A stretch of DNA of 64,000 nucleotides from Eledone cirrhosa (GCA_964016885.1 OZ024743.1:274846001-274910000), one strand, 5' to 3'. Shown: positions 1-64,000, counted from the first letter of the stretch. The notes: a model not told the origin generated them from the letters alone. Numbers and translations: made by a program.

Positions 1-279
1 AATAATTCAGATAAATCAGAGCTATAACTATCGTTAAAATACCAACACACATAGATTATGTCTAAAATCAACCATACGACCGAAAAATTACGATCTGGAA
101 GATTCGGGTCACTCAGATAAAATATCAATAAATCAATAAATAATATGAATGTAAAAATATATATATATATATACACATATATATATACATATATATATAT
201 ACATACATATATATACATTCTTGTCAGTTTGTTGAACCCCAGGCTATCGCTACATCTGTTCCTTATTCTATATATATAT

Positions 280-657
280 GGTAAATTTCTTTAAATCGTC
301 TGGAAGCCTCGACAATGCAGATGGGTAAATCTCCGGGTAACAAGTGGGTCTACGTTGAGAAGCGTGGCGTGTATAAGACTGTAACGTGTAGAGGAATGAA
401 GGAATGAGCGTAAAGGATAAAAATAAAAATAACAACACGAGAAAGAGTTACCTTGGGAGAGATTTAATTGTCCCTATATATTTCAGATTCAGATCCATCA
501 ATTGGGTTTTTTCCGGGGGGGGGGGGTTGTCTGACGGAATGGTGCGAAACGTGTCCTCCGCTGTTCGTTGTTTTGAAGCAGTGTCGAGGCTTAAAAACGA
601 CTTAAAGAAATTTACCTTATTATTCCACAATGCTTCAAGCAAACTTCAATACTCTCA
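280..657 (+). mobile_element. Short fold-back insertion in (TA)n, probable PLE terminal-repeat remnant
   Basis: 280-318 (ggtaaatttctttaaatcgtctggaagcctcgacaatgc) is an imperfect inverted copy of 578-616. A ~40-nt extra tail follows. Degenerate ctgacgg...gaaacg at ~530-551. (TA)n on both sides. Confidence 0.45.
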
Positions 658-671
658 TATATTTATATATA

Positions 672-740
<69 letters not shown>

Positions 741-742
<2 letters not shown>

Positions 743-923
743 GTTTCTACTTTTTGGCACAAGGCCAGCAATTATCCAGTACATAACTGGTACTTTATTT
801 TATCGACCCCGTAAGGATGAAAGGCAAAGTTAACCTCGGCGGGATTTGAACTCAGAATGGCAAGGGCCGTAACTCTATGCGTCAAAGCATGGTGTCCGAC
901 CCTCTACCGATATTGCCAATCCA
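741..923 (-). mobile_element. tRNA-derived SINE with Meta-like central domain
   Basis: Minus strand reads A-box-like tggcaatatcggtag, B-box gagttcaaatcc, central ttgcctttcatccttacggggtcgataaaataaagtaccag and 3' ggccttgtgccaaaaagtagaaacaa. More than 10 copies in the window. Confidence 0.85.
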
Positions 924-959
924 GTGCACTTATATATATATATAAGTAATCGTCTAACT

Positions 960-1690
960 TTATGGGGGATATAGTATGAATGCATTGTCCGCTAATATTT
1001 TCCTATCCAGCCTTATTTAGCGGTGTGCTTCAATTGTTTTTTCTTGTAAATGCATGGTGAGCTTTCGAGGAAGAGTTGAATTTGTATGACTAATGTAACA
1101 GTTGTAGTCATGATGATTACAACTTTCATTTTTACAATCGAATTTATAAAATTACATTCGTTATTTGTAGATCATTCTCAGGTTTACATGTTTGTTATTT
1201 GTTGTTGGTAAGGAGGTCTTTTTTTTTCATTTTAGTGTTGTTTTTAGTATATTATTACTGTTACTTTACAACTTGGTATGGCGCCTTTTGTGTTATGTCA
1301 TATATTCTATGAAACTGTTCATTGTGTGTTAGTCCATCCTGTGGTTTATTTGCATTTGATCCATAAAATACACTATTTGTGTCATTTGTCTAAATTTAAT
1401 AGATACCATGTCTGAGACATTTGTTGCTTTTGTATTTATGTCTATATTTATTTGTAGCTTTGTCTACTACTCTGTTCAAATATCCATTGTTTATTACTAT
1501 TTGTTTTATTCTATGGATTTCTATATCCAATGTTTCGTTTATGGAAAATAATCTAAATGCTTTTTTAAGTAGGGATTTTACCTTTGACACTTTCTAGCTC
1601 TGTGGACATTCACTGTTTCCTTATAAATATATACATTTATTTGTGTTTTTTGGTGAATACAAACGTGATGTATCTGGATGGTAGGGCTTC
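960..1690 (-). pseudogene. Decayed Penelope-like element (RT thumb + GIY-YIG fragment)
   Basis: ORF 1396-1590 has KSLLKKAFRL...EIHRIKQIVINNGY, typical of a PLE RT thumb. Downstream minus-strand sequence translates, with frameshifts, to NVI/YKFDCKNESC...CYISHTNSTLPRKLTMH (GIY-YIG-like). Confidence 0.7.
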
Positions 1691-1861
1691 TGTGTATTCA
1701 TTTCAATGAGTATAATATGCACATACATGGTTTATATTGCATGTTTGTGTTCTGGAGTTAGTTTTCTATTGAAGCTGGTTAGAATGCAGCTAATGTGGGA
1801 AAAATAAACAAAGAAAAACAAATTAGGGGTGGCGTCACATACTATATATATATGTGTGTGA

Positions 1862-1894
<33 letters not shown>

Positions 1895-2771
1895 TGTCTG
1901 TGTGTGGTAAAAAACCGATTTTCTTTTTAAACCGGTACAGTGCAGTAGAAAAATACGAAAGGCAAATGATGACAAATGAAACAAAACAAAAACAAAGTAA
2001 TGTTTAACTCTTTTCAGATGCAAAATTGAAACAGTCCAAGACAAAACAAATGAATGGTCAGTTTTCAGAGTTTTCTTCCCTAACTGGTCTATGTGTTTGA
2101 AACATGCCCACTTCTGCATTGTTGATGAGACAATTAGGAAGTGTGCATATATCGCTGTGTGTGTATATATATATATTGGGTCGATATAATCGTCTGTCCC
2201 ATTTCCCTCAAAATTGTTAGCATTATACCTATACTAGACCCATCTGCTCATCTGACATCAATTTCTTTTTCCTATGAAAAATTGTTGCGCATCTATGTGT
2301 GTTTTTGAGTGTATGGAAGTGTGTTATGTATGTGCACGTATGTTTGTGTGTGTGCACGTGTATGTGTGTATGTATGCGTATGTATATTCATGCTACAAAT
2401 TCATATAAACGAAGGGAAAACAGTGTCTTAAATCCAAGTCAATGCTTGATATTACGATCATTCTTATTTATATGCTGCCTTATATTCGGGAAACTTGGCA
2501 TTCTAATAAAAGTCGTATCTGATTTGAAGATGGATGCATTACATAACCCGAAGCAATTATTGGTTTATTTACACATGCACACAACACTTGAGCTAAGCAG
2601 ATTTGACTGACACTATATATAGAGACAAGAGATATATGCTTTCAGCTATCTTAGGTAAGATCAAATACACATTTAATGATTTCCATAAAAGTACTCAAGG
2701 TGGGGGATAAAAGCAATTTTCGTGAAAATTTCCTTTAAAACAGAACACGGTGGAGATAGCATTACAGAGGT

Positions 2772-3580
2772 GTGTTGTTGCTGTTGTTGTTTTTGTTATT
2801 GCTGCTGTTGTTGCTGTCGTTGTTTTTGTTATTGCTGTTGTTGTTGCTGTCGTTGCTTTTGTTATTGCTGCTGTTGTTGCTGTCGTTGCTTTTGTTATTG
2901 CTGTTGTTGTTGCTGTCGTTGCTTTTGTTATTGCTGCTGTTGTTGCTGTCGTTGCTTTTGTTATTGCTGTTGTTGTTGCTGTCGTTGCTTTTGTTATTGC
3001 TGCTGTTGTTGCTGTCGTTGCTTTTGTTATTGCTGTTGTTGTTGCTGTCGTTGCTTTTGTTATTGCTGTTGTTGTTGCTGTCGTTGCTTTTGTTATTGCT
3101 GCTGTTGTTGCTGTCGTTGCTTTTGTTATTGCTGTTGTTGTTGCTGTCGTTGCTTTTGTTATTGCTGCTGTTGTTGCTGTCGTTGCTTTTGTTATTGCTG
3201 CTGTTGTTGCTGTCGTTGTTTTTGTTATTGCTGCTGTTGTTGCTGTCGTTGTTTTTGTTATTGCTGCTGTTGTTGCTGTCGTTGCTTTTGTTATTGCTGC
3301 TGTTGTTGCTGTCGTTGCTTTTGTTATTGCTGCTGTTGTTGCTGTCGTTGCTTTTGTTATTGCTGCTGTTGTTGCTGTCGTTGCTTTTGTTATTGCTGCT
3401 GTTGTTGCTGTCGTTGTTTTTGTTATTGCTGCTGTTGTTGCTGTCGTTGATTTTGTTATTGCTGTTGTTGTTGCTGTCGTTGTTTTTGTTATTGCTGCTG
3501 TTGTTGCTATCGTTGTTTTTGTTATTGCTGTTGTTGTTGCTGTCGTTGTTTTTGTTATTGTTGCTGTTGTTGCTGTTGTT
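2772..3580. repeat. 33-bp minisatellite (gttgcttttgttattgctgctgttgttgctgtc)n, ~24 copies, built from a (GTT/GCT)n microsatellite
   Basis: Direct periodicity. It explains the poly-Cys, poly-Val/Ala and poly-Leu ORFs in three frames. Confidence 0.95.
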
Positions 3581-3721
3581 TTTAATGTTGTCTTTGTTTT
3601 TGTTGTTATTATTTTTTGTCGTTGTTTTTATGATGTCTTCGTTGTTGTTGTTGTTGTTGTTGTTGATGTTGTGGTTTTTATTGCTGTCGTTGTCATGTCG
3701 CTTTTGTTGTTGTTGTTTTTG

Positions 3722-3900
3722 TTATTTATCCCCAGGTCAGTCCTGACTGAGGAGATCTATGATAAAAGATGTTCCATGCATGACCATCCTTTTTTTTTAA
3801 ATATATGTAGGACCACACACATGAAAGGCGTGGTTTGAGGAAAATTTGGCAACTATTTTTCGCCAACCCAGTGACCATATAGTGACCTCTCTCGTTGGTT
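3722..3900 (-). mobile_element. Short interspersed repeat ending in a (CAA)n-like tail; related copies at ~11325-11505 (-), ~41480-41580 (+), ~52670-52860 (+)
   Basis: Shared motifs between copies (ggtcactgg/ggtcgcttg...aaaatag...ccaaat...cctcaaa...ggatggtcat...ttgatcata...cagg). Two copies abut GTT-rich tails. Confidence 0.55.
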
Positions 3901-5292
3901 ATTAAAATATGGTGATACGATCCTGGGTGATTGGATTATGATAAAAGGTTTTCCAGCTATGACAATCCTATCTGTTTTGCCTAAGCTAGTATATCTATAT
4001 TACTGAATTATGCTTGTATTTCATAGACTGTGCGTTGTACTAAGAAGAAATGGGTTTTTGTAGGGGAAGGCGGTGGGGGGTCATTGTGTAAGACTACGAT
4101 CATTGTTGTGGCATTCGAATTTTTATTTTTATTTCATGTTAATTTCCAACATAGCCAATACGCAAATTATTATGTTCCGTTATTACTCTCATAAATCTCT
4201 GGCTTATTTCCATTTCGAAGGCTTTGTACTTTTTTTACCAGTATTTAAGGAAAGGAAGGACAATACTTACCCTAACCCTTGATCTTTTCAAGCACTCCTT
4301 GGCTGACGGGAGTGAGGGAAGAAGTTAGCTCCAAACTAGCTTGAATGCTTGTTGCAACAAAGTGAACTCATTTAAAAGTCTATAAGATGCTGATGTGAAA
4401 CTGGACAACGGATTAAGTCGTAGAACAGAAGAAATTAGAAGGTAAAGAACCGGAATAAATAACACAAGACACAATATCCAATGTTCTAATAACCCCGCCA
4501 ATCCACCACTACAACCGTTTAGTAATTTATTTTATCAATTCCCGAAAGGATGAAAAGTAAAGTTGAACGTGGTGTCATTTTGTCCTACGCTCTAACGATT
4601 CTGCAAATTCTCCGCCTTTGATAGCGTTTCGATTACATTTACAGGAGAGAAGGAGTGGAAATGGCTAAGGATAAATCAATAGTTCATACATTGTGAGATG
4701 AGAGCAGCTACAGATGTGTTTCTGGGGAGAATACTTCTTTCTATATAGCACCAATTCCCCTAACTGTCTGACATACGCCGTGAATTTTCCATCCATTAAG
4801 CGATCAATACGACTGGTTAGGATGGATCAAAATATCTGTGAAGGTGTTTATATTTATATTTCAATCTTTGATTATGATATTAGTCAGAATGAAAAGCAAA
4901 TTTGGGTAAATATAAACGTCACAACAAAATCGAAGTTAGAGATAAAATTAACAATCTGTCAGATATAATGCAATATTTATACATAGTATAGCAAAAAGTG
5001 TACAAAGAAAATCAGTTACATAAGACAAACAAATAACTGCATCTGTAGACACTGGCGTGCAATTTTGCACCATGTTAATCTCTGTATCGTCCCAATTATA
5101 GAGCACACGCGCGCGCTCTCAAAGAAATACCTATGATTCCTAGCAGACAACTGACAATGGATATTGCCCTCTTTCGCCCGTAACTTTTATTTTCATTATA
5201 CTTAAATGCAACCATACAGCTCGCCATTTTATTCATATATATATATATTGGAAAACGTGTGAAATCCTTAGTAGAGTTAGGTATATTTGAAA

Positions 5293-5394
5293 AAAGGAAA
5301 AGAATGACTTCACTTGTAGTTTTAAACAATTTGATTTAATTTTATAATATTATAAAATTAAATCAAATTGTTTAAAAGCACAGTCATTCTTTTC

Positions 5395-5398
<4 letters not shown>
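5293..5398. repeat. Palindrome with a perfect 56-bp core (5321-5376)
   Basis: tttaaacaatttgatttaattttataat|attataaaattaaatcaaattgtttaaa, with outer arms aaaggaaaagaatgact / agtcattcttttccttt. Next to (TA)n. Confidence 0.9.
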
Positions 5399-5430
<32 letters not shown>

Positions 5431-5630
5431 AGAGGCTGTGTAGTTGCTGGATAAGGTGTATTTATAAATAAGAAGAAAGCACAAACGGGAGAAAATTTTC
5501 CGTCGTTAATTGTCTGCTGGGGATCATGGATATTTCTACGCATTAAAGACAAGTTAGCTAAGCCCAGTGCGTCAATAACTAAAGGAAGTTGTTGAGGAAA
5601 ATAAGGGATATATATATATATATATATATA

Positions 5631-6139
5631 CTAGCCGAATTACCCGCGCCTTGCTGCGTTTCACATATAAGAATGTAGAATTATGTTGTCATAATTCTAA
5701 TGATGTTTTGCCATAGATAAAATGTCTAAATTAGCCAAATTTTACTATAACAGAGAGGTGCTTTACGTTTAATTAATAGAAAAAACCCGTGATAAGAGAG
5801 GTTCCAATACTCAAGTTATGGGCTTCCAAAATGTTCACTATAGAGGGTTTAACCCCACAGGATGTTTTAATATTATTGAAAATTGCTGAAATTTTGTGAA
5901 TAGGCATCATAGCTTGTCATTTGCCTAGGATTTAAATTTCATATAAATCGAAGGAAAAAAATTTCAGCGGGGTTTTGTGCCCCCGGAGAACCTTCTGATT
6001 GAAATTAAATATACTTATCGAAGTACCCTGGGCACAATGTAGTTTCAGAATATATATATATGGTTATGGAGGTCTATCTCCAAAACCATAGGAGGAGTTT
6101 GTGAACAAACAAACAGACAGTAACTACAACTTTATATAA
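5631..6139 (-). mobile_element. Non-autonomous Helitron-type element
   Basis: On the minus strand the 3' end is gaaacgcagcaaggcgcgggtaattcggCTAG, and the 5' end is tatataaag...ctgtctgtttgtttg. It shares its 3' end and internal blocks with 51119-51610. Confidence 0.7.
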
Positions 6140-6227
6140 ATGTAAAAGGTAAACAGAAATAACAACACAATCGGTACAGTATATGGAAGGAATATATTAG
6201 GTTAACGCTTGATATAGCAGGAAGAGG

Positions 6228-6263
6228 GTCTTAACGTTTCGGACACTAGTCTTTCATCAGAAG
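6228..6263 (-). ncRNA. Minimal type I hammerhead ribozyme motif
   Basis: Minus strand: tctt CTGATGA aagac tagt gtcc GAAA cgtt a aga. Palindromic stem III aacgtt; short stem I. Confidence 0.6.
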
Positions 6264-6401
6264 AAAGAATAAGAAATAAGATAGATTTAGGGGACGGGCG
6301 GGATGGAATTGGAAAAAATGTCTTTAGATAAAAATAACAGGTTCATTCATGTTGACATCTCTTGCAATATATATATATATATATATATATATGCATACAC
6401 A

Positions 6402-6442
<41 letters not shown>

Positions 6443-6742
6443 GTGTGTGTGTGTGTGTGTACTCTATAATTGGAACGATACAGAGATTAACATGGTGCCT
6501 GCACTAAAACGGTACGCAAATTCGTTAGGCGTTCTATATTTTTTTTATTTGACATTTAAATCCATTTAATGTAACAATAATAAGAAATATTCATTCGGTC
6601 GGATTAAAGAAAAAATAATCTTTAAATAAACCCGTGCTTCACACTGTATACATATATATATTAGTTTATACTTATATATGTGTGTGTGTGTGTGTGTACG
6701 CATATCCATACAAATATGTACATATGCATACACACACACTCA

Positions 6743-6820
<78 letters not shown>

Positions 6821-7418
6821 CATGTTTGTGTATAAACGAACGAAAAGAGCACTGAATACGCTGTGTAGAGTGCATATATGTAGAGAGGCAGTTAATGACT
6901 CACACGACCATTTCTCAATAGTACGTGCCTGATCGAACATATCTTATCGATTAGACGTGTAATTCTTGATTTTTTTTTTTTTAGAAATTCCCATGTTTTT
7001 TCACTGCTAAAATGAACAAAAAAAGTTCTATTAGGATTTTGTTCCGAGTCAAAAGAAGCCAATATATTTTTGGAATATCGCTGTTCGTTTGGGTGCCAGG
7101 AATAAAACGGAATTACAAACGGTTCAAACAAAAAGCTTTGCTAATGTTATGTTTGCTAATTTTAAATCTCGCCTGAGTTAACATTAAACATTTCTTTCTC
7201 CTATGAAGTCGTTAAAATCATAGTAGAGTCGATTCCATTAACTTCTGTTTCCTTCTTCTCCACAACAAAGCCAATCTGTTGCATGTGAAGTGAAACGGAA
7301 TCGTCCAGTGTTTCGCTCTATTTCACAAACCGTTCCTTTCCAGTGAACTTGACAATCAGACAACCAGCTACTATAGAAACAGGGAACTCATGTAAACTCA
7401 CCTTGATTTTAACAATGC

Positions 7419-7464
<46 letters not shown>

Positions 7465-7908
7465 ATGTACATATGGACATATGTATGTATATATGTATGT
7501 ACATATGTACATATGTATGTATATATACATATATTTATATATAGAGGGGGGGGGGGAGAGATGCTGGTATAGATATAGATGCAGGTGTATGCATATATAA
7601 ATATATATATATGTGTAGGTATATTGATAAACGTAGATATAGATATCGACATACAAGCAGGTGTATCTATATATATATGTGAATATACATATGCAGGTGT
7701 ACATATCAACATGAAATAAATAAAACATTTGCTTCGTTCCTTTGAATATTGGGTATATAGCTTCTTTGAATACACACGTGCATACAGACCCACGCATGCA
7801 TGCATAGACATAGACATGCGATTGAATGCGAGTGTTCAAACAAAAACAAAAATGTATTGAGTGAGAAACTCTTAGATGCAACAGAGCGAATCATTAACAG
7901 CAAACAAA

Positions 7909-7978
<70 letters not shown>

Positions 7979-8243
7979 CTCTACGGTTCTTATATATTTG
8001 ATATATATTTATCCATATCGAGCCCTCTTTGGATTTTAGTCTTCAAATTTATTATTATTACTATATATATATATATATATATATTTATACACACACATTT
8101 GTTTGGCGCTATATATATATATATATACATGTGTGTGTGTGTGTGCAGTTGAAGGCCGAGAGTATCGTGAGAAAGAGACAAATCTCCAGAGTAACAAGAC
8201 TTACTATTTAGCCTTAATAAAATGAATATATATATATGTGTGT

Positions 8244-9376
8244 GTGCGGACGGTAATTTTAGTCATCATTTTATTTGACTAATTTTTATTGAACTTCTAT
8301 TTCAGAAAATAACAAGGAAAATAACTATGCTTACTAATGAAATGAAAAGGCATGTTATGATTGTGGCATTTAGAAATTTCTCGTTTTCTGAAAGTTGCAA
8401 GATCTTTTGTCCACAAGATTCAGTGTGAGTTAGAGAAAGAAGATGGAAGCGTATTACCTGTATCAAAACGTAAAAACATGATTCTACAGGACACCTGAAT
8501 TTATTCAGGAAGTTAAGCAAAACATTGATGACAATCCAGAAAAATCAATGAGATCAATTGCAAAAAAAGTTTGGTGTGTCAGAAAAAAAGAATCAGAAAT
8601 GTTGTGCTTGAAGACATCAGATACAAATCTTACGTGGTGAGGAAAAGGTCAATTCATGTAAAAAAATAACAAAAGAAAACCGTTTAATCAGATCCAAAAG
8701 ACTTTTGAACAAACTTTAAAATCCATCAGAAGATGTGCAGACCCTTCTGAGGTTCCAAAAGTAATGCATACAAAATTTCTTGCAAGTGACATAGTTTTGG
8801 ATGTTGTTAGCAATAAAGGACATGTGATCCTCCTCACTTTTTTCCACAAGGCCTTAGGGTGAATGTTGCTGCATATATTGAGGTTCTGGATAATGTTGTT
8901 AAGCTTTGGATCAACAGTGTATGCAATGGAAGGCCTTATGTCTTTCAACAAGATTCTGCACCATCACACAAGGCTCAAATGACACAAGAATCGATGGCCG
9001 TAAAATTGCATGATCACATCACACCCAACATTTAGCCTCTTAATTCTCCAGATCTCAATCCACTGGAGCTATGTATGGAGCATCGTTGAGAAAAATGTCA
9101 ATGAACACCCCCATAGCACCAAAGATTCTTTGAAAGCCGCAATAGTTCGAGTCATGTCCGATATGAACAAGGACCACTTAATTCGAGCTTGTAAACGATT
9201 TCAACTACACGTAGAGATAGTTATTGATGCTTATGGTGGTTTTATTGAATCAAATTATTAAATTGATAATTTAGCTTTATGTCCATGTTATTTTCATGAA
9301 AATACAGTTTTTTTTCTGTTATTATATAAGCGTTTTTTTTTAAACCATAAATCTGTCCTCAAATACCGTCCGCACG

Positions 9377-9379
<3 letters not shown>
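8244..9379 (+). mobile_element. Decayed Tc1/mariner transposon, maT (DD37D)-like
   Basis: TIRs gtgcggacggta (8244) / taccgtccgcac (9364-9375). Broken transposase reads ...GRPYVFQQDSAPSHKA...NSPDLN...YVWSIVE...RACKRF...GGFIE. Multiple stops and frameshifts. Confidence 0.85.
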
Positions 9380-9437
<58 letters not shown>

Positions 9438-9759
9438 AGTCTGTGAACTAATCTGCGAACTATTGCGTTCCAAAATCGTTACCAAGACTATCTAACGGTT
9501 TGTCTTGTTTATTTACTTTATTTTGTTGTTTTTTTACTTTGACTACCTTTATTTCTGTATCTAGCCTTCATGATCCTGTCTCTATTTTTGTACTCCTGAA
9601 GAAGGGCTAAAGCCCGATTATCGAACTTTCTTTCCCCTTTTCCACATAAAGCGTGAAACTAATAAGACTTCTTCTACCCCCACACACATATTTGTACATG
9701 CGTATGTATGTATGTATGTATGTATGTATGTATGTATGTATGTATGTATGTATGTATGT

Positions 9760-10292
9760 GTCAGGTCGCTCTTGAGTGCTACTGGTAACATGTAACCCAG
9801 TACAACCTGTCTCATGGTCGGGTCGTTGGCGACTAAACCGGCAACACTACCAAGCTTGCTTGGTGAGGAGGGTGATATTTGGACACCCTACGGGATGAAA
9901 TACAAGACCTGGCGAAGGGCGGGGGAACTCAATAGAGTCAACGGCCATCCAAATAGTAGTTTTTTGTTGTTGTTGTTTTCCCCTGGGAGTGAAAGGGCCC
10001 CAGTTGTTGTCACAACACCTTTCTAGGAGAGGGAAACTCTGGAAAAAAATCCTGCGGTTTCGGAAGCATCCGATGATGTTGACCAGTTCTCCTTTTCGGG
10101 TAGTGTTTTCGATGCTCAGAGAGTGGGATTGGTCGAGTGCAAGGCCGTTCCCCACTTAAAACACCTTCAAAGCACAGGCATTGCTTGTTCAGGATCTGTT
10201 ATAGGTTCCTGTGGCTGGCCGTAGCCTAAAAGTGCACCAAACTCTATAATATGACCAGCGATTGCAGTACACCTAGCAGAGTTTTCAGCCAT
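9760..10292 (+). mobile_element. Interspersed repeat resembling an RTE 5'UTR; related copy at ~22545-22810
   Basis: Shared blocks ttctaggagagggaaactc / cgatgatgttga / ttttcgggt / gctcagagagtgggattgg / cacttaaaa / gcacaggc with 22617-22800. Flanked by (TATG)n. Confidence 0.55.
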
Positions 10293-10884
10293 CATTTATG
10301 TATGTATGTATGTATGTATGTATGTATGTATGTATGTATGAATGTTCGGTAAATTGTTATTGTTGATGTTGTGTCCAGCCATGCATGTTGTAGCAAATCT
10401 TTGTAAAATGAATTATGTATTTAGTCGGATATCCCTATGTATGTATGTATGTATGTATGTATGTATGTATGTATGTATGTATGTATGTATGTATGTATGT
10501 ATGTATGCATGTATGTATGTATTTTAAAAAATCGACTAATTGACAGGGAATATAATATGTGTTACCTTAACACTTCTGAGGAGGAATGGCGAAATCTATA
10601 TATACTTGAATGATTAAAACACACAAAAAAACGTTAATGGGGTTTTATTTTTTCCTTCTAAATTTTAAGGAATATCAACAATTTAATTTATGTCAATCAA
10701 TAACTGCTGAATAAATTAACACTTCCTATTAATTAAGTTTCTTTGATAATGAAGAAAGTCAATATTTTGTACGTGAGACTCATACTCGATTGAACCGATT
10801 CCACTCTATTTATGGCGTTTTATCACTTTATTCATTCAGCGTGAGGGCTGTAGATTAAAAGTAATAGCGCGCCACAGCGGACAT

Positions 10885-11028
10885 ATTGTTATTGTTGTTG
10901 CTGCTGTATTTGTAGCAGTAATGGTGGTGATAATAAAAGTAGTAGTAGTTGTTGTTGTTGTTGTTGTTGTTGTTATTGTTGTTGCTGCTGATGTTGTTAT
11001 TGTTATTGCTGTATTTGTAGCAGCAATG

Positions 11029-11098
<70 letters not shown>

Positions 11099-11111
11099 CA
11101 GAAGCAGCAGC

Positions 11112-11143
<32 letters not shown>

Positions 11144-11325
11144 CAGTAGTAGTAGTAGTAGTAGTAGTAGTGGCAGTAGTAGTTTTTGTTGTTGCTGCTG
11201 TGCTGCTGTGGTTTTTGTTGTTGTTGTTGTTACTATTATTGCTGCTCCTGTTGCTGCTGTTGTTATTGCTGTGTTGCTGTGGCTTTTGTTGCTGTGTTGC
11301 TGTGGCCTTTGTTGTTGTTGTTGTT
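10885..11325. repeat. Compound (GTT)n/(GTA)n/(GCT)n microsatellite
   Basis: Direct inspection. Confidence 0.9.
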
Positions 11326-12066
11326 TAGCTTTAAGTCCGTTCTAATCGTGCAGAAGTATGATCAAACGTTTAGCCGCCATAATAGTTCCGTCTTTTATCT
11401 TAAATCAATGCAACACTGACTACCATTATCCAGTGTAGACTTCTTTTCTGAGATTGGAGGCATATTTTACTGCTATTTCTAGCACACTGAGTGACCACTC
11501 GTAGGTTCGTAGATGGGATACTGTTAATTTGGGTTTGGGTGTTTAGTAAAATGTCAAGCTACATCACGACGGCAAATTGGCAAAATTGTTAAAATGTTGG
11601 ATAGAATTCTGTTCGATATACGTTTTTGTTCTCTGCATTCTGAGTTCAAATCCCAGCAAAGTCAAATTTGTCTTCCTTCCTATCGATATATAAAGTGCCA
11701 GTTCAATTCGGATCGATTCTTTTTCTATATTTCATTCTTACTTTCTATTTCTATAGGTCTTCTTCTGTGGAAGAAATCAGCTGTATTCACTCCTGGAGAG
11801 AGATTGGCTATACCTGACGATTTTCTCAGAAGCTAAGAGTCCCACCTCTCTCACTTGCCCTCTCCTCCCCCTCTCCCTCTACATTATTCAATGTGTACTT
11901 TTTCTTCTCAAGATATGATTTGGGGGAGAACTGGTTTCTACTTCCAGGAAGTAATATTTACCAGGCAACCAATATATAATAAATACGACTCTGGTACATG
12001 CATGGAGACATCATCAATAAATCATTTTTTTTCCCTATAAATCTACAACACAACATATGCGAATGG

Positions 12067-12187
<121 letters not shown>

Positions 12188-12339
12188 TATGTATATATAT
12201 ATATATATATATTCATATATATATAAGTTGAAAAAAAATGAAAACGAAATTTCATTTCTCACTCTTAGTATGGCACTTACTTAAATGTAAGTATGTATGT
12301 ATACGTACATACATATATGTATACAGACGTACAGTAGCA

Positions 12340-12399
<60 letters not shown>

Positions 12400-12572
12400 C
12401 ATACACATATGCATACAGGTACACATACATATATGCACGCATCAGTTTAGCCGGCGTTTATTATAACGCCGGCCGCTTTGTTCGTTTGTTTGTCAACAAA
12501 GCGAACAGCCTGAATTTATGCAATACGGTGTTAAGGCAACCACGTCACCTTTTTGTTCAACACTGACACAGG

Positions 12573-12617
12573 AACGATGTACTAGTTTCAAGCTTGTTAG
12601 CTATCATCAGCACCGTT
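12573..12617 (-). ncRNA. Type I minimal hammerhead ribozyme (array copy 1)
   Basis: Reverse complement: aacggtg CTGATGA t agct aaca agct t GAAA ctagt a catcgtt. Confidence 0.8.
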
Positions 12618-13054
12618 TACCCATCTGCCAGATAGTTGAACGTTCGAAAGTATATACTTTCCTTATGAAAATTAACGGCTGAGCAGCCTAATTTGCATAT
12701 TGAGTGAGTTAAATCGGTCAGGCATACCGAAAACGATAAGTTGAAAAAAATGAAAACGAAATTTCATTTCTCACTCTTAGTATGGCACTTACTTAAATGT
12801 AAGTATGTATGTATACGTACATACATATATGTATACAGACGTACAGTAGCATGCATATATATATATATATATATACACATACATACACATATGCATACAG
12901 GTACACATACATATATGCACGCATCAGTTTAGCCGGCGTTTATTATAACGCCGGCCGCTTTGTTCGTTTGTTTGTCAACAAAGCGAACAGCCTGAATTTA
13001 TGCCATACGGTGTTAAGGCAACCACGTCACCTTTTTGTTCAACACTGACACAGG

Positions 13055-13099
13055 AACGATGTACAGGTTTCAAGCTTGTTAGCTATCATCAGCACCGTT
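13055..13099 (-). ncRNA. Type I minimal hammerhead ribozyme (array copy 2; stem III palindrome mutated)
   Basis: As the other copies, but gaaacctgta replaces gaaactagta. Confidence 0.7.
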
Positions 13100-13220
13100 T
13101 ACCCATCTGCCAGATAGTTGAACGTTCGAAAGTATATTCTTTCCTTATGAAAATTAACGGCTGAGCAGCCTAATTTGCATATTGAGTGAGTTAAATGTGT
13201 ACCTGTATGCATATGTGTAT

Positions 13221-13261
<41 letters not shown>

Positions 13262-13495
13262 TGCTACTGTACGTCTGTATACATATATGTATGTACGTAT
13301 ACATACATACTTACATTTAAGTAAGTGCCATACTAAGAGTGAGAAATGAAATTTCGTTTTCATTTTTTTCAACTTATCGTTTTCGGTATGCCTGACCGAT
13401 TTAACTCACTCAATATGCAAATTAGGCTGCTCAGCCGTTAATTTTCATAAGGAAAGTATATACTTTCGAACGTTCAACTATCTGGCAGATGGGTA

Positions 13496-13540
13496 AACGG
13501 TGCTGATGATAGCTAACAAGCTTGAAACTAGTACATCGTT
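13496..13540 (+). ncRNA. Type I minimal hammerhead ribozyme (array copy 3)
   Basis: Stem I aacggtg/catcgtt; core CTGATGA 13503-13509; stem II agct-aaca-agct; GAAA 13524-13527; palindromic stem III actagt; predicted cleavage after UA at 13533. Confidence 0.82.
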
Positions 13541-13713
13541 CCTGTGTCAGTGTTGAACAAAAAGGTGACGTGGTTGCCTTAACACCGTATGGCATAAATT
13601 CAGGCTGTTCGCTTTGTTGACAAACAAACGAACAAAGCGGCCGGCGTTATAATAAACGCCGGCTAAACTGATGCGTGCATATATGTATGTGTACCTGTAT
13701 GCATATGTGTATG

Positions 13714-13777
<64 letters not shown>

Positions 13778-14011
13778 TGCTACTGTACGTCTGTATACAT
13801 ATATGTATGTACGTATACATACATACTTACATTTAAGTAAGTGCCATACTAAGAGTGAGAAATGAAATTTCGTTTTCATTTTTTTCAACTTATCGTTTTC
13901 GGTATGCCTGACCGATTTAACTCACTCAATATGCAAATTAGGCTGCTCAGCCGTTAATTTTCATAAGGAAAGTATATACTTTCGAACGTTCAACTATCTG
14001 GCAGATGGGTA

Positions 14012-14056
14012 AACGGTGCTGATGATAGCTAACAAGCTTGAAACTAGTACATCGTT
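14012..14056 (+). ncRNA. Type I minimal hammerhead ribozyme (array copy 4)
   Basis: Identical to 13496-13540. Confidence 0.82.
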
Positions 14057-14229
14057 CCTGTGTCAGTGTTGAACAAAAAGGTGACGTGGTTGCCTTAACA
14101 CCGTATGGCATAAATTCAGGCTGTTCGCTTTGTTGACAAACAAACGAACAAAGCGGCCGGCGTTATAATAAACGCCGGCTAAACTAATGCGTGCATATAT
14201 GTATGTGTACCTGTATGCATATGTGTATG

Positions 14230-14285
<56 letters not shown>

Positions 14286-14519
14286 TGCTACTGTACGTCT
14301 GTATACATATATGTATGTACGTATACATACATACTTACATTTAAGTAAGTGCCATACTAAGAGTGAGAAATGAAAATTCGTTTTCATTTTTTTCAACTTA
14401 TCGTTTTCGGTATGCCTGACCGATTTAACTCACTCAATATGCAAATTAGGCTGCTCAGCCGTTAATTTTCATAAGGAAAGTATATACTTTCGAACGTTCA
14501 ACTATCTGGCAGATGGGTA

Positions 14520-14564
14520 AACGGTGCTGATGATAGCTAACAAGCTTGAAACTAGTACATCGTT
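14520..14564 (+). ncRNA. Type I minimal hammerhead ribozyme (array copy 5)
   Basis: Identical to 13496-13540. Confidence 0.82.
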
Positions 14565-14737
14565 CCTGTGTCAGTGTTGAACAAAAAGGTGACGTGGTTG
14601 CCTTAACACCGTATTGCATAAATTCAGGCTGTTCGCTTTGTTGACAAACAAACGAACAAAGCGGCCGGCGTTATAATAAACGCCGGCTAAACTGATGCGT
14701 GCATATATGTATGTGTACCTGTATGCATATGTGTATG

Positions 14738-14793
<56 letters not shown>

Positions 14794-15023
14794 TGCTACT
14801 GTACGTCTGTATACATATATGTATGTACGTATACATACATACTTACATTTAAGTGCCATACTAAGAGTGAGAAATGAAATTTCGTTTTCATTTTTTTCAA
14901 CTTATCGTTTTCGGTATGCCTGACCGATTTAACTCACTCAATATGCAAATTAGGCTGCTCAGCCGTTAATTTTCATAAGGAAAGTATATACTTTCGAACG
15001 TTCAACTATCTGGCAGATGGGTA

Positions 15024-15068
15024 AACGGTGCTGATGATAGCTAACAAGCTTGAAACTAGTACATCGTT
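15024..15068 (+). ncRNA. Type I minimal hammerhead ribozyme (array copy 6)
   Basis: Identical to 13496-13540. Confidence 0.82.
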
Positions 15069-15241
15069 CCTGTGTCAGTGTTGAACAAAAAGGTGACGTG
15101 GTTGCCTTAACACCGTATTGCATAAATTCAGGCTGTTCGCTTTGTTGACAAACAAACGAACAAAGCGGGCGGCGTTATAATAAACGCCGGCTAAACTGAT
15201 GCGTGCATATATATATGTGTACCTGTATGCATATGTGTATG

Positions 15242-15319
<78 letters not shown>

Positions 15320-15369
15320 TGCTACTGTACGTCTGTATACATATATGTATGTACGTATACATACATACT

Positions 15370-15404
<35 letters not shown>

Positions 15405-15425
15405 ATATATATATATATATATAAA

Positions 15426-15465
<40 letters not shown>

Positions 15466-15496
15466 TATATATATATATTTTATATATATATATATA

Positions 15497-15538
<42 letters not shown>

Positions 15539-15546
15539 TATATATA

Positions 15547-15693
<147 letters not shown>

Positions 15694-15994
15694 CAGATTT
15701 TGTTTCACGTTGTTCTAATTCACTCGGGAAAAAAGATTTGCACCTGTAATTCAAATTTTTGTCACACATTGTACTATGCTGAATCTCCCTGAGAATTACG
15801 TTAAGGTACACGTGCCTGTGGCTTATTTAGCTTCCTACCTCATGGATTATCTGCCTGCTGACTACTGACCTCTGGTTTCAGTCCTCTGAGGCATTTTTAC
15901 CCATTGCTGTTGTTGACAGCATTTGGCAGTTTTTCACAACTCTACTAGTTTTGAGTTTTCTCATTTTTCTATGAATTCATATATATATATATAT

Positions 15995-16037
<43 letters not shown>

Positions 16038-16488
16038 GAGAGAGAGAGAGAGACAGAGAGAGACAGGACCAGATTTAGACCTTTGGTGTCCCTGGGCAGT
16101 ATATATTTATATTTTTATATATTTTTATATTTGTATATCTGTTTGACCCGAATTAGGCGGTCGATTTTTGGCTGTGCGGAGGATTAGTTTAACCACCATC
16201 TCAGTGTGTTTGGCCCTTAACGTAAGTTGTAAGCTCTAATTTATATGAATTATCGAGCGCTTGCCACACAACTCGGAAGTGATTTTGGTTAATTCCTGAG
16301 CTGAAATTCGATTCTCGCTAATTTTTACTTGTACATATATATACATATAGTTACAAGAGTGACATAAAATGGTAATTAAGTTTCGTTGGGTTCTAAAACC
16401 CAACTCATTCAACTTGTCATAAGAAAAGAATAAATAATCTTCTTATTTATATATATATATATATATGTCTGTGTGTGTGTGTATATAC

Positions 16489-16561
<73 letters not shown>

Positions 16562-16565
<4 letters not shown>

Positions 16566-16743
16566 AAAAAGTATGACCCCGACGGCAGAGCTCCAGACGG
16601 GGAGTCCAGAAATAGCCGTCGAAACGGCTTGAGCTCTGCCATCGGGGTCATCATTTTTTCATATTTCCCACTCTACTACTCTAAGTATTGAGTACTCTGG
16701 TGCGTTATGGTCCATCTGGTTCCTTACCACAATTCCTTTGTTA
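16562..16743 (+). mobile_element. Short fold-back repeat family in (TA)n; other copies at 50849-51007 (-) and 55932-56322
   Basis: All copies share cagaaatagccgtcgaaacggcttgagctctgcc(g/a)tcggggtcat and a ~90-nt tail (cccactctactac...ccacaattcctt). Each carries an inverted partial copy. Confidence 0.8.
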
Positions 16744-16965
16744 TATATATATTTGCATTACCATCTTTGTTTGTTTACATGTTCGCTCGTTCCCCCTATT
16801 TACGTGTCCCAACGACTTTCTTTAGCCGTTGCTCGCACCAACCAGAGGTATATGATCTTTAAAGCGATGAAATACCAATGAAGGCTGGAAGATCACTGAT
16901 GAAGGACTAATTTTATTCATATGTAACCCATTTGCAACCACGCAGCACGCCATTTTTTCATATAT

Positions 16966-17010
<45 letters not shown>

Positions 17011-17334
17011 CACGCCTTTCTTGTAAATAACGGAAAACAAAAGTATAATTGTAATTTTGACAAATGACTGCTTAACGTAATGAAATCTCCAGAGATGATT
17101 CTATCTGCTGTGTTTGTCAAATATTGAGATAAGAAGAGAAAATGATGGGACAGCTTCATCTCCCTATTACCAACGTTAAATTAGAAGTGGGCAACAGCAT
17201 TTGTACATGTACACACACACACGTGTGATGTGTTTTTATCTGTGTGCGTATACGTATGTGTGATGTGTGATTTTATGACTAAGTATTCATGTTTACGTTT
17301 TTCAGTATGTGTGCATTCAATGCTTCAGAGCCTT

Positions 17335-17368
<34 letters not shown>

Positions 17369-17381
17369 CATATGTGTGTGA

Positions 17382-17463
<82 letters not shown>

Positions 17464-17543
17464 TTCTGTATGTATGTATATATAATGTACGCTTATATAT
17501 ATATATATATTTCTCTCCTTCTCTCTTCCTCTCTCTCTCTATT

Positions 17544-17599
<56 letters not shown>

Positions 17600-17709
17600 T
17601 AATTAATATTTACATTATATCCCTGTTACATTTTACGCAGTCATAAACTTAAAATGTATGTTATCCCATAATGTACCGTGAATAAAAGCCCTCGCGTGTC
17701 GCAGCCCCC

Positions 17710-17748
<39 letters not shown>

Positions 17749-17753
17749 ACATA

Positions 17754-17784
<31 letters not shown>

Positions 17785-18394
17785 ATATATACATATATAT
17801 ATATATACATTTATTTAAATATATATATAACAGAATTACTGGTTCATCACTCACCTGATTCAAACAATCTATGGACCGTAAATGTTTGACACTATGAAAA
17901 CGGCAACAAAAAGGATCTTTGCTATTTTGATAACCATTTTTTATTACTCTGTTGCTAGAGGCATAATCGTTTATGTCTGTAAGGGAAGTGAAATATATAC
18001 TGTGGGATGTGAGATGCGGGAGGCAGTTTGGTACCATAAATCCACACCTCCCCCACACCGAACAAATGCTACAGTAGTCTTTGATTTGGTATAATACAAG
18101 AATTTTGCTGCGTAACTATAGCTTAGTACCTCCACCCGACTTTGTATATTTTGTTATGATACATTTTCGAAGGTGTATATTGCCATTGAAATTAAATAAT
18201 TATTATTACCCCCCAGTAATTCAAGTAATTCAATGTTTTAGAAATGATATTGTATGTATGGTCCCGTAACTCCTGAGAGAGTCGTAAGGGTGCCGTATTG
18301 ACATACGTCGTTTCCTTGGCATGTTAAGCCTGGTGGAGCTCATCCAGTCCTGAATACAGCAGATTTCTTCCAGAGAAAGATAGAGGGAGGAAAA

Positions 18395-19050
18395 CGTCGA
18401 CCCCAGTACTAGACTGATACTTTTTTTACCGACCTCGAAAGGTTGAAAGGCAAAGTTGACCTCGGCGGGATTTGAACTGAGAGGGCAAAGAGCCGAAACG
18501 ATTACCATAAATCATTCTATCCGCCGCCTTCAGAAATGACATTACGTTTCATTATAAAATCTATGATAATATTCTTCTTGGTAGAGGGTGTGGGATTGGT
18601 AGAATCGGTAGAGCGACGGACAAAATGCTTTGCGGCGTTTAGTTACGATTTTCTACGTTCTGAGTTCAAATACCGACAAGACTAACTTTGCTTTTCATCC
18701 TTCTATACCAATAAAATTCTGGGTTCGATATAATCAACTCTCCCTTACCCCCATATTTCTGGCCTTGTGCCTCAAGTAGAAATCCTTATTATGAAATTAG
18801 AAGACAAATTCGATGAAAAATTTCTAAGTTTACATTCAGCCTACTACAAACACAATCGAAAGTATTCAGTAAGAGAAAGCATTAACAAACGGAACATACA
18901 CAATAATTGTTTCTACACTTGACACAAGGTCAGCAATTTGAAGAAAGGAGAAAGTCGATTAAATCGATCCCAGTCCGTTACTGGTATTTTATTTTAACGA
19001 CTCGTGATGATAAAAGGCAGAGCTAACTTCGGTGGGATTTGAACTCAGGA
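18395..19050. mobile_element. Cluster of three Meta-type tRNA-SINE copies (18395-18530 -, 18585-18790 +, 18905-19050 -)
   Basis: B-box gagttcaaat / atttgaactc and central-domain motifs as at 741-923. Confidence 0.75.
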
Positions 19051-20079
19051 AGTGAATCTGTGTTGTTAGCTACATTTGTCAGGAACTTAACTCTACTCTA
19101 ATAGTGCTGGCAATACAATACGAGAAAGGTTATTTATTGCAAGTCAAGATAACAACTTGAGAACAGGGAAAAGAAAACGAAAAAGAAAAGTGGAACTGGG
19201 AAAGTGAGAAGGGGTGAAAGAAGAGCGAAGGGAAATGATCAGTAAGGCTCTATTTGTTATTTAGAGTGTTCTGAATTGAACGTAGCAGTTATTACAAAAT
19301 GGCGTGTGGAAAGAATGTTCTGGTGTAATTGAAAATTCTATCGTATACTGGTGGCTTACGAAAACGCTACTGGTGTGTTGTGCCAGCTAAAAGCTATAAA
19401 CAAACGAACAAAATATGTATGAGAATGAGTAATAAATAAAGAAGGGAGAAAAATAAAAATAACAGCAACAATAACAATAATAATGAAGTAAATCACGAAA
19501 GCAAAGTAAAGATCAGAGAGGATATATCTGTCTACGTGTAAGCAATAATGTCGAAATGAGAAATTTTCGTTTGTCGAACAATTTTCCAGTATGGCTGCCA
19601 TTTATCAATCAATTATCGCTTTTCTGCTTTCTGAACAGCGTTCGCTTGTTGCAGCAGACGACGGCTATGTCGCTCCTTTGCTCTGTGAGCGGCCCTATCA
19701 ACACCTAAAAACAATAGCTTAGCTTTCTCTTCCATTTGTTTGTTAGGTTGGATTATGTTTCTTCTTTTCTTTTGTTTGCGTAATTTTCTCTTTTCACTTT
19801 CATCTCTACTTTTGTAACAGGCATTTACAATTTTCACGCCATTTTGTTAATTCTTCTTTCGTGGATTCTTCAATCAACATCCAAAAATATCCTCCAAATA
19901 GACTATATCTTCTTTCCAATTATTCATTCATTGCGAATTTGTGATGCCTATACTGTTGTTCCTCTTGTGGTCTTTAGTATTGGTTGTACTTCTTTACATC
20001 AGCCGCCAGGGATTTTCCTAATTTCTTTTTTCTATCGTCTGCCGTCAATGAATGTTCATATCGATCATATATATATTTA

Positions 20080-20177
<98 letters not shown>

Positions 20178-20319
20178 TACTTACATATCTACATATAACT
20201 AGAAATTTCTCTTTATGTACATATATTTCATTTTTACAGTTATACGTTGATAACGTTGTCTATTTATTCCTTACGGCTTTGTTAACATATCTGAGCGAGA
20301 AACATGCTTATAGTTCGGT

Positions 20320-20371
<52 letters not shown>

Positions 20372-20526
20372 GGAAAAAATGAAACGAAATTTCATTTCCC
20401 ACTCTTAGTACGGCTGTTACTTAAATATAAGTATGTACATGTATATATATACATACATGTGCATGTATGTATATATATATATACATACTACTGTACGTCT
20501 GTATACATATATGTATGTGCGTGTAC

Positions 20527-20557
<31 letters not shown>

Positions 20558-20685
20558 TATGTATGTATGTGTGTATGTATGTACGTACGTAAGTATTTAT
20601 GCATGTATGTATGCATGTATGTATGTTTTTATGTATGTATGCATGTATGTATGTTTTTATGTATGTATGTATGTATGTATGTATG

Positions 20686-20716
<31 letters not shown>

Positions 20717-21110
20717 GGGACCTTATAGATAGGACAACACACGCTGTCTTTTCGTGGGGCAAGTATTTTATTAATTTTTGTATTCTGAAACATCAAAATA
20801 CAACAATTTTTTGGTCACTGGACTCGGGAATAACATGACAGAAGTTTGTGGAAGTTACACAGATATTTTCGTATATTTATATAGCAATCCTTATTTATAT
20901 TTTACATTTTACATCTCAATATAACATGGCTAAAATTCAAATTTTGCAGAGAAGAAAACGGACAATGAACTTGATACACCACCACAATAGCGTCTACACT
21001 CTCTCCCCACCACCACATTTACATTACCCTATCGAGACTAAAGTCACCGACCTGTTGTCGAACTCTCTACTCTGTGTTGAACGTGTATGTGTATATATAT
21101 ATATATATAT

Positions 21111-21821
21111 TTTCTCCGTTTATGTATTTATATATTTACTCTTGGTGTAACAGATATGAACTTTCCCGATATAAGGTATGACTCTCTTTGTTTATTTTTT
21201 TATATGAATATTGACTGTGTTCTTGTATCTCATTCTGTTATTTTGCCCGAGAAAATATCTATATGTGTCATTAAGTTATGGTTATTTTTTCATATCCAAT
21301 TGAGTTCTAAGCACGTGGCTTGAATTCGTATCGGAATTGAATTGACCTGCGCATGTATTGTTTTTTGGCGGTAGTCTCCTTCCTCCTATTTTCAAGACAG
21401 TGTGAGATTTTCTTTAGAACTGTTCGACTAACAACCTAGCAGCTCCCTCAAGCACTGATGGTGATTATCGCTAAATATTGATGTTGATTTGGTTATAAAT
21501 ATTAATATTATTGGGCACCCACTGAAGAATTATAAGAGCCAACTTGAATAAGTATCTGTTGATCTTATACAAGCTTCTACATAATTTGGTATAATTTCAC
21601 CCAACTTGTAGAAATCTTATAATGAAACGAGTCGTCTGGGAAGTGATATATTTGATATATCTCATATGAAATGATACAGCCAATTCTCCACACAATACAA
21701 TATAGTTAGCACCCGAACGTTTAATTAGGAATATACTCAGGTATTTCCTAATGTTTGTTGAGTGAGTTGGAATTTGGCCGGAGTATCGTTATTAGCTTTC
21801 TCCGTTTATGTATTTATATAT
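21111..21821 (+). mobile_element. Terminally redundant ~690-bp non-coding element carrying a hammerhead with a branched stem II
   Basis: 25-nt direct repeat tttctccgtttatgtatttatatat at 21111 and 21797. HHR at 21518-21640. The 3' part is homologous to 37869-38170 (-). Confidence 0.65.
21518..21640 (+). ncRNA. Type I hammerhead ribozyme with a ~95-nt branched stem II
   Basis: ccca CTGAAGA attataaga [two hairpins] tcttataat GAAA cgagtcg TC tggg. Stem I ccca/tggg, stem II attataaga/tcttataat, stem III acga-g-tcgt. Confidence 0.7.
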
Positions 21822-22338
21822 ATATGTATGTATATGTGTGTATATACATCACTCAGTCAAACGACCAGATTTCAACCCCAACATCTACAACAACAACACC
21901 GGCACTAATGTTTACAGCAACAACTGCTTCAGAATGAATTGAAATGAACATTTACAACAACAACAGCGGCATCAAACGATAAAAAAAAACTCAAAATAAC
22001 AAAACACACACACACACGCACACAACACAACATCAACTGCTGCCACCAGCGACCGGGCCTTAAGAAAACAACAACTTTAATAATAATAATTTTTCTGCTT
22101 TTAGCACGGAGCCAGCGACTATCCCAGCGCATTACTGGTGCTCTCTTTTGTTGACTCTGTGGGGATGAAAGGCAAGGTTGACCTCGGCGGGATTTGAGCT
22201 CGGAGCGTGGAGAGTCATAGCTCTATGCTGTAAAGCAATTATAATAATACTGAACCGTAACACGAACGGCTTCAACTATACGAACTCTTGAAAGTCAACA
22301 GTTGACATAATCTTGTAATCTTGTATCAGTAATGACGG

Positions 22339-22402
<64 letters not shown>

Positions 22403-22821
22403 AAGTAAGTAGCGTGTGTGTGTTTGTTTGTATGTATGAGTGGTGGTGTGTGCGCGCGTATGTATGTGTGTGTGTGCGCGTGTGTGTATGTCGTACGTAT
22501 AAGTGTCAATAAGTGAGTTTTTTTTATGCGCGGGGACATAGAAATAATCGGGCTGGATACCCGATCGCGCAGTTAAACCACTGGGAGTGAAGCACCCCTA
22601 GCCCTTGTTAGGGCAATCTTCTAGGAGAAGGCATCTCAGGAAACTGGGTTAACTCCAACATAAAACCTGTGGCTCAGTAGTTACCGATGATGTTGATTTC
22701 TTCTTCTTTTCGGGTTATAGCTACTGTCGCTCAGAGAGTGGGATTGGCTCAGTGCAGTCTTTCCTCACTTTAAAAATATTCGTCACGCACAGGCTTTGCA
22801 CGATTGCATTAATTAATAATT

Positions 22822-22874
22822 ATGTAAACCCTAGTGGTTAATAAAGAAATCATTAATTAATAATTATTAATAGT

Positions 22875-22933
<59 letters not shown>
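22822..22933 (+). mobile_element. Isolated 3' terminus + (TTA)n tail of the Tx1-like family
   Basis: atgtaaaccctagtggttaataaagaaatca matches 28830-28860 (one mismatch) and is followed by TTA-rich sequence. Confidence 0.8.
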
Positions 22934-23148
22934 GAATGCTATGGTTGATGGAGGCTCGGCTCTGTAAGGTATTGTAAATTTTGAACGCTATAACAATTGT
23001 AAATTGTTTAAAACTTTAACCAACTTGTAGACAAAACACCCTCCTCCTCGTGAGAGGGGTCTTTCTGCCCGTTATTTGGCCCTTCGGGGTTAAATAACTG
23101 CTTATTGGGGTTTTGTGCCCAATATTTATTTTAAACAAAAATAACAAC

Positions 23149-25140
23149 ATGGCTACGAAAAAGAATTTTCATAGGTCACTTCCACTCATTCCGTCTTCTT
23201 CTTCCTCAATCGTCACTACAGCAGAGAGAAGATTGTCTCTTTCCCTCCCTTCTTTAAATGTGTCTCTCTCCCTCCCTTCTCTTTCGCAAGCGACGACAGA
23301 AAAGAAAAGTCTCGTGCAAAGCGTGCAAGATTTCTCCACGACGACGACGACAACGACGAAACAGGTGTGCGGGAAATACGAAAACCCATTTCATTCATCT
23401 GACGTCAGGAATAATAGCAGTAGCAGCCGTAATAACAACAGCAACAGTGACAATGAAAACAACAGTAACAGCCGCAACAGCATCAGCATAAACAAGAACA
23501 GCATTAGCAGCAGCAACAACAACAACAACAGCAGCAAAGAAAAACCAATCTCGTTTGCAGGTATCGCGAAGAACCTGGAAACAATCCTCATAACAAATGA
23601 GGAATTAGAGGAAGCGAAGAAGATGGTGACAAAAACTGGACACCGAGCAATCTGCAAGGCAGCGGAAAATTTTTTCGAAACCCAACAGCACTGTACGGTC
23701 ACGTACCGTACAATAAGTACAAAATCCCGTAGGGTTGAAAGAGCCACAGAGGCTCAAATACAAAAGGCCTTGGGGTCTGTGTGGCAGCGGAAAACGCAGA
23801 TCACCCGAGGCAAGAAATATGCCACCGTAGACGTACTTTTTGCCACACCCCAGGAGGCAAAGGCTCAATCCGTAGTGACCCTAAGGAGCGAGGAAATGGT
23901 GTTGGTGCCCTCCTACTGCCCCCCCCCCCCCCCCGGGATGGCCCCTTCTTGGCTGGCCGCGTCTGTCCTCGTCGGAATCGAGGAAAAAACAACTGTACTG
24001 CAAGTACAGAAAAAAGTAAGAAAAGATTGGGTCGGCACCTCCATTGAGATGTTAATCCAAACCAACCAGGAGTGCATCGAAGCTATCCCGGATGTGATAG
24101 ACTTCGATAACGGCACTCAACTGCCCATAAGTGTTGAGGGCAAACGCCCGAAATGCTTTCGCTGTGGATTGAAGACTCACCTCAAGGCCTTCTGCAACGA
24201 GAAGACCCTGAGAAAGGAGAAAACCCCCCACCTTCCGAAACCGGCTCCACGGCTACTAGCAACAGCACAAGCGGCAACCAGGTACGATAGGTCTGTGGCA
24301 CCCATACCCACGCCACGGAAATCAAAAACAGCAGCAGCAGTGGAAGTATTAACAACAACAACAGCAATACCAAATGCAGCTGCAACAGAGACTCCAGTGC
24401 AGACATCACCAACAACAATAAGTGAAAGAGTGGAGTTGGTACCCCTCCCCGACCTCACAGAATCAGACATGGAGTGTGAGGTGGGTGAGGGATGGCAAAA
24501 GGTCGTAAGAAGGCACAAACGCAGAAGCAGCGCATCGTCGCATTTGAAAGGGGAGGAAAGAAATGAAAAAAGGGTAAAGTCTACTGCAAAGAGACTCACA
24601 GCAGCAACACCACCAACACCATCACCACCCACACTAGCACCACCATCACCACCGGCGACAACCCCACCGCCAACAACAACAACACCTTCAACACCACCAC
24701 CACAAGCACCAACATCGCAAACACAACAACAAAACACACACACCCAGCAAAAACGACAAGAAAATAGCAAAACCACACACCACCCCCAGAAAAACAAATG
24801 CACGGCAATAAATACACACAACAAGAAACTAATGACTTACATAATTGAACACACAGACATTTCACAACACGACTACATAATACCAGCACCAATCAAAACG
24901 CCAACTAACATAAGACTGCTAAAAATAGCACAGAAACAATACACAAACATTAAAACGAAATTCCCCAACGCAGTTGGTGATTTCAGAGACCTAGGAGGAA
25001 CTATCGACCGAAGAGTATATTCGGACATACTCATAGAAGAGCCGATGACCAGCCGAAGGGACGATTCAACGGTCCCTTCACCAGACGATCAAGTGAAAAG
25101 GGATGTCAAAACGATCCCTCCGCTACGAAAAGTACGGTAA
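23149..25140 (+). CDS. LINE ORF1 protein (CCHC zinc knuckle, low-complexity linkers)
   Basis: Open frame from ATG 23149 (MATKKNF) to TAA 25140. Zinc knuckle CFRCGLKTHLKAFC preceded by ISVEGKRPK. WQKVVRR motif typical of Tx1/L1 ORF1. Confidence 0.85.
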   Translation: MATKKNFHRSLPLIPSSSSSIVTTAERRLSLSLPSLNVSLSLPSLSQATTEKKSLVQSVQDFSTTTTTTTKQVCGKYENPFHSSDVRNNSSSSRNNNSNSDNENNSNSRNSISINKNSISSSNNNNNSSKEKPISFAGIAKNLETILITNEELEEAKKMVTKTGHRAICKAAENFFETQQHCTVTYRTISTKSRRVERATEAQIQKALGSVWQRKTQITRGKKYATVDVLFATPQEAKAQSVVTLRSEEMVLVPSYCPPPPPGMAPSWLAASVLVGIEEKTTVLQVQKKVRKDWVGTSIEMLIQTNQECIEAIPDVIDFDNGTQLPISVEGKRPKCFRCGLKTHLKAFCNEKTLRKEKTPHLPKPAPRLLATAQAATRYDRSVAPIPTPRKSKTAAAVEVLTTTTAIPNAAATETPVQTSPTTISERVELVPLPDLTESDMECEVGEGWQKVVRRHKRRSSASSHLKGEERNEKRVKSTAKRLTAATPPTPSPPTLAPPSPPATTPPPTTTTPSTPPPQAPTSQTQQQNTHTQQKRQENSKTTHHPQKNKCTAINTHNKKLMTYIIEHTDISQHDYIIPAPIKTPTNIRLLKIAQKQYTNIKTKFPNAVGDFRDLGGTIDRRVYSDILIEEPMTSRRDDSTVPSPDDQVKRDVKTIPPLRKVR

Positions 25141-25175
25141 GTGGTCTTTCCCATCTTTTCCACTCTATTTTAAAC

Positions 25176-28100
25176 ATGACCTCACTCAGAATAGGCAGCA
25201 TAAATGCGCGTGGCTTGGGGTCGTCATGGAAGCAGGGTCACCTGCTCAACGACCTCAGGTCACTAAACATAGATGTAGTGGCCATCAGCGAGACCAGAAT
25301 CTCCGAAGCACGGGCCTTCGCACCGATCTTCGGCGGCTACGATGTGTACGCATCTTCCAGCCGTCCTGGATCGAGGTGAGGAGTTGCTGTGCTTTTTCGG
25401 AGAGGTTTGGATCTCGCCATACGGGCCATCTTCCTGGACCCAGAGGGTAAATTTGATGGTGCTGGACGTGACCAGCGGAGACGGGCAAGCATTCAGGCTA
25501 GTGGCCGTCTATGCCCCGACAGGAGCAGGGCGGCCTGATTTCTTCCGGCGTCTGGAGACCTTTCTTGGAACGTCCCGCTCTTTAGTGTTAGTGGGCGACT
25601 GGAACGGGATCTTAGATGCACGCTGGGACTGTGTGGGATTAGCGGATAGGGGTGGAGGGTGCAAGAGCCTCACCAACCTGCTCAGGCGTTTTGAACTGTC
25701 TGACAGGTACCGATTGGATTTCCCGAATGTGCCAATGTGGACTTGGACAAATCGCATAGGGTCATCCAGATCATATCTAGATAGAGTATTTTGTAGGGAA
25801 ATAGATAGGTCTAGCATAGGCTGTCCACAATTCAAGATAGTCAGCTACACGGACCACAAATTCGTGATCTGTGTGCTTGACTTAGATAGGCTTCATAGAC
25901 GAGGACCCGGCTACTGGAAGCTAAACGCGTCCTTACCAGCGCGTAAGGCCTACAGAGACCGGATTAGCGAACTAGTTAAGCGGGCGTTGACGGGGGCCAT
26001 CGTCAACAACAAGTGGTAGTTTGCTCTGAAAAGAGCGATTAGAATAGAATCCATTAGATTTAGTAAGGCTTTAGCAATAGAGAAAAATAGAGCAGAGGGA
26101 GAACTAGTTAGAAAATTAGACGAGGCGCTTAGCAAAGGCATTGCGACCGACGTGCTTGCGGCGAAATTGGCCCTTGACCAATTCTTCAATGCAAAGCACG
26201 AAGGCTGCGTTGTCAGCGCAAGGGTGCGTGCTCTCAGACACGAGGGGACGAAAGCCGTTCAATGGGCCCGAGTGGCGGAGGCGCGTCGTGGCAACAAAGC
26301 CACGATCCGGTCTTTGGTGGACCACGACGGGCGCATGCTACTCGATCCCGGGCAAATGTGTGAAGCTTTTCAGCGACACTTCGCTCAGCTGTTCGGGGGC
26401 AGCGGTGGGCCGGGTCGAGGGATGGAATTTAGTGTCTACCTCGACGGACTGCCGCGGCTCTCGGCCACTGAGGCGAAGTGTTGCGAAAAGCCGATAACAG
26501 CCGCTGAAGTAATGGAGGCAATGACTGGCTGCACAAGGGGTAAATCGCCTGGTTTGGATGGTCTGCCCTATGAACTTTACGTACAGATGCCAGACTTGTT
26601 CGGAGGCCTCTTGGCGGACGTCTACTGCAACTGGCAACAGAACGGGAGAATTCCCAGTTCTGTGAGCCGAGGAGCGGTGGCACTGCTGAGAAAGGATCCG
26701 AACAAGGGGGATAACATAGATAATTTCCGGCCCATATCTCTGCTAAACACAGAGTTCAAGATTTTGGCCAAGGTGCTAGCAAAGAGGTTGGCGCTTGTCG
26801 TTGGTGGTCTGGTGGGAGAGGCGCAGACATGCGCCATTCCCGACAGATCCATCCACGACAACCTCCACCTCATGCGATACATCGTAGAAAGGGTAGCTAG
26901 GGAAACTGGCACTGGTGGGTCCTTGATCAATTTAGATCAGTCGAAAGCTTTCGATAGGGTCGACCATCGTTACCTGGCGGCAGTCCTGATGGCGGCTGGC
27001 TTTGGGCCCGTCTTCAGAGGCTGGATCGCTGCCATGCACAGCGGCATCTGCTCTGTGGTGAGAGTGAATGGTCACCTGTCGGAACCGTTCAACTTCATGC
27101 GCTCGGTCAGCCAAGGATGTCCCCTCTCGTCCCTCTTGTACGTATTGACTCTCGAGCCATTACTGCACAAACTGGAGACGTTGAGGGGCGTCCCGCGCGA
27201 ACTAGGATGTGGAAGATCCGTGTCAGCATATGCGGACGATGTCACCGTAGTGGTGTCGAACGCCAAAAACATCGAGGCGATCGGCACTACACTAAGAGAA
27301 TACGAAGCGGTGACAGGAGCAATGATCAACCAGGAAAAGTCAGTGAGCCTGCAGCTCAGCACCTGGAGAGGCAGGTCCATGCCGTCCAACAGCGTCGTCG
27401 GACGCTGGACGGACGGACCGGTTAAATTGCTAGGGGTCTGGTTCGGTCCGGACCTCCAGACGGACAAAAACTGGGACGAGGTGACGACCAGGGTGGCTTC
27501 TCTCACCCAGAAATGGGCGGAGAGGAAGCTATCCCTGAAAGGTCGAGCTGAGGTGGCTAACGCGTACATCGCGTCTGTCATCTGCTACCGCCTGACCGTC
27601 GTACCTTGTCCTAAGCCTCGCCTGACTGCGCTGGAGCGTTTGCTCTTTCGCTTTTTGTGGAAGGGACGCGCTCCGATGGTCAGGCGGTCCATCTGTTGTC
27701 AACACCCGCTACGTGGAGGGCTGGGCATGCCGTGGCTGATGATGCGCAGGCACGCGCTCAGGCTACGACATCTCCACCTCTTCCTCGACGGTGATCAGGT
27801 GTGGTCGCCGTTTGCTAGACACGTATTTCCCCAGGTCGTTTCCTTGACGGAGCTGCAGTCCTAGGTCAAGCGAAGACCGAGAGGGAGCGCCTGGAGACTG
27901 GAATGTCTTCAGGGGCTCACAGCCCTCGACCAATCGGGCAATGTGATCGGTGGAAACTCCACCTCGGCGTTCTATAGAGGATTAGTGGAGGGGAAGAGCG
28001 ACGACGTACTTGGGGAAACTCTAGGCGTCGACGAAAATCAACTAGCCAATCTCTTCGGAAGAACTTTCGGGCCAGGGCCTATGGACAACTTCCAGAAATC

Positions 28101-28596
28101 TCTGGCCTGGCAGTGCTACCGAGGAGCCTTGCCAGTTCGGGATAAACTCTACAGGCATGGAGGTGCCGTCAGCCGGGCATGTCCGAGATGCGCGCAGGGC
28201 GACGAAACCGTCCTGCACGCACTCGTCCAGTGTCCGAAAATTGCTGACTTGTGGGTTTATGTCGAACACCTGCTGTCGCGTTTAGGACGGATCCGGCTAT
28301 CATCTGAGTCCATCGTGAGGATTGCCCCGCCCTCCTCCTTTAGCCGGGAAGGGCAGGCAGTTTTTATCTGTCTGGTGGCCATGGCGAAAGAGATGGTATG
28401 GTGGACACGTTTGAAAGGGCTGAAGACGAGCACTTACCTCTTCGGTGATGCTCTGATTGACTTTTTCAAATTTCATTTGAAAAGGAAAATCAGAGTAGAG
28501 AGGGAAGTGCTCTCTTCCCAGCATTTTGTTGAAAGATGGGTGAGAGAAGCAAGAATGGCCCGAGTGAATGGGCCTACTCTGAGTATATATCTGTAA
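25176..28596 (+). pseudogene. LINE ORF2 (APE endonuclease - RT - C-terminal Cys/His domain), disrupted
   Basis: APE motifs SINARGL, AISET, AVYAP, GDWN, YLDR, TDH. RT motifs PGLDGLP, FRPISLLN, DQSKAFDRV, QGCPLS, YADD. C-terminal CPRC...ETVLHALVQC. One frameshift near 25375 and in-frame TAG at 26017 and 27862. Confidence 0.92.
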
Positions 28597-28857
28597 ATTA
28601 AAGGTGGAAAACTGGGAGATGGCACTTGCCTTGGTGGTCAGGGTCATTGTGGCCTTTTACTGGGCTTTCTCCACAAATGTCCCTCCGAAGTCTCCCCCCT
28701 ATTGGGGAATTTTTCATTGTTATTTTCATTGTTATTTTTGTTACATCCTCTGTTTTTGTTTTTTTTACACGCAGAAATGCCCATTTGTACCGTCCTGCAT
28801 TGTCCTGCACTGTCCTTAATGTCTACTTTATGTAAACCCTTGTGGTTAATAAAGAAA

Positions 28858-28904
<47 letters not shown>

Positions 28905-28949
28905 GTTACTATTATTATTACGTTTTTTTAATTTTTTTTTTCCTAATTC

Positions 28950-31900
28950 AATGATGTTCCAAAACAATATAAAAGAGATAATTGGCAATAAAGGTTCTGG
29001 AACAAAAAAGATAATTGGCAATAAAGGCAGGGGCCCCAGAGTATCACAGGCTGGGCCCGCTCGTCATCGTGGCACTGTAATAGAGCCAAACAAGGCATTT
29101 AGTCTTGGCTGCTGGAACGTACGGACGCTGCTTCACAGGGATTCCTTGGAGCGTCCTGAACAAAGGACCGCTCTTGTGGCAAAGGAGCTTCGACGTTACG
29201 ATCTTGACATCGTGGATTTATCTGAGACGAGGTTAGCTGGAGATGGTCATCTTACGGAATTTTGTGGAGAATATACATTCTTCTGGAAAGGAAGAGATGA
29301 AGGAACCAGAAGAGAGGCTGGGGTAGGATTTGCTGTTAAGACTGTTCTTATGAATAAATTAGAATTACCAGTGGGGATTAGTGAGCGTCTTATGTCCACG
29401 AGAATTCCGCTGGACAAAGGACGATATGCGACCCTGGTGAGTGTGTATGCTCCAACTATGAATTCTGTAGATGAAGAAAAAGTGTCCTTTTACCATGCCT
29501 TGAAAGGTGTTTTAAGAAATATCCCTCAGGCAGATAAAGTCATCGTGCTTAGTGACTTTAATGCTAGAGTGGGTAGGGATTTTAACACATGGAATGTATT
29601 CGGAAGGCATGGGGTGGGAAAGTGTAACAACAATGGTATGCTCCTGCTGCAGATGTGTGAGGAGCTGGATCTGTGTGTTACCAACACCATGTTCCAACAA
29701 AAGAACAAATTCAAGACCACATGGATGCATGCTGCATCTAAGGAATTGCATCTTTTGGACTACGTCCTAGTCAGGATGCGTGACAGACAGGATGTGCAGT
29801 GTGTTCGTGCTCTTCGTGGAGCTGAGTGCTGGACGAAACTCCCGCCTGGTACGCGCAAAAGTAAAACTAATCACTCAACGTAAAATCCGGGCTCCTGGTG
29901 TTGCCCTGCCCAGAAGATTTAATGCTGCTCGTCTTAAGGATAAAAATGTGAAGAAGACATTGCAAGAAGAGATGCAGGTTGCCGATGTTGGTGAGGATTG
30001 GCCGACCCTTAAAAAGTCGGTTTATGATGTAGGCTGGCGTGTTCTGGGATTGGTGCAGAGAAAACATCAGGACTGGTTTAATGAGAATGATATATATATA
30101 GAAGACTTGTTGGCTGATAAGAGACGTGTTCTGTCACGCTACTTGACGGCAAAACAATAGGAGAAGAATACGTTGCATAAGGAACTCAAGTGTTAGGCGG
30201 AGTCTTTCTCAGATGAAGGATCAGTGGTGGAGTGAGAAGGCTGATGAGATACAAACTGCGTCAGATTCCAATAACACAAAGCTGTTGTACAGTCTCTTGC
30301 GTGAAGTTTATGGACCGTCTTCTCTGGTGACACCGCTTCGCCGCAAGGATGGCAAAGAATTTCTTCGTGACTCCCAAGGAATTCTACGAAGGTGGCGAGA
30401 GCACTTTGATGATCTTTTGAATCAGCCGTCTGTCGTAAATGAAGATTTCCTCAATCTCATTCCAGAAAGTCCTGTGAAAGTAACTCTCGCAGAACCTCCG
30501 ACGCTTGTGGGGGTTGCAGTGGCTATCTCGAAGCTGAACAGTGGAAGGTCTCCAGGTATGGATGGCATACATGCTGAACTCCTACAATATGGTAGTGAGA
30601 GACTCCTGCAACACTCTTTGTTTGGCAGGATATGGGCTAATGAATCCGTAATGATGGTCTTGTACAAGGGAAAGGGTAACAGGAATGATTGTGGGAACTA
30701 CAGAGGTATATCATTGCTTTCTGTCGTAGGGAAAGTTTTATGTAGGGTGCTTCAGGACCGTCTGCTGACACACATTGCAGATTGTGTTCTTCCTCAAAGT
30801 CAATCTGATTTTCGTGCTGGACGCGGCACTACTGATTTGATCTTCTCAGCTAGATAGTTCCAGGAGAAGTGCATGGAACAAGGTTTGGATCTGTATCAGG
30901 CTTTTGTCGATCTGACAAAAGCTTTTGATACTGTTAACAGAAATGCATTATGGAAAGTTCTCCAGAAACTTGGTTGCCCTGATAAGTTCCTTGCTTTAGT
31001 TAGGTCTTTCCATGACGACATGAAGGCTTGGGTTAATGTCGGAGGTAACATGTCGGAGCCTATCTCAGTAAAAAATGGGGTGAGACAGGCGGATATTCCA
31101 GCACCGACCCTTTTTGCCATATACTTTGCAATGGCATTCTGTATTGCATTCACGAATTGCGAGCATGGTGTTTACATTCGATATCGAACCACAGGCAGCA
31201 TATTTAACACCAGGCGCTTTCTGCAAAAACAAAAGTATTTACATCAATAAGAGACCTCTTGCATGCAGATGATTGCGATCTTGTAGCGCACACAGAGAGT
31301 GATATGCAGCATATTTTGAATGCATTTTCTGATGCTTGCACTGTCCTAGGATTGACTGGCAGTCTCAAGAAAACCGTCGTCATGTACCAACCTGCTCCTG
31401 GTAAGCAGTACAGTGAACCAAATACCTATGTGTATGGTAAACGACTTGAAGTGGTTGATCAGTTTGTCTACCTGGGAAGCACAATCAATCGATACAGCAA
31501 CCTTGATAATGAAATCTCACTTAGGATTAGGAAAGCAAGTGATGCTTTCGGAAAGCTAAAAAGGCGACTCTGGGGTCGGCGAGACATATGCAAGAAGACA
31601 AAGGTAAAGGTGTACAAGGCATGTGTGCTCTGTTCTCTTCTTTATGCCTGCGAGACCTGGGTCACATATCGACACCACCTTAAGCAATTGGAGCGTTTCC
31701 ATCAGATGTGTCTCAGACGGATCCATGGCGTTCACTGGAGGGACCACATCAGTGATGTCGAGATTTTGGAAAGCTCTATGTGTGACAGTATAGAAGCTCC
31801 TGTACGTAAGCAACGACTACGTTGGAGTGGTCACCTTGCCAGGATGAAGGATTCTAGAATACCAAAACAACTCTTTTATGGAGAGTTAGTTAAATGAAAA

Positions 31901-32450
31901 CGACCTCCACATAAACTAAAAAAGAGGTATAAGGATTCCTTGAAAGCCTCTTTGAAAGACGCTAACATCTCTGCTGATACATGGGAAAATGTTGCTGCTG
32001 ATCGTAATAAATGGAGAAATACTGTGTATGAGGGGAAAGTTGCCTTTGAGGCATCTCGAATCGCATACGAGAAAGTAAAGCGGGGTGTGAGGAAGGGCAT
32101 TGCTGTTGCATTTCCAGACAGCGAAGGTCCTCATATGGTGCTGACATGCAGCGTCTGTACGAGACTCTGCCTAAGCAAAGCTGGACTCGAAAGTCATCTT
32201 CGCAGTCATAAAGTGAGACCAGTGGTTGACTACTAGGCTGCTGTTGGAGATGCTACTCATCATGCTTGCCAAACATGTGGTAGAGAATGTAAATCAGCAG
32301 GAGGGCTCAAACGACATACAAAAGTACATGAAGTTCAACCACAGCCGGCTATTCCCAGCGAATGTTTTGGTTGCCAACTCTATGCAAGACATTTTAGATC
32401 ATTGGCTGGGCTAAAAAGCCACATTCGATCGCAGCACTGTTAATTGCTAT
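28950..32450 (+). mobile_element. RTE-clade LINE (single ORF: APE-RT-3x C2H2), decayed
   Basis: WNVRTLL...RTALVAKEL...LSETRL...YTFFWKG...GVGFA, VSVYAPT, DFNARVG, NYRGISLL, FVDLTKAFD, ADD, YLGS, LLYACETW, LRWSGH. Several stops and frameshifts. C2H2 fingers at 32147-32443. Confidence 0.92.
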
Positions 32451-32487
32451 CGTGTGTGTGTGTGTGTGGATATGTTTATGTGTGTGC

Positions 32488-32628
<141 letters not shown>

Positions 32629-32640
32629 TATATATATATC

Positions 32641-34249
32641 CAGGGCGGGCAAAATTCCCGAGATCAATGGATGAGTTCTCTCCAGCGGTCTCTGTCCCTC
32701 ATTATCCTGCGTCTCCAACAGACCAGTGTCTGTCCTTAGGGCATCAACATACGTTAACCTTGGTCTTCCTCTTCCAGTGTGTCCATGTAGGGGCTCCCAC
32801 AGGAGCACTGAGTGCAATGTCAACTCTGGATGTCGGTGAGCACGCCCAGCTAACCTCAGTCACCTCTGTGTCACTTTTGAGCTGACTTTTGGGAGGCTCC
32901 CATACATCTCTGATTTTTTCATCCTCAGTGTATACTGATTAATGTTCAGAGCCATCCTCAGCATTCTCGTGTAGCACCCATCCACCACCTGAGTGAGTTT
33001 CTTGGTTAGTGTCAAAGTCTCAGACCCGTACAGCAGCACAGACTCCACTACAGCAATGAAGAGGCGGATTTTCAGGTCTTTACGAAGGTCCGACTTCCAC
33101 ACCGATCTCAAGCTATGGCCCGCCGCCCAGGCTTTGCTCTTCCTCTCAACCACATCATCTTCTGTATTCCCAATCTTTGCTCCCACATACAGGAAGCCCT
33201 CAACCAATTCTAGCGGCTTCCCGCCGACATTAGTGATCCCCTCTGGCTTCTCAACATTCTCTACCAGATACTTTGTTTTAGTCTCATTCATTCTCAGCCC
33301 CACACTTATCGACACAGTCTCAACCTCCTGCATCAAATCCTCTGCCTCCTTCACTGTATTTGTCACCAAAACTATGTCGTCGGCAAATTCAGCAACTGAT
33401 ACCCTTTTCGCCTTAACTATCCTGCTCTGAGCCGGTGCTACAGTAAAGAAGAGTCCTGGTGTTTCTCCAGTGCAAGGCGCATAGGAAGAGAATAGGAAGA
33501 GGAAATGGCTAAACCATTTTAGGACCCTACTAAGAGAGCCACCCTTCACAGCCCAGAGCACTGGGGAGATCAGGCGGCTGTTTGAGGAACTGGATATTGA
33601 GACAGAGCCCTTAACCAGAGAGGAGCTTCAGAGAGCCAAGAAAAGGATCAAGGAGAAGATGGAGTGGCATCAGAGGTGATGAAGAGGTGTGATTTTTATA
33701 TCATCCTGGGGTTCTGTAACCAGGCACTGGAGAAAGGAGTTGCCCCGAATCAGTGGAGGATCAGTAACATCGTCCCAGTGCAAAAGAAGGGAGATCTCTC
33801 TAACACCAACAACTACAGGGGGGGGGCGGTCTCACTGACGTCACTTGTGGCAAAGACCCTCAACAGGATGATTCTTAACAGGATCCAGCCTGAGATGGAG
33901 AAGAAGCTCAGGGACAACCAGAACGGCTTCAGAGAGGGAAGATCAACCACCAGTCACATCCTGATGCTGAGGAGGATATTAGAGGGAGCTAAAACAAAGT
34001 GCCTTCCTGCGGTCAGGGTTTTCATTGACTTTAGGAAGGCCTTTGATTCTGTGGACCGTCGTTGCCCGATGAAGATCTTACAGGCTTATAGAATCCCCAA
34101 GAAGATAGTGGACCTGATATCACTGCTCTACACCAACACCAAAGCCCAAGTCATTACACCTGATGGGATGACAGAGTTCTTTGAGATACTGGCTGGAGTG
34201 CTCCAGGGAGATACATTGGCTCCCTACCTTTTTATCATCGTAGTAGACT

Positions 34250-34253
<4 letters not shown>
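32641..34253 (-). mobile_element. RTE-type LINE fragment with a 5' inversion
   Basis: 33470-34253 (+) encodes RT up to GVLQGDTLAPYLFIIVVDYC. 33469-32641 (-) continues with ...AEFADDIVL...LLYGSET...LLWEP..RGRP. Flanked by (TA)n. Confidence 0.85.
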
Positions 34254-34300
<47 letters not shown>

Positions 34301-35385
34301 ATAATAATAAAATTGAAGACTAAAACCCAAAGAGGGCTCGATAAGGAAAATATATATCAAATATATAAGAACCGTAGAGCTAATATTTATTAAAATAACA
34401 GATTAAAGTTTAAGCAAAGAATCGCTGCTTTCACCCTTAACGGGATCTTCTGAAACTAACAAAGTCAATCTGTAAACGCAGAACTGGATATTTCAAAAAA
34501 CGTTGCAACCGGAGGAAGACAGGAAGACGATACTTTGGTTCGTGGTAACGTTCGCTGGCAAAGAACGGGAAAAAACGAATAATACGTCATTAATAGGAGC
34601 GGTGAAAAACAATTACGCGCAAAGACAAAACCACGTTTATGGTATAAAAGAGGTCGTAGACTAATGTTCTCTTAGGTGGTGCATAGAGACGTTCTCTGGC
34701 AATGAACGAAAAAACGAAGATAATAAGTCATATGTGGAGCGTGGAGAACAATAGCACGCAAAGACAAAACCACGTAAATGGTATAGCAGAAATCGTAGAC
34801 TAAAATTCTAACTAGGAGACCAAATGAATCTCCGCTACAGAGTTAAGAACAAAGTAAATAAATACAATACAGAAGTAATAGGAACAAATAAATACATACA
34901 CGCAAACAGATACGTACATACACAAGCATACGCAAAACCTTACCATGGGTATACAAAACCACGCACATATAAATATGTGTGTGTGTGTATGCTTGTGTAC
35001 AAATAAATAAATAATTATATAAACGTATATAAGTAAATAAATACGTATATAACAAGCGCACACGCATACCTACATATAAATACACGAATGTTCGGAGACG
35101 TAAGTCAACTAAAACAAGAAGTACACATATACACACACCCACCATACGTACGAACCTGCAGACTCACGCGGACGCAAAACTCCCGTATACACATAGCCAA
35201 ACCCTAAATACCAGAATATGTAAAAATTATACGCTATAACAGTCAAATATACGTACGAGAAGATATACATACCTTCACAAAACATACGGGTAATATATAC
35301 TTACCTATGCAAATACGTAAAGGAATAAACAAAACATATACTTAGCTCCCACATCAAGACGTAAAATATCCACGTATAGATCGTG

Positions 35386-37181
35386 CTATCCGTTAAGGTA
35401 TAACGTGGGGCTGTAATACAGGAGTGTTTTGTGCAATTTATGTTTACAAGCCGAAATTGCCTCAGATTTTTTGTTTAAGATGTGGTCTGTAGCGTAGAGT
35501 ATTTCCAGGGCCTCAGCGGCGCAGAGGTCACATGGTCTTTTATTTCCGTTATACGATTGAGCCCTAGCTAGGATCTCCCAGTGTAACTTATATTGGGTGT
35601 GGTTGTCTTTTAGACTCCAGATATAAGCTGAAAGTGACGTCATATTCCTTCTTAGAGGGTAACGAAAAGAATGGGTATGCATGTAAAGACGCTGCTTGAA
35701 ACTATTGGCGGTTAACTCTATGTAGGCCCTACGGGACGTGGGTGTTACAACCTTACATTTGTAGACAATGTTACTAGAGAGGCATTTCCCGGATAGGGGG
35801 CAATCAGCCCGATTCCTACAATTACAGTTAGTACTACCTACAGGGTTGCACGTGTTCCTACGGCTAGGTAGTTTAGCTAAATTTGAAGCTGTGATGTTAT
35901 GTGCAAGGTTAGGAGTCGTAGAGTAAGAAATTTTAATAGTATTTCTATTAAAAATTTTACTATATGTGTAGGGGGAAAATGCTTCGTAATAAGGGAAAGA
36001 AAGATCTTAGCTAATGGTGTGGCCACCTCCATATTATATGGTGGGTTAAACCAACAAATGCGACGGGATCTATTTCTTCTAGGTCTATTTTCGTACACTG
36101 TATATGCTACCTTATCGACAAATCCACTTCGAGCAAGAGCTTCATTGTAATAAGTGGAATGGTCGTTGAAAATGCGCTCGTTGGTGGAAAGACGGGAAAG
36201 CCTCAACGAAACGTTTCTTACCAGGTTCTTGGTTATGCTGGCAGGATGGTTGGAATGCTTACTTATGTAATTAAGCGTATCATTCGGCTTTCTATACGGG
36301 TAATACAACCCATTCAATAAATTGAGGGTAACGTCGAGGTAATTAACGACCGAGAGATTGGCCTCAACCTGTATAGAGAGGTTGAAGCCTTTAAAGAAGG
36401 CTGTGAGTTCTTTTCTGAACCTGTCGCAAGCACGAGGTCCGCACTTAGTCATGGTCAAAAGACCATCGTCACGGTACAAACCACCGCCCGCGTTGGGGAA
36501 TTCGTCCTTGATAGAGAAAAGAAGGAAAAGGCCAATAAGATCAGTAACCTCCGCAGAGTCACTGGCGCCCATACTCACGTCGAATGGGGTACTATTGGAT
36601 TTTTTAATCCAAATAGAGTCGTCGAAATTAATCACCGACTTTCGGGCATTAAGGATGACATCAACTTCAAAATCCTTAACCACTGTGAGTGTTTTAGCGA
36701 AATTGATAGCTCTAAGGAGAAGTGGTAAAGTGATGGAGGAGTAGTAATTGTTGATGTCGAATTGGATAAAACGGCAATCTTCCTTGTTACATATGCCGTT
36801 GAACCAATCAATCACCGCGAAAGAATTGTTCCACAGTGCGAGAGGGGCCAAACTTCTAATTTCAGGTATAATTCTATCAAGAATCGTTTTACTAAGTCTA
36901 CCTAAATCGGACTTCGTAGGGTTAATAAGCCGAATAGAGGGGTTGTTCGGAAAATTGGATTTGTGATCCTTCAGGGTAAAGTGGGGAGAGATAGGGTCCA
37001 GAGGTTCGGTCCGGTCCAGGATGTTGAAATCAGATGTGATTTTAAACCCAGCATCGTTGATTTCATTGATGACGCACCGATTAGTTTTACGGTAATCCTT
37101 AGTTACAGCATTATGTAGTAGTTGATGGTAAGTACTGCGCTCCACTTGATATAGGTTGCCAGTTTTGTCGGAATGGACGTC
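35386..37181 (-). pseudogene. PLE reverse transcriptase + GIY-YIG endonuclease (Naiad-like motif set); one frameshift, N-terminus missing
   Basis: SDKTGN, TLKDHK, RLINP, FDINNYYSSI, FDVSMG, GLYRDDGL, YLDVTL, YRKPN, SNHP, WFNPP. After a frameshift near 35965: CNC...CPLSGKCLSSNIVY...YIELT...FKQR...H...SLSAYIW...CDLC..E...LNKKSE...CKH. Confidence 0.9.
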
Positions 37182-37547
37182 TTGGTCTCCTAGTTAGAAT
37201 TTTAGTCTACGATTTCTGCTATACCATTAACGTGGTTTTGTCTTTGCGTGCTATTGTTCTCCACGCTCCACATATGACTTATTATCTTCGTTTTTTCGTT
37301 CATTGCCAGAGAACGTCTCTATGCACCACCTAAGAGAACATTAGTCTACGACCTCTTTTATACCATAAACGTGGTTTTGTCTTTGCGCGTAATTGTTTTT
37401 CACCGCTCCTATTAATGACGTATTATTCGTTTTTTCCCGTTCTTTGCCAGCGAACGTTACCACGAACCAAAGTATCGTCTTCCTGTCTTCCTCCGGTTGT
37501 AACGTTTTTTGAAATATCCAGTTCTGCGTTTACAGATTGACTTTGTT

Positions 37548-37598
37548 AGTTTCAGAAGATCCCGTTAAGGGTGAAAGCAGCGATTCTTTGCTTAAACT
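37548..37598 (+). ncRNA. Hammerhead-like motif with variant core (CAGAAGA) in the PLE terminal repeat; mirror copy at ~34407-34457 (-)
   Basis: agttt CAGAAGA tccc gttaa gggt GAAA gca gcgattctt tgc TT aaact. All three stems pair; followed by aataaa. Confidence 0.55.
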
Positions 37599-37614
37599 TT
37601 AATCTGTTATTTTA

Positions 37615-37653
<39 letters not shown>

Positions 37654-37857
37654 GGTTTGAGGTTCACCACTGGATAGAGCTGGTCAATTCCGTATGGTCA
37701 ATCTCAATGTAATAATATAGAGAGTACTCAACGTAAAACAGTTCAACCGTCTTTTTTTTGTAGTTGGTGGTGCTATTACGGAGTTAAATATTATAATGAA
37801 ATGACAGGAGGCTGGATTTGTGTAAATCCTTGATATATATATATATATATATGTATG

Positions 37858-39023
37858 TATTTAATACAATAACAGAGATAGTTTAAAGCTAAACTCCGAC
37901 TGGTAACCATCTCACCTAACAAACATTAGGTTATATGTTAGTATAAACTCAATTTAAGTGTTTGGGGTGCTAACTATATGTATTTTGTGGAAAGCCAGTT
38001 GTATTATTTTATGAGATATAATTAAAGTTAAAATATATCTCTCTTTCCAAACAATTGTTTAATTATAAGTTTTCTACAAATTGGGAGAATGTTTCCAGTT
38101 TATGTAGAAGCCTAACATATATTCATGTAAGAATATATTTAGGTGGGCACTTATAAATCTTCAGTGGAAGCCCATTCAACTTTGATATAAGAAAAAATTC
38201 TTACCGCAGTTAAAAATCGTGTCTGCTAAGCTGCTCCTTCACGCATCGAATGACCGCCAAATTTGAAATTCCAGCAGTCTTTTGACTGAGGAAGTATCAT
38301 AGCGTCACTAAGCAGGAAAGGAAGACAACCACGATTCACGAGAAAAGAAAATAATAAACACGTGGGTTAATTAGTTTTTTCAAAAACATTATCAATGCAA
38401 CGTGTTAAGAACTCAATTGAAATTAAAAAAATAAATGTATGCGTGTATTAATTACACACGCATATAGATATTTTCTTAGGCTAAAACCAGAAGTGATACC
38501 TAAATAACGTGCCGCATCTCATAACCGTAAATACGGAAAGTTACGCTTTTAAAGGCGATAGGGAATGTAAATCTCTGGCCAAATTAAGAGTAAAATATTT
38601 AATACACGCGGGTTAATTAGTTATTTCAAAACTAATATCAATTCGACGTGTTGAGAACTCAATTAATTTAAAAAAATAAATGTATGCATGTAATTATATA
38701 CACATGCATATATATATTTTCTTAGGCTAAAAACAGAGAAGTGACAACCAAAAAACCTCCATATCTCATAACAGTAATAAATACGGAAAGTCATGTTTAT
38801 AAGGTACCTGGAAATAAATACCTCTGGCCAAATCAAGAGTAAAATATTTAATACCATAACAGAGATAGCTTAAAGCTAAACTCCGACTGGTAACCATCTC
38901 ACTCAACAAACATTAGGTTATATGTTAGTATAAACCCAATTTAAGTGTTTGGGGTGATAACTATATGTATTTTGTGGAAAGCCAGTTGTATTATTTTATG
39001 AGATATAATTAAAGTTAAAATAT
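37858..39023 (-). mobile_element. Terminally redundant element of the 21.1-kb family, with an internal ~245-bp duplication
   Basis: 37858-38036 is repeated at 38845-39023; 38355-38600 is repeated at 38602-38850. HHR-like motif at 38046-38168 (-). Confidence 0.7.
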
Positions 39024-40324
39024 GTATGTATGTATATTATTATTGTTGTTGTCGTTATTATTGTTGTTATTATTATTATGTTTTTTTTATTTTTGTTTTT
39101 CTCGTGCAATGACCATACTCGATAACGAGGGGGCAGCCATCATGTGTGTGTTTATGTATTATATTCTGATTTTACTTTTGCAATTTCTCGCCAATAGAGA
39201 GAAAGCCAGTTTCCAACACGGAAACGAGACTTTTTCTTTGGAATTTAGACATCAAGTAATTGAATATGCAAATGTTCATCACGCAAAATTCTGTATAGGC
39301 ACTAGTCTATTTGCAATGCATTAGCGGTTGATTGAGTATTGCTGATAAAAGATTAACAAATCTTGAAACAGCGCTGTCAGGCAAACTCTCTGATATATGC
39401 AGAGAAAAATATTTTTTTCATCACAAAAAAATATTTTCTGATAGCGAGGCTCCCATATGTTTATTGTATTTGAACATATAGTATATATTTATATATGTTT
39501 GAATATACACCCTATTACGTTTAAACGCTATCTTAGTGTTATTACCAATTATTTACATGTAATATACATGTGTATGTGTGTGTTTTTGTTTGTGTGTGCG
39601 TGTGTGTGTGTGAGTGTGTGTTTGTGTTTGTGTTTGTGTGTATATGAGAGTGTTTGTGTTTGTGTCTGTGTGTGAATGTGTGTGTGTGCATGTGTGTGTT
39701 TGTGTCTGTATGTGCATGTGTGTGTACGTGTGTGAGTGTGTTTGTGTTTGTGTCTGTGTGTGCATGTGTGTGTGCGTGTGAGTGTGTTTGTGTTTTTGTC
39801 TGTGTGCATGTGTGTGTGTGTGAGTTTGCTTGTGTTTGTGTGTTTATGTTTGTGTTTGTGTTTGTGTCTGTGTGCATGTGTGTGTGTGAGTTTGTTTGTG
39901 TTTGTGTCTGTGTGTGCGTGTGTGTGTGTGTGCGTGTGTGTATGTGTGTGAGTGTGTTTGTGTCTGTGTATGTATGTGTGTGTTTGCATGTGTGTGTTTG
40001 CATGTGTATACGTGTGTGTGTATTCAACAGTTTTTAAAGTACTGTTTACAAGAGACTCTTCTTCAACCTTCCTCACCGTTTCTCCTCTGATCTCCAGTTT
40101 TTCTTCAGCCCCACCCCCTCCCAATGCTTCTATCTTTATTTTTATGTTTCCTTCATTTTCTCTTATAGTTTTTGTATTTTCGTTCCATTGTGATTCTCCC
40201 TGTCACCCCTCTCCCTGTCACCCCTCTCCTCTTTTCTCTATTTGTCTTTTTCTCAGTTCCACACGACTTCTTTCATTTCTCTTTCCTTAGTTTCATCTTC
40301 AACTTTTCTTTTCCCGTTCTATCT

Positions 40325-40373
<49 letters not shown>

Positions 40374-40425
40374 AATCTATGTATGTATATATATATATAT
40401 ACATATTCATATGTATGTATGTATG

Positions 40426-40481
<56 letters not shown>

Positions 40482-40489
40482 TATGTATG

Positions 40490-40526
<37 letters not shown>

Positions 40527-40533
40527 TCATATG

Positions 40534-40570
<37 letters not shown>

Positions 40571-40668
40571 TTTATTTTTTATGTAAATATCTTTGTATCT
40601 TTCTCTTTATTTATACATCATCAATTTCAAGGTATATTCTTTTTATCTACTTTTTCTCATACTCCACA

Positions 40669-40761
<93 letters not shown>

Positions 40762-41869
40762 CTCTCTATCTCTCTATCTCTCTCTCTCTCATTCTCTCTT
40801 AGTTGACTCATGAAGAATTTACCAATCTGCAGGAATGTATCTGTAAGATTCTGTATCGTTAAAGAAGCCAATCTGTAGAGGTGAGAATTATGATCTCTAT
40901 CTTTCAATTATATTGATTATTGGGTGTTGGACAAAGAGAAGGATAGGGATAAGAAAGTGTATGTTGATGGGGAGGAAGGGTGGAGAGGAGGGAAGAAAGA
41001 ATGGAGAGGTGGATGAGGCGGGTATGGTGGAGATGAGGGAGTAGATTAAGGAGAGGGCGGAAGAATGAGGAGGAAGAGAAGGGGTATGAGGAAGAAAAGA
41101 GTGTCAGGGTGAAAGAAGGGAGGGATGGGGAGGAGAAAGAGGAGAAATGAAGGGGGTTTATGAGAAGAGATGGAAAGCTGAAGATGAGAGGGGGTAGAAC
41201 AGGGTGAGGAGAAGGTGGGGTCGGGGGAGAGAAGGTGTGAGGGAAAGTAGTAGAGGTGTGGAGAGAGAGAGGAGGGCAGTTCCTTCCAGGCAGTTGGGAT
41301 CAATGGTGGTTTATGTTCAATGTGAAGGTATCTAGGTCGACACCTGTAGATGAACTTATTGCCCTACTGTTTGGAGTGGAGATAAATTCCTTCAGATTTT
41401 ACCTTTTTTTGTTTTGTTTTGTTTTTCTTTTTTGTGTTTTTTTGTTGGGAATTTTTTCTTTTTTATGGGAGGGTTTCTTTCGTTGTAAGACATATGACAG
41501 ACACGAGCCAATGATAGAGTCTCTATGTGGTCATATCGCCTGTTAGAAATAACAGAAGAAATATTACTCAAATGTCACCCATGGCTGTGAAAGTCCGATG
41601 AAATCGTAGTGACGCCGTTCTAATAAACGACGTATCTTGGACATTTTAAACCTTGCAAAGGTCATTTCTTCCAGGTCTGAAGACAGCCAGTTACTTTCAG
41701 AGAAGTGGGAGGAGAGAAGCACAAATGAAAAAAAGCAGAAAAGAGTTAAAGATGGGGGTGAAATTTACTGCTCAAACCTATTCAAGTTTAACTGGCCCCT
41801 TATTCCGATGCATCTCATAGGAGGTTGCTCGGTTGTTTTAATGATAGGATACTCAATCCGATAACGAAA

Positions 41870-41980
41870 AGCAACGTGAAATGAAGCGTCTTGTTCAAGA
41901 GCACATTACACTATCCGGTCAAGGAATCGAACCCACGATATTATGTTCATGAGTCAAAAACCCTAACCACTAGGACGGGC
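41870..41980 (-). mobile_element. CORE-type tRNA-SINE fragment
   Basis: Minus strand tagtggttaggg...ggttcgattcc...ctcttgaacaagacgcttcatttcacgttgct. Homologous to 47331-47475. Confidence 0.65.
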
Positions 41981-42203
41981 GTGAGCACAGCTCTTTAGAT
42001 GGTGGATAGAGAGGGAATGAGACAGGCAGCAATAGATATCCATACGTGGTTGACGGCTGAGTGAAAGGAGTACTTAATACCTAGGTAGAGTTTTAATATT
42101 CATTTTATTAACGCTAAATAGTGAGTCTTGTAACTCTGGAGTTTCGCCTGTATATCACCGAACCCTCTAAGAAATGGGAAAAGGTGAGTATTGTACGCCA
42201 ATA

Positions 42204-42324
<121 letters not shown>

Positions 42325-42734
42325 GGGCGGAAGAGAGTGTGTGTGTGAGAGAGATCTTTGACCGGTAGATGAAAAGGAATGAGTAATTTTGTAAGGGTGT
42401 ACAGAGAAATATATTAAGAGAGTTGAAGTTAAAGAGAATTGTGTGAGAATAAAAGAGAATGAAATAATGTTAATAGAAGGATCTAAAGAAAAGAACGGGG
42501 TGGGGGGATGAAAATTAAAAGAAAACGAAGAAAGTATTGGTGAGGGTGTATGTAAGAAAAGGGGAGCGAGTCATAAGAAAGTAAAGAGGAGAGAAAAGGA
42601 AACAAGGTGAGAAAAAAAAAACAAAAGAAAAAAAGAAATATATTGGAAAATAATATAAGAGAATGTAGGACATTCTGGTCGAAAAGTACATTAGGAAATG
42701 TTCGTATATAATGCTAGAAAGTGTAGTAAATAAT

Positions 42735-43592
42735 GGTTTCTTATATAGGCACAAGGCCAGCAATTATGGGGGAGGGGAAAGTCGATTAAATCGACCCCAG
42801 TACGTGACTGGTACTTTATTTCATTGACCTCGTAAGGATGAAAGGCAAAGCTAAACTCGGTGGGATTTGAACTCAGAACGTAAAGGGCCGTAACTCTATG
42901 CCGCAAAGCATGTTGTCCGATTCTCTACCGATACTACCAATCTACCACCCTAGTGTTAGTAAATAACGGTAGGAAATGTCAGTTGAAAATGTTATTTAAT
43001 AACGGTAGGAAACGTTGTAAAATAATGATTTCTAATTTAGGCACAAGATCAGCAATTTGGGGAGGAGTGTCGGTTATATCGATCCCAGTTCTTGACTGCT
43101 ACTTTATTTTATCGACCCCAGTTCTTGACTGCTACATTATTTTATCAACCCCAGTTCTTGACTGCTACATTATTTTATCAATCTCAGAAGAATGAAAGGT
43201 AAAGTTAATGGCGAGTTTTGAACTGAGAACATAAAGACTCGGAACAAATGCCACAAGTATTTTGTCCGATGCTCTAGAGGTTCTCCCAGTCCACCACCCT
43301 AATGTTAGATAATAATGATTGAAAATGTAGAAGATAGCGCTGAATTTTGGAATGAAATAGCGTTAGAAATTGATAGGAAATAACAATAAATAAATATTAA
43401 ATAATTGTTCCTACTTTTGGCACAAGGCCAGCAATTATCTCACTGCATTACTGGTACTTTATTTATCGACCCCGTAAGGATGAAAGGCAAAGTTAACCTC
43501 GGCGGGATTTGAACTCAGACCATAAAGGGCCGTAACTCTTTGCTGCAAAGCATGGCGTCCGACCCTCTACCGATACTGCCACTCCACCACCC
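42735..43592 (-). mobile_element. Three Meta-type tRNA-SINE copies (42735-42950, 43030-43300 with an internal 33-bp triplication, 43405-43592)
   Basis: Same motifs as 741-923. Confidence 0.8.
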
Positions 43593-43599
43593 TAATAAA

Positions 43600-46140
43600 T
43601 ATTAAATAATATTAGAAAAATGTTTGTAAATAAACGTTAGAAGTTGGTTGCAAATAATTATAAAAATATTATCAGATAAAGATATAAAATGTTAGAAAAT
43701 AACTTTTTTTAAATTGTTCGCAAACAGGGTGAGAAATGTGTCGGAAATAATGTATGAAATTTTTAGATATAATTCTTAAAAAAAAGTTTTTAAAATGCTA
43801 GAAATTAGCGTTAAAAAGCGTGAAAGATAAAATTTCAGAAAGTTGGAAAATAACGATAAGAAATAACGTTATAAAATGTTAGATATCATTTTAAAATGTC
43901 AGAAAAATGTTAGAAAAATGTTAGAAAGCATTAGTAAATAACATTACAAAGTGTTGGTAAATAACGGTAGAAATCATTAGTAGATAAAACCAGGATTGTA
44001 GATCAAATAATATGAGAAACGTTTCTGGAATAACGTTTTAAAATGTTAGCAGATAGAGTATGGGGGGGGGGTGTTAGGAAGTATTTTAAAATAACCATAG
44101 AATAATATAAATGATAATATAAATAAACCTATAAATATTAGAAAATGGTGAGAAAAATTAGAAAACGTAAAATAACGTTAGAAAATTTAATTAATAACGT
44201 TAGAAAATGTGGTAAAATAACGTTAGAAAACGTTATAAGATAACGTTTGAAATGTTATAAAATGTTATTTAAAACGTTAGAAAACGTTGGAAAATAACGT
44301 TATAAAATATGGTAAAATAACGTTAGAAAATATTATAAAATAACGTTAGAAAATGTGGTAAAATAGCGTTAGAAAATATTATAAAATAACGTTAGAAAAT
44401 GTGGTAAAATAACGTTAGAAAATGTTATAAAATGACGTTAGAAAATATAAATTTACGTTATAAAATGTTATAAAATAACATTATAAAATGTTATAAAATA
44501 ACGTGAGAAAACGTTAGAAAATAACGTTATAAAATGTTATAAAATAACGTTAGAAAATGTTATAAAATAATGTTAGAAATCGTCAGAAAATAACGTTAGA
44601 ATATGTTATAAAATAACGTTAGAAAATGTTATAAAATGACGTTAGAAAATATAAATTTACTTTATAAAATGTTATAAAATAACATTATAAAATGTTATAA
44701 AATAACGTGAGAAAACGTTAGAAAATAACGTTAGAAAATGTTATAAAATAACGTTAGAAAATGTTATAAATGACGTTAGAAAATATAAATTTACGTTATA
44801 AAATGTTATAAAATAACATTATAAAATGTTATAAAATAACGTGAGAAAACGTTAGAAAATAACGTTAGAAAATGTTATAAAATAACGTTAGAAAATGTTA
44901 TAAAATGACGTTAGAAAATATAAATTTACGTTATAAAATGTTATAAAATAACATTATAAAATGTTATAAAATAACGTGAGAAAACGTTAGAAAATAACGT
45001 TATAAAATGTTATAAAATAACGTTAGAAAATGTTATAAAATAATGTTAGAAATCGTCAGAAAATAACGTTAGAAAATGTTATAAAATAACTGTTTCTACT
45101 TTTAGCACTAGGCCAGCAATTATCCCAGTACGTTACTGGTACTTTATTTTATCGACCCCGTAAGGATGAAAGGCAAAGTTAATCTTGGCTGGATTTGAAC
45201 CCAGAACGTAAAGGGACGTAACTATATGCTGTAAAGCATGTTATAAAATAACTGTTTCTATGTTAGGCACAAGGCCAGCAATTACCCAGTGCATTACTGG
45301 TACTTTATTTTATCGACCCCGTAAGGATGAAAGACAAAGTTAACCTTGGCGGGATTTGAACTCAGAATGGCAAGGGCCGTAACTCTATGCGTCAAAGCAT
45401 GGCGTCCAACCCTCTACCGATACAGCCAATCCACCGCCTGTTATAAAATAACGTTAGAAAACATAAAATAATGTTAGAAAATGTCAGATATTATAAAATA
45501 ACATTAGAAAACGTTATAAAATGTTATAAAATAATGTTATAAAATGTTATAAAATGTTATAAAATAACGTTAGAAAACGTTATAAAATAGTTGTTTCTAC
45601 TTGTTGGCAAGGATGAAAGGCAAAGTTAACCTCGGCGGGATTTGAACTCAGACCGTAAAGGGACGTAACTATGCTAGAAAGCATGGCATCCAACCCTCTA
45701 CCGATACTGCCAATTCACATAAAATAATGTTATAAAATAATGTTATAAAATGTTATAAAATGTTATAAAATAACGTTAGAAAACGTTAGAAAATGTTATA
45801 AAATAACTTTAGAATACATTAGAAAATGACGTTAGAAAATGTTATAAAATAATTGTTTCTACTTTTGGCACAAGGCCAGCAATCAACCAGTGCATTACTG
45901 GTACTTTATAACGTTATAAAATGCTAGAAAACGTTATAGAATAACTTTAGAAAACGTTAGAAAATAACGTTAGAAAATGTTATAAAATAACGTTAGAGAA
46001 TGTTAGAAAATAATGTTAGAAAATGTTATAAAATAACATTAGAAAGTGTTATAAAATAACGTTAGAGAATGTTAGAAAATAATGTTAGAAAATGTTATAA
46101 AATAACGTTGCCATAAAATAACGTTAGAAAAATAACACGA
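43600..46140. repeat. AT-rich satellite of 11-13-bp subunits (aaaataacgttag / aaaatgttata) with higher-order blocks, interrupted by four SINE copies or fragments
   Basis: Periodicity is visible. A longer block starting aatgacgttagaaaatataaatttac recurs at ~44431, 44634, 44769 and 44904. SINE pieces at 45091, 45253, 45591 and 45852. Confidence 0.9.
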
Positions 46141-46234
46141 GGAAATGTTAGCAGATAAGGTACATGAATGAATAAATGAACATATGTATAAAATAAATGC
46201 ATAAATAAATGAAGATAAAGAAGGAAGGAAGTAA

Positions 46235-46293
<59 letters not shown>

Positions 46294-46657
46294 GTAAGTA
46301 AATAAATAGATGAGTGACTGAAAGAAGCAGAAAAAGAAAGAAGGTAATAAATAAATAATGGCAAATGAAAGCGAAATAGAGATGAGAGAGGCTTGGATGT
46401 TGAAGAGGCATAGATTCGTTATTAAGTCTACCCCAATGAGATTAAATCTTCGCAAGTTTTTGATCTCAGTAGGAATATAGCTGACAGCGATTTGGTGGAG
46501 TGTTGTGTATGTGTATGTACATATATGCGTATGTATGATTTGTGTTTATATGTGTGTATGTTGCGTTTATACTGTATGTGTGTTGTGTATTGTGTCAATA
46601 TTGTGTAAGTGCTAAATGTATTACATTATGTTTTTATTATATACTTATTTTGTGGTG

Positions 46658-46694
<37 letters not shown>

Positions 46695-46761
46695 GTGTGT
46701 GTGTGTGATGTGCTTGCGTAGTTTGTGGATTGTATGAGTTTGTATGTGTTGAGTAAGCGAT

Positions 46762-46960
46762 GTGTATGGCGTGTGTATGACGTGTGTATGACGTGTGTAT
46801 GGCGTGTGTATGACGTGTGTATGACGTGTGTATGACGTGTGTATGGCGTGTGTATGGTGTGTGTATGACGTGTGTATGGTGTGTGTATGATGTGTGTATG
46901 ACGTGTGTATGGCGTGTGTATGACGTGTGTATGGCGTGTGTATGACGTGTGTATGGTGTG
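46762..46960. repeat. 11-bp minisatellite (gtgtgtatgac/ggc)n
   Basis: Direct periodicity. Confidence 0.9.
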
Positions 46961-47330
46961 TGTCTTGAGTATTTAGATATTATATAGTGTAGGGACAATG
47001 TGTGCTTGTGTGTATTGTATGTTGTATTATGTTTTGTGTATGGTGTGTTGCATGTATGTGTTGCACGGATAGGCTTTGTGTGTGTATGTTGTATAAAATG
47101 TGTGTGTTGTGTAAAGTATATGTGTTGTATGTGTCTTCAATGTTGTGTATGTTTGATAAGATGTGTGTGTATGCTTGTCAATGTGTGTTGAGTAGACGTT
47201 GTGTGAGCGGCATTTATTCATCGAGTTTGTCTTGTATGTTATACGATGTGAGTTTGTGTGTGTGTCTTACGAACGTTGAGCGGATTGTATATAGTGAATA
47301 TTTCACTGTGTAGCGTGCATATACATGGAT

Positions 47331-47475
47331 GTGAAGGCGCATGGCTTAGTGTTAGAGCATTGGGCTTGGAATCGAAAGGTTGTGAGTTCAATTCTCGGAC
47401 CGGGTGATGTGTTGTTTCCTTGAGCAAAATACTTTATTTCACGTTGCTCCAGTTTACTCAGCTGTAGAAATGAGA
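47331..47475 (+). mobile_element. CORE-type tRNA-SINE
   Basis: A-box tggcttagtg, B-box gagttcaattc, CORE-like gtttccttgagcaaaatactttatttcacgttgctccag. Confidence 0.75.
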
Positions 47476-47768
47476 TGATAGGGACTGGGGTCCCTATCAT
47501 TAAATTACCCAAGAGACTTCCAACGAGATATACCTTGGAGGAGGCCAGCTAAACCTGCAAAGGTGGGAGCTGTCACACACACACACACATATATACATGG
47601 ATGCATGTGTATAAAAGTGTCTGTGAAGTGGGCAAGCAATGTAGCAGCATACTACATCATCCGTCTCTCGGTCAAAAGCATAGCACACACTTCTTCCTCT
47701 TTGTTTTTCTTTGCTTGTTTCCTTAAAGCTTACCATCATTCCGTTGGTATACATCTATTACGCAATTT

Positions 47769-47826
47769 ACACCTGATGAGGTCACCGGGTTCTTACGCAA
47801 CCTGGCCACTGAAATGTGCATAGTGT
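47769..47826 (+). ncRNA. Type I hammerhead ribozyme motif
   Basis: acac CTGATGA ggtcaccgggtt cttacgc aacctggccact GAAA tgtgca TA gtgt. Followed by aataaa, a short tail and (TA)n. Confidence 0.7.
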
Positions 47827-47878
47827 TTAGAGTAATAAAAAATAAGGAAATTCAACATATTTGGCCTCCTGTCATTTC

Positions 47879-47978
<100 letters not shown>

Positions 47979-48222
47979 TTATATATATATATATATATAT
48001 GTGTGTGAGTGTGTGTGTGTGTGTATGGATGCATGCGTATGAACGTCCGTGTTTAGTTTCTGAAGATAAATGGAGTAGTGGTGCCGAAGTTTCAACTTTC
48101 TTGCTTCATCTTCATATTTTCTCTCCAGAGAATAAAATTTGCACTTTGCGTACACGTATTGAATGCTCATACAGTTAATGTTTGAATATTTTGAGTACAA
48201 TAGTATTTTAAACATACACACA

Positions 48223-48350
<128 letters not shown>

Positions 48351-48379
48351 GTATATATATATATATATATATATTTATA

Positions 48380-48436
<57 letters not shown>

Positions 48437-48437
<1 letters not shown>

Positions 48438-50102
48438 GGGGTGAGTTCTATTGTACCACAATAAAGCAATGCAAATATCGGAAAAGTAGCACTCAACAGT
48501 TTATAGAACTGGAGGTTAAATAATATAAAATCAAAAGATGGTTAATAATACTGGGTCACTTGCTAATAACTCTGGTAATTACTCTAATCGTATTTGCAAT
48601 TGCCCTATTAGAACTAAGTGTCCTCTTAGTAACCAATGTCTTGATAAAAATGTAGTGTATGAATGTAAGGTTATAACTGGTACTAATTCTTTTACCTACT
48701 TTGGTTCCACTTCTACTTCCTTTAAGGCAAGATTTTATAATCACAATTCTTCTTTTGATACCCACTTAAAACAACTAACACAGCACTGTTAGAATTCATA
48801 TGGTCCTTAAAGGACAAAAATATTAACTCCAACATTTCTTGGAGAAAGGTTTGCAATGCCTCTCCTCACCTTAATTCTTCCTTATACAGAACATGTAATC
48901 TCTGCCTAGCGGAGAAATTTACCATTATCTCTAATTTTAATTCTATAATAAATAGACGTACGGATTTATTTTCGCTCTGCTTCCATAAATCCCATAGAAC
49001 TTTCCATAAAGTATGCAGCTAATATCTTACTACCTAATTAGTTTAAAATCTTTTTCTCAGACACTTTTATATTTTTTACAAATATACCCATCTTTCTACC
49101 TTATTTCAGTATATTATACAATATTACTCATACTATGTCGTTAGCGGTCCCCTAATTTTTCTTCTTTTTTTAATTTATAATCTTTAATGTGCAACTTTTA
49201 CTTCCCAGTTACTTCTTAATTCATCTTATTACTCACTATAGCATTTTCCTTATATTCTCGGCCATACAAATTTTTATTTTTAATATATACTAATATTACC
49301 ATTAGAGAAATTTTGTAAACATATTTTTTTGACGTTATATATTTTTTCTTCCTTGAATTTTTTCTTTCTTCTCTCTTTCCATGCTCGTATTAACTCTATT
49401 ATTTACTTTGTCCTATTACAATATATAGAAACAAACTCGGACCCTAATTAATTCCTCTAAGTTCATAATTCATTTAACCTTATCTTCATTCACCTTATCT
49501 TCTTAATTTATTTTATTTTAATAATACATTTTAATAAAGTCCTTTTCGCACATCTTATTAAACCCTTCAATATATAAACCTTAAATAAATAGTATTCTTA
49601 ATTCCTTTTTCTTTAATCATAAGCATCACCATTCATAAACCTCATTAACTTTTAATTTCTTAATTTTTTTAAATCATGTATTATCTTCCAACGGTTTTTT
49701 TTCTCTGTGAGACAGTGTTTCTCAGTATTAAAGGTTATCTCTCTCTCTCTCTCTCTCTCTCACTCATTTTCTCCTCCTCTCTCATCCTTCCTTCTTATAC
49801 TCCTCCTCCGTCATCCTTTCCTTATTTTTTTTTTTTTCTTCTATCTATATTTTTTCTTCCTCTTCCTTACCTTTTCTTTCCCCGTTCCTTTCCTTTTTTC
49901 CAATCTCATATATCCCTCTAATTTTATTTTTCATATGTTGATTTGACACTTCACTGCTCGCAAGTGTTTTTTAAGCTTCATATCATATCTCCCTATTTTA
50001 TCTGATGAGAACGCAAATATCATCCTATGGTGATATTTGTTTTTGAAATGCGCATAATAAAATACATGGAACTCTTTTAACCATCTTTTGATTTTATATT
50101 TT
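48437..50102 (+). mobile_element. 5'-truncated PLE (GIY-YIG end + long 3'UTR + HHR) with an inverted terminal piece
   Basis: CNCPIRTKCPLSNQCLDKNVVYECKV...TYFGSTSTSFKARFYNH; after a frameshift FIWSLK...CNLCLAEK...NRRTDLFSLCFH. 48521-48544 is the reverse complement of 50077-50100. Confidence 0.85.
49994..50064 (+). ncRNA. Type I hammerhead ribozyme in the PLE 3' repeat
   Basis: tattttat CTGATGA gaacgcaaatatca tcctatgg tgatatttgttttt GAAA tgcgca TA ataaaata. 8-bp stem I; palindromic stem III atgcgcat. Confidence 0.78.
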
Positions 50103-50133
50103 ATATATATATTAGGGCACATATATAATATAC

Positions 50134-50223
<90 letters not shown>

Positions 50224-50809
50224 GTATATTATATATGTGTGTGTCCAGAATTAGGTTAGTATGGGGCCTGTAGCACATATCTTAACGGGGCCCTAAATTC
50301 CTTTAAAATCTGACATAAAGGTTAAAGGCAGTATAGTACTCTACAATAAAGCACTTAGCGTGGTGTTCCTGAAAATGCGGGTCCCGTTGCAAATGCTACT
50401 CATGCTACTAGGTTAATCCGGCTTGGATGTATGCATGTGTGTGAGTGTGTTTGTGTATGTGAGTGTGATTAAGAACATTATATGCGTTGTGAGAATGTTG
50501 TGGGTGCATTCTACGTTCTGCGTGTTGTATTTTTCGTAATATAGGCACACACACACACACACTCACATATATGTGTGTGTGTGTACATATGCATATGATT
50601 ATGCATGAATGTAGGCATGTGTGTATGTATGCATGTATGTACACATGTATATAAATAATTGTTTCTACTTTTGGTACAAGTCCAGCATTTACCCCAGTGT
50701 ATTACTGGTACTTTATTTTATCGACCCCGTAAGGATGAAAGGCAAAGTTAACCTCGGCGGGATAATATTTATATGTGTATATACACATATATATATGTGT
50801 GTGTGCATG

Positions 50810-50850
<41 letters not shown>

Positions 50851-51118
50851 CGAAGGAATTGTGGTAAGGAACGGGGATGGACCATAATGCACAAAAGTAC
50901 TCAATACTTAGTGTAGTAGAGTGGGTAATAAGAACAAGTATGACCCCGACGGCAGAGCTCAAGCCGTTTCGACGGCTATTTCTGCCGTCGGGGTCATACT
51001 TGCTCATATATATATATAATAGAATAATCGAGTATCGGAAAAACACCTCACGAATTAACGATAAACAATATCCGATATGAGTGGCAGAGGGCTCAATAAT
51101 TTGGATAAATCAGAGCTA

Positions 51119-51610
51119 TATATATATAAATGACAATTTCTGTCTGTTTGTGTGTGTGTTTGTTTGTGAACCTAAAACTCAAAAACTACCAAACCGATCT
51201 TGATGAAACTTGACACGTGTGTGGGGCTCATGCCCATTTGATTTCTTGCGTATATTTCATTTTAATCAAAGGCTCAAACCCCCCGCTGAAAATTTTTTCC
51301 CTTCGATTTATATGAAATTTAAACCATAGGTAAATGACAAGATATGATGCCTATTCACAAAAGTTTTGAATTGATATTTTGAAAATAATTATTTACAAGA
51401 AAAAAAATAAGAATAAGATTTAATAATGTAATTTTGATTTGATATATTACAAAAAATAATGTTTTCCAATTTTTCATGCATTACATTTTACATTGAGTAA
51501 TAGTGAAATGCAGAGTTTTCTCCATAAATTATATCACTGATTTAAAATCAATCATCATTTTCTTACAAAAAAATGTGTGAAACGCAGCAAGGCGCGGGTA
51601 ATTCGGCTAG
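51119..51610 (+). mobile_element. Non-autonomous Helitron-type element
   Basis: Starts tatatataaatgacaatttctgtctgtttgtgtg and ends gcaaggcgcgggtaattcggCTAG|t. Same family as 5631-6139. Confidence 0.75.
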
Positions 51611-51813
51611 TATATATATTTAGTTCTATCGTTACTTTGGTATAGTAATGTGTGTTAGATTTGCCTACCACAATGTTCGATTTGTCAAGCTATTTAAACG
51701 TATGTTATTACTCCAAGGACCTAACTTATCGAGTGCTTTGCTAACTCATCATTTCATATAAGTAGGCCGAATTTACTTGCAAACCGCCAGAGATTCGATT
51801 TTACTAAATTTCC

Positions 51814-51869
<56 letters not shown>

Positions 51870-52380
51870 GTGTAAAGGCAGCATGGCTGAATGATTAAAT
51901 CCCGTGTTCAATCCCATGCATGACATCTTGTGTTAATATCATTTACTATAACTTGTTTCAGTGTTTCTCTAATACAAACCGATTTACGAGAGTTGACTTA
52001 AACTTACCACGCTGACTATGAAGGAGTGATACTAGAGCTGTTTCAACTCTTCTTATTAATAACTGCATTGTTTCTTTCCAGGGACTATGTTGAAAAATAA
52101 ACCACATTTGGTCATTCCATGAGAGTATCTTAGTCTGCCTATGAACTTTTCAGTCGATCCTCGTATAACAACGATACATTGTACGATACATAATTTCTAA
52201 CATTGGCACATGGCCAGCAGTTTGGAAGAAGAGACATATCGATTATATCAATCCCAATTCTTAACTATCATTCTGATCTTGATAAAGTTTATAGATGATG
52301 TAGTATGCTTAGGCTCAGAAAATGCTATAAAATAGCTTATAAATAGAGTAGATGCTCATAATGACGGGAAAAGATATTGT

Positions 52381-52458
52381 CAGTGGCGGCTACAAGGGAT
52401 CGAACATCGTATCTCTCAGATACCGGCTGAGTGTTCTGGCCTTTGAGTTAAGGGACCT
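52381..52458 (-). mobile_element. tRNA-like SINE head
   Basis: Minus strand ggtcccttaactcaaaggccagaacactcagccggtatctgagagatacgatgttcgatccc. Degenerate cloverleaf; not a functional tRNA. Confidence 0.5.
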
Positions 52459-52818
52459 CTGACATCTTACCATCCAAATTAGGGAGTTGAATCAAACAGC
52501 TTTTTGAAAATGTAAACAAATGTTTACCTACCTACGTATCTATCTATATATTTATCTATCTGTCTGTAAAATTGATTTCTAGAATAGGTACACAAATAAT
52601 ATTTTATGGACAGGTCAGAAAGTAGAGAGATTGTCAATTAAATCAAGTACTTGTTATAGACTGTTACAAGACAATGGGGGGAGCGCTCCTTTCGTGGTCG
52701 CTTGCTCTCAAATAACTCCTCAAATTACACTTTACCAACTTAAACATTCATGGAACTAGAACACATTAAAGCACGTGGTTGTGGATATACAAAACGACAA
52801 GATGGTCACGGTGAAAAT

Positions 52819-53970
52819 TTGAGCATGCGTCGTCTCTACCAGGGATAACATCTGGTTACAAAATACCAACTGGGATATGAGAAAGACGTTTTTGACCATG
52901 TGTCGTCTCTACTAGGGATAACATCTGGTTACAAAATACCAACTGGAATATAGGAAAGACGTCTTTGAGCATGCGTCGTCTCTACCAGGGATAACATCTG
53001 GTTACAAAATACCAACTGGGATATGAGAAAGACGTTTTTGACCATGTGTCGTCTCTACTAGGGATAACATCTGGTTACAAAATACCAACTGGAATATAGG
53101 AAAGACGTCTTTGAGCATGCGTCGTCTCTACCAGGGATAACATCTGGTTACAAAATACCAACTGGGATATGAGAAAGACGTTTTTGACCATGTGTCGTCT
53201 CTACTAGGGATAACATTTGGTTACAAAATACCAACTGGGATATGAGAAAGACGTTTTTGACCATGTGTCGTCTCTACTAGGGATAACATCTGGTTACAAA
53301 ATACCAACTGGAATATAGGAAAGACGTCTTTGAGCATGCGTCGTCTCTACCAGGGATAACATCTGGTTACAAAATACCAACTGGGATATGAGAAAGACGT
53401 TTTTGACCATGTGTCGTCTCTACTAGGGATAACATCTGGTTACAAAATACCAACTGGAATATAGGAAAGACGTCTTTGAGCATGCGTCGTCTCTACCAGG
53501 GATAACATCTGGTTACAAAATACCAACTGGGATATGAGAAAGACGTTTTTGACCATGTGTCGTCTCTACTAGGGATAACATTTGGTTACAAAATACCAAC
53601 TGGGATATAGGAAAGACGTCTTTGAGCATGCGTCGTCTCTACCAGGGGTAACATCTGGTTACAAAATACCAACTGGGATATGAGAAAGACGTTTTTGACC
53701 ATGTGTCGTCTCTACTAGGGATAACATTTGGTTACAAAATACCAACTGGGATATAGGAAAGACGTCTTTGAGCATGCGTCGTCTCTACCAGGGGTAACAT
53801 CTGGTTACAAAATACCAACTGGGATATGAGAAAGACGTTTTTGACCATGCGTCGTCTCTACCAGAGGTAATATCTGGCTACAAAATACCAACTGGGATAC
53901 AGGAAAGACGTCTTTGACCATGTGTCGTCTCTACCAGGGGTAACATCTGGCTACAAAATACCAACTGGAA
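52819..53970. repeat. 73-bp minisatellite, ~16 copies, with alternating A/B variants (146-bp higher order)
   Basis: Unit starts at 52819, 52892, 52965 and so on. ttgagcatgc..ctacca alternates with ttgaccatgt..ctacta. Confidence 0.95.
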
Positions 53971-54285
53971 TGAGAAAAATGTTATTTAAAAAAAGATCTT
54001 AGCATGATTTGAACGCAAAACATAAATAAAGAAAGATGAATTAGCATAAATGAAACTGAAATGGAACTGAACCAGATTCTCTTAAATTGAACACACTTCC
54101 TTCCCCTTGCTCTGAAGCTCTCCGAATTTCCAAATTATTTTTCTGCTTCAATGTTTTCAAAGCTAACGTGTTCACTGATTCTAATTTCATTACTTCATAC
54201 TTCAGGTAATTCCAATGACTAGAATTTAATGAAATCATTTCAAGGTCTCATATATATGGCAAAATTTTTCATAATTTCTTCCTGC

Positions 54286-55375
54286 TGGTAGTGGTGGTAG
54301 TGTTGTTGGTGATGGTGAGGTATTGGTGTTGGGGGACGTGGTGTTGGTGCTCATGGGGATGATGGTGGTGGTCGTGGTAGTGGTGGTGGTCGTGGTTGTG
54401 TTGGTGGTAGTGCTGTTGTTGGTGGTGAGCTATTGGTGTTCGTGTTCGTGTTGGGAGACGTGGTGTTAGTAGTAGTGGTGGTGTTGATGTTGGTGATGAT
54501 GGGAGTGGTGGTGGTGGTGGTCCTGGTGGTGGTAGTGTTGTTGGTGGTGAGATATTGGTGTTGGTGTTCGTGTTGGGGGACGTGGTGTTGGTGCTCATGG
54601 TGTGATGGTGGTGTTGGTAGTAGTGGTGGTGGTGGTAGTGATGGTGGTGATGGTGGTAGTGGTGGTGGTGGAGGTAGTGGTGGTGGTGGTGCTAGTGTTG
54701 TTGTTGGTGGTGAGGTATTGGTCTTCGTGTTCGTGTTGGAGGGCGTGGTGTTGGTGCTCATGGTGACGATGGTGGTGGTGGTGGTGGTGGTGGTGGTGGT
54801 GGTGGTGGTGGTGGTGATGGTAGTGGTGGTGATGGTGGTAGTGTTGGTGGTGGTGTTGGTGGTGGTGGGGTATTGTTGTTGGTGTTCGTGTTGGAGGATG
54901 TGGTGCTGGTGCTCATGGTGGTAGTGTTGATGGTGGTGTTGGTAGTGGTGATGGTGGTGGTGGTGGTGGTAGTGGTGATAGTCGTAGTGGTGATGGTGGT
55001 GGTAGTAGTGTTGATGGTGGTGTTGGTGATAGTGATGGTGATAGTGTTGATGGTGGTAGTGGTGGTGGTGGTGGTGGTGGTGGTGGTGGTAGTGATGATA
55101 GTCGTAGTGGTGATGGTGGTGGTAGTAGTGTTGATGGTGGTGTTGGTGATAGTGATGGTGGTAGTGTTGATGGTGGTAGTGGTGGTGGTGGTGATGATAG
55201 TCGTAGTGGTGATGGTGGTGGCGGTAGTGGTTGATGGTGGTGTTGGTGGTAGTGATGGTGGTAGTGTTGATGGTGGTAGTGGTGGTGGTGGTGGTGGTGG
55301 TGGTGGTGGTAGTGATGATAGTCATAGTGGTGATGGTGGTGGTGGCGCTGGTAGTAGAGGCAGTGGTGGTGGTGT
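54286..55375. repeat. (GGT)n-rich low-complexity tract with an internal ~120-bp duplication
   Basis: Direct inspection. Confidence 0.9.
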
Positions 55376-55575
55376 ATATTCTCGTGTTAGGGTATTTTTT
55401 AATTTGCTTATTTTATTCTAATGTGTTTATTTTACCAAGCAATATTCTCCAGGCTATTCTTCATTCCTCGTTTATCTATTTACTTGTTTAGTTGTTTGTT
55501 TGTTCGTGTTTTAATATCATTGAGATTAATGTAGTGAGGAGGCTATGTTCACTGATATAAACATATGATATGCAC

Positions 55576-55664
<89 letters not shown>

Positions 55665-55674
55665 CAGCATAGAT

Positions 55675-55811
55675 AGAGTTACGTCCCTTTATGGTTTGGG
55701 TTCAAATCGCACCGAGGTTAAATTTGCCTTTCATCCTTACGGGGTCGATAAAATAAGGTACCAGTAATGCACTGGGATAATTACTGGCCTTGTGCCAAAA
55801 GTAGAAACAAT
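55675..55811 (+). mobile_element. Meta-type tRNA-SINE
   Basis: ggttcaaatc...ttgcctttcatccttacggggtcgataaaataaggtaccag...gtagaaacaa. Confidence 0.8.
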
Positions 55812-56320
55812 TAAGTTTATTTACACAAGTCGCGCGTTTCTTGTTCGATTGGCTCAACGTACGATAGGTAGTGATCGAGCTCGACTCTCGAATCGATAGC
55901 TTATCAGACTGATGGATTCTCGAATATATATATGAAAAAGTATGACCCCGACGGCAGAGCTCAAGCCGTTTCGACGGCTATTTCTGGAATGTTGTGTTTT
56001 CGCATGGTGCGGGTGAAGAAACTAGAGCTGGGTGGAAAAGTCGGGATATGGTGTGATAGGGTCGGAAAGTATCTACTACGGAGATAGGAGCTAAATAACG
56101 AAGGAATTGTGGTAAGGAACCAGATGGACCATAACGCACCAGAGTACTCAATACTTAGGGTAGTAGAGTGGGTAATAGGAAAAGGTATGACCCCGACGAC
56201 AGAGCTTAAGCCGTTTCGACGGCTATTTCTGGACTATTTCCTATTACCCACTCTACTACCCTAAGTATTGAGTACTCTGGTGCGTTATGGTCCATCTGGT
56301 TCCTTACCACAATTCCTTCG

Positions 56321-56394
<74 letters not shown>

Positions 56395-56754
56395 TGTATA
56401 TATAAAGTGTTGTATGCATGGATGGATGAATGGATGTATCTGCACACACAGAAATTGAAAGAGTGAAAAAGTAAATATTTGCAGACATACGCCGCATAAA
56501 CACACGTATATACACCTATATCAACACATGCATGTGTATATAGGTTATTCTCAATTAGTTTCAGGTAAACAGGAGTATGTATGTGTATAATAATTGATGG
56601 GTGTAAATGTGTGAATATTTATAAGAGTATATGCATGTTTATGTGTGTGTGCGTGTGTGTGTGTAATGTGTGTGTGTGTGTGTGTGTGTGCATCTAATTA
56701 ATGAACAAATGTTTGAGATTAGATGTGATTTTGTGAGTGCGTCTGAACATCTAT

Positions 56755-57456
56755 GTGTGCGTGTATGTGCCGTATATGTGCCGTATATGTGCCGCGTATG
56801 TGCCGTATATGTGCCGTGTATGTGCCGTGTACCTGTCGTGTATGTGCCGTGTGTGTGCCGTATATGTGCCGTGTATCTGCCGTGTATGTGCCGCGTATGT
56901 GCCGTATATGTGCCGTCTATGTGCCGTGTACCTGTCGTGTATGTGCCGTGTATGTGCCGTATATGTGCCGTGTATGTGCCGTGTATGTGCCGTGTATGTG
57001 CCGTGTATGTGCCGTGTATCTGTCGTGTATGTGCCGTGTATGTGCCGTGTATCTGCCGTGTATGTGCCGTGTATCTGCCGTGTATGTGCCGTGTATGTGC
57101 CGTGTATGTGCCGTGTATGTGCCGTGTATGTGCCGTATATGTGCCGCGTATGTGCCGTATATGTGCCGTGTATGTGCCGTGTATGTACCGTGTATGTGCC
57201 GTGTATGTGCCGTGTATGTGCCATATATGTGCTGTATATGTGCCGCGTATGTGCCGTATATGTGCCGTGTATGTGCCGTATATGTGCCGTGTATGTGCCG
57301 TGTATGTGCCGTATATGTGCCGTGTATGTGCCGTGTATCTGTCGTGCATGTGCCGTGTATGTGCCGTGTATGTGCCGTGTATGTGCCGTATGTGTGCTGT
57401 ATATGTGCCGTGTATGTGCCGTGTGTGTGCCGTATATGTGCCGTGTATGTGCCGTG
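56755..57456. repeat. 11-bp minisatellite (gtatgtgccgt)n
   Basis: Direct periodicity. It explains the His/Cys-rich ORFs on both strands. Confidence 0.95.
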
Positions 57457-58935
57457 TAAGAACTGTGTTCGAGTGTGTTCAAGTGTGTGTGAAAAAGGGA
57501 GAGAGAGAAAGAGATGGGTAGAGGGGAGAGAAAGAGTAAAAATGGGGATAGAGAAAGAACGAGAGAAAGTGTGTGTAAATGTGCAAATGTTTGTTGGTTT
57601 GTGTTTGTATACGTTTGATTTTAGAATGTTTAAGTATTAATGTGGGTATGTGTGCGCATGTGTATGTGAGCGTATGTGTATGTGTGCTTATGTGTATGTG
57701 TGCGTATGTGTATGTGTGCGTATCTGTGCGTATGCGTATATGTCGATGTGTGTGTGTACATATGCATGTGCATGTGCGTGTATGTGGGTGTGTGCGTTTT
57801 TGGAAGTATGCGTATAAGTCTGTAAATAATTATGTAAGCATGTTTTGTGTGTGCGTGTGTGTGATGGGTAAAATTGTTATGCGTATGTGTGCGCACGTAT
57901 ATGTGTATGTAGCTATGTGCGTATGTGTATATATCTGCGTGTGTGTATGTGTATATATCTGCGTGTGTATGTGTATGTAGCGATACGTGTATGTGTATAT
58001 ATATATATATCTATATCTGTGTGTGTATTTCTATGTAGCTATGTGCGTGTGTTTGTAGCTATGTCTGCATGTGTATATGCCTGTGTGTGTATGTGTATAT
58101 AATTGTGTGTATATGCATGCAGGTATGTGTATATGTGTATATGCATGCAGCTATGTGTATAGCTATGGGTATAGCTGCATGCATATACACATACGCACAC
58201 ACACAGGTATATACACATGCAGATATAGCAACAAACACACGCACATAGCTTCATACAAATACACACACAGATATATATACATACACATATCACTACATAC
58301 ACATACACACACAGGTATATACACATATATATACATATGTATCTATATAGGTACATATGCATACAGGTATGTATATAATTGTGTGTATATGTATATGTAC
58401 CTATATAGACACACATACACATGTTCATGCACATACATACATATATATGTGTATATGCATGCAGCTATGTGTGTATATGTATATAGCTGTATGTATATGT
58501 ATCTATATAGACACACATACACATGATATATGCACATACATACAGATATATGTGTATATGCATGCAGCTATGTGTGTATATGTATATAGCTGTATGTATA
58601 TGTATCTATATAGACACACATACGCATGATATATGCACATACATACATGTGTATATGCAGGCGTGTCTATTCGTATGAATGTATAGGTGAAGTGAATGTT
58701 TATGTTTGTATAGAAAGTCAACAGTTCATTTCAAATTAGTCATGTTCATTTAAAGAAGCCTACCAAAATGAGTAAATTACCTCAGGGCGTCGCATACGAA
58801 AACGCAAATACACATGTGTGCACACATGAACACACTCTCATACACATGTACACAGACACACATGCATATCTATCTATATGTATGCATATATATGCATGTA
58901 TGTGCATATATTTGAGGAGTGTGGTATATGCATGT

Positions 58936-58991
<56 letters not shown>

Positions 58992-59079
58992 AATATATAT
59001 ATATATATATGTATATACCCATGCATATACCACACACTAAAATATATGCACATACATGCATATATACACTGACACACCA

Positions 59080-59115
<36 letters not shown>

Positions 59116-59123
59116 TGTCAGAA

Positions 59124-59998
59124 AGGTGTGTCAGAAAAGTTCCAGGACTGATGTCACAAAAGATTTATTTCAAACTCAAACTTCACACGAAAAATGTTCT
59201 CCTTCACAGTAATCCCCCTGGAGTATGTAACTGTAATCTTAGCTCTCTGCGGCGATCAAACTTTTTTCTTCATAATTTTATATACATGTCCTCTGTTTCA
59301 GGTTTCAAACAATGAGTACAGAGCAACGAACAAACTTGAAGTTTCTTGTACGGTTGGGGAAAAATCCGTCAGAAGCACTGGGATTGCTGCAGCAAGTGTA
59401 TGGAGATAAGACGATGTCACGCTCACGTGTTTTTGAGTGGTGCAAGATGACCCCAGGAGCGGAAGGCCCTCAACAACCAGGACTCAGGTCAACGTTGAAC
59501 GCGTCAGGCAGATGGTGCGTAGCGATCGTCGGCTGACTGTTCGAATGATGGCAAATGAGCTGGGCATTAATCGGGACAGCGTCTGGAAGATTCTCGCTGA
59601 AGATTTGGACATGCGGAAAGTCTGCGCGAAAATGGTGCCAAAACTGCTGAACGATGACCAGAAGGGTTGACGCATGTAAGTGTGCCAGGACATCCTCGAG
59701 CGTCTTGAAACCGAACCAGACTTCCTAGGGACAGTCATCACCGATTATGGATCTTCGAATACGACCCGGAGGGGACCCGTTTTGAAGACGTGGACGACAT
59801 CAAAAAGTCCGTGACGATGGAACTGCGGAGGATCCCGGAAGAATCCTTCCAAGAGTGCATGCAAGCGTGGCAGAAAAGGATGGAAAAGTGCATAAGACTC
59901 CAGGGGATTACTTTGAAGGAGGAAACTCTTAGTGTGAAGTTTGGGTTTGAAATAAATCTTTTGTGACATCAGTCCTGGAACTTTTCTGACACACCTCG
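59124..59998 (+). mobile_element. Internally deleted mariner transposon (irritans/Hsmar2-like)
   Basis: ~100-bp imperfect TIRs aggtgtgtcagaaaagttccaggactg... / ...cagtcctggaacttttctgacacacctcg|ta. Transposase N-terminus EQRTNLKF...VFEW, DDPRSGRP, RKVCAKMVPKLL, and C-terminus EKCIRLQGDYFE. Most of the catalytic domain is deleted. Confidence 0.92.
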
Positions 59999-60047
<49 letters not shown>

Positions 60048-60057
60048 TTACACACCA

Positions 60058-60111
<54 letters not shown>

Positions 60112-60184
60112 TTGTCTGTCAGTGCGAATGTACATACATATATATACATATATATACATATATATACATATATATACATATATA

Positions 60185-60218
<34 letters not shown>

Positions 60219-60221
<3 letters not shown>

Positions 60222-61120
60222 TGTTATACTTTGGGAGGGTCATGTTGCCAATAAGAAACACACGCACCAGTTGCTTTCACTTCAATTTATTATATATTTA
60301 TAAATTTATAAATTTACAAATCTACAAATTTATAAATTTCTGGTTGGTTGGTTGGTTCCACAACCAGATAGTTGTTTATATATAGTCATATTCCTTTCGT
60401 CACACACTCTGTGACCTCTTCAGTGACTGCGGATTCCTTTCTTTGTTTTTGTGCCTTTCCTTTCTTCTGTCCTACGCCATTGTGTTTCTGTGTGTGTGTT
60501 GTGTGCTCAGTTTGCGCATGCGCCACATCCGGGTGTCTGTGTGTGTTTGTGTTCATTTATCTATTTGTTTATTTATTTACATGTTGTTGGTTGGTTGTTT
60601 GTTCTATATGTGTGTGTGTTTTCATTTAAATGAAAATGAAATGAAAACACACACAAAAATGAAAACACACACACACATAGAACAAACAACCAACCAACAA
60701 CGTGTAAATAAATAAACAAATAGATAAATGAACACAAACACACACAGACACCCGGATGTGGCGCATGCGCAAACTGAGCACACAACACACACACAGAAAC
60801 AAAATGGCGTAGGACAGAAGAAAGGAAAGGCACAGAAACAAAGAAAGGAATCCCCAGTCACTGAAGAGGTCACAGAGTGTGTGACGAAAGGACTATGACT
60901 ATATATAAACAACTATCTGGTTGTGGAACCAACCAACCAACCAGAAATTTATAAATTTGTAGATTTGTAAATTTATAAATTTATAAATATATAATAAATT
61001 GAAGTGAAAGCAACTGGTGCGTGTGTTTCTTATTGGCAACATGACCCTCCCAAAGTATAACAATATCGGTTTCAACACACGATTTCAGATAAAGAATCTT
61101 GCTAAACAAATTCAGAAACG

Positions 61121-61122
<2 letters not shown>
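60219..61122 (+). mobile_element. ~410-bp-arm palindrome plus a 3' tail, with an HHR in each arm (PLE-type fold-back)
   Basis: 60219-60627 is inverted at 60628-61064, with a small duplication at the axis. An extra ~58-nt tail follows. Flanked by (TA)n. Confidence 0.85.
60856..60900 (+). ncRNA. Minimal type I hammerhead ribozyme; mirror copy at 60384-60428 (-)
   Basis: agtca CTGAAGA g gtcaca gagtg tgtgac GAAA ggac TA tgact. Confidence 0.72.
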
Positions 61123-61162
<40 letters not shown>

Positions 61163-61169
61163 GTGTGTG

Positions 61170-62655
61170 CAGTGGCGGACTGGGTCTAAAAATATTCGTT
61201 GCCAGGAAATGAAGGCGGTCCACCTACATATAGAATGCTATCATTTAATTTTTATTATGAACTAGCATTAAAGCCCGGCGTTGCTCGGGGTCATTAAGTT
61301 ACCAAAGTTAGGTTGCACCACCCATTTTATGGCAGCACTTTTTTGTCTGCCAGGCACTGGGTGAATGAATTGCAGACCTGGAAGCATGAGCTGCGCCAGC
61401 AGTGACAATTGTAGTTTCGACTATGTATATTATCTCTGTGCAAAAAAGTGTTGAAATGTATTGTTTCACAGTACTTGCGCAACACGCGCGTAGACGATGC
61501 CAGCCGAACAACAGAGCTGCGATGGAGTTGTTCTGCATGGTTGTCTGTGTGTTTTCTAAATTTAAGACAGTAGGGGTGGTTGTGATATGAGGGAGAGTTA
61601 GCTGTTGTTTCTAGCAGGTTTAGTGACCTCATAGAGGATATGTTTTCCAAATTTAAGACAGTAGGGAGTGGTGTGATATGGGGAGAGTTAGCTGCTGTTT
61701 CTAGCAGGTTTAGTGACCTCATAGAAGATATGTTTTCTAAATTTAAAACAGTAGGGAGGGGTGTGATATGGGGGAGAGTTAGCTGCTGTTTCTAGCAAGT
61801 TTAGTAACCTCATAGAGGATATGTGTTTTCTAAAATTAAGGCAGTAGGGAGTGGTGTGGGGAGGGGTGTGATATGGGGGAGAGTTAGCTGCTGTTTCTAG
61901 CAGGTTTAGTAACCTCATAGAGGATATGTGTTTTCTAAATTTAAGACAGTAGGGAGTGGTGTGAACGGACAGTATCACCATCAAGCTTGGAAAGAGAACG
62001 TAGCAGAAAGTATGAAGTTGTATAGATTTTGAATGGTAGTAGAAAGAGTTCAGCAGTTTAAATGAGAGAGAAAAATCGTAAAATATTGAGTTTTATCTAT
62101 TTTTTGCGTAATTGTGGGTGAAATTGAAAAAATTATCTGCGTCAAGACGCAATCGAAACTATTTCGAATACTGAATTGTAAATTTCAATTGAAGAAATTC
62201 TATATCGTAGATTTCTATAACGAAGGAGCATGACCGCACACTGAGCTTTATAGATTATGATAAATAACATTTTCAAAAAATACATAAGTGGAAACAAAAC
62301 AATGCAATCAAAATTTTGCGGGGAAATATCTTACCTTCTCCGATAAAAAATATTTTGCGAAATTTAGAGACTTTCAATAACAACCTTTGGTCTTTGACAC
62401 TCACTCAATGTATACACATATATATACATATATATTGGAGTGCGTGTATATATGTGCATGTACATGTGTATATATAGATTTGTATATATGTATACATAAC
62501 ATGTTTTCAACTTGTACAAAAATCCCTAGGGATCTAATTGACATTGTATATATATATATATTTATATTTATAAATGTGTGTATATACATATATACATCAC
62601 CTTTACCACTAATTGGTACCGAACATTATTTGGTTAGTAGTTCGTGTGTGTGTAA

Positions 62656-62689
<34 letters not shown>

Positions 62690-63011
62690 TTGTGTGTGTG
62701 TCTATATATGTATGTTTGCATACATGAATGAATACACTAAGCTTTAGATTTAGTAGAATGTACAACCACTGATTCCAGCTATTTGCAATATCATATATTT
62801 GGGTTTCTATTACTTTCCTGGGGAATTGGGTCACCAAATGCTTTGCTTGATTGTTTTATTTATTTCGTAAAAAAATGTTATTCTTTCTCTTAGACTTCAG
62901 GTGTTTTTTGAAAGCAAAGCATTGGCTTCTAAAATACTACAGTGGGCCCTGCAATGCCACTTTGGGCTCCCTGGGGCCCCCTTGCCATTGGGCAACTTGG
63001 CCAGTCCGCCA

Positions 63012-63014
<3 letters not shown>
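61170..63014. mobile_element. Non-autonomous TIR DNA transposon; its right end is duplicated at 63543-63740
   Basis: 14-bp TIRs cagtggcggactgg / ccagtccgccactg. 62836-63014 recurs, diverged, at 63543-63740. Confidence 0.65.
61262..62256 (-). mobile_element. Helitron relic with a decayed helicase-like fragment and an internal ~92-bp tandem repeat (61553-61962)
   Basis: Minus-strand 3' end cccgagcaacgccgggctttaatgCTAG. Translation fragments (LNLLETAANSP..CLK; HRL..VKQ..IVETTIVTAG) resemble Pif1/Hel motifs. Confidence 0.55.
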
Positions 63015-63059
<45 letters not shown>

Positions 63060-63216
63060 TGTTTATTAAAATAATCAAATTAAATTAATTCAACAGTTAA
63101 ACACTTATAGGAATAATAAGGTTGTTACCAAAGAGCCAGAAAATTGACAAGTCGACCTTAAATATGACTAATAACTTTAGGAAAGCCATGAACGACACCA
63201 CATATTTTTAACTTTG

Positions 63217-63515
63217 ATTTTGAAAGTAGGTTTATAATTATTAATTTTCATTGGATTTTTGTAGCTGTCTCGGTGGTCTAGTTGAAGGATTCATAGACGG
63301 TGGTGGTCCTGGTTTGAAGTTTGATCCTGGTCAGGGTAGGGTTCCCGGTAAACCTTTTCAGTTTTTTTCAGATGTAAAATAAAAACTGAAAGATTACGCG
63401 TAGCTCTCGAGCAGGAAGACCAGGATCTCCACCAACTCTAGTACCTACTGCTAGTTCACTGCGACAGCTACGAAAATCTTAAGAAAATGCATACTTATAA
63501 ACCTACTTTCAAAAT
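63217..63515. mobile_element. MITE/fold-back with ~65-bp imperfect TIRs
   Basis: attttgaaagtaggtttataa...gtagctgtctcggtggtctag vs ctagttcactgcgacagctac...ttataaacctactttcaaaat. Confidence 0.65.
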
Positions 63516-63799
63516 GTTCAATACAAAATGATGTGGTTAACTAAATGCTTTGCTTAATTGTTTTATTTATTTATTTTTTAATTTATTCTTTCTCTTAGAC
63601 TTCAGATATTTTTTGAAAGTTAAGCATTGGCCTCTAAAATACTACAGTAGGCCCTGCAATGCTACTGTGGGCACCTGTAATGCTACCGTGTGCCCCTTGG
63701 GGCCCACTTGCCATTGGGCAACTTGGCAAGTCCGCCACTGTGTGTTTGTTAAGGAGTCCTTTTGTTAAGAACATAAACTCTTGCTGTAATTTAAGGTTC

Positions 63800-64000
63800 T
63801 TATCTTCTACTTCTCCGTCCATTTATTCCTGGGAGGGTCGTGGGTGCAGAGTCCTCAGACACACCACTCATTGTATCCTATCTGAAGCAACCGTTTCCAA
63901 GCGAAACCAACTGAACCTATGGATGTTACCCAACCATCTTGCTCGTGGTCTACTTCTGAGATTCCTACCGGTTGGCTTTATCCGTAAAATCTGTTCTGCG
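63800..64000 (-). mobile_element. 3' end of an RTE-like LINE (continues beyond the window)
   Basis: Minus-strand translation KPTGRNLRSRPRARWLGNI...VASDR...LRTLHPRP resembles the G.RPRGRP..RW...A.DR..W C-terminus of RTE ORFs. Confidence 0.55.

Follow-up and report, generated by a model that had tools for sequence, protein, structure and literature searches.

The window analysed here is a 64-kb stretch (C4:274846001-274910000) of the 3.0-Gb Eledone cirrhosa assembly. It contains a hammerhead-bearing array whose left end lies at ~12223 and whose right end lies at 15374. The first-pass annotation had located this array correctly but set its bounds slightly too far inward, at 12226..15371. It had also described a six-copy array of ~500-nt units; six hammerheads are indeed present, but they do not amount to six tandem copies. 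The array is real, and it is a single insertion composed of two opposed arms that are joined 5'-to-5' (Table 1). Both outer arm ends enter (TA)n.

Positions within the unit are numbered from q1, the base directly after the predicted hammerhead cut, and are counted along the 516-nt unit at 13534-14049. Only four monomers are complete from cut to cut (482, 516, 508 and 504 nt), the remaining units being partial. Excluding the internal (TA)n, which varies from 10 to 34 repeats among the units of the window, the complete units differ from one another by 0-3 bases per ~460, and the GC content of the unit is 0.30-0.35. Local microsatellite duplications account for the odd units. Array growth by self-targeting into the internal (TA)n was considered and rejected, the number of nested junctions being zero.

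In agreement with the annotation, no credible ORF was found in the unit: when the unit is tripled, the longest frames that begin with ATG encode 64 aa (+) and 110 aa (-), and both run through the (TA)n. The hammerhead repeat lacks the ORF for a reverse transcriptase (RT) and GIY-YIG endonuclease that would identify an autonomous Penelope-like element. An LTR pair with a 4-bp target duplication is likewise absent, the ends of the insertion being 5'-truncated arms embedded in (TA)n.

Table 1. Features of the two-armed insertion, in window coordinates; cuts and targets are predicted from the sequence.
Feature	Position	Strand	Description
Left flanking (TA)n	12087..12222		Putative target
Left arm	12223..13196	-	q382-516, one complete monomer (13061-12580) and q1-360; two hammerheads
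Left arm 3' end	q360	-	'Long' end
'Tail', ~60 nt (q300-360)	12223..12283	-	Left end only; Penelope-type sign of two internal RT start sites
Hammerhead	12573..12617	-	Core start 12610; predicted cut between 12580 and 12579
Hammerhead, altered stem III	13055..13099	-	Core start 13092; two changes at 13092-13062 break the palindrome
Inversion junction	13195..13196		5'-truncated ends of both arms joined 5'-to-5', overlapping by 2 nt
Right arm	13195..15374	+	q~154-516, three complete monomers and q1-299; four hammerheads
Extended stem I rod around hammerhead	13472..13558	+	One per unit
Minimal type I hammerhead	13496..13540	+	Core start 13503; stem I of 7 bp; core CUGAUGA...GAAA; predicted cut after 13533 (GUA)
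Right arm complete monomers	13534-14049, 14050-14557, 14558-15061	+	
Internal (TA)n of one unit	13720..13774	+	
Hammerhead	14012..14056	+	Core start 14019; predicted cut after 14049
Hammerhead	14520..14564	+	Core start 14527; predicted cut after 14557
Hammerhead	15024..15068	+	Core start 15031; predicted cut after 15061
Right arm 3' end	q299	+	'Short' end
Right flanking (TA)n	15375..15655		Putative target

Hammerhead motif and predicted fold

A motif descriptor of our own recovered six type I hammerhead motifs within the insertion, of which four lie on + and the other two on -. The Rfam model, in contrast, gave no hammerhead match at the gathering score anywhere in the window, and there was none among the 150 of 206 weak matches listed for 12000-17200. 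The features listed in the annotation were confirmed. A type I hammerhead is present in every unit; the palindrome ACTAGT across the 2-bp stem III is intact in five of the six copies; a GUA stands at the place of the cut that the annotation had predicted from the motif; and the hairpins that it listed were found both in the sequence and in the predicted fold. Stem II consists of 4 bp beneath a U.U, its closing pair being U.U and not G-C.

A 2-bp stem III together with U.U at the base of stem II also occurs in axolotl HHR_Amex2, and the available text of PMC7229834 describes the axolotl retrozyme with this U.U as active and as cleaving in dimeric form. The minimal motif of the repeat has the same architecture as the dimer-type hammerheads in the accessible part of PMC4209133. 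For frog retrozyme dimers, one published test of which a part is available had 1 of 9 cleaved in vitro.

The stem III palindrome is predicted to form a 6-bp duplex between two copies at -6.8 kcal/mol, a value reduced to -1.6 kcal/mol for the altered copy at 13092. Folded as a circle, the monomer is predicted to be highly self-paired (71%), with the start of the core pairing with stem III bases at a probability of 0.78-0.98. In such a fold, self-cutting of the circle would be prevented. Without the microsatellite, the unit folds with a z of -6.8 on the sense strand and -4.1 on the antisense strand. Across 63 pairs in 27 copies, 97.9% of cells were paired and six pairs had changed on both sides, as compared with 35-42% for slid controls. 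Because the 27 copies, hand-picked across subfamilies, are mutually related, this conservation supports the predicted pairing and does not prove it.

Genomic copies, arm ends and targets

Searching the assembly with the 31-nt hammerhead core gave 10,718 exact matches, and the reversed control gave 0. The 3' segment of the unit gave 15,337 matches. Forty scored hits, spread over 8 contigs, all showed 100% identity across 311 nt. Given the core count against that of its control, together with the near-identity of the window's units, the array is not a chance occurrence. Copies are dispersed as monomers and multimers.

The ends of the arms were called at 82 loci, comprising 53 from the first 100 core matches, 28 more from the first 100 3'-segment matches, and the window. 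These loci hold 127 called arms, of which 55 end at q289-306, 64 at q347-362 and 8 elsewhere, such that 119 of the 127 arms end at one of two fixed internal sites ~60 nt apart. Among the 35 inverted pairs, 32 combine a short with a long end, one is short+short, none is long+long and two have an odd end; the pairing of short with long in 32 of 33 corresponds to a p of 4e-9. At 105 of the 119 typical ends, (TA)3 lies within 16 nt. Inversion, a tail and a preference for (TA)n are known from Penelope-like elements in the available part of PMC8557442, and the tail has been attributed to reverse transcription starting at two internal sites (PMC11167929, in part). The copy number, the two fixed 3' ends, the two-arm build and the (TA)n targets all bear out the earlier proposal of a dispersed, non-autonomous element mobilised by Penelope-like machinery.

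The same observations dispose of the notion of a local satellite duplication or assembly error containing a chance hammerhead-like string. The long (TA)n that flank and interrupt the array would suit such an origin, as would the lack of an Rfam hammerhead match. It is refuted, however, by thousands of dispersed copies with fixed ends, and both the pairing conserved across subfamilies and the strand-specific A-to-G scars described below speak against it; we give it virtually no credence.

The 3' segment, and not the hammerhead, served to choose 46 loci. Of their 70 arms, 45 run across the predicted cut, with 66 crossings in total; 27 arms are longer than 520 nt, and no arm stops closer than about 4 nt past the cut. 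Since arms run through the cut and none stops at it, the template was continuous at this point; it may have been circular, a ligated multimer or a transcript left uncut. A cut linear monomer as the only template was rejected, as arms do not end at the cut; a seamless jump between cut monomers is indistinguishable from ligated RNA.

The distribution of variants among units bears on when the multimers arose. In 41 short multi-unit loci (131 units), 89 variants were fixed in all covering units (71 shared, 18 private) and 184 were singletons, with only 16 common to a subset of units. For this count two long arrays were left out and the indel-rich q74-135 and q340-360 were skipped; a few of the fetched stretches contain two insertions. 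The mean distance in these loci was 0.016 within arms, 0.020 between arms and 0.038 between loci. By these counts, most multimers arose with the insertion. Growth at the DNA level nevertheless exists, since a 45-unit array on C4 is organised in higher-order repeats. On C3 (12272004-12323206), an array of the hammerhead repeat extends over at least 51 kb, with many units carrying one stem II A-to-G change; this array is a satellite born from the retrozyme.

Several smaller observations concern the unit and its junctions. As a candidate promoter element, an octamer-like sequence, ATGCAAAT, was considered; 57 of 63 loci retain it intact, and by eye it is conserved no better than the bases around it. 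Newt satellite 2 has an snRNA-type promoter. At 20340-20560 of the window lies an old, 76%-identical fragment of the repeat's tail region, adjoining (TA)n. Next to the insertion junctions at three loci (L060, L034 and L095) lie fold-back inverted duplications of neighbouring DNA, perhaps a by-product of arm joining.

A-to-G changes and the template of reverse transcription

At locus L095, 13 of 18 rare changes are A-to-G on the hammerhead strand. ADAR makes A-to-G clusters and avoids a 5' G. Unselected loci are without strand bias: of 46,067 calls at invariant positions, 85 were A-to-G and 74 T-to-C. Patterns demanding one or two A-to-G changes gave 3, 3, 0, 90 and 84 genome matches. By eye, a further A-to-G in 33 nt was counted in 35 of the 84 matches with one required A-to-G, whereas the T-to-C mirror control had 1 of 21. 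The rows are not independent, since edited loci had been selected by pattern and some of the A-to-G pairs in the older subfamily are inherited; the pattern for A also offers more free positions. Forty loci were then taken from the 90- and 84-match lists, favouring those with multiple hits and multiple changes. L120 and L121 look like a single locus taken twice, and L122 and L123 repeat L095. Inheritance could account for the concordant changes at L126, L151 and L152, which were left out of the evidence.

Locus L125 (C2) is a single arm with eight cuts spaced exactly 474 nt, in which two monomers, X and Y, alternate exactly four times. X and Y differ at 14 sites, all of them A/G. The four X copies are identical bar one base, and the three full Y copies show no differences at all; the arm opens and closes with partial units, of 330 and 318 nt respectively, that are also Y and agree at all five X-versus-Y sites in their overlap. 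Sixteen sites have G where unedited relatives have A, eleven of these following U and none following G, and there is only one other change in 3.9 kb. The simplest reading of this pattern is that L125 records about four turns of reverse transcription round an ADAR-edited dimer circle of 948 nt.

A period of one unit is seen elsewhere. At L127, five A-to-G changes, one of them in the catalytic core, are repeated in two successive units and are found only at this locus; at L138, A-to-G changes are likewise repeated between units. Both fit monomer circles, and each taken alone could be a local DNA duplication. At L119 the two arms mostly differ in their A-to-G sets, with 11 changes private to one arm, 4-5 private to the other and 2 shared, indicating arms copied from different RNA segments. 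Successive units differ in their changes at L146, L133 and L143. Differences of these two kinds suggest that some insertions came from multimers, which could be linear; such patterns would be expected from dimer circles or from linear multimers. The window itself provides a related case. A G58T variant occurs in exactly three copies in the whole assembly, all within the window's array (one in the left arm's outer unit and one in each of the right arm's two outer units), and no source array for it is present in the assembly. A single monomer circle does not explain its presence on both arms, which needs either inter-arm conversion or a mixed multimer template.

It could be argued that the same element was inserted by the same Penelope-like enzyme from a template that was always linear, uncut read-through RNA, with the hammerhead a passenger and the units multiplied in DNA after insertion. 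Mixed multimer templates would fit L119, L146, L133, L143 and G58T, the C4 higher-order repeats show that units do multiply in DNA, and hammerhead cleavage was dispensable for insertion of the anole element (PMC11167929, available text). However, amplification in DNA of a linear Y-X-Y' should leave the first and last Y of L125 different, and independent editing would bring about their agreement at all five sites with a chance roughly estimated at ~0.1-3%. The near-absence of other changes along the same arm, and the fixed, singleton and subset counts that date most multimers to insertion, further count against a linear template throughout, and we regard it as unlikely.

We consider it probable that the arms are instead fossils of rolling-circle reverse transcription, in which ADAR-edited monomer and dimer ribozyme circles were copied for several rounds by a Penelope-like enzyme, primed at two fixed internal sites from the two ends of one DNA break, and in which the scars serve as barcodes of the template. 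The circular RNA template put forward in the first-pass annotation thus finds support at the level of the family in the in-phase A-to-G scars of L125, L127 and L138, with dimer circles or other multimers also serving. RNA edits would thereby have been written back into an animal germ-line genome.

The opposed arms, the two 3' ends, the (TA)n flanks, the arms that run through the cut and over more than one unit, and the A-to-G changes with a period of one or two units together make it likely that the repeat is a non-LTR retrozyme, i.e. a non-autonomous Penelope-like element, copies of whose circular RNA are written into (TA)n by a Penelope-like RT. Under this model, arrays would be transcribed on the hammerhead strand and the paired minimal hammerheads would cut the multimers incompletely, whereupon a host ligase would close monomers and dimers into circles and ADAR would edit part of the RNAs. 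The endonuclease of an autonomous Penelope-like element would nick (TA)n on both strands, and two cDNAs, one starting at q299 and the other at q360, would be primed from the two sides of a single break. Each cDNA would end at random, with the two 5' ends subsequently joined; very long arrays would grow further at the DNA level. Exact predictions follow for the cut site, the two priming sites, the (TA)n target, and the monomer and dimer circles. In an RNA run, 0 reads fell on the unit; the count was also 0 for one of the window's high-copy elements, which makes the first zero uninformative. Runs carrying the label of another organism yielded low-depth pieces only.

Candidate partner and known systems

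A Hydra-clade Penelope-like element with DKT and CxCX5C motifs lies at ~34300-37650 (-) of the window, and the fetched loci contain at least four families of the Hydra type, plus two further Penelope-like ones. Pfam returned nothing for the Hydra-type proteins and only a weak RVT_1 for two others. At three loci the unit is fused directly to Hydra-type coding sequence; these fusions could be nested insertions with target loss. At L044 and L047 the hammerhead repeat and a Hydra-type arm supply complementary short and long ends. Our best guess at the most likely partner, and a weak one, is a member of the Hydra clade that targets (TA)n.

Were the repeats solo pseudo-LTRs left by 5' truncation of an autonomous Penelope-like element, rather than an element of their own, fusions to coding sequence might be read in that light. 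The three fusions, however, occur at three unit positions and involve two families. In the 34 single-arm junctions listed, the upstream sequence is another unit, an opposed arm or unrelated DNA; the unit has no likeness to the 3' regions of the ~six Penelope-like families sampled from the fetched loci; and arms contain up to 45 head-to-tail units. A pseudo-LTR origin is thus highly improbable.

The window's Hydra-clade element itself has two arms, a tail and a (TA)n build like those of the hammerhead repeat, and carries a hammerhead-like motif with an altered second core base and a U.U under stem II. Copies of it at 97-99% amino-acid identity are present in four fetched loci (L033, L034, L035 and L039).

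As regards known systems, the repeat resembles metazoan non-LTR retrozymes as described in the available parts of PMC7229834, 10.64898/2026.07.22.740005 and PMC7761336: it is non-coding, low in GC and highly paired, and its tandem units all bear a type I hammerhead. The retrozymes of coral, mussel, axolotl and newt also resemble it in having thousands of dispersed copies with Penelope-like elements alongside. The first-pass annotation held the unit to be long for an animal retrozyme, which was not borne out, the reported range being 51-972 bp (10.64898/2026.07.22.740005, available text). Circles were shown for the coral, mussel and axolotl retrozymes, whereas the Eledone repeat is known from genome sequence alone. 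The life cycle of animal retrozymes, with rolling-circle reverse transcription and a Penelope-like helper, is presented as proposed and not demonstrated in what is available of the three papers. These same portions describe neither opposed arms, fixed internal 3' ends and genomic evidence of a circular template, nor a genome of the cephalopod type. The present data supply evidence for two of the hypothesised steps, namely the circle as template and the Penelope-like enzyme as helper. We found no report of the two arm ends or of phase-locked editing scars in the open-access literature, and the supplements of the cited papers could hold cephalopod examples.

Hydra-clade Penelope-like elements and non-autonomous forms such as MRC1, as far as the available parts of PMC8557442, PMC11167929 and PMC4209133 describe them, resemble the repeat in having an inverted 5'-truncated copy, a tail at one end, two starts, (TA)n targets and a minimal hammerhead. 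Their tail is 30-40 nt, compared with ~60 nt in the repeat, which differs further in having no ORF and in repeating the whole unit head to tail. The present findings bear on two questions about Penelope-like insertions: why they are tandem and inverted in structure, which is unexplained, and what purpose their hammerheads serve. Neurospora VS RNA is copied by a helper reverse transcriptase. With its Varkud helper, this ribozyme RNA likewise cycles through an oligomeric transcript, a cut monomer and a DNA stage (PMC6765202, in part); it is, however, a mitochondrial plasmid with a VS ribozyme, whereas the repeat is nuclear with target-primed insertion.

Other elements with related features are present in the fetched loci and the window. 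A second hammerhead repeat family (L034:6440-9000), with eight motifs, is built of apparently identical 310-nt units and also shows two arms and a ~34-nt tail. In the window, 60200-61050 is an inverted pseudo-LTR-like pair, each piece with a type I hammerhead (60395-60423, -; 60861-60889, +), that resembles the 3' end of a Penelope-like family at L067 and L080. At 49940-50130 a second Hydra-type family is represented by its hammerhead and 3' end, which match L047. A third Hydra-type family (L054, L084) has left short inverted 3'-end relics at 16565-16750 and 50880-51010, in which the hammerhead-like core is atypical. The window further contains another hammerhead-like motif at 6260-6237 (-), a U6 snRNA pseudogene at 6443-6543 (+; Rfam, 54 bits), and, over 23098-33600, pieces of several LINE-type retrotransposons with frameshifts or stops.
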